From a virus, in the IMG/VR virus record IMGVR_UViG_3300021387_000386: DNA of 32,526 nucleotides; one strand, written 5' to 3'. The position numbers were made by a program, and so were the translations under genes. Below the pieces are notes generated by a model. That model was not told the origin of the DNA. It saw nothing but the letters and a program-made list of their open reading frames with translations, and searched no databases. Positions 1 to 32,526 of this stretch are shown piece by piece. Positions within the stretch are counted from its first letter, which is position 1. The number at the start of each line of letters is the position of its first letter.

Positions 1-107
1 TGTCAAGAACTTTTTAAAAAGTAAAGAAAAATAATTTGTCTGCCGATAGTTATTGCGGTATGAATGAAGCAATGAGACAGAAGAAAGCTTTATATATTCC
101 TCAATTC
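1..107. repeat. Terminal direct repeat, left copy (wrap-around of a circular or concatemeric genome)
   Basis: Bases 1-107 (tgtcaagaactttttaaaaag...tatatattcctcaattc) recur base-for-base at 32420-32526. The match is cut only by the window end and carries the 5' end of ORF 36..1307. Confidence 0.9.
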
Positions 108-1307
108 GTGGCCGGTAAAATTACAAACAAACAGTGTGCCGCACTTATCGGAATTTCTACCGTGTCCGTTTCAAGAATAAAGAAACGCTATCTGCTTAAA
201 GGTGACAAGGCTTTTATCCACGGGCACACGGGCAAGCCGTCACATAACCGCAAGTTTAGCGCAAAAGACAAAAAATATATAGTGGGTTTATATAAAAAAT
301 ATTTTCCTTACGCTCCGTATGAAATATTTTTAGAAACCCTGAAAAGTGACTTCAAAATAAACGTTTCCTATACTTCTGTTTACACAATGTTAGACGGTGC
401 CGGGATGATGTCGCCGAAAGCTCACAAGCCTGTAAAAGAAAAGAAAAAGCATTTACCGCGCCCGGAACGTCCACACGAAGGCGAACTTGTGCAGCTGGAC
501 GGGTGCAAGCATGATTGGTTTATGAACGGGCATTATACCTGTATACATGGATGTATCGACGACGCAACACACAAAGCAACGTCGCTTTATATGATGGAAA
601 ACGAATGCTTAATGGGCTATCAACAGAACATCCGGCAAACCTACGAATTAACCGGCGGTTTTCCAGAAGCGGCGTACACCGACAGAAGCGAAATATTTTT
701 TGTTACAAAAGAAAGCCTGAATAAAATAACGATAGAAGAACAGCTGCAAGGATATGAAAAACGACAGACGCAATGGCAGAAAATGTGCAAGGAATTGAAC
801 GTTAAAACAATTGCGGCCCTGTCTCCGCAAGCGAAAGGCAGAATAGAAAGGTTATGGGAAACGCTGCAAGGCCGGCTTCCTTATCTGTTCAGGTATTACG
901 GCATAGATACGATAGACAAAGCAAACGACTTTTTGCGGGAATATCTGCCCCGATTTAATGCGCTGTTTTCTGTTGAAGCTCGCGAAAGTGTCAAACGATG
1001 GCACCGAAAACAAGTTGATGATGTTGAACTGCTCTTTTCTGTTAAGTCGGAACATACAGCAAAAGCAAACGGAACCTTTGTTTATCATGGCGAAAAGTTC
1101 CGCGTAAATCTGCCATTCAAAAAGTTTACGCTTTGCGTGTCTCCTACAATCGGCGTAAAGGCTTTTTATAATGGCAGATATTACAATGTAGAACTTGCCG
1201 AACCTCTGCAAGATACAATTTCGGATTCTATGCCGATAGTTGAAAAAGAGTTGATCCGGCGGTATTTCTACCGCGACGGGCATTCTAATCTAGCAGAAGT
1301 AAGATAA
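36..1307 (+). CDS. DDE (rve-type) transposase/integrase, ISNCY/IS481-like
   Basis: 423-aa ORF with an N-terminal HTH-like segment (ITNKQCAALIGISTVSVSRIKKRY). Integrase-core signatures follow: QLDGCKHDWF..CIDDATHK (D1), AAYTDRSEIF (D2) and SPQAKGRIERLWETLQGRL (E). TTG at 36, first ATG at 60, no good SD for either. Confidence 0.75.
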   Translation: MSADSYCGMNEAMRQKKALYIPQFVAGKITNKQCAALIGISTVSVSRIKKRYLLKGDKAFIHGHTGKPSHNRKFSAKDKKYIVGLYKKYFPYAPYEIFLETLKSDFKINVSYTSVYTMLDGAGMMSPKAHKPVKEKKKHLPRPERPHEGELVQLDGCKHDWFMNGHYTCIHGCIDDATHKATSLYMMENECLMGYQQNIRQTYELTGGFPEAAYTDRSEIFFVTKESLNKITIEEQLQGYEKRQTQWQKMCKELNVKTIAALSPQAKGRIERLWETLQGRLPYLFRYYGIDTIDKANDFLREYLPRFNALFSVEARESVKRWHRKQVDDVELLFSVKSEHTAKANGTFVYHGEKFRVNLPFKKFTLCVSPTIGVKAFYNGRYYNVELAEPLQDTISDSMPIVEKELIRRYFYRDGHSNLAEVR

Positions 1308-1697
1308 TTACAAAGCTTCGTATTCTGCGCGAAGCTCTGCAATTGCGCTTTCGATTTCCTGCAATTTGTTCAGGTCCTCTTCTGTGGCAATGTTGAGCGC
1401 AACGGCACGGCTTGCCCGCAAGCCTTTGTTTTCGATTTCTGCAATTTCGCGTCTTATCTGCTCTTTGCGCTCTGCCGCGTGCTCTGCATCTTTCTGTTCC
1501 TGGCTCTTTCCCAGAACGATAGAACCGTTTACAAGCCGTGCTGTGCTTTCATATTCTGTGTACCATTCATCAAGCGTGCAGCTTGTTTTCGGCTTTGTTG
1601 TGTAGCCGTCTTTTTTGGCTTCTTCCGGGTCGGTGTTGAAATAAACGCTGTTTCCGTCTGTTGATTTCCAGAAATAAATCATTGCTTCTTCATTCAT
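1308..1697 (-). CDS. Hypothetical protein (last gene after the DGR RT)
   Basis: 129-aa ORF starting 6 nt after the RT stop. The C-terminal half looks coiled-coil (EQIRREIAEIENK...LQEIESAIAELRAEYEAL). No family recognised. Confidence 0.55.
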   Translation of the reverse strand: MNEEAMIYFWKSTDGNSVYFNTDPEEAKKDGYTTKPKTSCTLDEWYTEYESTARLVNGSIVLGKSQEQKDAEHAAERKEQIRREIAEIENKGLRASRAVALNIATEEDLNKLQEIESAIAELRAEYEAL

Positions 1698-1703
1698 AAA
1701 TTT

Positions 1704-2822
1704 TTACCCCTCTATAAATAGTTTGTTGTATAATTTGTCAGTATTTTTAAGTAGTGTTTTACTGTCAAAATACTGCATAAACCCACGCCATGAGCTGTAA
1801 AACTCTGCAATCTGTTTTCGGTCAAGTTCGCCTTCATCAAGCTTCTTTCTGAACTTCTTTAATTTTCGCCGTTCACGTTTGACGCTTTCACGTCCGCCGG
1901 ATTTTATTATTTTCCCGGTCCTTCCGAACTTATAACGGCAATGCAGAAAATCAACGCCGTGTTTAATAGGCGTGATTCTTGTTTTCTTTGGATTCAGGCG
2001 GATTTTGTATTTTTCACAAAGCTTTGAAATTTCTTTTAAGGCGTTTTGCAGCTCTTCTTTTGAATTACACAAAATATAAGAATCGTCCATATAGCGCCCA
2101 TAAAAGCGCATTCTTAATTTTTCTTTTATGAAGTGGTCTATTTTATTAGGAAAGAAAACTGCTAAAATCTGCGAAACTTGACTTCCTAAGCCCAGCCCCA
2201 CTGGTCCGAACTCCTGAACGTAATATTTTGTCAGTGCTAAAAGCGTTTTATCTTTTATCTGTTCGGAAAGCATTTGAAATAGTGATTCGTGGTCGATGTT
2301 GTCGAAATATTTTGAAAAGTCGATTGTAAGAACATAACCAGAAGCGCCGTATTTTCTGTAATATTCTGCAAGATGGCGTTGAATGCGTTTGCGGGCAAAC
2401 TGTGTGCCCTTGCCCTGTAAACATGCGCCGTTATCGTAAATAAGCGGGCGTTTGAGAATTGGAACTAAACATTTGTCGCAAAGTGCTTTTTGCATTACTC
2501 GTTCGCAAATATGCGGTGATTTTATATGCCGTGTTTTTCCTCTTTCGTTTATATCAAAACAAACAAAACCGCGTGTTACGGCTATTTTATTTTCTACGCT
2601 GCGCACGGTGTCGAAAATGTTTTTCAGTAAATACATTTCGTAATATTGCACTGAATGTTTCCAGGCAACGCCCTTTCTGGCACTTCTGAAAGCTTCTAAA
2701 TATATGTCGGGATTTTTTAAGATGTCGTAATTATCAAAACAAGCGTTTGCAGCTTGCCTGCGCTGGTTGCGTTTTTCGGTTCGTCTCTGTCTTCTTGCGT
2801 CTTTTCGGTCTTGTGAAGTCAT
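1704..2822 (-). CDS. DGR reverse transcriptase
   Basis: 372 aa with RT motifs TIDFSKYFDNIDH (A), GLGLGSQVSQILAVFF (the [ILV]GxxxSQ signature of DGR RTs) and YGRYMDDSYIL (YxDD). It sits 3' of a TR that matches two VRs with adenine-only mismatches. Confidence 0.92.
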   Translation of the reverse strand: MTSQDRKDARRQRRTEKRNQRRQAANACFDNYDILKNPDIYLEAFRSARKGVAWKHSVQYYEMYLLKNIFDTVRSVENKIAVTRGFVCFDINERGKTRHIKSPHICERVMQKALCDKCLVPILKRPLIYDNGACLQGKGTQFARKRIQRHLAEYYRKYGASGYVLTIDFSKYFDNIDHESLFQMLSEQIKDKTLLALTKYYVQEFGPVGLGLGSQVSQILAVFFPNKIDHFIKEKLRMRFYGRYMDDSYILCNSKEELQNALKEISKLCEKYKIRLNPKKTRITPIKHGVDFLHCRYKFGRTGKIIKSGGRESVKRERRKLKKFRKKLDEGELDRKQIAEFYSSWRGFMQYFDSKTLLKNTDKLYNKLFIEG

Positions 2823-3064
2823 AATTTATAAATGGCCGCGTATAACGTTACAGTGTTTTTCTACACTATATGTCTGCCTTAGTCTACGTTACTTTGTGCC
2901 GGAAGTATGAAACATGCGATTACAGACGGCGCATGCCATGCAAGAAGCGTCCACTTCCTCACATCGCGGCCCGATTCGTGCTCCTGATTATTCAGGAAAC
3001 ACCGGATCACAAACCTCCTTTCCCTGGCTCGTCGTCCGGCATAATGTCAGACTGTTTGCCAGCT
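2823..3064 (-). other. Spacer between TR and RT; probably part of the TR-containing DGR RNA. 3007-3064 is still inside the Avd-like reading frame that runs through the TR
   Basis: About 240 nt between the TR end (3065) and the RT start (2822). No convincing independent coding ORF lies in the sense direction. In characterised DGRs this position is the spacer of the DGR RNA. No structure claimed. Confidence 0.4.
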
Positions 3065-3633
3065 AAATCGAAACGAACCCCGTTGTTGCCATTGGAAGCC
3101 GAATTGTAGTTGGCATTCCCGTTGTTGTTGCAGTTGCAGAAATTCGCAGATATAGGCTCGGCCCGTTGTAAACTTTTTAATATTTTTGCGTTGGATTTCT
3201 TCCAGCGTCTTAAAACCTTTATAAGATGGTCGATTTCGTCGGCATAGTGCAAAAGACAACGCAAAGTTTCCGGGAACACGTCGGCGCAATATTCAAGCTC
3301 ATTTTGCAGCGCTTCCGCGGTTCCTATTGCATAGTCCTGCAATAACCTTCTTTTATCAACTTCCAGCACACAAGCCGGATAAATCGAATTAGCGATTGAA
3401 ATATACTGCATAAGCTTTTGTAAAAGCCCCAGTATGTCTTTGCGGATAAAATCAACCATATAGGCGGGGTATTGTTCTTTCTGGTTTACAACTGTATTTT
3501 CTTCGGTTGTAAAAGTTTCATTTTTTGAATTGAACTTATTTAATAAATCACACGAAATTTCCCGCCGCAATTCACGTGCAATTTTATAAAAAAGAAGCGA
3601 ACTTTCGCTTCTCTGGTCGGCTCTAACGCTCAT
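3007..3633 (-). CDS. Putative Avd-like DGR accessory protein (ORF runs on through the TR)
   Basis: Sits between target gene and TR, the canonical avd position. ATG at 3633 has AGGAA 9 nt upstream; the track ORF starts at TTG 3684. The sequence looks helix-rich and basic (ADEIDHLIKVLRRWKKSNAKILKSLQR). The C-terminal ~50 aa are simply the in-frame translation of the TR. Confidence 0.5.
   Translation of the reverse strand: MSVRADQRSESSLLFYKIARELRREISCDLLNKFNSKNETFTTEENTVVNQKEQYPAYMVDFIRKDILGLLQKLMQYISIANSIYPACVLEVDKRRLLQDYAIGTAEALQNELEYCADVFPETLRCLLHYADEIDHLIKVLRRWKKSNAKILKSLQRAEPISANFCNCNNNGNANYNSASNGNNGVRFDLAGKQSDIMPDDEPGKGGL
3065..3150 (-). repeat. DGR template repeat (TR)
   Basis: 86-nt block homologous to 3737-3822 and 23601-23686. 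The sense strand reads SANFCNCNNNGNANYNSASNGNNGVRFD. It has 24 adenines, 22 of them in 11 AAY (Asn) codons. Every mismatch to either VR is at one of these adenines. Confidence 0.93.
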
Positions 3634-3694
3634 TTTTTGAATTCCTATTTTTGATTTTATTTTGTTTTGTTTCCTAGTCTTCAATCTTCACAAG

Positions 3695-3711
3695 GCACCC
3701 GCAAGGGGTGC
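3695..3711 (-). promoter_or_regulatory. GC-rich hairpin 3' of VR1 (candidate DGR target-recognition element)
   Basis: GCACCC-gcaag-GGGTGC, a 6-bp stem with a 5-nt loop, 25 nt beyond the VR1 end. An outer inverted repeat cctagtct (3673-3680) / agactagg (3729-3736) brackets it. Confidence 0.55.
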
Positions 3712-3726
3712 GCAGATGTTCAGATT

Positions 3727-4587
3727 TCAGACTAGGAAAGCGAAACGAACCCCGCGGTCGCCATTGGAAGCCGAAGCGTAGCTGGCACTCCCGCCGCTGC
3801 GGCAGTCGCAGAAATTCGCAGAATCGCCCGTATATGGTGACGCTTCCCACCACCACCAGCGCGAACCGTTCCAGTTTGCAATTCGCTTTTGCGGAAATTC
3901 AGAGAACAAAGGCCACTGAACAGAAGTGCCGGTTGAATAACCTTTGTTGTTACTCCATGCCTGATGGCCGAAAACTTCAATTTCTGTCGGAAGAAAAACT
4001 GTTTCGGCAAGCCACACCCAGTCGGTCTTGTTATCAAGTAAGCGGTGAACGGTTTTTGGCGTAATTCCGATAGCGTTAACAAGCCCTGTTTTTACCTGGT
4101 TGTTTAAGTAAGCGCAAAGCTCGCTTGCAGCATATCCGCCGGCGTTTGTATTGGTGCTGTTCATTGCTTTTTGAAAAACGCAGTTTTTCGAGATCATCAA
4201 AATATGATGTGAAGAAACCGGCGTGTCACCGACATTCAAGTAAGTGTCAAAGCCTGCAATCTCAAAGCGTAAACGCTGGTTACTGTTGGAAATTGCGCTT
4301 CCGTCAATTGTCATTGATGATACGTCGATATAGTCGCCAAGTCGCAAGCCGTTGAAATTGCCTGCGTCTGCACGTGTGCGAAGTGCTGCAAAAGCGGCGG
4401 CGGCGTTTGCAACTCCTAAAACTGTAACAAGATTGCGCCCTACATCCGGGCGGTTTGGCGAAAGATAGCCTTCCAGCCCTTCTGGTGATGTCTTGTACTG
4501 GTCGGCAATAAGAATAGAATCATCCTTTTGCGGCGTTCTTGCCGTTAAGGTAGACACCGGAACAATTCCGGTTATGTCATTACTCAT
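3727..4587 (-). CDS. DGR target protein 1 (variable C-terminal ligand-binding domain; probable receptor-binding or tail accessory protein)
   Basis: The C-terminal 30 aa are VR1, preceded by the RWWWWEASP motif shared with the second target. Start chosen at ATG 4587 (AGGAG 10 nt upstream, preceded by the conserved late motif) rather than the SD-less ATG 4638. Located just after the tail-tip genes. Confidence 0.85.
   Translation of the reverse strand: MSNDITGIVPVSTLTARTPQKDDSILIADQYKTSPEGLEGYLSPNRPDVGRNLVTVLGVANAAAAFAALRTRADAGNFNGLRLGDYIDVSSMTIDGSAISNSNQRLRFEIAGFDTYLNVGDTPVSSHHILMISKNCVFQKAMNSTNTNAGGYAASELCAYLNNQVKTGLVNAIGITPKTVHRLLDNKTDWVWLAETVFLPTEIEVFGHQAWSNNKGYSTGTSVQWPLFSEFPQKRIANWNGSRWWWWEASPYTGDSANFCDCRSGGSASYASASNGDRGVRFAFLV
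3737..3822 (-). repeat. DGR variable repeat VR1
   Basis: 86-nt alignment to the TR with 14 mismatches, all at TR positions that are T on the + strand (A in sense). It encodes the C-terminus SANFCDCRSGGSASYASASNGDRGVRFAFLV of the target protein. Confidence 0.93.
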
Positions 4588-4601
4588 AGGTTTTGTGCTC
4601 C

Positions 4602-4626
4602 TATAAGTAATAGTCAGTTTTGTTTT
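4602..4626 (-). promoter_or_regulatory. Conserved late-gene upstream motif, copy A
   Basis: Sense strand AAAACAAAACTGACTATTACTTATAGGAG, directly before the SD and ATG of target gene 1. Near-identical copies lie at 17461, 19164 and 23512. Confidence 0.6.
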
Positions 4627-4651
4627 AGAATTTTGCATTTTTTTGAAAATA

Positions 4652-4660
4652 TGTTATAAT
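4652..4660 (+). promoter_or_regulatory. Extended -10 promoter element (TGTTATAAT) for the exonuclease gene
   Basis: TGtTATAAT at 4652-4660, with the ATG (4667) only 6 nt after the -10 hexamer and no SD. This fits a leaderless mRNA. No good -35. Confidence 0.35.
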
Positions 4661-4666
4661 TTTTGC

Positions 4667-5278
4667 ATGATTTACGCTTTACTTGCAATTATTTGTTTTA
4701 TTATCGTTGGTATCATCAATAGAAAAATTAAGAAGGCGAAAAAAGAAGAAGAAGGGGTTTCCGCCGACTTAGACGAAATTCTTATTTTTGATACCGAAAC
4801 AACCGGCATATTTCCAGATTCAGAAGAAATACTTGAACTTGCAGCAATCAACGGTCTAGGCGAAGTTTTGTTTCACGAACGCTTCAAGCCTGAAAAGAAA
4901 AAGTCATGGCCGAAAGCGCAAGCAATCCACGGAATCAAGCCCGCCGATGTTAAAGACTGTAAGCCGATAAGTGACTATTTACCACAACTTCAAGAAATAT
5001 TCAGCAAGCCGAAAATTATATGCGGTTATAACGTCAGCTTTGATTTAAAGTTTATTCATGCCGCCGGAATAAAAACAAACGCACCCGGCATTATTGATGT
5101 TATGAAACGCTTTGCGGATAGTCGCGGAATCTATGACGAAAAGCACGGTCATAACAAGTGGTTCAAACTTGAAGAAGCTGCAAAATATTACAACTACCAG
5201 TTTGAACCACACGGCGCACTTGAAGACTGCAAAGCGACTTTGTTTGTATTAAAGAAGCTGCAAGGCATTGAAGATTAA
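4667..5278 (+). CDS. Membrane-anchored DEDDh 3'-5' exonuclease (DnaQ/epsilon-like)
   Basis: Exo motifs ILIFDTETTG (ExoI), GYNVSFDLKF (ExoII) and HGALEDCKA (ExoIII, H-x4-D). The N-terminus IYALLAIICFIIVGII followed by NRKIKKAKKEEE looks like a signal-anchor. The track ORF starts at TTG 4643; ATG 4667 is preferred. Confidence 0.8.
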   Translation: MIYALLAIICFIIVGIINRKIKKAKKEEEGVSADLDEILIFDTETTGIFPDSEEILELAAINGLGEVLFHERFKPEKKKSWPKAQAIHGIKPADVKDCKPISDYLPQLQEIFSKPKIICGYNVSFDLKFIHAAGIKTNAPGIIDVMKRFADSRGIYDEKHGHNKWFKLEEAAKYYNYQFEPHGALEDCKATLFVLKKLQGIED

Positions 5279-8200
5279 ACATACAAATATGCATTTGAAA
5301 AATTTCCCCCTGTCACGCTGAGTATTTCTGTTGCTATTCCACCACTAGAATTCTTTGTTTGCATTTGTAGTTTAACATCTCCGTTTGAATATACCCCTAG
5401 CGCATTTGGCATTTTAGCTGCTGAAAACCAGTCTCTATGGCCACAACCTCTAAACAAAACATAGTTTATATCACCATTTGCCTTCCAGAAAACTTCCACA
5501 CTATTTGCGATAAATGTATATGTTATCAAAGGCGCAGAATTGCCATCTACAATGGTTACGTATCCACTAGCAAGATATAGATTTTGTAATCCTTCACGTT
5601 TGGTAAATTGTGCGAAATGAGCTAGAATCCTTTCTACAAACGATGTTATACTTCCTCCGCCGATAAAAGTTGCAAGCCGTGCACCTGTCCGAATGGTAAC
5701 ATCCTTTAACACAATGTTTTTATATTCTCCGCCCTGTGCGTGAACGTTGTTAAAATTAGAATTTCCGTCATAATCAACGGCCCAGCCAGAAGTCCCGTCT
5801 TGATCTATGGCGTGTGTATTTTCGTTATAATGACCATTCCATCCTGCCGATTTAAACAAGCCGCCTTGTTGCATTGTTATGTTTTGTGTAAACAGCTTAT
5901 TGATAAACGCAACCTTTGTCGCAAGTTCTTCACAAAATACAGTTACAGCGGAAAGCTTACGCATTGTCTGTTCAAGCTTTGAATTGTTGGAAACAATTTC
6001 ATCATCAAGAACCGACATAACGTTATTAAAACTGTCGCTTATTTCGCCGTCGTTGATTGATTCGGCCCACTGATAACCGTTCCAGCTGTAAACACGGCCT
6101 TTTAAGAAAGTGTAAGTAACACCGCCATAAGTCACGCTTGTTGTAGGTCCGCCCCATGTGAAATAGTCGCCTTTGTAGCGTGTACCGCCTGCGCTTAAAT
6201 AGTCGTTTATCTCTGTTAAAAGCCCCTTGTTTGTTCCGGCCCTTACTGTTGAGAAGTTGAAGTAAACTGTAAAATCTTTGTTTTCGCCTGCGTAGTTTAA
6301 GTAACCTATAGGCTTGTTTGAATAACCGATAGCATAATTATTAAAACCGATTGCGGTTCCTGTTGTGGCACGGTAGCGGATAACTACCGGGATGTTTCCG
6401 CCTTCGTCGATTTTTACACCTTTGAGCGATTCAAAATAGATTGTTTTTCCTTTGATTGTGGCGGCAATCTGTGAACCGTCGTTTCCGATTGAAACAATTG
6501 TAAATGGAAGTTCTTCTTCTCCATAAGTCAGATGGATTGTTGCAGCGACTTTTTCGCCCCATGCCTTGCCGGTGTTATCACAAGTAAAACAGAAGCTTTC
6601 AACGTCAAAGCGTACATTGTAAACGGAATCGCCTTTTTCACCCTGCGGGCCTTGTGGTCCGGTTGCGCCTGTGTCTCCCTTGTCGCCTTTTTCGCCTTGC
6701 TCTCCCTGTTCGCCCTGTGGTCCTTGTGGCCCCGGAATGCGTACTTCATCGGCAATATCTGCCATTTTCTGCATTATTGCTTCTGGAATAACCGCGCCGT
6801 CTTCTTTTGGTGTTGTAAGGTTTGTTTGATATTCCGGGATGTCTCCGAACTGAAAGATTGCTGAATTATAATCTTTAAGAAGTAATTCCCAGCCGTCGGA
6901 ATTCTGCTTTCGGTTATAAATCATCATTTCGTTTGTAACGCGGCTAAACTCTCCGCTTTCGTTGAGATAACCGAAAGAATAAATATTTCCATATTCCGGT
7001 ATTACATTTATTGCAAGCGGAATAGAAAGTTTGACATTTCGTGTTATGCGCTTTGTAGGGTCTGCCGGTTCTACTTCTATGTATAAATGTTCTTTTGCTG
7101 TGTCTGTCTGTGCCTGAACAATCATGCCATAGCGGGCGTTTGTGTCGGTAAAGTCGCACAAGTCAGAAGTGACAATCTGCTTTAAAAAACCGTTTTCGAC
7201 TGTTATGCTGTGAATAATTCCGTTTGAAAGTCCGATTTTAAGCTGCTTCATTTGAAGCATGATTTTTGAATAAAGCGGGTAATAGTCGCCGTCGCGTCCT
7301 ACCTGAACGGTAATTTCACGCGGTTGCAGCTGTTGTTTTGCAAGAATTCTGTGTGTGTATTTGTAGGCGTGTTCAAAGGTTGTTATATACTTTGGCGCAT
7401 TTTCAACAATAATTTTGTGCTCACCATAAACTGCGCTTGAATCAACCTTGCCGTTTACTGTCTGGTAGAAAGTATCAACGGCCCAGCTTTCACGGTTTGT
7501 GAAAGTTGTTTTTACGGCATACGGCTTGCGTTCAAAAGTTTTTGTAACTGTTACAGATTTAATACACTGCTCATTCAAAAGCGCAACCGGCGTGCTTTGT
7601 GCCTTTTCTATTGAAAAAGTCCATTTGCCCGTTGCGTCGTCTCTGTACATGGTTGTATTGCATTCAGAAAGAATGCTGTTGAGAATGTCTGCTTTCTTTG
7701 AATCGTCTGTTAAAATGCCGTCACAATAAAAGCCGTTCTGTTCACAATAGGTATATACCGCGCCCAGCGCTTCAAGGTCTATTTCATCATCATTATATCT
7801 TGAATGCGGATGTACATCCGTCGTCATTACTTCAAGAACCCATGAAGCGGGGTTTCTTGTCGGGTATCTGTTAACAGTCCATGCGTCATTGTTCCAGATT
7901 CTAGCTTTTCCGTAAGCGTTAATATTTATCTGGTCCAGATTGTCTTTTGTTGATTCGTTGGAAATAATACGCAAGGCAAGGCGTGTTGTTCTTCCTCTCC
8001 ACGGTTGCTCAAGCGGGGCACATGTAACAATGTTGTTATCGGTAGACTTTGCCGCGTCGTACTGCCAGCAATTGAGATAACATAAATAGCAAGTTTCCTG
8101 CGAATTGCTTTCTTCAAGTGCGGTAATACGTGTCAATCTGATCTGAATATCTTTGCCGACACACTGCGCAGCTGTGAGGGTAACAGTTTTACTAAAACGA

Positions 8201-9177
8201 ACCTGTTTGCGTGAGTTTATGTCACCTGTAACAATGTTTCCGGCGTCGTTCCATGTGCTGCCGTCGTTACTCCATTCGACTTTTACAGAAACGTTTTTGC
8301 TTTTCCATCCGTCGTCGTATCGGCGCAAGCCGTTAAACAAAATGCACACATCAAACTTATAAGTATTTGTAGCGGCCTGTTTTACAACGGCGTTGTTATA
8401 GTCCAGCTCGTCAGAAAAACTTGTGCAAGAAACTTTTTCATTTAAGCCGGCAATTACAACTTCGTTTTCATACTTTACATCAAGTTTATCTGCCGGATCA
8501 TAAAACGGGCAATCATTTTCAAAATAATAAGGGTTTTCGCCGGAATCTTCCAGATAAGAAAACTCTTCAACCTGCCCCGGAATTTCGATTGTTCTATTCG
8601 GTTTTTTAATAACCTTTGTACCTATGGAAACATCCTGAATAAGTGCGTTATTAAATCCGGCAACAAGAAGAACATTCCAGAATTGATTTGCGCCGTTTTC
8701 TCCTGAAATTGTGTAATAACCCGCAACAAGTTTATAAGGCACGTCGTAAACACTTCCCATGATATACGGGATGTTGTAACCGAGTGCGCTTCTGTTGTTT
8801 GCGCCTTTAAGAAACGGAAGCTGTGTTATACGCTCTGCAAGGGCTTTCGCCTGCTTCTGGGCCTTTTCCATTTCCTCTTGTGCTTTCTGCTGTTCAACTG
8901 CGGAATATACAGCGGCACCAACTGCAACGGCAGCGCATACAAGGGAAATAACAGCCATAACAACTGCACCCGTTGCGCCTGGTATTACACGGATAAATAC
9001 AATGTCGTTATCTTTCAGAATGTAATCGGGTGCGATCTGTTCGCCTGCATTAAGAATAATACACTGTTCAAGGTCTAATTCCGGGTAAAGTTCGTGCGCA
9101 AGCTCGTTTACACTGGCATTGCCTTTGATGGTTCTATATTCTTCTGAAAGTCCTTTGTATATGTTTAATGTTCCCAT
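5275..9177 (-). CDS. Tail tip / host-specificity protein (lambda gpI-like N-terminus fused to a gpJ-like body, collagen-like tract, C-terminal fibre domain)
   Basis: 1300 aa directly after the K-like gene. The N-terminus has a small domain plus a hydrophobic helix ([25 protein letters not shown]). A J-like segment follows ([31 protein letters not shown]). It is the largest ORF in the tail module. Confidence 0.75.
6625..6732 (-). repeat. Collagen-like Gly-X-Y tract (12 triplets) inside the tail fibre gene
   Basis: [36 protein letters not shown] read from the minus strand. Confidence 0.85.
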
Positions 9178-9560
9178 TGGATAACCTCGTAAACATTCGC
9201 AAGTTTTAAGTAAGTTCTACTTGAAGCAAAAGAAGAAATTCTAACGCCCTGATTTTCGGTTGCATGAATGAAAGTGTTTTTATCAAGTGCAACTGCAACG
9301 TGTAGCCGCTTATCCTGCAAGCCGTAAAATTCAAGAATTACGCCTTCGCTGATTTCGTCCAGCCGTAATTTTTTTACGTTAAGTGTCGGGGCGGTTTTTT
9401 CAACCTTTGCACGGTCGAACTTTTCTAAAGCTACGTCTTTAAGAGTTTTTCCCAGTCGCTTTTCTACTTCAATTGCAAGGCCGTAACAGTCCAGCCCGGT
9501 TTTTATGTCGCGCCCGAACTCTACGAACGGCACGCCGATTAAATCCGCAACATCAATCAT
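9165..9560 (-). CDS. Tail tip assembly protein, NlpC/P60 (C40) fold, lambda gpK-like
   Basis: 131 aa with GLDCYGL (catalytic Cys context) and LHVAVAL..FIHAT (His). It sits between the L-like and J-like genes. Confidence 0.7.
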   Translation of the reverse strand: MIDVADLIGVPFVEFGRDIKTGLDCYGLAIEVEKRLGKTLKDVALEKFDRAKVEKTAPTLNVKKLRLDEISEGVILEFYGLQDKRLHVAVALDKNTFIHATENQGVRISSFASSRTYLKLANVYEVIQWEH

Positions 9561-10015
9561 GTGTTCCCCTTGTTCGTTTCCGCGTCGAACTTATAAGGCG
9601 GAAAAGTCATTTCTAAGCGGTCGTCGGTTCCTAATTCAAAGTTTAATTCCATATTCTCTGAATAAGAAACGGTTCCGTAAAAATGAATATACTGTTTAAG
9701 GCGCTGAACCTCGCCACCTTCTGCAATAAGGCCCACAACGTCAAGGCGGTAATTGTCGTCTGCATTTTCTACAAACTCAATCAGGCCGTTATCTGCTCCG
9801 CTTATGCGAAGGTTTGCACCTTTGCCGTTTGAATCCGGCGGCGCATATTCAAAGCTTGCGTGATGATAAATATTGCCTTCAAACTCTATGCTTTCGGTGT
9901 TGTTTACAAAGTAGAGTGTTGAACATCCAGGGCAAGAAAACTTTAAAAGAAAGGGCAGTGCATAAGCTCCGCCGTTGAAGTATCTGTTAAAAATCTGATA
10001 TTCGTTTAACTGCAT
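9557..10015 (-). CDS. Minor tail protein, lambda gpL-position (DUF1833-like)
   Basis: 152 aa, in M-L-K-J synteny, translationally coupled to its neighbours through 1- and 4-nt overlaps. Confidence 0.55.
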   Translation of the reverse strand: MQLNEYQIFNRYFNGGAYALPFLLKFSCPGCSTLYFVNNTESIEFEGNIYHHASFEYAPPDSNGKGANLRISGADNGLIEFVENADDNYRLDVVGLIAEGGEVQRLKQYIHFYGTVSYSENMELNFELGTDDRLEMTFPPYKFDAETNKGNT

Positions 10016-10368
10016 TAGTAAACCTCTTCAATTTCCAAGCTTAAAACCCTGTTTTTCTGTCCTTCGCTTTCATCCGGGATTGTCTTAAAACGAAAGTATT
10101 CTGTTGAAGTTGGTGTTCGTTTAAGTGCAGCACAATGAAAGTTTCCGGCACATCCGCCCAGCGTGTCAGTGAACCAGTTCCAAAAAGCGGTGCGCTCTGT
10201 GTTTGTTACTCCTAAACTGCATTTGAAGTCAAAAACAAAGCGGGTGTTTTTCAGGATGGAAACTTTACGCCCGCTGGCGTATTCTGTTGTTGTTGTGTTT
10301 TCTTCCGGCTTTGCGGTGCCTTTGAAAAACTTTGTGTTTACTGTGTATGGCCATTCAACGTATGTCAT
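10015..10368 (-). CDS. Minor tail protein, lambda gpM-position
   Basis: 117 aa immediately after the tape measure gene. The call is by synteny. Confidence 0.5.
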   Translation of the reverse strand: MTYVEWPYTVNTKFFKGTAKPEENTTTTEYASGRKVSILKNTRFVFDFKCSLGVTNTERTAFWNWFTDTLGGCAGNFHCAALKRTPTSTEYFRFKTIPDESEGQKNRVLSLEIEEVY

Positions 10369-12905
10369 AAGTACCGCGCCCCCTTCATGCTTGCGTTTGC
10401 AGATTGCAAAGCGTTGTTATATCCGCCCGACTGCATTGTAGAATTAACAATTTTATCGACTGTAATTTTAATCTGTCGGTCTTGCTGCATTGCCGAAACC
10501 TGCACGGCGTCGCCTGCGTTGTTTTCGATGTTTACCGGCATATTTACTACAACGCCTTTTCCGCCTTCGCCGTTTGCAAGGTCCAAAAATGCCCGCTGTT
10601 CTGCCGGATTCAGGATTGCTTCGCCGGCGTTTCCATTAAACGCGATTTTGTCGCCATGGTAAGAATTGCCGGTCAAAAATCCACCTGTACTAAAAGAAGG
10701 TGCCCGCGGTTTTGCGCCTGCAATGGCTATGAGCTGTGCAGCACCCAAAAGCCCCGCAGTTGTGGCATTGATTACGTTTACCGGTGGTGTACCAAAAGCA
10801 AGGGCATTAACAACGGCCTGCGCTGCCTGTGCGGTAGCCATTGCAAGATTCATGCTCCATTCTGCCATTTTAATTTTGTATTCCTTCTGGGCGGCTTCCT
10901 TGTCAAGCTGGTCTTTTTTCTCTAAGTATTCATCATAAGTGATAATGTCATTATCTAACTGCATTTCAAGGGCTTTTGCGTCTTTGTCGTACTGTCTGTT
11001 TGCTTCGCTCAATGCAGTTTGTGAAATTTGGCTTATAGAATTAGTCAAACTCTGCATGCTGTCGGTGATTTGAGACATAACAGAATTTACATTGTCAATT
11101 GTTCGTCCGTGGCCCTCTGCGGCTTTTTCTTCTGCTTCCTGAACCTGTGGAAGAAGTTCTTTAAGCTCTTTTAATTTTTCGATGTAGTCCGCATAAGCTG
11201 CGCTTTCGTGGTCCAGCGCTTCGGCTTCTACTTCCAGCGCGTCGATTGTCTGCTGGATTGTGTCGGAAAGCTTCACTTCCTGCGGGCCGTTTATAAGCTC
11301 GTTTGCGCTTTCTTTGAGTTTAAGAACTTTGTCGTTCATTGCGTCAAGCTGGTCTTTAATTGCTTTTACCTGTCTTTCTTCTTCCTTTTCGGCTTCAAGG
11401 CGTGCTTTTTCTGCTTCTTCCATAGTAGCAAGATCAGTACTCATTCTCTTTATTTCTGCCCGGATTTTTACGGCGGCGGCGCTTGTTGTGTCTCCGCCAT
11501 CCTTGATAAACTTAACGTATGCTTCAAGCTTTGTGTTAAGCATTTTGCGCAGCTCGTCTTCCTGGGTGATCTGCTCTCCTGCCTGCTTACGAATTGCAAG
11601 TTCTTTTTCCTGGGCGGTCACTGATTCGTTGTATTTGTCTAAAAGTTCGCTTTGAATGGCGGCTTCTTCGGCTTCGCGTTTTTCAAGCTCCATTCTTACA
11701 GCGTATTGCAGTTTATAATCTGCCTTTTCAAGCGTTGCAGCACTTCGCAAGGTTTCCAGACGTTCACGCAACTGCTTTGTTGTCATTGTTGCGGCTTCCT
11801 GTGCCGCTTTTGCGTCTGCCTGTTCGTTTTCAGCTTTCTTTTGTCGCCAGCTCTGTTCTTCTTTCAGAATGTTTAAAAGCTCTGTTTCTTCTGCCTTGCG
11901 CTTTTTGAGATTAGAAAGATAGTTGATAGCGTTTCCAAGTGCTTCGTTATTCTGTGCGCCGGCAACGTCTTCAAGGTATAACCGGCGGTTTCCGTCTTTG
12001 TCGACGTCTTTTGCTTCTGCAAGCGTATTTTTTACAAACTCTTTGTTAGAACGATAACCGCCACCGATAACCCATGTTTGAGAAGCTTTTTCAAGCGCCT
12101 TGTTTACGTTTTCCGCGAACTCCTGCGCCTTCTTTGTCTGTCTAAGCCAGAAGTTGTTCCAAGAATCATAAGCGGGTTTTGTAACCTTTCCCCAGCTTTC
12201 GGCAAGGTCACCTTGTGCCATTTCAAGTTGTTTTGCGCTGCCTGTTGCTTTTGTGGCTTCTTCTGAAATTCCTTTGTACTGTTCGGCCAGAATCTTTACA
12301 GCTTCGCCGTTTTGAAGCTGTTCTTTTGTCAGGTTCTTTGTTTCAGCTGATAAAGTCGAAAGTTTTCCCGCTTCGCCTGTATAAGACTTGTTAAGCATAT
12401 CAATAACGCTTTGCAAGCTTTTGCCACTTCCTGCGGCAACGTCAATTGAAGCGCTCATAATATCCATTACTTGCGCTTCTGTTCTTCCAGAAGCTACAAG
12501 TTCGGTCATCATCGGAATAAGTTCTTCATCGCCATAATCTGAAATAGACTGCAATTGCCCCGCAAATTCTTCAAGGCGTTTAACGCCTGTACCGTCCATG
12601 TATGGATTGTTCTTTGCTGCCTGTGCAAGTTTTGTTTCTGCCTTTAACTGAACGTTGAAAGCTTCGGCAGTGTCTTTAATTGCCTGCAATTCCTGTTTAA
12701 GAAGTTTTACTTCGGCAGCAATAACGGCACCAAGTCCGGCACCTTTAATTGTGCTTGTTGTGCGTTTCCATGAATTACCAAGCTTTGAAATAGAATCGTT
12801 TTTTGCTTCTTTTCCTAATTTATTAAAACTTGCGGTCAGTTTGTCAATTTTGGTTTGCGCTTCTTTAGAATCTACGCCGATTTTTGTATTTACTTGCTTA
12901 GCCAT
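10365..12905 (-). CDS. Tail tape measure protein
   Basis: 846 aa, long, alanine/glutamate-rich and coiled-coil. A hydrophobic Gly/Ala-rich segment lies near the C-terminus (ALAFGTPPVNVINATTAGLLGAAQLIAIAGA). Positioned between the chaperone and tail-tip genes. Confidence 0.88.
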   Translation of the reverse strand: MAKQVNTKIGVDSKEAQTKIDKLTASFNKLGKEAKNDSISKLGNSWKRTTSTIKGAGLGAVIAAEVKLLKQELQAIKDTAEAFNVQLKAETKLAQAAKNNPYMDGTGVKRLEEFAGQLQSISDYGDEELIPMMTELVASGRTEAQVMDIMSASIDVAAGSGKSLQSVIDMLNKSYTGEAGKLSTLSAETKNLTKEQLQNGEAVKILAEQYKGISEEATKATGSAKQLEMAQGDLAESWGKVTKPAYDSWNNFWLRQTKKAQEFAENVNKALEKASQTWVIGGGYRSNKEFVKNTLAEAKDVDKDGNRRLYLEDVAGAQNNEALGNAINYLSNLKKRKAEETELLNILKEEQSWRQKKAENEQADAKAAQEAATMTTKQLRERLETLRSAATLEKADYKLQYAVRMELEKREAEEAAIQSELLDKYNESVTAQEKELAIRKQAGEQITQEDELRKMLNTKLEAYVKFIKDGGDTTSAAAVKIRAEIKRMSTDLATMEEAEKARLEAEKEEERQVKAIKDQLDAMNDKVLKLKESANELINGPQEVKLSDTIQQTIDALEVEAEALDHESAAYADYIEKLKELKELLPQVQEAEEKAAEGHGRTIDNVNSVMSQITDSMQSLTNSISQISQTALSEANRQYDKDAKALEMQLDNDIITYDEYLEKKDQLDKEAAQKEYKIKMAEWSMNLAMATAQAAQAVVNALAFGTPPVNVINATTAGLLGAAQLIAIAGAKPRAPSFSTGGFLTGNSYHGDKIAFNGNAGEAILNPAEQRAFLDLANGEGGKGVVVNMPVNIENNAGDAVQVSAMQQDRQIKITVDKIVNSTMQSGGYNNALQSANASMKGARYL

Positions 12906-12916
12906 TTAAAACCCCG

Positions 12917-13477
12917 CTATTGTTTCAACTGTGAATCAAACGCAGCGATTGCGGCTTTTTCTTCGTCGGAATATTCCTTTTCAATCTGCCACATTGCTTT
13001 CATTTGAAGCATATATTTTTTATATTCCCTGTTGTCGCTTTCCTTTGGAACGTATGCCCGATATTCCATTACTTTATTAAGTTTTGTATCGGTCAGCCCC
13101 GCAAGCAACGCTTGAAACTTGTACCAGTGCAAGTGCAAGTTTCTTTTTTTAAGGTCTATTCCGTAGCGCTGCCAGAAAGCGGAATAAATCAAATCAGCGT
13201 CTATTTCGTAATCAAGAAGAATTGCGTCTGGCTCGTCACCGATGTCGCGCGGTATTTCCCGCGGTGGTTGTGCAAAATCCTTTATTGCTTCAAAACCTGC
13301 TTTCAGGTCCGGCGGAATAGCGCCTTTGTATAAATAGTTATACTCTTCGTATCTGTGCGGATGTTTTGCCATCTGCGAAAAAAGAATGAAAAACTGATAA
13401 TCTGTGTTAATGCGATAAGACTTGCCGGAAACTATGACAGAATCCGGCAAGTCTATAATACGGCTCAAATCAATCAT
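12917..13477 (-). CDS. Tail assembly chaperone-position protein (phage Gp15-like)
   Basis: 186 aa between the major tail and tape measure genes. The N-terminus MIDLSRIIDLPDSVIVSGKSYRINTDYQ resembles the Gp15 family of siphophages. Confidence 0.5.
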   Translation of the reverse strand: MIDLSRIIDLPDSVIVSGKSYRINTDYQFFILFSQMAKHPHRYEEYNYLYKGAIPPDLKAGFEAIKDFAQPPREIPRDIGDEPDAILLDYEIDADLIYSAFWQRYGIDLKKRNLHLHWYKFQALLAGLTDTKLNKVMEYRAYVPKESDNREYKKYMLQMKAMWQIEKEYSDEEKAAIAAFDSQLKQ

Positions 13478-13488
13478 TTACGCACGCA

Positions 13489-14010
13489 TTAAGACGACGG
13501 CATGTCGCCTTCTGTAAATGTCGGAACGCCATCTGCGATTGTAACGTAACCCTTAACCGGTGTACCGTTTTCGTAAACGTTACAAGAAAGTGATTTTCCG
13601 GTAGCGTTCAGCTCTTCTACTGTTACGCTGGCGTTTGTCTTTTCAGCGTAGTAGTAAGTTACGTCTTCGCCGCTTTCTTCGACTGTTACGCTGTCGAAGA
13701 TGTTTACCAGAAGGAATTCTTTCTGTGCTTCTGAACCGATAGCACGCTTTTTGTAAAGGTCGTAGAACAACTCAAAGTCTGGTTCACCTTTGTACATTGT
13801 GACAGAAAGGTTTTCAGATGGTTTGTAGTCCATAACCTCTGTTGTCGGGTGTTCATCCGCGATGTAGTCTCGCTCTTCTGTCTGCGGATTCATTGCGCGT
13901 GTAAACTCCGTAGCCTTCTTAATCTGCACCCAGTTAGGTGCTGCCGATGTTCCTTTGTTCAGGAATGGGCGGATTAAGTGTTTCTTAATCAATTGTGTCT
14001 GTTCACTCAT
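13489..14010 (-). CDS. Major tail protein
   Basis: 173 aa with a strong SD (GAGGA) upstream. The position upstream of the chaperone and TMP is typical of siphovirus major tail subunits. Confidence 0.65.
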   Translation of the reverse strand: MSEQTQLIKKHLIRPFLNKGTSAAPNWVQIKKATEFTRAMNPQTEERDYIADEHPTTEVMDYKPSENLSVTMYKGEPDFELFYDLYKKRAIGSEAQKEFLLVNIFDSVTVEESGEDVTYYYAEKTNASVTVEELNATGKSLSCNVYENGTPVKGYVTIADGVPTFTEGDMPSS

Positions 14011-14012
14011 GG

Positions 14013-14477
14013 TTAATAATCCTCACTTGTATATATTGTCAGGTTAATTTCGGCGGCGGTCATTGTTTTTTCAACAGCTCCGCAGTCAGGGTAAAACCTG
14101 ATTGTTCCTAGTTCAGTTTCCTGCACACTGTCTTCGCAAAGTGTGTAGTTTTGCGCCACTGCCTGTTTGAAACATGCAGCATAACGACACATTCTTTTTA
14201 TAAGTTCATCGTATTTACAGCCCTTAAAAACAAAAGTTACTGTAAATTCGCTTTGTGTTACCACGTCGGAAATTGTTCCTTCTCCGTCTTCCTGGGTTTC
14301 TGGTAAAACGGAAACGGAAACGTCAGGAACTTTCAGCGGGTCTACTGTGCCGAAAATAACCGACTTTGCTGTAAGGCGGGGCAGTGCCGGCGCTGGTGAC
14401 GGGTCGTCATATTCTGAAAGTTCTGTATTAAATTGAGTTGTCAAAAAGTTTTTTATAACTTCAAAAAGTTCTTCCAT
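14013..14477 (-). CDS. Tail terminator / head-tail joining protein (by position)
   Basis: 154 aa between the HK97 gp10-like protein and the major tail protein. Confidence 0.45.
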   Translation of the reverse strand: MEELFEVIKNFLTTQFNTELSEYDDPSPAPALPRLTAKSVIFGTVDPLKVPDVSVSVLPETQEDGEGTISDVVTQSEFTVTFVFKGCKYDELIKRMCRYAACFKQAVAQNYTLCEDSVQETELGTIRFYPDCGAVEKTMTAAEINLTIYTSEDY

Positions 14478-14893
14478 TACTTGCCCCAGTATTTAGACAG
14501 TTCTTTTTCAACCATCTTTTCTATATCCGGCATATATGCGCCAGATTCCGCCCATTGTCGGCCTATTTCAATAAAAGAGTGCGGGCGGTTTTGCGCTCTT
14601 TTAGTAGGTCCGTCATAACCGAAATTCAAACCGAACGTTTTCGGAAAAATTGAACTTCCTGTTTCTCCGTCCGGGTAAACGTTCGCCGTTCCGTCTTTTT
14701 TTACGTGGTAGCGAAACGCTTTTAATAATTCGCCCGATCTACTATGCAGTGTTTCCCGGATTCCAGCATTTATTGCCTTAACCGTTCCGCGTGCAATTAT
14801 AGAAAGTGCTTTTCGTCGGATTGAAGCAAAACTTTTTGAAGTTCCGGCAAGTGCCTTTTGAACTTCGCTATCGTCATACTCAATCGTTATCAT
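14477..14893 (-). CDS. HK97 gp10-family head-tail joining protein
   Basis: 138 aa with N-terminus MITIEYDDSEVQKAL. Size and position are typical of the HK97 gp10 family. Confidence 0.55.
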   Translation of the reverse strand: MITIEYDDSEVQKALAGTSKSFASIRRKALSIIARGTVKAINAGIRETLHSRSGELLKAFRYHVKKDGTANVYPDGETGSSIFPKTFGLNFGYDGPTKRAQNRPHSFIEIGRQWAESGAYMPDIEKMVEKELSKYWGK

Positions 14894-15249
14894 TAAGCAC
14901 CCTCAATCTTTCGGAATGCCGAAAGCGGTTTTAAGTACGGCGTATAGTCCACAATGTTTGCAAACGTTCGGTTTACGCCGATACTTGAATTATTGTTAAC
15001 GCCTATGTTTCCGCCGTCTTCCAGCTGTAAAAGTGTAGCAATGCGCAAACATACGTTTTTGAACATGGCAACAGCGGCGGCGTCGTAATGCTCTGAATCT
15101 GTCAGAACTGATTCACAATCAAAAAGCACATAGTTTGAAATAATCTGCTGTGCTGTTCCGATGTGAATAGCGATAAGCTGCTGTGAAGTTTCGTCTTCTT
15201 TCTGTTCAATCCCGTTGTATGCGTACAACAAAGCGGCGGTAATCAGCAT
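14893..15249 (-). CDS. Head-tail connector (gp6-like adaptor)
   Basis: 118 aa, the first connector gene after the capsid block. The N-terminal helical segment resembles gp6-like head-tail connectors. Confidence 0.5.
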   Translation of the reverse strand: MLITAALLYAYNGIEQKEDETSQQLIAIHIGTAQQIISNYVLFDCESVLTDSEHYDAAAVAMFKNVCLRIATLLQLEDGGNIGVNNNSSIGVNRTFANIVDYTPYLKPLSAFRKIEGA

Positions 15250-15470
15250 TATTTTTCATCCTTTGGAACTTCTGCGATTCCATCTTTTACAAAGCGGTTT
15301 GCCACTGTTTCCGGCAATTCTACAACCTGTTTTGGTTGAAAAACGCCATAAACGCCCCAATAACCGGAAATAAAACAAACTTTCACCATTTTGTTAGTTT
15401 TTGGTGTATTTTCGTTATTATTTGCCTTGTTTTCGTTGTTTTTATCAGTGTTTTTGTTGTTATTTGCCAT
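15249..15470 (-). CDS. Hypothetical small protein with Asn/Lys-rich N-terminus
   Basis: ATG 15470 preceded by GAGGGG 7 nt upstream (the track ORF begins 5 codons earlier). Lies after the capsid gene terminator. Confidence 0.5.
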   Translation of the reverse strand: MANNNKNTDKNNENKANNNENTPKTNKMVKVCFISGYWGVYGVFQPKQVVELPETVANRFVKDGIAEVPKDEK

Positions 15471-15483
15471 ATATAAACCCCTC

Positions 15484-15521
15484 AAAATAGGGCGCTCGCA
15501 TGGGGCGCCACGCCCTATTTT
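15484..15521 (-). terminator. Intrinsic terminator-like hairpin after the major capsid gene
   Basis: aaaatagggcg (15484-15494) pairs with cgccctatttt (15511-15521). The core is GC-rich, a U-run follows on the minus strand, and it lies 21 nt after the capsid stop. Confidence 0.55.
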
Positions 15522-15541
15522 TATGTTATTTTTCCGGCCTA

Positions 15542-16657
15542 CTAGCTAGAAGCCTTTACAGCAAGTGAGAAGAGGTCTGTATCAGAAACCTGCTTACCAC
15601 CGACGAATGCTTCTGCCTGGAAATAGGTATTTGAATCACCCTTAACCTTAATAGGTGTGATAGTGATTCCGCCGGCAACTCCCACGTGGAAGCGTGAAAG
15701 AGGAACAGCAACGGCAAGAATAGAACCTGCGGTTGTTGCCTTTGGTGCCTTTGCGTCAAGGCGAACCTTAACACCTTCAATTTCCTTGCTGCGGATCAAG
15801 CCTTCTTTGTAAAGCTTTACATCTTCGCCGCTTGTTGAATCAGACAAAACATTCTGATATGTAGCTGGGTTCATTACGATTTCAAATGTTTCATCGTAAC
15901 CGCTTACTTTAAGTGCAAGGCCGGCAAGGTCTGAACACTTAATAGATGTCTGATTATCTGCAAGCTGTGTAATACCTGCGGTATTTGCAGCGGCAGAAGT
16001 CCAGATTCCTTTTACACCTTTCTGTGTATTTGAAATCAAGCTACCCTGCAAAACCTTTGTATGAAGCTTTTTGCGGAAAGCCTTTCTGAACAATTCAGGC
16101 AACTTTGACTGAATGTCTACTGTGTTGAGCTGCAAAGCTTCGGCAGTAACGCCAAGAACAGAAGCCAAGCCGTAAACCTGAATTTCTGTTGTTTTCATTT
16201 CTGCTTCGTCGTCTTCGTTGATTGAGCTTCCGCCCTCTGCTGTATCAACTGGCTCTTCAAGTCCTGGTTCAAGAACCGGAATGTTTGTTGAAGCGTTGTC
16301 GCTGTAATCGAATGTTACGGCATTCAAGATGTCGTCTTTTTCGCCGATTCCTTCAAAAAGCTGCTGAACCTGGTTGATTTTTCCGTTTCCGCCGATTGTG
16401 ATTGCACGCATTTCTTTTGCAGCTTCTACAAAGTCGCGGTTTGTAAGGGTGATTCCTTCCTTTCCGCCTTCTGGCTTGTCGATTTCTGCATAAGCTTTTT
16501 CAAGGTCTGCACGGCGTTTGTCAAAGTCTGCAAGCTTAGACTTTGCTTCCTCTTCGTTGAATTCGCCTGTACCGTGGCGAACTTCTTCCATAAATGAACG
16601 TCTTTCAAGTTCAAGTGCTTCGATGGCTGCGCGAAGCTCTGCTTTAGTCTTAATCAT
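15542..16657 (-). CDS. Major capsid protein, HK97 fold
   Basis: 371 aa from ATG 16657 (AGGAGA upstream), starting 2 nt after the protease stop codon. The N-terminal delta-like coiled coil (MIKTKAELRAAIEALELERRSF) and the position after the prohead protease are typical. The longer track ORF (to 16780) overlaps the protease. Confidence 0.85.
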   Translation of the reverse strand: MIKTKAELRAAIEALELERRSFMEEVRHGTGEFNEEEAKSKLADFDKRRADLEKAYAEIDKPEGGKEGITLTNRDFVEAAKEMRAITIGGNGKINQVQQLFEGIGEKDDILNAVTFDYSDNASTNIPVLEPGLEEPVDTAEGGSSINEDDEAEMKTTEIQVYGLASVLGVTAEALQLNTVDIQSKLPELFRKAFRKKLHTKVLQGSLISNTQKGVKGIWTSAAANTAGITQLADNQTSIKCSDLAGLALKVSGYDETFEIVMNPATYQNVLSDSTSGEDVKLYKEGLIRSKEIEGVKVRLDAKAPKATTAGSILAVAVPLSRFHVGVAGGITITPIKVKGDSNTYFQAEAFVGGKQVSDTDLFSLAVKASS

Positions 16658-16661
16658 GGTG

Positions 16662-17447
16662 TTATTTCTCCTGATTTTGTGTATAGAAAACAAATCGCGC
16701 ACGGCGGTTTTGTTCTTCCCGTTCTTTTGCTTCTGCTTCTGCTTTGGCTCTCTCTTCTGCTTCTTTCTGTTCAGTGGCATTGTCAGTGTCGTTTGACTGC
16801 TGGTCTGTTTCTGCTGAACGAATCATTGCTTCAAGATTGTCTACTACAGCGCGAAGCTTTGTTTTATCTTCTTCTGAAAGCTCTTCGCGTTTCAGAATTG
16901 CGTTAACTTCGTCAAAGTCCGTTCCGCACTTCTTAAAGAACGAACGAACGTTTGTGTTACCTTCTGGATAGGCCGGAAAAGCGACGCACACGGAAATTTC
17001 AAGAAGTTTTACTTCCACTAATTCGCGCAAGTCGTGGTCTAAGTCAATTTCGGTCCACTGGGTCTTGATAGGAATAAAACCGAAAGACAAAGTGCGACAA
17101 TCGCCGCGTTTTATAATTTCGTATGCGTCGTTTCCGTCTGTTGTATTCGGAAGGTCCACTTCAAAATGCAAGCCGTCTTCTTCGCTTCTCATGCGAAGGG
17201 TTCCAGCTGTGGAACTTCCCAGAATCTTTGTCACGTCATGGCCCAGCAAACATTTAACTTCTGCTTTGTCTGCAAGGGTTTTATTAAAGGCGGTCGGCAA
17301 GATTCTTTCAGTTGTTCCGTACATATCAACGGAATCTGAATTGTAAGGAATCACACCTTTAATGGTGCGCTTGTCGTCTTCTACGCCGTAATCACATGCA
17401 CGAATAAAGAATTCGCCTTTTGGTTTGTCGTTTTTAGTCGGTTTCAT
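16662..17447 (-). CDS. Prohead serine protease (HK97 family) with acidic/coiled C-terminal extension
   Basis: 261 aa. GVIPYNSDSVDMYGTTERILPTAFNK...LLGHD...LSFGF resembles Caudovirus prohead proteases. Located between the portal region and the capsid gene. Confidence 0.8.
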   Translation of the reverse strand: MKPTKNDKPKGEFFIRACDYGVEDDKRTIKGVIPYNSDSVDMYGTTERILPTAFNKTLADKAEVKCLLGHDVTKILGSSTAGTLRMRSEEDGLHFEVDLPNTTDGNDAYEIIKRGDCRTLSFGFIPIKTQWTEIDLDHDLRELVEVKLLEISVCVAFPAYPEGNTNVRSFFKKCGTDFDEVNAILKREELSEEDKTKLRAVVDNLEAMIRSAETDQQSNDTDNATEQKEAEERAKAEAEAKEREEQNRRARFVFYTQNQEK

Positions 17448-17460
17448 TTCTTTTTGCCCT

Positions 17461-17485
17461 CATAAGTAATAGTCATTTTTGTTTT
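17461..17485 (-). promoter_or_regulatory. Conserved late-gene upstream motif, copy B
   Basis: Sense AAAACAAAAATGACTATTACTTATGAGGG, then 9 nt, then the ATG of the protease. The TGA inside the motif is the stop codon of ORF 17473..17901. Confidence 0.6.
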
Positions 17486-17901
17486 CCATAATTCAGGTTT
17501 TTTGGTGAATTTTCCCAAATTATTTTCTTTCCCAGCCCTTTTAAATAACCTACAATCATTGCAAGGGCGGGGCGCTCTCTTATATATTCTTCCTGGGAAT
17601 CCTGCGGGCACCCAGTAATAAGAACCTCTTCCACATCTTTTTCAAGAAGCGTTTCAAGTGCCATTCCGCACGCTGAACAATTAAGCGGCAAGCCTTCTTT
17701 GTCACACATTCCATAAACTACGGAATGCAGATTTCTTCGCACCAGCTTTTCAGGATGTTTTGTCTGCAAGCCGTGTAATTCATAGTAGCGGTCACAATCG
17801 GGGTCAGCGTTTCGGCCCAGCGTCCAGACGGTATAACCTTTCTTTTTAAGTTCCTTTCCGGTCGGGTGCGGAATCGCAAGCCCCACAATTGCTATTTTCA
17901 C
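17473..17901 (-). CDS. Hypothetical alpha/beta protein inserted between portal and protease
   Basis: 142 aa with a Rossmann-like start MKIAIVGLAIP. Cys-containing segments present (LNCSACG, ITGCPQD). There is a 4-nt overlap with the portal stop. No family recognised. Confidence 0.6.
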   Translation of the reverse strand: MKIAIVGLAIPHPTGKELKKKGYTVWTLGRNADPDCDRYYELHGLQTKHPEKLVRRNLHSVVYGMCDKEGLPLNCSACGMALETLLEKDVEEVLITGCPQDSQEEYIRERPALAMIVGYLKGLGKKIIWENSPKNLNYGKQK

Positions 17902-19148
17902 TGCTTGTCGTCTCCTGCCGGCGAATGCTGGTCGCTGTCGTCTCCGCCTTTATCGTTTAAGCCCTGTGCTGTAAGCTTCTGTTTTGCCATATATGCGTTA
18001 ATGGTTTCGTCATTAAGCGGCATAAGGTTTGCCGGCATAAAGAAGTTGTCTCCGGCTTCGATTGGTGGCAAGTTTTCTTTTGCGCGAACTTCGTTTGGTG
18101 ACAAAATGCCGTTGCCGATTTGTTTTGCGTAAGCGTCCACACGTTTTGAAAGGGCAACTTTAAGAAGTCCGTGGAAGTTAAACTTGAAGTAACAATTATC
18201 ATCAATTAAAAGATTGATGGATTCTTGCAGCTGGATTGCAAGCGGTTTAATTGCAAACTCTGTAAGAAGAGTAAACAGATTTTCAAGATCAAGATTTGCA
18301 CTCTTGCCTGAAAGAAGCTCGCCAGGAAAGGCGAAAATATTTGCAATTTCGTGTTCCTGAAATTCTCTGTTTTCGATAAGCGTTGCGGCTCTGTTGTCTG
18401 CATTCTGCCCGATTTCGGAATATTCCATTCCCTTTTTCTTGAAAAGTGGCTTTCCGGCATTCTCTGGTCCGGCATAAGTTGCGGTATAATCGTTGCGCAG
18501 TTCTTCAACCTGTTCTTTTGTTGCGTCTGGCAAGGCGTTTGAAATATCAATAACAAGACGTTTTCCGCTTATGCCTTTATCGAATGCACTGTTTGTGTAG
18601 TTGTCGAGTTTGTGCGCTGTGTCAAAGGCAGCGTTTGCAGCTTTGAAGATGGAAGAACCGCCGTTGATTGTCGAATAGTCAAAGCGGGAAGGAATATAAA
18701 GCACATCATCATCGGTGTAACGGTGGCCGTTGTGCAAATAGATTCTTTCCCTTGTGAACTGGTCGCGTGTTACTGTTGTTTCCTGCGGGCTTAAACGGAA
18801 TAAAGAAACAAGCTGGCCTTCTGTGCCTTTTCCTTTCTTCCACATAATACCGCCGTTGTAATAATCAACAATCGACTGATAAAAGAAGTTAAAATGTAGG
18901 TCTTCAAGATTCGGTCTCGCTAAGACTGCATATAGCGGATGATTTGAAATTTCTTTGTTTGTGCGTTTGTTATAAATCCCATAAGACAGCCCCGCAAACT
19001 CACTGGCTATGCGGTCAATTGTCGCAAAAGATGTGCTGTCTCTTCCTGTAAGCTTTGCGGAAGCGTGGCGATAGTCTGAAATATCGCGGGGGCGTTCCTG
19101 TGCCTTCGGATTCGGATTTGTTCTTTTTAGAAAACTGAAAAATCCCAT
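17898..19148 (-). CDS. Portal protein (HK97 family)
   Basis: 416 aa downstream of TerL. Size and sequence character fit HK97-type portals. Confidence 0.85.
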   Translation of the reverse strand: MGFFSFLKRTNPNPKAQERPRDISDYRHASAKLTGRDSTSFATIDRIASEFAGLSYGIYNKRTNKEISNHPLYAVLARPNLEDLHFNFFYQSIVDYYNGGIMWKKGKGTEGQLVSLFRLSPQETTVTRDQFTRERIYLHNGHRYTDDDVLYIPSRFDYSTINGGSSIFKAANAAFDTAHKLDNYTNSAFDKGISGKRLVIDISNALPDATKEQVEELRNDYTATYAGPENAGKPLFKKKGMEYSEIGQNADNRAATLIENREFQEHEIANIFAFPGELLSGKSANLDLENLFTLLTEFAIKPLAIQLQESINLLIDDNCYFKFNFHGLLKVALSKRVDAYAKQIGNGILSPNEVRAKENLPPIEAGDNFFMPANLMPLNDETINAYMAKQKLTAQGLNDKGGDDSDQHSPAGDDKQ

Positions 19149-19163
19149 GACGTTTATTGCTCC

Positions 19164-19188
19164 TATAAGTAATAGTCATTTTTGTTTT
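19164..19188 (-). promoter_or_regulatory. Conserved late-gene upstream motif, copy C
   Basis: Sense AAAACAAAAATGACTATTACTTATAGGAG, then 11 nt, then the ATG of the portal. It overlaps the TerL stop codon. Confidence 0.6.
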
Positions 19189-20869
19189 AAAAAAGTGACT
19201 TTACATCATTAAAACTTAGTGTCGGCGGTGGTGTTATTACTTCCGGGTTATGTGCCAAGCCGTGACACATTATTGAAGTTATAACGCCATCTATACGGCG
19301 GGTGCTGGTTTTGGATGGTTTCATAGGTTTGTAATTTCCGTTCGGGTCCGGCCTGATTTCTGCATTGTTTATCATCCACGCCATGACGGGGTTATTATCA
19401 ACTATTAAGCCGTCTTTTATCGCCTTTTCGTAACTCTTTGTCATTGGCGAAAGCTTCTTTAATGACTGTTCAACCTCAATCAATAAAATGTCCGGGCGGT
19501 TTGCTTCGACTTTTTCTATTACGTCGTGACTTTGCCATTTATCGTAACCCAGCGCAAGAATTCTGTATATTTCAGCGTCGTTCAAAAAGTCGTTTACAAT
19601 AAAATCATAATTAACAGTATTTCCGGGCGTTGCCTTAATTAAGCCCTGGTCTATCCACTGGAAAAAGTTAATATTTTCTTTCTTATACTTCTGAAACGCC
19701 ATTGCTTCCGGGATGTAGAAGCGGTGTTTATAATATTCTTTGCCTTCATGCTGAAAAACAAGACTGTAAGCGGTCAAGTCGTCTATGTTTGAAAGGTCCG
19801 TTGCAGCACAACAAGCCATGTTTTCAAAATCATCAAAATCAACTTTGATTTCTTTGTTTTTCTGGAATACTTCAAGCGGAATCCAGGATTTCTTCCCACC
19901 GCCGCCCCAGATATTGAAAGTTTTTGCTTTAAGTTCAGGAATCTTTTCCGGCGAAACTTGCGCGTCGTTTATGTCCGATTCAATAACAGAAGGGTCTATA
20001 ATATCATATAAAGACGGGTTCGCTTTCTGCCATACATTCGGATTGGTGTATTCGTCGCCCTCGTCGATTGCATAGATAATACAAAAATAGTCTTCCTGGG
20101 TTTGCAGCTCGTTCAGGATTCGGCGGGCTTTCAATGTTTCGTCATAACATGGTACGTTTACATCTACATCGGCGGTCGTAATAATAACGCCCTGCGCGTC
20201 TTTTTTGGATCTTGTACCGTACTGCATAGAAGTAAAAAGCTTGTCGGTTGCGTAAGCGTGGTATTCATCCAGGCAATAGAAGCGGGGCTTGAATCCATCT
20301 GTATCTTTGGCACCGTCGCAGAAAAACGCAAGGCGTGAATTATCCATAGTCACGGCAAGCGAAAGCGGGGTGCAGTTATCTTTTAAAGCCGGGTCTTCGT
20401 TGATGATTGCAACAATTTCTTTATAGGTCTTTTCGGCCAGATCATCACGACTTGAAACAAGATAGGATTCAGAAGCGGGATATTTTATAAAATTAAAAAG
20501 CGTAAGCGGTAAAAGTAAGCCGGTTGTTTTTCCGTTTTTTCGTGCTACCTCTATATAGCCCGTTCGGTAGCGTTTGCGGTCCGGCTCGTTTTTGTGTCTC
20601 CATCCTTCCAGCTGGCACATGCAGAAAACCTGCCACGGCAGAAGCTTCAAACATTCGCCGTTCAGGTCCGCTGGTTTCAAACTTTCTGCAAATTCACATA
20701 ATATGTCAGCGTCTTTTTGAGAATAGAAAAAATCAAAGCTGGCTTCTTTCTCTCTTTTCAGGTCGTTTTTATATCGTTTAATTGCTTTGATGGTGTAAAC
20801 GCCGGCGGCGATTTTGCCGGAAAGAACATCATCGCAATATTTATTCATTATTTCGTGATATTTGCTCAT
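19187..20869 (-). CDS. terL: Terminase large subunit
   Basis: 560 aa. LLPWQ...GYIEVARKNGKTT is a Walker A-like ATPase segment, and a nuclease-type C-terminal half follows. Follows TerS with a 4-nt overlap. Confidence 0.9.
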   Translation of the reverse strand: MSKYHEIMNKYCDDVLSGKIAAGVYTIKAIKRYKNDLKREKEASFDFFYSQKDADILCEFAESLKPADLNGECLKLLPWQVFCMCQLEGWRHKNEPDRKRYRTGYIEVARKNGKTTGLLLPLTLFNFIKYPASESYLVSSRDDLAEKTYKEIVAIINEDPALKDNCTPLSLAVTMDNSRLAFFCDGAKDTDGFKPRFYCLDEYHAYATDKLFTSMQYGTRSKKDAQGVIITTADVDVNVPCYDETLKARRILNELQTQEDYFCIIYAIDEGDEYTNPNVWQKANPSLYDIIDPSVIESDINDAQVSPEKIPELKAKTFNIWGGGGKKSWIPLEVFQKNKEIKVDFDDFENMACCAATDLSNIDDLTAYSLVFQHEGKEYYKHRFYIPEAMAFQKYKKENINFFQWIDQGLIKATPGNTVNYDFIVNDFLNDAEIYRILALGYDKWQSHDVIEKVEANRPDILLIEVEQSLKKLSPMTKSYEKAIKDGLIVDNNPVMAWMINNAEIRPDPNGNYKPMKPSKTSTRRIDGVITSIMCHGLAHNPEVITPPPTLSFNDVKSLF

Positions 20870-21402
20870 TTTGTCCGATTTCTCAAAGCTAAAAGTTTAT
20901 CAACGCCGGAAGCGTTCTTTTCGATTTCCTGCGATGTTTTTTGAATGTTCAGTAAATCAAGTGTGAGTTTAGAACGTGCCGACGGTGAAATATAATATTT
21001 CGCTGCAAGGTCATTAAACATCTGGGTAAGTTTCGACACGATTTTTAAACAGATGTCATAATTCGCAAGGGCGGCAGCGTCAGAAAAACTACATTGTGAA
21101 AATTGCTCCTGTGCTTCCCGCAGCTTTTCAAGAATTAACATCATGTTTTCAAGCTGTGGCAAGTCATTATAAGAAAGCACCTGCATTGAAATTAAATTAT
21201 TCGTCAGGCGCTTCCAGTATGAGCGTACATATTTTGTTTTGATTGTCTTAGGGCAAGAAATTTTAGATTCCGGCGGAATGATAACCCCCGGCACTGATTT
21301 TATTTGTTTTTCTGCAATTTCCTTGCCATTGTCGCGGTCTTTCCGATAGGTTCCTTCAAGCTTTTTCAGCTCTACCGGCTTTCGCGGCCTTCCTGCTGGC
21401 AT
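20866..21402 (-). CDS. terS: Terminase small subunit (P27 family)
   Basis: 178 aa. The N-terminus MPAGRPRKPVELKKLEGTYRKDR is characteristic of P27-type small terminases. Immediately upstream of TerL. Confidence 0.8.
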   Translation of the reverse strand: MPAGRPRKPVELKKLEGTYRKDRDNGKEIAEKQIKSVPGVIIPPESKISCPKTIKTKYVRSYWKRLTNNLISMQVLSYNDLPQLENMMLILEKLREAQEQFSQCSFSDAAALANYDICLKIVSKLTQMFNDLAAKYYISPSARSKLTLDLLNIQKTSQEIEKNASGVDKLLALRNRTK

Positions 21403-21505
21403 TAAAAACCCCCTGAATTTTCAGAATAATTTTGACATTCTCGCGCGAAAACTGGGGGGCGCGGTGAAAAAGCGTTTCAAACTTTTTTAAAACACCCCCT
21501 ACCGG
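21403..21505. other. Intergenic region between HNH and terS; candidate cos / terminase recognition region
   Basis: 103-nt gap, one of the larger non-coding gaps in the packaging and structural block (21.9 down to 5.3 kb). It has direct repeats AAAACCCCCT (21405-21414) and AACACCCCCT (21491-21500) flanking GGGGGG (21454-21459). The HNH + P27 TerS layout is typical of cos phages. Confidence 0.3.
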
Positions 21506-21862
21506 TCAAGCTTTCCGGCTTTCAATTTCGCGCTGCGTTTCGATTGCATGGCAGCTTTCACATAAAACAATCAAGTTTGATTCATCAAGAAACCTTTCGG
21601 GGTTCTTGCGAACTGGTTCTATATGATGTACATGCAACTTAACGTTTGAAGCTCCACACTTCGCGCAATAGTTGTGCTCTGCTAAAACTTTAGCACGTAA
21701 CTTTCGCCACTCTGGGTTGCTGTAATCAGCGTACCGAGTAGCGTTCTTAAAAGCATTTTCTTTGCGCTTCTGTTCTGCAAGTAATTGATGTTCGGGGCAG
21801 TAATAAGGATGTATAACTGCAAACTTATTACAGCCCGGATAACCACAAAGCTTTAGTTTCAA
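21506..21862 (-). CDS. HNH endonuclease (terminase-associated)
   Basis: 118 aa with CAKCG...HVHHIEP...NLIVLCESCH, an HNH/zinc-finger pattern. Sits just upstream of terS. Confidence 0.88.
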   Translation of the reverse strand: MKLKLCGYPGCNKFAVIHPYYCPEHQLLAEQKRKENAFKNATRYADYSNPEWRKLRAKVLAEHNYCAKCGASNVKLHVHHIEPVRKNPERFLDESNLIVLCESCHAIETQREIESRKA

Positions 21863-22209
21863 TTGTTTGCCTTTTTATTCTTAGGAATTACAACTGGAAC
21901 AATAAGCCCGGCGATAATAACAACAAGGCCGAAAACGGCAGTAATAATTGTCTTTACTGTATCTTCTGCCACACCTGCAAAGCCCAGCACAAAAGCACCA
22001 AGCCCAACCAGGATAATAGAAAGCCATACAACCCATGTCTTAACAGCTGGATCGCGCTTTTCATACATGCCGGCAACTGCAAGGCCCGCACCAAACATGG
22101 TGATTGCATAACCTAAAACGTCAGCAAGCGGGAACTTTGCAAAGTTTGAAATGATTACACCGGCAATCAATACGATTAAGCCGATAATTAAAAGAACGCG
22201 TTTTTTCAT
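21859..22209 (-). CDS. Integral membrane protein (about 4 TM helices)
   Basis: ATG 22209 forms an ATGA overlap with the o-spanin stop. MKKRVLLIIGLIVLIAGVII... has four hydrophobic segments. It ends the lysis cassette. Confidence 0.6.
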   Translation of the reverse strand: MKKRVLLIIGLIVLIAGVIISNFAKFPLADVLGYAITMFGAGLAVAGMYEKRDPAVKTWVVWLSIILVGLGAFVLGFAGVAEDTVKTIITAVFGLVVIIAGLIVPVVIPKNKKANN

Positions 22210-22469
22210 TCTTCTTCTACTCCTTGTACGTCTACTGCGTACCGAACAATCTTTTTCCAATACCACAAAGGCATTGAAACTTTATCTGTGTTCACGTCAT
22301 ACGTGACAATCAGATTTCCTTCTGTGTCGTAAGGCTCCGGGAATTGCGGGGCTTCACTTTTTATTTTTGAGCTTTGACAAGACGTTAATTGTAGCGTCAA
22401 AATCAGCGCTGCTATTGCCAGTTTCAAAGCTTTCTTTTGCTTCGTTGTTGATTTTGTGCTGATGTTCAT
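22206..22469 (-). CDS. Outer-membrane lipoprotein, o-spanin candidate (Rz1-like)
   Basis: 87 aa with a signal peptide and lipobox (LILTLQLTS|C). The 5' 116 nt overlap the i-spanin candidate in another frame. The mature N-terminus is Pro-rich (APQFPEP). Confidence 0.6.
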   Translation of the reverse strand: MNISTKSTTKQKKALKLAIAALILTLQLTSCQSSKIKSEAPQFPEPYDTEGNLIVTYDVNTDKVSMPLWYWKKIVRYAVDVQGVEEE

Positions 22470-22611
22470 TCTGTTTTAATTCCTCTTCTTTTTTCTGGCT
22501 TTCTTTTTTCAGGCGTTTATTATCTGCGACAAGCCAGCAAGAACCGATTGCAAGAAGCGTAATAATTACGCAAAAAAGAATTGCAATAACTATTCCGAAA
22601 ATCTTAATCAT
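22354..22611 (-). CDS. i-spanin candidate (Rz-like): N-terminal TM plus charged coiled coil
   Basis: ATG 22611. MIKIFGIVIAILFCVIITLLAIGSCWLV is followed by KRLKKESQKKEEELKQNEHQ. It overlaps the lipoprotein ORF, which is the classic overlapped spanin architecture. Confidence 0.6.
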   Translation of the reverse strand: MIKIFGIVIAILFCVIITLLAIGSCWLVADNKRLKKESQKKEEELKQNEHQHKINNEAKESFETGNSSADFDATINVLSKLKNKK

Positions 22612-22843
22612 TGGCGGGCTTCCTGAACTTATCAAGCGCAATGTTTACGTCAATTGTGGTAAACAGCGCAACGAAAGTGCCGGAAACTGTGCAAAGCTCC
22701 GATATTTCGCAGTTAGGAAAAACGCCGGTCCATTTAAGAACGGCACCAACTAAAAGAATTCCGCCCGCTACAATTTTTGCAAGCAAGGAAACTTTTTTTG
22801 CTTTAAGTCCTTTTTCTTCTGTTTTTTCTGATTTTTCATCCAT
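22604..22843 (-). CDS. Holin-like protein (two TM helices)
   Basis: 79 aa with TM1 VSLLAKIVAGGILLVGAVL and TM2 LCTVSGTFVALFTTIDVNIAL, and charged termini. Adjacent to the endolysin candidate. Confidence 0.55.
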   Translation of the reverse strand: MDEKSEKTEEKGLKAKKVSLLAKIVAGGILLVGAVLKWTGVFPNCEISELCTVSGTFVALFTTIDVNIALDKFRKPAND

Positions 22844-22845
22844 GA

Positions 22846-23265
22846 TTAAGCCACCTTTAAAATTCTTGCGCTTATCGGCTTGCCGTTTGCCAGGTTGTCA
22901 GAATGAAGTTTTGAATTAAAAGCAACCTTGCCAAATTCAACGCCTACCCAGTGCCCGCCGATTCCGTCTATTGAAAACAAAACGGCGCAACGTTCAATGT
23001 TTTTTAATTCATCAAGGCTTTTGATTTTCTTTTTTTCGACTATGTATTTTTTTCCGGTCAAAGCCTGTAAAAATGGTTCAGCTTTTACCGTGCAATCTTC
23101 TTCAATGTTTCCACGGCGCATGTTATCAGACACTATTTTGATTGCTTCTCCGTTTTCGCAATCAAGGTGCACGCACCACATGTAAGTAAATGCTAGACAA
23201 GCGTTTTTTCCTATCATGGAACAGCGGCTTGCTATGCTTTCGGCCATATCCTGCGGGTATCTCAA
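22846..23265 (-). CDS. Putative endolysin, small Cys-His (papain-like) peptidase
   Basis: 139 aa with candidate catalytic Cys (GKNACLAFTYMW) and His (IGGHWVGV). TTG start with AAGGAG 8 nt upstream. It lies between two small membrane proteins, and no other muralytic enzyme is recognisable in the lysis cassette. Confidence 0.4.
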   Translation of the reverse strand: MRYPQDMAESIASRCSMIGKNACLAFTYMWCVHLDCENGEAIKIVSDNMRRGNIEEDCTVKAEPFLQALTGKKYIVEKKKIKSLDELKNIERCAVLFSIDGIGGHWVGVEFGKVAFNSKLHSDNLANGKPISARILKVA

Positions 23266-23498
23266 CTTAGACGCTCCTTTATGTATATGATTGCAGTTTT
23301 AATTTCTGCAATATCAACTTTTAACTCGTTGAGTTCTGGAAGCATTGCTTTTTCAACGCTTCCTTCAAGCTCAATAATCCGCTTTTCGTGGTCTTTGATT
23401 GTCTGCGACTGTCCGCCGGCCTTCCAGATTAAAGCACCTATCGGAATGCAAAAAACCACGGCTTCAATTCCCATGTATAGGAACTGCACTTTATCCAT
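23262..23498 (-). CDS. Small membrane protein with coiled-coil tail (holin/antiholin-like)
   Basis: 78 aa with TM FLYMGIEAVVFCIPIGALIW, then HEKRIIELEGSVEKAMLPELNELKVDIAEIK. First gene of the lysis cassette, preceded by motif copy D. Confidence 0.5.
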   Translation of the reverse strand: MDKVQFLYMGIEAVVFCIPIGALIWKAGGQSQTIKDHEKRIIELEGSVEKAMLPELNELKVDIAEIKTAIIYIKERLS

Positions 23499-23511
23499 TG
23501 TTTTACCTCTC

Positions 23512-23531
23512 TATAAGTAATAGTCACTTTT
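23512..23531 (-). promoter_or_regulatory. Conserved late-gene upstream motif, copy D
   Basis: Sense AAAAGTGACTATTACTTATAGAGAGG, then 7 nt, then the ATG of 23262..23498. Confidence 0.55.
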
Positions 23532-23558
23532 AGAAAGGCGAAACAATTTTTCTGTAAA

Positions 23559-23579
23559 CTGCCGGCACAAGGCCGACAG
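23559..23579 (-). promoter_or_regulatory. Hairpin 3' of VR2 (candidate DGR target-recognition element)
   Basis: CTGCCGGC-acaag-GCCGACAG, 7 bp plus one C.A mismatch with a 5-nt loop, 21 nt beyond the VR2 end. The loop RCAAG and the spacing parallel the VR1 hairpin. Confidence 0.5.
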
Positions 23580-23581
23580 AT

Positions 23582-24211
23582 TTACAGATACTGGATCAGG
23601 AAAGCGAAACGAACCCCGTAGAAGCCAATGGAAGCCGAATTGTAGTTGGCATGCCCGGCGTCGCTGCAGTTGCAGAAATACGCAGATTCAAACTTAGTCG
23701 GTGTTGAAAGCCACCACCAGCGCGAATAATCTTCGTCTTTATCAAAAGCGATTCTGTGATTGCCTTTTTTGAAGTATTTCAATTGCTCGTCTGCACATTC
23801 TGCAAAATCTTCAAATTCAGAAACCCCGAAAACCTCACCAACAGAAAGAAGACGAACTTCTTTTACAGCTGGTGTTTCAAACGGCGTTTCCATTTCCTTA
23901 AAAATGCCGGCAAGAACTTCTTTAACTTCATTACTCAAATACTGTGCAAGCTCTGTTTTTGCGTATTCTTTGCAATTGTTTGTATCTACTGGGCCGTCGA
24001 AAATAACCCGATCCATAACAAACAGCATTTCTTTTTCTGTCTTCTGAATCAGTGTTGCGCTTTCCTTGTGGCACTCAACCGGCGGATATAAACCTTCTTT
24101 TCCCGGTAAGCAAAAAGAAAGCCTGATTTTGTCACCGACATTAAGTTTAAAGCCGTTTTCTCTCAATTTCTGGAAGTCCTTTTTTGTTGAATAAGTTGTT
24201 TTGATTTTCAT
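23582..24211 (-). CDS. DGR target protein 2 (remote target, variable C-terminus)
   Basis: 209 aa. The C-terminus RWWWLSTPTKFESAYFCNCSDAGHANYNSASIGFYGVRFAFLIQYL parallels target 1. No signal peptide or TM segment seen. ATGA overlap with the upstream DUF4406-like gene. Confidence 0.85.
   Translation of the reverse strand: MKIKTTYSTKKDFQKLRENGFKLNVGDKIRLSFCLPGKEGLYPPVECHKESATLIQKTEKEMLFVMDRVIFDGPVDTNNCKEYAKTELAQYLSNEVKEVLAGIFKEMETPFETPAVKEVRLLSVGEVFGVSEFEDFAECADEQLKYFKKGNHRIAFDKDEDYSRWWWLSTPTKFESAYFCNCSDAGHANYNSASIGFYGVRFAFLIQYL
23601..23686 (-). repeat. DGR variable repeat VR2 (remote)
   Basis: 86-nt alignment to the TR with 11 mismatches, all at TR sense-strand adenines. Encodes SAYFCNCSDAGHANYNSASIGFYGVRFAF. 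Confidence 0.92.
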
Positions 24212-24495
24212 TGTTCTACCTCTCTAAATATTTTTATTTCTAATTGTTGCGCTATGTAATATTCAAGCCGCGCCCCTTTGGATTCTTCCCAGTCTTTCAA
24301 AAGAAAAATTGCGTCACACTCCATAAGCCCCGCAATATCTTTTCTCATGTACCAGGTCCACGACTTGCCCGTGTCTTCCTGTTCAGCTGGATTGAAAACT
24401 TCAAAGCCTGCCGATTCAAGAATATTTTGTGCGGTCTTAAACTTCTGTTTATAGTCCGCGTCGCCTGTAATTTTCCCGCTGATGTACACTTTCAT
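24208..24495 (-). CDS. DUF4406-like protein (nucleoside 2-deoxyribosyltransferase-like fold)
   Basis: 95 aa. MKVYISGKITGDADY...FNPA...CDAIFLLKDWEESKGARLEYYIA matches the DUF4406 pattern recalled from memory. Confidence 0.6.
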   Translation of the reverse strand: MKVYISGKITGDADYKQKFKTAQNILESAGFEVFNPAEQEDTGKSWTWYMRKDIAGLMECDAIFLLKDWEESKGARLEYYIAQQLEIKIFREVEQ

Positions 24496-24506
24496 TTTTC
24501 AGGCTC

Positions 24507-24671
24507 CTATCCGCAAACAAGCGTTACTTCGTTTTGAATATCCGCGCCGGTTACTTTGTCTGTTACTCCGAGAATGTGGAAATATTCGTTTGTTTCCGTA
24601 CATCCTGTAACGTAAATAACAGCGTCGTCGTCCAAGCCTTCAAACTCTTTTAATAGCTGTCCTTTTGTCAT
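24507..24671 (-). CDS. Hypothetical small protein (54 aa, below the ORF-track cutoff)
   Basis: MTKGQLLKEFEGLDDDAVIYVTGCTETNEYFHILGVTDKVTGADIQNEVTLVCG. Its ATG forms an ATGA overlap with the stop of 24668..24886, and it fills an otherwise empty 170-nt gap. Confidence 0.45.
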   Translation of the reverse strand: MTKGQLLKEFEGLDDDAVIYVTGCTETNEYFHILGVTDKVTGADIQNEVTLVCG

Positions 24672-24886
24672 TCTAGCCCCTCGCTGTATTCGTCGCCGCC
24701 GTAATAGTCCGCCGGTTCATCATCCTGCATTTGTGCGGGTGTTTTGTTTTTCGGGCTATTCAGGTTCCCAACTGCCGTTTTGCAGATGGTGCAATAGTCC
24801 ACGTGTAAATCAAGCAAAAACCTTCTTTCCACTCCGTTTCTTTTTTGCATTTTTCGCAATATCTTTTCATGTTTATAAATCCTCAT
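24668..24886 (-). CDS. Hypothetical protein
   Basis: 72-aa ORF in the operon series with an acidic C-terminus. No family recognised. Confidence 0.45.
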   Translation of the reverse strand: MRIYKHEKILRKMQKRNGVERRFLLDLHVDYCTICKTAVGNLNSPKNKTPAQMQDDEPADYYGGDEYSEGLE

Positions 24887-25343
24887 TCTGGCTTTCTATG
24901 ATTGCGTCTAGTTCCGCCCCGGAAACATAGTCCACAAGTCCATCACATTTGCGCTTATAATCAAGCACATGTTTTACGGCGTACCAGATATGCAACGGAA
25001 AATCCGCTTCTATCCGGTAGCCAGGGCGTGTTTTATAACGCCTTAAAAGATACATTACAGCTTCTGCGCGTTTGTCTTCCCACTCTTCGCGTGAAAAGTG
25101 AACGTTCCGCAGTTTGCAACCATGCGCAAGCATACGCCCGGCGGTTGCTTCTGTAAGCTTCCACAAGTTGCCCCATGCTTCCTGGCTTCCATTCATAAGA
25201 AAGTCATACTGATAATTCAGAAGCCTTTCATTGTCATTTTGCGGGGCGTCAAAGTGCGGAAGGTTTACAGCACTTTCAATGGTCTGTCGTGCCGTTTCTT
25301 TTCCGACTTCTTGAATTCGCTTGTTACGTGATAAGCCTTGCAT
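24873..25343 (-). CDS. Hypothetical protein (helical; a possible regulator, unproven)
   Basis: ORF 24873..25454. ATG 25343 (MQGLSRNK) reduces, but does not remove, the out-of-frame overlap with 25265..25471. Start uncertain. Confidence 0.4.
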   Translation of the reverse strand: MQGLSRNKRIQEVGKETARQTIESAVNLPHFDAPQNDNERLLNYQYDFLMNGSQEAWGNLWKLTEATAGRMLAHGCKLRNVHFSREEWEDKRAEAVMYLLRRYKTRPGYRIEADFPLHIWYAVKHVLDYKRKCDGLVDYVSGAELDAIIESQNEDL

Positions 25344-25471
25344 TCTTTGCACCAGTATTTCCGAATTGGTCTTTTGTCTCTGTGGAATGTAGAACGGTGC
25401 CGGTTTTTTTTGGCAAGGTTCAGCACTCTTCCAGCTTCTGCAAGTGAATAGCATTTTTTACCACATCCCAT
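25265..25471 (-). CDS. Small zinc-ribbon protein
   Basis: 68 aa with two Cys pairs (GCGKKC ... CKECKAYH) and basic residues. Starts 2 nt after the DnaC-like stop. Confidence 0.45.
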   Translation of the reverse strand: MGCGKKCYSLAEAGRVLNLAKKNRHRSTFHRDKRPIRKYWCKECKAYHVTSEFKKSEKKRHDRPLKVL

Positions 25472-25472
25472 A

Positions 25473-26222
25473 TCATGCCCGGTGTGACAATCGCCAGTCG
25501 GGAATCTTTGTCATATCTACAACAATTGCGTTTTGCAAAACCCTAGACATGGCCGCCGAACCTAAGATTCTGGAAAACTCTTCAAAGTTGCAGTTTGTAC
25601 ACATCGCAATTGCTTTTCCTTTGCTCTTGCGCTTGTCGATAATTGCAAACAAGCCCGAACTTTCGCCAGCTGTAGAAAGCGGATCACGTCCGATTTCGTC
25701 GATTACGAATAAATCTGAATTGCAGTATTCGTTTATAACGTCGTCGTAAGTTTCCTTGCTGCGAAAGTTTATTGTTTCCATAAGCCTTGAACTGATGGAA
25801 CGTGATAAAACATAACGCCCCGAAAAATATTCTGTGTAGTCTTCGTTCCAGGTCTTTTTTACAGAATGCAGCACCATGTTTAAACAAGCTGTTACAAGGT
25901 GAGTTTTACCCGCGCCGGGATTACCATATAAAACAAGTGCGCAATACTGGCCCGCAGCTACTTTCTTTGCAAAGTCATAAACCGACGAAAGCGCTTTTTT
26001 CTGCTCTGTGGTAGTTGCCTGATAGTTTTGAAAAGTGTTTTCCTTTGCGTCTTCGTTGATTCCGCAACCGAAAAACGCATTGTCACGGTCTTTTTTGATT
26101 TCTGCACGGCGGGCAAGTTCTATTTCCCGGTCGCGCTGTTCCAGCTCTTCGCTTGTGATTCCTTCCAGAAGCGAAAAAGCGGGAAGTTTAGAAAACGATT
26201 TTGTCTTCTTCCAGTTCTGCAT
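25473..26222 (-). CDS. DnaC/IstB-like AAA+ ATPase (helicase loader)
   Basis: 249 aa with Walker A LYGNPGAGKTH and Walker B DLFVIDEIG. Follows the replisome organizer gene. Confidence 0.85.
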   Translation of the reverse strand: MQNWKKTKSFSKLPAFSLLEGITSEELEQRDREIELARRAEIKKDRDNAFFGCGINEDAKENTFQNYQATTTEQKKALSSVYDFAKKVAAGQYCALVLYGNPGAGKTHLVTACLNMVLHSVKKTWNEDYTEYFSGRYVLSRSISSRLMETINFRSKETYDDVINEYCNSDLFVIDEIGRDPLSTAGESSGLFAIIDKRKSKGKAIAMCTNCNFEEFSRILGSAAMSRVLQNAIVVDMTKIPDWRLSHRA

Positions 26223-26961
26223 TATTTACCCCCTGTATTTCTGCAAGATTGGCCTCTACGTCGGTTTCTGTTTCCGGCGCGGTATAGTTTTGAAGTATCT
26301 GTGATGATGTATCACTTGAAATTCTTGTATTTCCGGGGCGTGAATAGTGCTCGTCACACTCGGCCCATTTGCGAACGGCGGCTTTCCAGTCCTTCATCGG
26401 TGAATTGCCGACTTTCCAGCCCTTCGACTTGTAATAATAAAAAAACTTATCGACGTTGGTATTTATGTTTTTTTCAAAACAGAATTCCCGTATTTCTTCA
26501 AGCGTTGGTACTACAAATCTTTTTCTTGTGGGTGCTGGTTCGGGCGCCGGCTCTGCCGGTGTTTCTGCAACAGATACACACTCAATATCATTAACAGAAT
26601 CATTAACAGATACACTGCCCGTACGGTCTCCGTTCGGTTTTTCTTCTTCTGTGGTGTTTTCCGTTCGGTGTCCGTTCGGTGTCCGTTCGGTGTCCGTTCG
26701 GTTGTCGGTAGTTGTTGCAGTTTTTGCACCGGTAGCCGTTCGGTTTCTGTTCTGTTTAAGGTTTGAAACCTTTCTTTCATAAGCCTGCACGTCGTCGTCG
26801 ATTCGGCGTTTAATTTTAAGCCATACAGTCAATTCAAGCCCCGAAAGCTCCGGTTCGATTTCGTTTATTCCATATTCATAGATATAGCGAAGGAATGCGC
26901 CTTTCAGCTCTTCGGGTAAGTCTTCGATGTATTCGGCATGTAAAACGAACGATTCACGCAT
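26188..26961 (-). CDS. Replisome organizer / replication initiator-like protein
   Basis: 257 aa. The N-terminus MRESFVLHAEYIEDLPEELKGAFLRYIYEYGINE is DUF6291-like. The C-terminus PTLEEIREFCFEKNINTNVDKFFYYYKSKGWKVGNSPMKDWKAAVRKW is the conserved C-terminal domain of phage replisome organizers. The central linker carries DNA iterons. Confidence 0.65.
   Translation of the reverse strand: MRESFVLHAEYIEDLPEELKGAFLRYIYEYGINEIEPELSGLELTVWLKIKRRIDDDVQAYERKVSNLKQNRNRTATGAKTATTTDNRTDTERTPNGHRTENTTEEEKPNGDRTGSVSVNDSVNDIECVSVAETPAEPAPEPAPTRKRFVVPTLEEIREFCFEKNINTNVDKFFYYYKSKGWKVGNSPMKDWKAAVRKWAECDEHYSRPGNTRISSDTSSQILQNYTAPETETDVEANLAEIQGVNNAELEEDKIVF
26630..26743. repeat. Iteron cluster (CCGTTCGG), candidate origin of replication
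   Basis: Four tandem 11-bp units tccgttcggtg at 26660-26703, plus single CCGTTCGG copies at 26630 and 26736. An AT-rich tract lies at about 26431-26500. Confidence 0.5.
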
Positions 26962-27595
26962 TTTCTACCGCCTTAGAAAGCAATTTATTGATGTATGCAA
27001 CGCCCTTCTGGAAAACAACAGTTTTTAAACTTATTTTTGTTTCTCCGTTCGGTGTAACATACTTGCTTTCTATTACTCTGAAATATCCGGCGTCGATGAA
27101 CTTCTGATACGGGATGTTGTTTGACTGTAAAACGTTGCTGTTTCGCAAGAATTCAAACAAGCGGTTGCGCCCGATGTTCTTATTAAGAACTTTTGCACAT
27201 TCCCCGATCTCGATTGTGTCTTTTGAAGAACAAAGCTGATAGGCGAAGTTTGCAGCTGGTTCAAGGCGTGAAACTTTGTTTTGTAATTCCTCAATCATTT
27301 CTGCCTGAATCTGCATTGCCTGTTGAATAATCAGCTGGCGTTCAAGATTTGTTTTTGGTGTAAGTGCATTTACTTTGCTGTGGTTTTCGATTTCAAGTTT
27401 AATTGCTGTAACCTGCGCTTCATCAAATAACATTGTGTGACTGCTTCCGCTTCGTTCGACATCCATGTCGAGCGACAAGGCGGCACGCTGTACGGTCTTT
27501 ACATCTACACCCAGGATGTCGGCCACTTCCTTAGTAGACATTTTATTAACTGCGCTCTGTACCGGGCTAAGTTCTGTATTTTGCAATTCATTCAT
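26954..27595 (-). CDS. Antirepressor-like protein with KilAC domain
   Basis: 213 aa with an N-terminal HTH (MSTKEVADILGVDVKTVQRAA). The C-terminus ...IGRNRLFEFLRNSNVLQSNNIPYQKFIDAGYFRV... is a KilAC-type pattern. Confidence 0.7.
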   Translation of the reverse strand: MNELQNTELSPVQSAVNKMSTKEVADILGVDVKTVQRAALSLDMDVERSGSSHTMLFDEAQVTAIKLEIENHSKVNALTPKTNLERQLIIQQAMQIQAEMIEELQNKVSRLEPAANFAYQLCSSKDTIEIGECAKVLNKNIGRNRLFEFLRNSNVLQSNNIPYQKFIDAGYFRVIESKYVTPNGETKISLKTVVFQKGVAYINKLLSKAVENA

Positions 27596-27599
27596 AGTT

Positions 27600-27938
27600 T
27601 TACACCTCTTCGATGTTAATTCTGTATAAATGCCACATAAGCCGTTTTTTAAGTCTGTAAACCGCTGTTTTTACGCCTTTTACATCCTCGACGTGCTTTT
27701 GTGGCACTCCGTTCTTTTCTGTCAGGTAGACAAAATCAGCAAGATAGACAATTGATCTAAGCTTCTTTTTGTCCGCGCCGACTTCCGCCGGGATAAGCTC
27801 GAAAGGAACCTGCCTTTGCAGCTGTGAAATTTCGCCCTTCTTTTCAAGAAGCTTTAATTCACAATAGCGCTGCGCTTCCTTCTGGCTATCAAACACAATG
27901 TTTTCAATTCGCACTTTGCGACTGTGGTATTTGCTCAT
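27600..27938 (-). CDS. DUF1064 family protein (PD-(D/E)xK-like nuclease fold)
   Basis: MSKYHSRKVRIENIVFDSQKEAQRYCELKLLEKKGEISQLQRQVPFEL...YLADFVY...EDVKG matches the DUF1064 pattern. ATG 27938 preferred. Confidence 0.7.
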   Translation of the reverse strand: MSKYHSRKVRIENIVFDSQKEAQRYCELKLLEKKGEISQLQRQVPFELIPAEVGADKKKLRSIVYLADFVYLTEKNGVPQKHVEDVKGVKTAVYRLKKRLMWHLYRINIEEV

Positions 27939-28830
27939 ATTGCGCAAGTCTCCTTGAAAGCTCTGCTTTTATTACTGCTATAAGCTCCGGCGCGGTGTAT
28001 TGTTCTATACGTGTAGCCCCGTAAGCTTTCTTTTCATCCAGTGTGAAAAGCGGTGCACCGTCCGGGCCTTTTGCAGATAATAAGTTTTTAATTTCTGCTA
28101 TCTCTTCGGGTGTGCTCGCTCCGCCTTTCAGGTCCAGCGGCGGCGGCGTAAGCTGTGAAGCTTTCTGCATTCCCAGTTGTTCAGGTGTTGCCCCCTCTGG
28201 TGTCTGCATTGGAAGTGCCGCTTGTTCCGGTGCCTGTGGCGCTTCTAACTGCTTTTCAGGTTGAACCGCGCCAAGCATTACACCTTCCGGCAATTCTTCT
28301 TTTGTATACGGCATACCCGCCAGCTCGTCAGGAAAGCACAAGCGGAAGCCCTGCGAAATACACGCTTTTTCACACATGAAAGCGGGCATTTTTCGCCACA
28401 ACTTCGACAAGTTCCCGTCTGGTCCCCATTGTGCAACCTCATTGAAGCGCACTGAATGCCGAAAGGGTTTTTCCCAGTCTTTGCGGTAAATGGTTACTGT
28501 TGAAACCATCTGCCCGCCGACATTCTGCGATGATATTTCCCAGCCGTTGAGCTTTCCCGAACGTTCAGCACGTTTGATGTATACCATGTAACCTGTAACG
28601 CACTTAAAAACCGGGCCTTCCTTTGTGTTGTACGAAATAGCGTGTATTTCGTTTAAGAAAGGGTTTAATTTCATGGCGGCAGCAATTTCAATAAACTGTG
28701 TCTGGAACTGCTCCGGGATGTTTAAGCCCATAGATTTTAAGTAGGAAAGGGCAAGTTCTTTAGGATTCTGCACAACTTCCGGGGCGGTTGTTGTTTCCTC
28801 TTCTGTTGATATGATTTCTAAACCTTCCAT
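27904..28830 (-). CDS. recT: RecT-family single-strand annealing recombinase
   Basis: 308 aa. LNPFLNEIHAISYN...VTGYMVYIKRAERSGKLNGWE is typical of RecT. Near the SSB gene. Confidence 0.75.
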   Translation of the reverse strand: MEGLEIISTEEETTTAPEVVQNPKELALSYLKSMGLNIPEQFQTQFIEIAAAMKLNPFLNEIHAISYNTKEGPVFKCVTGYMVYIKRAERSGKLNGWEISSQNVGGQMVSTVTIYRKDWEKPFRHSVRFNEVAQWGPDGNLSKLWRKMPAFMCEKACISQGFRLCFPDELAGMPYTKEELPEGVMLGAVQPEKQLEAPQAPEQAALPMQTPEGATPEQLGMQKASQLTPPPLDLKGGASTPEEIAEIKNLLSAKGPDGAPLFTLDEKKAYGATRIEQYTAPELIAVIKAELSRRLAQYEQIPQSQSAN

Positions 28831-30125
28831 TATGCCACCTCTGCAAGTTTTACATGTTTTTTCACATGCTTTAATAAATCCGGCTTGTCTCTAAGCCATG
28901 TTGTAAATACGTGCTGTACTTCTTCTGATGGCTTTGAACCTTCCGGCGTTCCTGAATGTTCGTCGGCGTAGAACTGGCCGATCCTGTTCTTTGCGAAAAG
29001 CTCTGCGGTTGCAACCGGGATTCCGTCTTTCTGAATAAAAACAAGAATTTCTTCCTGGTTCGCCATTTTTTTGTAATAGGAACATCGAACAATACATTGA
29101 TGTAAAGCTTTTGCCTGTTTTTCCCATTCCTGCATGTTGTCGGTAAAAATGATTTCATAGCCACCGTAAACACCGCCGAAACTCTGCAAAACTTCGCAAG
29201 TTTTTTTCAGGTTTTCAAACATGTTCTTTTCAAGTGCTGCAAGTCGCTTTTTCTCTGCAAGCTTGCGTGCTTCTGCAATGGCGTTGCATTCTCTTAAAAC
29301 TTTCGCGTGTGCCTTTTCCAGATCAGAAGGGAAAGCCCAGTATTCCTGGCGGATGTTATGCCCCGCAATCTTCGCCATTTTTCTATAATCGCAGTAAAGC
29401 GACCACATAGAATGGTCGGCATATCCCTTGCGCTTGAAATAGCGGTAAACCGGAACACCCATTGCGGCGGTGTAACAGCTACTTTTGAAAGCTTCGTAGT
29501 CGTTGAATTCATCCATTGTCATTTTGTATTTGATGATGTTCTGGACCTGTCGCAAGGTGTAGCCGGCGGCGTTTTCTTTGTTCTGTAAAATCCATTTTGA
29601 AATTTCACGGCGCTTCTTTTCTGAAAGTTTCCAGAAGCTTTTTGAAAAAGCGATATTGTCGCAATGCAGCGCAAACAAATATTCTGCTTCCGGGTGTTCT
29701 TTCCACACCTGCAAAGCTTCAAAAATAACCGGCAGTGTTCCTGTCATGTAGTAAAGTTCCCCGCGCCACTTTTTGAGCGTGTACACAAAGTCAGGATATT
29801 TTTTCAAGATAAGGTTAATATCTCCGATGTGGTTTAAGTTTCCTCGCTCATATCCGACATGGTTTATAGTACATTCGCCCCAGTCTTCTTCTATGTAGTG
29901 ATTGTCTGCGCGTTCGCCGTAATAAGAACGGGCGTAAGCTCCGGGATAGGTGATTGAATAACCGCCATAACATGACAAGTAAAGGTTTCGGCACTCTTTT
30001 TTTCCGCTTTCGTAAACTCTGAAAAAATCAAAATACTGGTCCAACCGTTTATTATATGCAGTAACCACAAGGCGCAGTTCCCCGAAATAGTTTTCTATTC
30101 TGTGGTAATAGCTGTCTATTCGCAT
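28830..30125 (-). CDS. PcfJ-like protein (tentative)
   Basis: 431 aa directly after a PcfK-like gene, a common pairing. The C-terminal segment ...QCIVRCSYYKKMANQEEILVFIQKDGIPVATAELFAKNRIGQFYADEH resembles PcfJ-family C-termini from memory. Confidence 0.4.
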   Translation of the reverse strand: MRIDSYYHRIENYFGELRLVVTAYNKRLDQYFDFFRVYESGKKECRNLYLSCYGGYSITYPGAYARSYYGERADNHYIEEDWGECTINHVGYERGNLNHIGDINLILKKYPDFVYTLKKWRGELYYMTGTLPVIFEALQVWKEHPEAEYLFALHCDNIAFSKSFWKLSEKKRREISKWILQNKENAAGYTLRQVQNIIKYKMTMDEFNDYEAFKSSCYTAAMGVPVYRYFKRKGYADHSMWSLYCDYRKMAKIAGHNIRQEYWAFPSDLEKAHAKVLRECNAIAEARKLAEKKRLAALEKNMFENLKKTCEVLQSFGGVYGGYEIIFTDNMQEWEKQAKALHQCIVRCSYYKKMANQEEILVFIQKDGIPVATAELFAKNRIGQFYADEHSGTPEGSKPSEEVQHVFTTWLRDKPDLLKHVKKHVKLAEVA

Positions 30126-30535
30126 TTGTCCGCCCCCTGTTCTTCTGGTGGTAAATCGTCGAACAAGCTTCCCTGGAACAGCTCCCAGCCGTTGGCTTCT
30201 GCCTTTGTCTGTTTTTTCGGCTTCTTCTGCTTTATAACGGTTGCGTCGCGGGCTTCTACTTCGATTTCGTCTTTTATGCGCTTGTCTGCGCCCTTGTCAA
30301 TTTCAGGCTTTGCGTTTTCGTCTTCCATGTCTCCATAGAAAAAGTCACGCGCCCATTTGAAAACAACCGAGCTTTCAACCATTGCCATATTGTTTGAAGC
30401 AAGTTTTCGGGCGCGGTTATTGATGTATTTTCCGCATTCATCAAGCTTCTTTTCGTCGTAAACTTCTTTTAATGCGGGGTCTGTTTCTATAGCAATATCG
30501 AAATACTGCTTTAATGTTTGTGCAAGTGATGTCAT
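30116..30535 (-). CDS. PcfK-like protein (family that includes anti-CRISPR AcrIIA9)
   Basis: 139 aa. LKQYFDIAIETDPALKEVYDEKKLDECGKYINNRARKLASNNMAMVESSVVFKWARDFFYGD matches the PcfK/AcrIIA9 N-terminal pattern as recalled. The C-terminal tail is acidic/basic. Confidence 0.5.
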   Translation of the reverse strand: MTSLAQTLKQYFDIAIETDPALKEVYDEKKLDECGKYINNRARKLASNNMAMVESSVVFKWARDFFYGDMEDENAKPEIDKGADKRIKDEIEVEARDATVIKQKKPKKQTKAEANGWELFQGSLFDDLPPEEQGADKCE

Positions 30536-30546
30536 TTTGATTTCTC

Positions 30547-31035
30547 CTAAAATGGAATGTCTTCCGGGAAGTCGTCATTATTGAATAACGACGGGTCGGG
30601 CGCTGGTGTTGCCGGCGCGGTCTGTGGTGGTGTAACCTGATTTTGTGGCATGGCACTAAACTGCGGCTGTGTCCCCCCGTTTGAGCTGTTCGGATTTTCC
30701 GAACTGTTCCCGCCCAACAGCTGCACTTCTTCGACTTCAATTTTGATTCTGGAAAACTTCTGCCCGTCTTTTTCCCAGCGGTCCTGTTTAAGGTGTCCGG
30801 CAATTAAAATCATTTTGCCTTTTGTAAGATAAGGCTTAAGATTTTCCGCCATTCTGCCGTAAATATTACCGTCAAAATATGAAACTTCTGTTTCCCAGTT
30901 GTCTTGTTTTTTGACACTGCGATTGCTTGCAAGTGAGACGGCAGCAATTGCAGTTCCTGTTGTTGTGTATTTTAAGTCAGCGTCGCGGGTCAGGCGTCCT
31001 ATAAGCGTGACTTTGTTATAATCGTTACTAGGCAT
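30547..31035 (-). CDS. ssb: Single-stranded DNA-binding protein
   Basis: 162 aa with an OB-fold N-terminus (NKVTLIGRLTRDADLKYTTTGTAIA...WETEVSYFDGNIYGRMAE), a Pro/Gln-rich linker and the canonical acidic tip DDFPEDIPF. Confidence 0.92.
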   Translation of the reverse strand: MPSNDYNKVTLIGRLTRDADLKYTTTGTAIAAVSLASNRSVKKQDNWETEVSYFDGNIYGRMAENLKPYLTKGKMILIAGHLKQDRWEKDGQKFSRIKIEVEEVQLLGGNSSENPNSSNGGTQPQFSAMPQNQVTPPQTAPATPAPDPSLFNNDDFPEDIPF

Positions 31036-31198
31036 TAAGTAATTCCCCCTTAACGTTGTGTGTGTTCATGTATTCAGCTTTCTTGTTCTTCCAGTAAAGA
31101 ACGTCACCTGCATGAAGTCTTCTTTCTTCTTCCGTTTTGGCATAGATTGCCGCAAGGGTTGAAGCGTCGATGTTGTCCTGGATCATTTCATAATTCAT
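31028..31198 (-). CDS. Hypothetical small protein (56 aa, below the ORF-track cutoff)
   Basis: MNYEMIQDNIDASTLAAIYAKTEEERRLHAGDVLYWKNKKAEYMNTHNVKGELLNA. Its stop overlaps the ssb start (ATGCCTAG), and it fills the 31036-31187 gap. Confidence 0.4.
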   Translation of the reverse strand: MNYEMIQDNIDASTLAAIYAKTEEERRLHAGDVLYWKNKKAEYMNTHNVKGELLNA

Positions 31199-31418
31199 TT
31201 TGTCTTCTCCTGTTTTTCTTTGGTTTATAAAGCCATTTCTTTTGTAAGTTAGGCTTTCTGCAATTCATTTGAATAATAAGCACTTCAAAGCCGCTTTCGG
31301 TCCAGATGTCGTAAAGCTCGCAAGCTATGTCGTAAGACACGTTTACAACCTGAACAACAAACTTTCCCGCCAGCGTGCCTGTTTTGTACTTAACCGACAC
31401 ACGATACTTTTTGCACAT
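31188..31418 (-). CDS. Hypothetical protein
   Basis: ORF 31188..31466. ATG 31418 (MCKKYRVSVKY) gives the smaller overlap with the upstream gene. Start uncertain. Confidence 0.4.
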   Translation of the reverse strand: MCKKYRVSVKYKTGTLAGKFVVQVVNVSYDIACELYDIWTESGFEVLIIQMNCRKPNLQKKWLYKPKKNRRRQNEL

Positions 31419-31665
31419 TGTCGCCCCGCAATCTAACAAGCTTCTGAACAAAGCCTTCACGCGCATTCATCAAAAAGATGTATTCTTTTTCAACTTCTCC
31501 GCCGCCGTCATAAACCTCTTGTTTAATCTTGTTAAACTCTTCATAGGTCATTTCGTGATTCGGAATATCTTTTGAAAGATTCCATTTCGGGAAACGGTCT
31601 AAAAGCTTGTTAATCCGGCGGATGTGCCACAAGTAGTGTTTTTCTAAGCGATTTACTTTTTTCAT
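31390..31665 (-). CDS. Hypothetical protein
   Basis: 91-aa ORF with a 4-nt overlap with the upstream gene. No family recognised. Confidence 0.45.
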   Translation of the reverse strand: MKKVNRLEKHYLWHIRRINKLLDRFPKWNLSKDIPNHEMTYEEFNKIKQEVYDGGGEVEKEYIFLMNAREGFVQKLVRLRGDNVQKVSCVG

Positions 31666-31994
31666 GCAGTTACCCCCATTGCTTCGCGGTAATCATCATC
31701 AAGCTGTTTCGGGTCGTCTTCAAACGCTGCAAACTCGTTGTTTTCGTCATATCCGAAATAAACGCTTTTTCCCTGCGGAATGATAGGGGCAAGATGAGAT
31801 TTTACCGAAATTGTGGCAACTCCCAGCTTACGTTCATTGTCAGGCTTAAAATCAACAGTCAGCACAACTTTTCTTTTCTGTGTTGCGCTGGTGTTTTCGT
31901 CTTCGATGTTAGACATTACTTTTTTCAACTCTTCGTTGAACATGTCTAAGGCCATTCCACCGTTAAGGGTGGCTAGTTCAATTTTTGTAGACAT
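31662..31994 (-). CDS. Hypothetical early protein
   Basis: 110 aa with AAGGAG 10 nt upstream of the ATG. No family recognised. Confidence 0.55.
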   Translation of the reverse strand: MSTKIELATLNGGMALDMFNEELKKVMSNIEDENTSATQKRKVVLTVDFKPDNERKLGVATISVKSHLAPIIPQGKSVYFGYDENNEFAAFEDDPKQLDDDYREAMGVTA

Positions 31995-32040
31995 TAAAAT
32001 TAAACTCCTTCTAATTTTTATTTGTTCGCGGCAACGCCGT

Positions 32041-32253
32041 TTAATTGAACACTTTTTTAACGTCTGTAACTTTGGATTTGAATTCTTCTTTTGAAAGATG
32101 GAAGGTCATAAAGCCGTCAAAATCTACGGCATAAAAGCTTTCTTTTGTTTCCCAGATTCCGGCGATCTGGCCGGTGTATTTGATTTCTTTTCCGTTTTCG
32201 TCTGTGTAGCTGTCGTGAAGCAAGCCGGCGTAAACAACTTTCTTTTTAGGCAT
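32041..32253 (-). CDS. Hypothetical protein, first gene of the early operon
   Basis: ATG 32253 (MPKKKVVYAGL...) with AGGAG 8 nt upstream. The track ORF extends 10 codons further, into the terminator U-run. Confidence 0.5.
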   Translation of the reverse strand: MPKKKVVYAGLLHDSYTDENGKEIKYTGQIAGIWETKESFYAVDFDGFMTFHLSKEEFKSKVTDVKKVFN

Positions 32254-32275
32254 TGTGTTTTCTCCTTGTGTGAAG

Positions 32276-32312
32276 CAAAACAAAAAACCCCAGGATGTTC
32301 GGTTTCCTGGGG
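32276..32312 (-). terminator. Intrinsic terminator (minus-strand sense) upstream of the early operon
   Basis: An 8-bp GC-rich stem CCCCAGGA (32288-32295) / TCCTGGGG (32305-32312) with a 9-nt loop. On the minus strand it is followed by TTTTTTGTTTTG. Confidence 0.65.
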
Positions 32313-32329
32313 TCTCTTGATTGTTTCAC

Positions 32330-32364
32330 TTGCTAGTCGCTAAGAAAACAAAGCGACTAAGCAA
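32330..32364. promoter_or_regulatory. Imperfect inverted repeat (operator or RNA stem-loop)
   Basis: ttgctagtcgct (32330-32341) pairs with agcgactaagcaa (32352-32364): 12 bp with one bulged base and a 10-nt loop. Confidence 0.45.
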
Positions 32365-32398
32365 CCGAACACAACTTAGTAGCTCTGTTGCCTTTAAC

Positions 32399-32425
32399 TT
32401 TATAACAAGTTGATTACATTGTCAA
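32399..32425 (-). promoter_or_regulatory. Sigma70-type promoter facing the early operon
   Basis: The minus strand reads TTGACA (32425-32420), a 15-nt spacer, then TATAAA (32404-32399) preceded by TGt (extended -10). It lies in the switch region between the divergent transposase gene and the early genes. Confidence 0.5.
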
Positions 32426-32526
32426 GAACTTTTTAAAAAGTAAAGAAAAATAATTTGTCTGCCGATAGTTATTGCGGTATGAATGAAGCAATGAGACAGA
32501 AGAAAGCTTTATATATTCCTCAATTC
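32420..32526. repeat. Terminal direct repeat, right copy (identical to 1..107)
   Basis: Manual alignment of both window ends shows 107/107 identity. This implies a unit genome of 32,419 bp. Confidence 0.9.

Follow-up and report, generated by a model that had tools for sequence, protein, structure and literature searches.

The question raised by this stretch of viral DNA (the window: 32,526 nucleotides, IMG/VR record IMGVR_UViG_3300021387_000386) is whether the genes adjoining its tail module form a complete diversity-generating retroelement (DGR), and what such an element adds to a family that is already well known. The element is a complete and genuine DGR, of a familiar kind, and is a clear example rather than a new system. 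It is very probably a canonical architecture-B DGR (target with variable repeat (VR), accessory gene, template repeat (TR), reverse transcriptase (RT)) of a temperate tailed phage of about 32.4 kb, with two targets of the C-type-lectin-like DUF6273 family.

Organization of the element

On the (-) strand, the order is target gene 1, accessory ORF, TR, a 251-nt spacer and the RT gene. The initial annotation had described a complete DGR at 1704-4587. The sequence facts behind this claim were recomputed and borne out, and the tests set against it, on the RT clade, the alignments and population data, all failed to refute it. The cassette does lie within these limits, but a second target and its VR lie outside them. 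The following features were delimited:

1704..2822, (-) strand: DGR RT gene, 372 aa (Pfam RVT_1, 3.8e-23)
2814..3064, (-) strand: TR-RT spacer RNA, Rfam RT-2 (RF03077); cmscan 73.4 bits, gathering score 40
3007..3633, (-) strand: accessory ORF at the place of Avd, starting with the ATG at 3633 (208 aa); helical core 3154-3633
3065..3151, (-) strand: TR, 86-87 nt with 24-25 adenines (repeat finder and alignment)
3695..3711, (-) strand: GC-rich hairpin with loop CTTGC on a 6-bp stem; TR/VR1 homology ends 25 nt upstream of it
3727..4587, (-) strand: target gene 1, 286 aa, DUF6273 / C-type-lectin-like, adjoining the tail module (Pfam DUF6273, 1.5e-09)
3737..3823, (-) strand: VR1, encoding the last 31 residues of target 1 (TR alignment)
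23551..23588, (-) strand: VR2 hairpin, inner 8-bp GC-rich stem, loop CTTGT, starting 21 nt after the homology end
23582..24211, (-) strand: target gene 2, 209 aa, a stand-alone DUF6273 protein (Pfam DUF6273, 2e-09)
23601..23687, (-) strand: VR2 (repeat finder and TR alignment)

A 107-bp terminal direct repeat, detected with a repeat finder, is consistent with a circular assembly. Only two non-nested ORFs of at least 100 aa are found on the + strand (36-1307 and 4643-5278), as had been noted before. The further suggestion that the cassette between them forms an accessory island is open to doubt: in most of the close relatives that were compared, the cassette is collinear, as are the + strand genes on either side of it. 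The ISNCY-type transposase gene at 36-1307 was considered as a recent IS insertion, and this was rejected because the gene is present and collinear in all relatives and sits at the prophage end. A DNA search of the phage collection with 1300-5300 in distant mode gave zero matches. As to the host, there are distant hints only: the nearest RT relatives in the genome collection are Treponema MAGs (50-56% identity), and a Spirochaetaceae DUF6273 protein was also seen.

Template repeat and variable repeats

The TR (3065-3150) aligns without gaps to 3737-3822, with 14 mismatches, all 14 at sense-strand adenines of the TR (T on the + strand). The probability that 14 random mismatches all fall on these 24 of 86 positions is 4.3e-10. 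The repeat finder independently recovered the same repeat family and a third copy at 23601-23687. This copy, VR2, differs from the TR at 11 positions, again all TR adenines (P = 1.6e-7), so that VR1 and VR2 pooled give 25/25. The previously reported alignment was thus reproduced, and neither VR has a mismatch at a non-adenine position. A recount also confirmed that 22 of the 24 adenines in the TR sense strand are packed into 11 AAY codons; the remaining codons of interest are one TAC and one GAT, the latter outside the mutagenised part. The TR translates to SANFCNCNNNGNANYNSASNGNNGVRFD and VR1 to SANFCDCRSGGSASYASASNGDRGVRFA. Both VRs are in frame within coding targets, as the C-termini of ORFs 3727-4587 and 23582-24211, and the TR adenines are concentrated in AAY codons. 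The TR had been called unusually short, which is unsupported: the TR/VR repeats of related DGRs measure 78-147 nt, several of them 80-95 nt.

The mismatch nearest to the 3' end (GAT in the TR, GCT in the VR) is a fixed TR/VR difference and not mutagenesis: 67 of the 68 natural VR1 variants have C/Ala there, as do VR1 and VR2 of the window.

Reverse transcriptase

In DGR RTs, the motif [I/L/V]GxxxSQ replaces the QGxxxSP of other RTs. The RT ORF and its catalytic YMDD had been recognized correctly and a DGR motif is present, but the segment first assigned to it, GLGLGSQ, is off register; the true motif is LGSQVSQ (residues 212-218), which aligns to IGSLTSQ of bRT. Residues R98 and I100 align to R74 and I76 of bRT. 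The best PDB sequence match is 8ub7_A (3.8e-26), whose sequence matches the BPP-1 brt translation, whereas for group II intron RTs the value is 1e-11. In BLASTP, the RT is 29% identical to the BPP-1 brt product (2e-32), and the match to PHROG 1423 is 1.3e-85. By sequence comparison, the RT groups with the DGR RT of BPP-1, and the RT-clade check proposed earlier therefore came out in favour of a DGR.

These results bear on a different reading, in which the three 87-nt copies are ordinary paralogous repeats, kept up by recombination or gene conversion, and the RT comes from an unrelated group II intron, retron or abortive-infection/DRT element. The best NCBIfam model for the RT is in fact a group II intron RT/maturase (5.9e-30), with low-level matches to retron and Drt models. 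However, the RT scores far below the curated cut-off of every NCBIfam model for group II, retron, Drt and AbiA RTs (104.6 vs 300, 55 vs 235 and 55 vs 200), and the match to bRT is much stronger than any group II match. An Rfam scan of the window detected RT-2 only, with no intron or retron RNA. Also, 25/25 mismatches at TR adenines are unexpected under ordinary divergence, and the variation among the 68 natural variants described below is codon-specific. This reading is extremely improbable and can be regarded as already refuted for practical purposes; the DGR reading is followed from here on.

Natural variation and loss

Natural variation was studied in 68 cluster representatives of target 1, and VR1 and VR2 were compared in six and five related contigs, respectively. 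Among the 68 variants, the 11 AAY codons and the TAC codon have entropies of 2.0-3.5 bits, as has a codon that contains adenine in the TRs of most relatives; in all, the variability takes in two codons with adenine in the TRs of relatives. The invariant codons, including the flanking F, C, G and A, are at about 0. A check on population data had been proposed with the first description, and in public metagenomes hypervariability proved restricted to adenine-templated codons. Eleven AAY codons and one TAC codon could encode about 3.5e13 possible peptides on the presumed ligand-binding face.

In the relatives, the TR is conserved (L001-L006) and the VR1 mismatches again fall on adenines: 14/14 in L001, 19/19 in both L003 and L004, 13/13 in L005 and 16/16 in L006. 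The same was found for VR2, with 19/19 in L044 and 16/16 in L047. At the non-adenine positions that vary between lineages (TTCC vs TGAC), VR1 agrees with the TR of its own genome, which indicates that it was copied from the cognate TR.

A fossil cassette is another conceivable reading: VR1 and VR2 were diversified earlier in the lineage, but homing has ceased in this copy and its VR sequences are inherited. DGR cores have been lost repeatedly in close relatives: L007 lacks window positions 3703-2283 and prophage L100 lacks 3654-2038, four proteins (P0032, P0039, P0043, P0045) are Avd::RT C-terminus fusions from different deletions, and the TR of L002 is eroded. In addition, one assembled sequence cannot show activity here, and the VR states could be inherited. 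Against this, every part is intact in the window (RT and RT-2 RNA are both full-length, the catalytic YMDD is present, and none of the 11 AAY codons of the TR is missing), both VRs match their own TR variant (TTCC...GGC) at every non-adenine position, and nearly every intact relative has a different VR. A fossil state is very unlikely. The losses make this lineage a set of natural 'experiments' on when phages switch diversification off: cores were deleted repeatedly, which freezes the VRs, and one TR is eroded at adenines only.

Target proteins

Both targets match Pfam DUF6273 (PF19789) above the cut-off of 23.5 bits, with scores of 38.4 (target 1) and 38.0 bits (target 2), and both matches extend to the C-terminus. 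The start of target 1 at 4587 is supported by its homologues, which are 286 aa. Target gene 2 lies between replication genes and HNH/terminase genes, 19.9 kb from VR1, and has relatives in L044-L048.

The AlphaFold model of target 1 (pLDDT 82.9) has a sole significant PDB fold match in Foldseek, 9qa6 (IgAse, 2.5e-7). The N-terminal domain of IgAse is a DUF6273 domain with a C-type-lectin-like fold (PMC12402451, PMC12237041). A C-type-lectin or FGE-like fold had been anticipated. The first part agrees with the IgAse match, DUF6273 membership and the literature, but in Foldseek neither Mtd nor TvpA nor FGE was matched significantly, and classical C-type lectins were matched only very weakly. A profile of target 1 found no match among PDB sequences. 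In BFVD, target 1 matches many phage DUF6273 proteins, some of which are named receptor-binding or tail-collar, and by analogy with BPP-1 the targets would bind receptors.

Spacer RNA

The RT-2 match covers the full-length model (1-222) on the RT strand and ends at the RT start codon. The RNA fills the gap between TR and RT exactly, in the window as in related DGRs. A TR with an adenine-biased VR partner is found just upstream in 10 of the 11 RT-2 instances that have enough upstream sequence, the window included. RT-2 begins directly at the 3' end of the TR, and within about 20 nt of it in related loci, and it was therefore assigned to DGRs. In the literature consulted, RT-10 is the only one of the RT motifs tied to a DGR, and the roles of the others are speculative (PMC5737381). 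The spacer presumably corresponds to the 'Sp' region of BPP-1, from which cDNA synthesis is primed in cis, and RT-2 would then be the cis-priming spacer RNA of a whole DGR clade. In this way, an orphan Rfam motif becomes assignable to the TR-adjacent spacer of a DGR clade, and its covariance model is ready for studying how spacer RNA primes cDNA synthesis outside BPP-1.

Two candidate pairings between TR and spacer were considered. RNAduplex, which recovers the correct region on the BPP-1 control, predicts 11 bp between GGUUCGUUUCG of the TR and spacer nt 27-39, followed by A40. This priming duplex is not claimed, because it seems to overlap the first RT-2 stem (3' arm) and homologous pairing is absent in L009, L010, L025 and L049; no positional conservation was seen in other RT-2 loci either. 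For a pairing between the TR 3' end and the AAAGGAG conserved in RT-2, inspection showed no consistent covariation.

Accessory protein

The accessory ORF has no stop before the TR and therefore runs through it in the VR frame, continuing 57 nt into the RT-2 RNA. Homologues of 207-208 aa likewise run through the TR. The AlphaFold model consists of four long helices (bundle pLDDT 84-95) into which a beta-hairpin is inserted, and shows disorder in the TR-encoded tail. The top Foldseek neighbours in the PDB are 2rld, 2gsc and 4dwl (BPP-1 Avd; chain 4dwl_D), all weak, with E-values of 0.07-0.4. Avd is a small, basic four-helix-bundle protein, which in BPP-1 assembles as a pentameric barrel. With a pI of 7.6 the core of the protein in the window is not basic as a whole, basic character being limited to the C-terminal helix.

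The ORF had been called Avd-like, which its gene position and the weak match in predicted fold favour, but profile comparisons of its sequence with the Avd family of BPP-1 came out negative. The protein has no meaningful sequence or profile match in the PDB, Pfam or NCBIfam. Linkage to Avd through intermediates was attempted and failed: Pfam scans, with PF22296 as the family precomputed for BPP-1 Avd homologues, gave no Avd hit for the window protein, 12 close homologues, eight accessory ORFs of related DGRs or 88 family representatives, and hhalign comparisons of BPP-1 Avd or its homologues with three alignments of increasing breadth gave probabilities of 0.1-0.3%, all below 1%. At 50% identity the family comprises 732 clusters (E-values no worse than 0.001); it is a sizeable protein family in the Avd position that is missed by the Pfam Avd models. 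In-frame fusion to the TR is found in this lineage and in about 10% among the family representatives listed.

A bolder reading, with the family separate from classical Avd and RT-2 as the clade spacer, would have the DGR template RNA itself translated, so that the accessory protein bears a copy of the VR peptide that is rich in Asn and does not vary; the passage of ribosomes across the TR, or else this tail, might in that case gate the RT's use of the template. Taken as a whole this is unlikely, and the assignment of RT-2 is more secure than the translated template.

Homing signals and proposed mechanism

At its 3' end, VR1 carries the shared block GGGGTTCGTTTCG followed by the VR-specific CTTTCCT (3734-3754), which together probably form an IMH-like end. 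VR1 and VR2 share GGGGTTCGTTTCGCTTTCCT where the TR has GGGGTTCGTTTCGATTTAGCT, with the C/A difference fixed as described above, and the IMH at the VR 3' end thus appears to differ from the IMH* of the TR. The DNA fold of 3677-3736(-) has an energy of -9.7 kcal/mol (z = -3.3) and that of the VR2 hairpin -14 kcal/mol (z = -6.95). In L044-L048, a CTTG loop is again present downstream of VR2, on different stems. By analogy with BPP-1, the hairpin/cruciform at 3695-3711 is presumed to be a target-recognition element.

In the mechanism proposed here, a transcript with the TR and the adjoining RT-2 spacer RNA would be bound by the RT and the small helical accessory protein, a role modelled on BPP-1. 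The spacer would prime cDNA synthesis, and the TR would be copied with random nucleotides opposite adenines. The cDNA would then replace VR1 and VR2 at the 3' ends of targets 1 and 2, with homing guided by the shared 3' block, the VR-specific CTTTCCT and the GC-rich CTTGY-loop hairpin 21-25 nt downstream.

The window adds a well-resolved two-target phage DGR whose adenine-specific diversification is supported by evidence from natural populations, a clean test case that is conceptually not new. The by-products (the RT-2 assignment, the accessory family and the natural 'experiments') outweigh the DGR itself in importance.

Comparison with known systems

The prototype DGR of BPP-1 (mtd-avd-TR-brt) has the same gene order and strand layout with nearly equal spacing: brt 1756-2742, TR 2887-3020, avd 3021-3407 and mtd 3438-4583 are almost superimposable on the window. 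The RTs, 29% identical, have in common the [I/L]GxxxSQ and YMDD motifs and the fingertip Arg and Ile. Both systems have an AAY-rich TR, a VR at the C-terminus of a lectin-like target adjoining tail genes and a GC-rich hairpin downstream of the VR. In BPP-1, however, the target is Mtd instead of DUF6273, the spacer RNA is RT-10 instead of RT-2 and the TR is 134 nt instead of 87 nt, and the window has a second, non-adjacent target. The BPP-1 avd gene stops exactly at the TR boundary whereas the accessory ORF continues through it, and the accessory protein differs from Avd in its lack of sequence similarity, its beta-hairpin insert and its overall charge. The hairpin/cruciform described for DGRs, BPP-1 included, lies 4-34 bp past the VR and has a GC-rich stem of 7-10 bp with a 4-nt loop of consensus GRNA (PMC3240598); the hairpins here, 21-25 nt downstream, have stems of 6 and 8 bp and 5-nt CTTGC/CTTGT loops rather than GRNA.

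Rfam RT-2 (RF03077) is known as an orphan motif near RT genes, and the window match is full-length, above the gathering score and on the RT strand. With regard to the targets, DUF6273 is a published C-lectin-like DGR target with a C-terminal VR, and two-target phage DGRs of this type have already been published, in nd4/nd12-like phages (PMC10743442) and in the Faecalibacterium prophages Lelie, CP11, Roos and Pioen (PMC11792537). As here, those DGRs have two targets each, with a C-type-lectin-like fold and the VR at the C-terminus of the DUF6273 domain. Tentaclin has an N-terminal lectin domain followed by Ig domains; neither target in the window is one, both VRs here are C-terminal, and it is the small single-domain tgt2 proteins of these phages (234-294 aa) that targets 1 and 2 resemble.

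A diversity-generating retroelement with two targets

All parts of the diversity-generating retroelement (DGR) are located on the minus strand, in the sense order target 1 with its variable repeat (VR1), hairpin, accessory ORF in the position of Avd, template repeat (TR), non-coding stretch and reverse transcriptase (RT).

Features of the DGR in the window, in sense order
3727-4587, minus strand, target 1 ORF (286 aa, ATG at 4587)
3737-3823, minus strand, VR1, last 31 codons of the target 1 ORF
3695-3711, minus strand, GC-rich hairpin on the VR1 side
3007-3633, minus strand, accessory ORF (208 codons, ATG at 3633, stop at 3007)
3065-3151, minus strand, TR (86-87 nt)
2814-3064, minus strand, non-coding TR-RT spacer (251 nt)
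1704-2822, minus strand, reverse transcriptase ORF (372 aa)
23582-24211, minus strand, target 2 ORF (209 aa)
[quoted passage not shown]

In a computed, ungapped alignment of the TR (3065-3150) with VR1 (3737-3822), all 14 mismatches are at sense-strand adenines of the TR (P = 4.3e-10 for 14 mismatches all falling by chance on 24 of the 86 TR positions), and 22 of the 24 TR adenines are part of 11 AAY codons. These counts are the same as those reported in the initial annotation. A repeat finder independently recovered TR and VR1 together with a further copy, at 23601-23687, which has 11 mismatches to the TR, again all at TR adenines (P = 1.6e-7). Since it forms the 3' terminus of a 209-aa ORF and has adenine-only mismatches, the DGR has two targets, the second of which lies beyond the region initially annotated. 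The repeat finder also detected a direct terminal repeat of 107 bp, which fits a circular assembly. With target, accessory ORF, TR and RT all present and only adenine mismatches, the initial reading as a complete DGR holds: it is a real DGR of the commonest architecture, and its target family has already been published. The TR had been described as unusually short; TR/VR repeats span 78-147 nt among 60-odd related DGR loci, and the literature gives a mutagenic region of 30-100 bp plus flanks, which places 86-87 nt at the short end of the range, but makes it ordinary.

The RT matches Pfam RVT_1, and its best match by far among PDB sequences is 8ub7_A (3.8e-26, 95 bits), with group II intron RTs reaching only 1e-11. 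The alignment to 8ub7_A is identical with that to the brt product (bRT) translated from the genome of BPP-1, the Bordetella phage with the prototype DGR (mtd-avd-TR-brt), to which direct BLASTP showed 29% identity over 271 residues (2e-32). LGSQVSQ (residues 212-218) is the DGR-specific motif and aligns with IGSLTSQ of bRT; the motif first proposed, GLGLGSQ, was three residues out of register, and the YMDD noted alongside it is present. Also, R98 and I100 are aligned with R74 and I76 of bRT. Scores against the NCBIfam group II intron, retron, Drt2-5 and AbiA models are all far under the curated cut-offs, which, together with the PDB result, argues against a retron, group II intron or Abi RT.

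Natural variation at adenine-templated sites

In the close IMG/VR relatives (L001-L007), whose RTs are 79-99% identical, mismatches between VR1 and its cognate TR are at adenines in 14/14 (L001), 19/19 (L003), 19/19 (L004), 13/13 (L005) and 16/16 (L006) cases. In VR2 of relatives, the same is true of 19/19 (L044) and 16/16 (L047) mismatches. The VR1 flanks are nearly identical across genomes, and the adenine sites vary between them. At non-adenine positions, the TR has the signature TTCC...GGC in the window and in part in L005, and TGAC...AGC in other relatives; each VR1 agrees with the TR of its own genome at these lineage-specific positions, which is what copying from the TR predicts.

Population variation was assessed using 67 full-length (286-aa) target 1 cluster representatives from the protein database and the window protein (n=68). 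High column entropy, 2.0-3.5 bits, marks the 11 AAY codons, the TAC codon and position 274, whose codon in the TRs of most relatives is GAC. Between them, the F, C, G and A codons have an entropy of ~0, and in the remaining target 1 sequence it is mostly low, at less than ~1.6 bits. Variability is concentrated on adenine-templated codons, and the element is evidently active at the population level. The last TR/VR mismatch (GAT in the TR, GCT in the VR) is a fixed difference of the IMH* (TR-end homing sequence) type and not the result of mutagenesis, because Ala is present in 67 of the 68 variants and the C in both VR1 and VR2. The first templated TR base is predicted to lie 5' of GGUUCGUUUCG; the GAT adenine would then never be copied, leaving 23 mutable TR-adenine positions.

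VR1 and VR2 of one genome can bear different TR-lineage signatures (TGAC versus TTCC), as observed for L001/L048 and L007/L046, and target 2 of L001 is only 67% identical to that of the window. Such mixed signatures indicate recombination between phage lineages, in which the imported VR would not have been re-homed subsequently. In L002 (IMGVR_UViG_3300031853_000387), the TR (6650-6736) has seven substitutions compared to the family TR, all seven at adenines and within the 5' half, resulting in "non-adenine" mismatches, five in VR1 (L002 5988-6074) and two in VR2 (L045 3525-3611). This TR looks eroded, either through self-homing or through VR-to-TR conversion in steps; the changes may also be an artefact of metagenomic assembly.

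Target proteins and their gene neighbourhood

In Pfam, both targets exceed the gathering score for DUF6273, over a match that extends to the C-terminus. The AlphaFold model of target 1 (pLDDT 82.9, pTM 0.80) is confident from residue 50 on, and its sole significant PDB neighbour in Foldseek, in output not displaying the aligned residues, is the Thomasclavelia ramosa IgA peptidase 9qa6 (2.5e-7). The N-terminal domain of this peptidase has been annotated as DUF6273 (PMC12402451) and described as C-type-lectin-like (PMC12237041). In BFVD, 27 matches at E<=0.001 were found, chiefly gut-phage DUF6273 proteins, some of which bear the name receptor-binding or tail-collar protein. Published DGR targets already include DUF6273 proteins whose VR is C-terminal, among them those of two-target phage DGRs (PMC10743442, PMC11792537), and non-adjacent second targets within the same prophage are common (PMC5758913).

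Target 1 follows a 1300-aa collagen-repeat tail fibre gene, with a plus-strand DEDDh exonuclease gene between them. This spot is variable: in prophage L100 (9229-9964), two same-strand ORFs, one encoding an NlpC/P60 protein, are found instead of the DEDDh (RNase T-type) gene (4643-5278, plus strand). On one side, target 2 is bordered by genes for nucleoside deoxyribosyltransferase-like and DnaC-like proteins; the opposite side has the HNH and terminase genes. A 54-nt element in minus-strand sense, with the core AAAACAAAA[A/C]TGACTATTACTTAT[A/G][G/A]G[A/G]GCA, is present in three copies (4592-4645, 17451-17504 and 19154-19207), directly upstream of the minus-strand starts of target 1, a 261-aa ORF ending at 17447 and a 416-aa ORF ending at 19148. 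Two of the three copies contain an ATG opening a mini-ORF (MTITY...). This element may serve as leader or promoter of late genes, and target 1 would then be one of the late structural genes.

Putative recognition signals and spacer RNA

VR1 and VR2 share GGGGTTCGTTTCG-CTTTCCT, from which the TR differs with ...G-ATTTAGCT. A GC-rich hairpin with the loop CTTGC or CTTGT is located 21-25 nt beyond each VR; the stem varies from target 1 to target 2 and from one relative to another, and CTTG is retained. In the BPP-1 hairpin, the structure of the stem matters and not its sequence, and the loop is sequence-specific (PMC3240598), a rule that the differing stems and retained CTTG appear to fit.

An Rfam scan of the whole window at the gathering threshold yielded a sole match, the RNA motif RT-2 (RF03077; 2814-3064, minus strand), with 73.4 bits against a gathering score of 40 and the full model covered. 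Its first base directly follows the TR, and it ends at the RT start codon. Of 32 related loci scanned, 15 have RT-2 at the equivalent position, and in 10 of the 11 instances with sufficient upstream sequence (window included), a TR whose VR partner is adenine-biased is present just upstream. In the paper describing these RT motifs, only RT-10 was tied to a DGR, as the BPP-1 TR-RT spacer, and others were speculated to follow (PMC5737381); no later assignment of RT-2 was found in the literature searched. As the BPP-1 spacer cis-primes cDNA synthesis (10.1101/2023.10.23.563531), RT-2 is, by analogy, most likely the priming and scaffold RNA of this DGR clade. A TR:spacer priming duplex was sought and could not be established. 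A 43-aa ORF with a GTG start (2879-3010, minus strand) lies inside the RT-2 RNA, 6 nt past a strong Shine-Dalgarno-like GGAGG; its likeness to a ribosome-binding site may be due to chance, since the RT-2 consensus itself has a conserved AAAGGAG.

The accessory ORF

No stop precedes the TR in the accessory ORF, and the ORF reads through the TR in the VR frame and through 57 nt of RT-2 (3007-3153). Homologues down to 52% identity show the same read-through, with only in-frame junction indels; more distant homologues (39-47%) have a stop before the TR. Among related DGR loci, read-through was observed only in this lineage and in the Treponema MAG L049, and in 25 others the accessory ORF stops 0-87 nt ahead of the TR. 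When 1.8 billion representatives were searched with a profile, 732 family members were found at E<=0.001, and a tail of the NF[AC]NVNNNGNAN...GVRP type is present in 15 of the 146 new representatives among 150 listed (e.g., P0326, P0336, P0369 and P0419). In-frame read-through occurs in ~10% of the diverged family clusters listed, and read-through in another frame only in P0421 and P0422. Past the TR, the conserved residues (...KGG) fall on the AAAGGAG that is conserved in RT-2, so that constraint on the RNA explains them.

AlphaFold models the accessory protein as four long helices with a beta-hairpin inserted at residues 37-53; the tail encoded by the TR is disordered. The structures ranked highest by Foldseek are 2rld and 2gsc, whose annotations are S23 ribosomal protein family member and conserved hypothetical protein, and BPP-1 Avd (4dwl_D, probability 0.94). 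2rld and 2gsc are of the family to which Avd belongs. The core of the accessory protein has a pI of 7.6 and is not basic overall. Of the initial label "Avd-like ORF", the position and a weak predicted-fold match (E-values only 0.07-0.4) stand, and every sequence-level test against Avd failed; the protein can therefore be called Avd-like by position and predicted fold only.

Cassette context and core deletions

The cassette had initially been regarded as an accessory island, which the collinearity of window 5283 to 1 in four relatives (L001, L002, L005 and L006) makes doubtful. The plus-strand gene at 36-1307 encodes an ISNCY-type DDE transposase (298 bits against a cut-off of 250), is conserved at the same position in all relatives and is located at the end of an integrated prophage. 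In L100, an 805-kb bacterial scaffold, phage homology ends at window position 1 (= 32420), adjoining this gene, and bacterial glycosyltransferase genes lie beyond. Because the homology ends right at the transposase gene, its product is probably the integration enzyme of the phage, and the contig ends (1 and 32420) would be the attachment site.

Repeated, independent deletions of the DGR core were observed in close relatives. At least two contigs are affected, L007 without window 3703-2283 and L100 without 3654-2038; accessory gene, TR and RT-2 RNA are gone in both, and the RT has lost its N-terminal part, residues 1-180 in L007 and about 1-260 in L100. P0032, P0039, P0043 and P0045 are four different in-frame fusions of Avd to the RT C-terminus, in some of which the two parts meet at a short shared peptide, for example MQY or NSK, and P0028 is grouped with these deletion cases. 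The VRs in core-deleted genomes are still diversified, i.e., frozen.

Comparison with known systems

To what is known of DGRs, this element modestly adds the RT-2 assignment, the accessory-ORF read-through of the TR, the distance of the accessory family from Avd and natural loss-of-function alleles. In BPP-1, the avd stop is exactly at the TR boundary, whereas here the accessory ORF continues through the TR, and the hairpin loop is a 5-nt CTTGY instead of the 4-nt GRNA consensus of BPP-1 (PMC3240598).

Follow-up and report, generated by a model that had tools for sequence, protein, structure and literature searches.

The repeat at 23601-23687 of the window, as I call the whole stretch of 32,526 nt analysed here, is very probably a real and live target (VR2) of the single DGR of a prophage, its activity being judged from variation between genomes. 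The genome is a circle of 32,419 bp, the terminal repeat 1-107 recurring as 32420-32526. Its source is probably a temperate phage or prophage with Treponema as host genus, and its lineage that of a probable siphovirus-like prophage of Treponema. What is understood of phage DGRs comes almost wholly from tropism switching by tail fibres.

A second, small DUF6273 target is described in several recent papers, and the window adds a well-supported case, probably from a diderm (Treponema) host. Non-adjacent second targets occur within prophages, many phage DGRs pairing an adjacent with a non-adjacent target in the same prophage (Wu et al. 2018, PMC5758913). FP_Toutatis has its second DUF6273 target 17,480 nt from the TR (bioRxiv 10.1101/2024.10.15.618418), and 'large and small' DUF6273 targets are described in the Faecalibacterium prophages Lelie and CP11 (PMC11792537). 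The role of such paired targets is called unclear by the authors concerned (PMC11792537; PMC10743442). The two-target architecture is therefore already known from other gut phages, VR2 being a further well-supported example, and the novelty implied by an earlier note on this DNA was overstated, since remote or small second DUF6273 targets are published (PMC5758913; bioRxiv 10.1101/2024.10.15.618418; PMC11792537). What is new here is the placement of small DUF6273 targets in the early or replication modules of further lineages (PolA/VapE phages including Fontainebleau, and FP_Toutatis).

One template repeat and two variable repeats

A repeat search over the whole window returned a single three-copy family, D1 (3065-3151, 3737-3823 and 23601-23687), all copies of which read on the minus strand. 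Its members and the genes around them are as follows.

1704-2822, minus strand: DGR reverse transcriptase (RT), 372 aa (Pfam RVT_1, E 3.8e-23; PHROG 1423 'Reverse transcriptase', E 1.3e-85)
3007-3684, minus strand: ORF lying where Avd would be expected, between the target 1 and RT genes, with the TR in frame within its 3' end (ORF list and translation)
3065-3151, minus strand: TR (template repeat), 87 nt with 25 adenines, encoding ...SANFCNCNNNGNANYNSASNGNNGVRFD and terminating in GATTT, a TR-type 3' end
3727-4638, minus strand: target 1 gene, a 303-aa ORF (Pfam DUF6273 over residues 146-303, E 1.5e-9)
3737-3823, minus strand: VR1, the repeat of the cassette-adjacent target, with 15 of 15 mismatches to the TR at TR adenines
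23582-24211, minus strand: target 2 gene, for a stand-alone DUF6273 protein of 209 aa (Pfam DUF6273, E 2e-9; PHROG 21980, E 1.4e-11)
23601-23687, minus strand: VR2, the repeat of the remote target; its hypervariability, seen across 5 sister contigs and 110 homologous proteins, is limited to the Asn-templated codons

The RT gene is separated from the TR by 243 nt, and its translation contains LGSQVSQ, which presumably corresponds to the [LIV]GxxxSQ signature typical of DGR RTs. The ORF at 3007-3684 was matched by neither Pfam nor PHROG at E<=1, and BLASTP found no similarity to the annotated Avd of FP_Toutatis, which likewise has no Pfam match; its position, with a size that is also right, suggests that it is Avd. 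The target 1 gene comes directly after the gene for a 1300-aa protein matching tail-fibre PHROGs (5275-9177). Target 1 probably starts at ATG 4587, giving a product of 286 aa, an SD and a conserved 14-mer being found in front of this second ATG.

The TR is the A-rich reference copy of the family, from which both VRs depart solely at A. Base by base, VR2 and the TR agree at all but 11 of 87 positions, and these 11 are all TR adenines (hypergeometric P ~1.6e-7). Ten of these changes fall in AAY codons and yield eight substitutions of Asn (Y, S, D, A, H, I, F, Y), while the eleventh, at 3068 (GATTT to GCTTT), is common to VR1 and marks the 3' boundary between TR and VR. VR1 and VR2 share none of the 11 variable residues. 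The mismatch count, the list of Asn substitutions and the separate diversification of the two VRs given in the earlier note are all borne out by this comparison. So is its claim that one TR serves two VRs, one of them remote: the three copies form one family, and TR and VR2 lie 20,536 and 11,883 nt apart round the 32,419-bp circle, where about 20.5 and 11.8 kb had been estimated.

The match between TR and VRs might be ascribed to ordinary paralogy plus a TR-like pseudo-copy, the adenine bias being coincidental or an artefact of assembly. The two target proteins are indeed true paralogues, metagenome assemblers can make chimeras between repeats, and the TR of one sister contig has VR2-like bases. 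However, DNA identity is 87% within the 87-nt block and drops to background immediately outside it on either side, the proteins being only 30% identical; every mismatch is at A, with the P value given above; and independent contigs, the genome of a cultured phage and the RefSeq genome FP_Toutatis all repeat the pattern. Given the sharp block edges, the adenine-only mismatches and the recurrence in independent genomes, chance or paralogy was rejected as effectively refuted, with a negligible probability.

Putative homing signals and variation across relatives

Three elements beside the VRs resemble known homing signals.

23594-23617, minus strand: VR-type, IMH-like 3' end, GGGGTTCGTTTCGCTTTCCTGATC at VR2, the TR having ...GATTTAGCTGG at the corresponding place
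23551-23588, minus strand: inverted repeat 3' of VR2, able to form a hairpin or cruciform, beginning 13 nt past the VR2 core and spanning the stop codon
3695-3711, minus strand: GC-rich hairpin 3' of VR1, GCACCC-cttgc-GGGTGC, within a longer inverted repeat (fold -17.4 kcal/mol, z -7.0, none of 200 shuffles equal)

VR1 and VR2 have in common the 3' end GCTTTCC, where the TR has GATTTAG; both VRs terminate in GCTTTCCT and the TR in GATTTAGC. Phage Fontainebleau and the distant PolA/VapE lineage show the same contrast, with GCTTTCCTGATC in the VR and GATTTCAC in the TR. The inner stem of the VR2 hairpin, CTGTCGGC-cttgt-GCCGGCAG, occupies 23559-23579, and the DNA fold reaches -14 kcal/mol (z -6.2, none of 200 shuffles equal). 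Having no T-run after it, this hairpin was not called an intrinsic terminator. It is retained, with altered stem bases, in L004 and L005; between lineages the stems vary while position and loop size are kept. No hairpin was found downstream of the TR (DNA fold z -0.48).

In BPP-1, the experimentally defined cis requirements of homing are TR homology, a VR-specific 3' end and a hairpin (Guo 2011, PMC3240598). All three features are present at VR2, where their role in homing is predicted by analogy. The likeness to the BPP-1 system (Mtd/Avd/TR/Brt) extends to adenine-specific transfer from TR to VR, a C-terminal VR and a 3' boundary that differs between VR and TR, and the GC-rich hairpin needed 3' of the VR for homing in BPP-1 has its counterpart in the sequences following VR1 and VR2. 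The differences are that the one target of BPP-1 is adjacent and is a trimeric protein of the tail-fibre tip that has N-terminal domains, that Avd is not recognisable in the present genome, and that the BPP-1 hairpin loop is a 4-nt GRNA, in contrast to the 5-nt loops CTTGT and CTTGC found here.

By analogy with BPP-1, the RT (1704-2822) and the product of the Avd-position ORF would copy the TR RNA (3065-3151) into cDNA with errors opposite adenines. The cDNA would then replace DNA that has a TR-homologous 5' region, a GCTTTCC VR-type end and, after it, a GC-rich hairpin. In the 32.4-kb genome, two sites would qualify, VR1 beside the cassette and VR2 11.9 kb off by the short way on the same strand, and each would be rewritten independently of the other.

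Variation among relatives has the form expected of VR2 as a DGR target. The 111 homologues of target 2 carry 111 distinct VR signatures; since these proteins are representatives of 90% clusters, the count of unique signatures is inflated, although the location of the variation is unaffected. Identity among them is 12.6% at the 11 Asn-templated codons versus 90.2% elsewhere, and entropy exceeds 2.9 bits at those 11 codons only. Invariance of VR2 across relatives, the sign of a dead target according to the earlier note, was looked for, and VR2 proved hypervariable in every relative, at TR-adenine positions only. VR2 also follows the non-A variants of its own TR in four of five complete genomes. 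In contigs 3300021400_000895 and 3300031993_000631, for example, the TR has TGAC..ATAGC where that of the window has TTCC..ATGGC, and both VRs follow their own TR, the mismatches of VR2 lying at A in 19 of 19 and 16 of 16 cases. By these comparisons, VR2 evolves in concert with its own TR. One sister contig has a TR that bears VR2-like bases. Within a genome, VR1 and VR2 showed no residue likeness of the kind that would be a sign of a shared ligand (0.8 versus 1.5 of 11 between genomes; six genomes, low power), so that this comparison argues neither way.

It is very improbable that VR2 is a decayed or orphan target that keeps old A-to-N differences and whose rewriting has ceased. Such a state would fit the smaller number of changes in VR2 than in VR1 (11 versus 15), the three non-A mismatches of VR2 to its TR in contig 3300032038_000406, and contig 3300038345_000063, which has lost its TR by deletion and whose two VRs do not bear the same TR variants. 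It does not fit the intact VR-type 3' end and hairpin, the tracking of the TR's non-A variants in four of five complete genomes, or the distinct VR of all 111 homologues in a protein otherwise ~90% identical, change being restricted to 11 codons beyond what drift could give. A dead VR2 was rejected on the strength of the intact 3' end and hairpin, the TR tracking and the variation at 11 codons.

The target 2 protein and its surroundings

VR2 forms the C-terminus of a 209-aa ORF, listed at 23582-24211 on the minus strand as the earlier note had it. The DUF6273 match of target 2 scores 38 bits against a cut-off of 23.5 and pairs residues 116-207 with profile positions 82-171, the VR being at the C-terminal end; distant homologues align from about residue 17 to residue 206. 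Judged by these alignments, the entire 209 aa is one DUF6273-type domain. BLASTP aligns target 2 with target 1 over 165 residues (30% identity, E 2e-17), and this alignment, together with the DUF6273 match in both, indicates that target 2 is a paralogue of the whole C-terminal domain of target 1. The same result contradicts the claim that the two targets share only a RWWW...GVRFAFL scaffold. Target 1 has about 140 N-terminal residues more than target 2. That target 2 has no signal peptide or TM segment, as had been proposed, held in a simple test (19-residue Kyte-Doolittle windows, maximum 0.86; charged N-terminus).

The Mtd-like arrangement of N-terminal attachment/trimerisation domains and a tail-module gene is not seen in target 2, a single DUF6273-type domain. 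Nor is that of the tentaclins (N-terminal C-lec, N-proximal VR, Ig-like domains), the VR here being C-terminal; a Pfam search found no Ig or Fn3 domain in either target. Structure prediction was of low confidence and did not confirm a C-type-lectin-like fold with the VR at its surface. The AF2 model of the 209-aa protein (alignment of 128 sequences) has a pLDDT of 59, with values below 50 across residues 131-199 and a disordered VR half, and in the model of the homologue P0350 (pLDDT 74) the VR half is again poor. With both low-confidence models, Foldseek returned nothing significant from the PDB; the best match for P0350 was the T. ramosa IgA peptidase 9qa6 (E 1.4, non-significant), whose N-terminal domain is annotated as DUF6273. 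Against BFVD the Foldseek matches, all to other DUF6273 proteins, were weak (best E 1.1e-3), and a profile search of the PDB found nothing. Megablast of the region against GenBank phages gave no match.

Two features flank the target 2 gene.

24208-24495, minus strand: DUF4406 / nucleoside 2-deoxyribosyltransferase-like gene (Pfam DUF4406, E 7.8e-28)
23513-23526, minus strand: exact copy of the 14-mer TGACTATTACTTAT, directly 5' of the SD of the gene for a 78-aa membrane protein after target 2

The TGA of the DUF4406 gene overlaps the ATG of target 2 (ATGA), which makes it likely that the two genes are co-transcribed and translationally coupled. Target 2 is the final gene of the replication/early block, of the DnaC-like/RecT type in this phage; it lies just upstream of lysis-like and packaging genes and 14 kb from the tail fibre. 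Its position outside the tail module, described in the earlier note, is thus correct, as is its neighbour on the DUF4406 side (E 7.8e-28). On the other side the label 'lysis cassette' has no HMM support: the 78-aa and 139-aa proteins are without an HMM match even at E<=1, and a lysis-like designation depends on TM features, a lipobox and spanin-like ORFs that overlap. Around target 2, scans for promoters and terminators gave fewer sites than in shuffles.

The 14-mer TGACTATTACTTAT occurs in four exact copies, versus 0.13 expected, the other three being located before target 1, the prohead protease and the portal. It is conserved in relatives and is absent in front of target 2. The copy at 23513-23526 would mark the start of a differently controlled, late-type set of virion/lysis genes; it is no part of the DGR.

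Small DUF6273 targets in other phages and the role of target 2

Distant small DUF6273 genes had no TR or RT within 10 kb (48 loci). A pattern scan was therefore carried farther out, and located the TRs. In the PolA/VapE lineage (~30% protein identity), each of six IMG/VR contigs has a TR, with VR1 at a distance of 704-718 nt, and also a remote VR2; in two contigs the coordinates were worked out and put VR2 ~13-14 kb away. Downstream of VR2 a hairpin was seen, or obtained by folding, in loci of this lineage. The cultured Acutalibacter phage Fontainebleau (ON453893.1) has the same architecture, with 15 of 15 VR2 mismatches at A, and one TR with two VRs is also the arrangement in FP_Toutatis, whose small target is gp24. 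Among 27 non-redundant loci, the small target has DNA polymerase A on one side and the VapE primase/helicase on the other in 16, and it stands in an integrase-proximal early region in 4 further ones. Structural marker genes (TerL, portal, capsid, tape measure) were not found within 2.9 kb of the small target at any of the 27, of which 7 matched nothing in the marker panel. In FP_Toutatis the small target is upstream of the replication initiator and antiterminator Q. N6-MTase/DUF5906 prophages, a fourth lineage, show the same placement and a variable VR-like stretch; their TR was not found. By synteny, the small target appears to be an old resident of replication/early modules, confirmed as a DGR target in at least three lineages (the probable Treponema prophage, the PolA/VapE Fontainebleau-like phages and the Toutatis myoviruses).

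Fontainebleau and the PolA/VapE lineage resemble the window in having VR1 ~0.7 kb from the TR, then the RT, and a remote VR2 in the replication module. Their small target is a stand-alone DUF6273 protein of 185-192 aa (CDS 9330-9899, WAK78934.1, in Fontainebleau) with 28-30% identity to target 2, the VR ends read GCTTTCC against GATTTC in the TR, and a hairpin follows each VR examined. They differ in their PolA/VapE module, in lysis genes at the far end of the genome and in a TR-VR2 distance of 13-25 kb. Fontainebleau, the cultured member, has a Firmicutes host (A. muris KB18) and is an inducible prophage of the defined mouse gut consortium OMM12; its DGR and two targets are unannotated in the GenBank record ON453893.1 and unmentioned in the phage's naming paper. 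With a cultured, inducible phage of the same architecture, a structural versus an intracellular role becomes directly testable.

Where does target 2 act? It may be made with the replication genes as a free, soluble variable binder, target 1 instead being built into the tail. I put at even or slightly less the chance that target 2 acts within the cell, be it infected or lysogenic, or is released and acts in soluble form, and well below that the chance that it docks on the virion, the remainder going to something else. Placement of the small target in the early/replication module leans towards a non-structural role, gene position by itself being no proof of timing or location. More specifically, I tentatively propose that target 2 is an early-expressed, cytoplasmic or released hypervariable binder (an 'intrabody') directed against host factors, defence proteins or competing phages. 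If target 2 were non-structural, targeted hypermutation in phages would reach beyond receptor binding. Bacterial precedents exist for intracellular C-lec DGR targets (PMC10907252, PMC7517822), but none is known for phages.

The rival is a virion accessory module for receptor binding or adhesion that docks on tail, baseplate or capsid and so provides two binding surfaces that vary independently. All phage DGR targets whose function has been characterised, BPP-1 Mtd among them, are receptor-binding proteins of the virion, target 2 is paralogous to target 1, whose gene comes right after the tail-fibre gene, and in lysogens the variation of a virion protein is linked to the packaged genome. Moreover, the small DUF6273 targets of Toutatis and nd4/nd12 are taken by their authors as likely receptor-binding proteins (bioRxiv 10.1101/2024.10.15.618418; PMC10743442). 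Docking would nevertheless have to be achieved without any anchoring domain beyond the DUF6273 fold, where target 1 has its additional N-terminal residues; by the product of a gene that lies within replication/early modules in every lineage examined and never beside structural genes; and without the 14-mer that precedes target 1, portal and protease. A virion accessory module is accordingly rated as rather doubtful.

FP_Toutatis gp24 (YP_009797461.1) is like target 2 in that one TR serves two VRs in DUF6273 proteins and in that it is small (215 aa), distant from the TR and encoded in the early region; tblastn with target 2 of the window did not detect it. Toutatis is however a myovirus of a Gram-positive host, the VR of gp24 is internal and followed by ~40 C-terminal residues, and its target 1, located downstream of the RT, is Hoc-like or a 'tentaclin' with Ig domains, unlike target 1 here. 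Lelie, CP11, nd4 and nd12 (tgt1, tgt2; PMC10743442) similarly have a single DGR and two DUF6273 targets of unequal size, but in nd4/nd12 the cassette contains both targets, of which one is a tentaclin with N-terminal VR and Ig domains, neither feature being found here.

The DGR of Treponema denticola, the same probable host genus, also has one TR and dispersed VRs (TvpA and as many as seven non-adjacent targets). That element is chromosomal and diversifies lipoproteins or surface proteins, whereas in the present genome both targets are carried by the phage itself and target 2 has no export signal.

Repeat family and cassette of the retroelement

The window spans a phage genome of 32,419 bp, circular or circularly permuted, with terminal redundancy: positions 1-107 are identical to 32420-32526. 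A repeat search of the window returned a single three-copy family, consisting of a template repeat (TR) and two variable repeats (VR1 and VR2) of a diversity-generating retroelement (DGR).

Features of the DGR in the window
1704-2822: reverse transcriptase (RT) gene (RVT_1, E 3.8e-23; PHROG RT, E 1.3e-85)
3007-3684: ORF in the Avd position, TR in frame in its 3' end
3065-3151, minus: TR, adenine-rich (25 A in 87 nt)
3727-4638, minus: target 1, following a 1300-aa tail-fibre gene
3737-3823, minus: VR1, 15 of 15 differences from TR at TR adenines
23582-24211, minus: target 2, 209-aa ORF
23601-23687, minus: VR2, 11 of 11 differences from TR at TR adenines

The earlier note had described VR2 as a second copy of TR with mismatches only at TR adenines, and this is confirmed: 11 mismatches placed at random would all hit the 25 TR adenines with a probability of 1.6e-7, and the TR/VR2 homology ends abruptly at either flank. 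The ORF, its listed amino-acid changes and its distances from TR (20,536 and 11,883 nt around the circle) are also as described there.

TR and the RT gene downstream of it are 243 nt apart. No Avd model matched ORF 3007-3684 and no Avd similarity was detectable in it; because TR is in frame inside its 3' end, its C-terminus resembles a VR peptide without mutations (…ISANFCNCNNNGNANYNSASNGNNGVRFD…). In its longest form the target 1 ORF begins at 4638 (303 aa), but since a Shine-Dalgarno sequence (SD) and a conserved 14-mer precede the second ATG, at 4587, the true start is probably the latter, giving 286 aa. Adjoining the RT gene, on the strand opposite to nearly all other genes, 36-1307 (plus) encodes a 423-aa protein matching transposase PHROGs (E 1.4e-30), which may provide an integration or transposition function of the prophage.

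Evidence for activity of VR2 as a DGR target

Three cis requirements of DGR targets have been defined in Bordetella phage BPP-1 (Guo 2011, PMC3240598), namely TR homology, a VR-specific 3' element and a downstream hairpin, and all three are found at VR2. Both VRs end in GCTTTCCT, TR in GATTTAGC. Strong inverted repeats lie 3' of VR2 (z -6.2) and VR1 (z -7.0), no shuffled sequence being equally stable, while the TR flank has no notable fold (z -0.48).

Five IMG/VR contigs carry target 2 homologues that are 67-88% identical, with differences concentrated in the VR. For these contigs the RT loci were also retrieved, so that each VR2 could be compared with its own TR; in two of the sister contigs, all 19 and all 16 mismatches, respectively, fall at A. 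In 4 of 5 complete genomes, both VRs repeat the non-adenine variants of their own TR (TGAC..ATAGC versus TTCC..ATGGC in the window), which indicates TR-driven concerted evolution of the VRs. The earlier note had regarded invariance of VR2 in relatives as evidence against it, and the reverse was found: among 111 homologous proteins the VR signatures are all different, entropy above 2.9 bits is restricted to 11 Asn-templated codons, and pairwise identity is 12.6% at these codons versus 90.2% elsewhere. The cis elements, concerted evolution and codon-restricted variability together indicate, at the level of sequence, that VR2 is a DGR target in active use, or was one until very recently.

Sequence signatures of adenine-mutagenic homing are seen at two sites for a single TR. 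By analogy with BPP-1, RT and an accessory protein would produce mutagenised cDNA from TR RNA, and the cDNA would replace each VR by means of the 3' element and the hairpin.

In the sister contig IMGVR_UViG_3300031853_000387 (L007 3672-3758, compared with L002 6525-6611), TR departs from that of the other contigs by seven A-to-N changes, and five of the seven match the contig's own VR2; this TR could have arisen by VR2-to-TR gene conversion, by homing of mutagenised cDNA into TR, or as an assembly chimera. IMGVR_UViG_3300038345_000063 (L012 ~3969-4001) has lost ~1.4 kb between the VR1 hairpin and RT residue ~181, and with it the Avd-position ORF, TR and the RT N-terminus, but retains both target genes. 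Its VR1 and VR2 do not bear the same TR variants, a sign that lineages may have recombined.

Genomic setting and putative role of target 2

Both targets match Pfam DUF6273. They had been thought to share only the VR scaffold; BLASTP instead aligns 165 residues (30% identity, E 2e-17), so that the whole domain is common to both. Searched exhaustively, a set of 1.8 billion representative proteins yielded 174 relatives of target 2. Since many of these are 170-260 aa long, with alignments that run from about residue 17 to residue 206, the 209 residues of target 2 are essentially one domain. As previously described, it has no transmembrane (TM) segment or signal peptide; no hydrophobic segment was found in the protein.

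The ATG of target 2 overlaps the TGA of the DUF4406 gene, upstream of which lie genes for a DnaC/IstB-like ATPase, a DUF6291 protein, RecT, PcfJ and SSB. Downstream, an 83-nt spacer is followed by genes for a 78-aa TM/coiled-coil protein, a 139-aa protein without family match, more small membrane proteins and a spanin-like overlapping pair, and then by HNH, TerS, TerL and portal. The position assigned to target 2, between a DUF4406-like gene and a lysis cassette, stands on the DUF4406 side; the lysis label is plausible, with no HMM support. Gene order is similar to that of lambda, target 2 being last of the early block.

Spanin-like pair and 14-mer copies in the window
22206-22469 and 22354-22641, minus: spanin-like overlapping ORFs in different frames; N-terminal TM helix and coiled coil in one, lipobox (LTSC) in the other
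4603-4616, 17462-17475, 19165-19178 and 23513-23526, minus: four exact copies of the 14-mer TGACTATTACTTAT

The overlapping pair looks like an i-/o-spanin pair, and would imply a diderm host, in agreement with the Treponema sp. label of two independent MAG records of the element. The element is a prophage, as a 129.9-kb contig contains flanking host genes. The 14-mer (0.13 copies expected) lies directly 5' of the SD/ATG of target 1, the prohead protease, the portal and the 78-aa membrane protein after target 2, and is absent in front of target 2. It is conserved in all close relatives and could serve as a promoter of late genes, as a processing site or in translational control.

As a free single-domain protein encoded alongside replication genes, target 2 would offer a hypervariable surface for ligand binding. 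I consider a non-virion role, intracellular or following release at lysis, to have nearly an even chance of being correct; for C-lec DGR targets that act inside the cell, precedents are known in bacteria (PMC10907252, PMC7517822) and none in phages. That target 2 is a virion accessory is a less probable alternative, at about one chance in three, and some other function takes up what remains. What target 2 does has become a well-defined question that experiments can address.

Remote small targets in other phages

Non-adjacent targets have been reported for 45 of 372 DGRs, many prophages having one adjacent and one non-adjacent target (Wu et al. 2018, PMC5758913). Two DUF6273 targets per phage DGR have also been described (Baykov 2023, PMC10743442; Toutatisvirus preprint, bioRxiv 10.1101/2024.10.15.618418), including 'large and small' targets of one phage DGR in a Faecalibacterium prophage study (PMC11792537). 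VR2 and target 2 are a real, well-supported second DGR target whose architecture is not novel. The survey design of Roux 2021 is blind to remote targets. Consistent placement of the small target in the early/replication module across unrelated backbones was not found in the Wu, Baykov, Roux, Faecalibacterium or Toutatisvirus papers. In FP_Toutatis, the published remote DUF6273 target, gp24, precedes the genes for the replication initiator and antiterminator Q, in a layout like that of the window.

Distant small DUF6273 genes, collected via the family profile, show codon-restricted variability like that of target 2, and neither RT nor TR was found within 10 kb of any of them. A degenerate pattern derived from one distant lineage, in which DNA polymerase A (PolA) and a VapE primase/helicase flank the small target, located TR elsewhere on the same contigs. 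Six contigs of this lineage have the full triple of TR, VR1 at 704-718 nt and remote VR2, the TR-VR2 distance being ~13-14 kb in the two for which coordinates were worked out. As in the window, the 3' ends contrast (GCTTTCCTGATC in VRs versus GATTTCAC in TR), and a hairpin lies 3' of VR2 in the loci inspected or folded. In a marker-gene census of 27 non-redundant loci, PolA-VapE synteny was found in 16 and an integrase-proximal early position in four; none had a tested structural marker within 2.9 kb of the small target, 7 of the 27 matching no marker at all.

The same layout is found in a cultured member of the lineage, Acutalibacter phage Fontainebleau, an inducible prophage of the OMM12 mouse consortium with a two-target DGR whose remote small target is 25 kb from TR; 15 of 15 VR2 mismatches fall at A. 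ON453893.1 annotates neither the DGR nor its targets, listing just a 'reverse transcriptase' and hypothetical proteins, and the paper naming the phage does not mention them.

DGR features of Fontainebleau (ON453893.1)
35105-35192: TR
9330-9899: CDS containing VR2
33554-34489 and 35351-36376: further DGR features

A third lineage, from prophages in NCBI/ENA assemblies, has stand-alone DUF6273 genes of 182-184 aa (L052-L054 ~10001-10555), with no TR within 10 kb. They lie in the integrase-proximal early region among N6-methyltransferase, DUF6353 and DUF5906 genes, and their VR-like stretch differs between copies that are otherwise roughly 90% identical.
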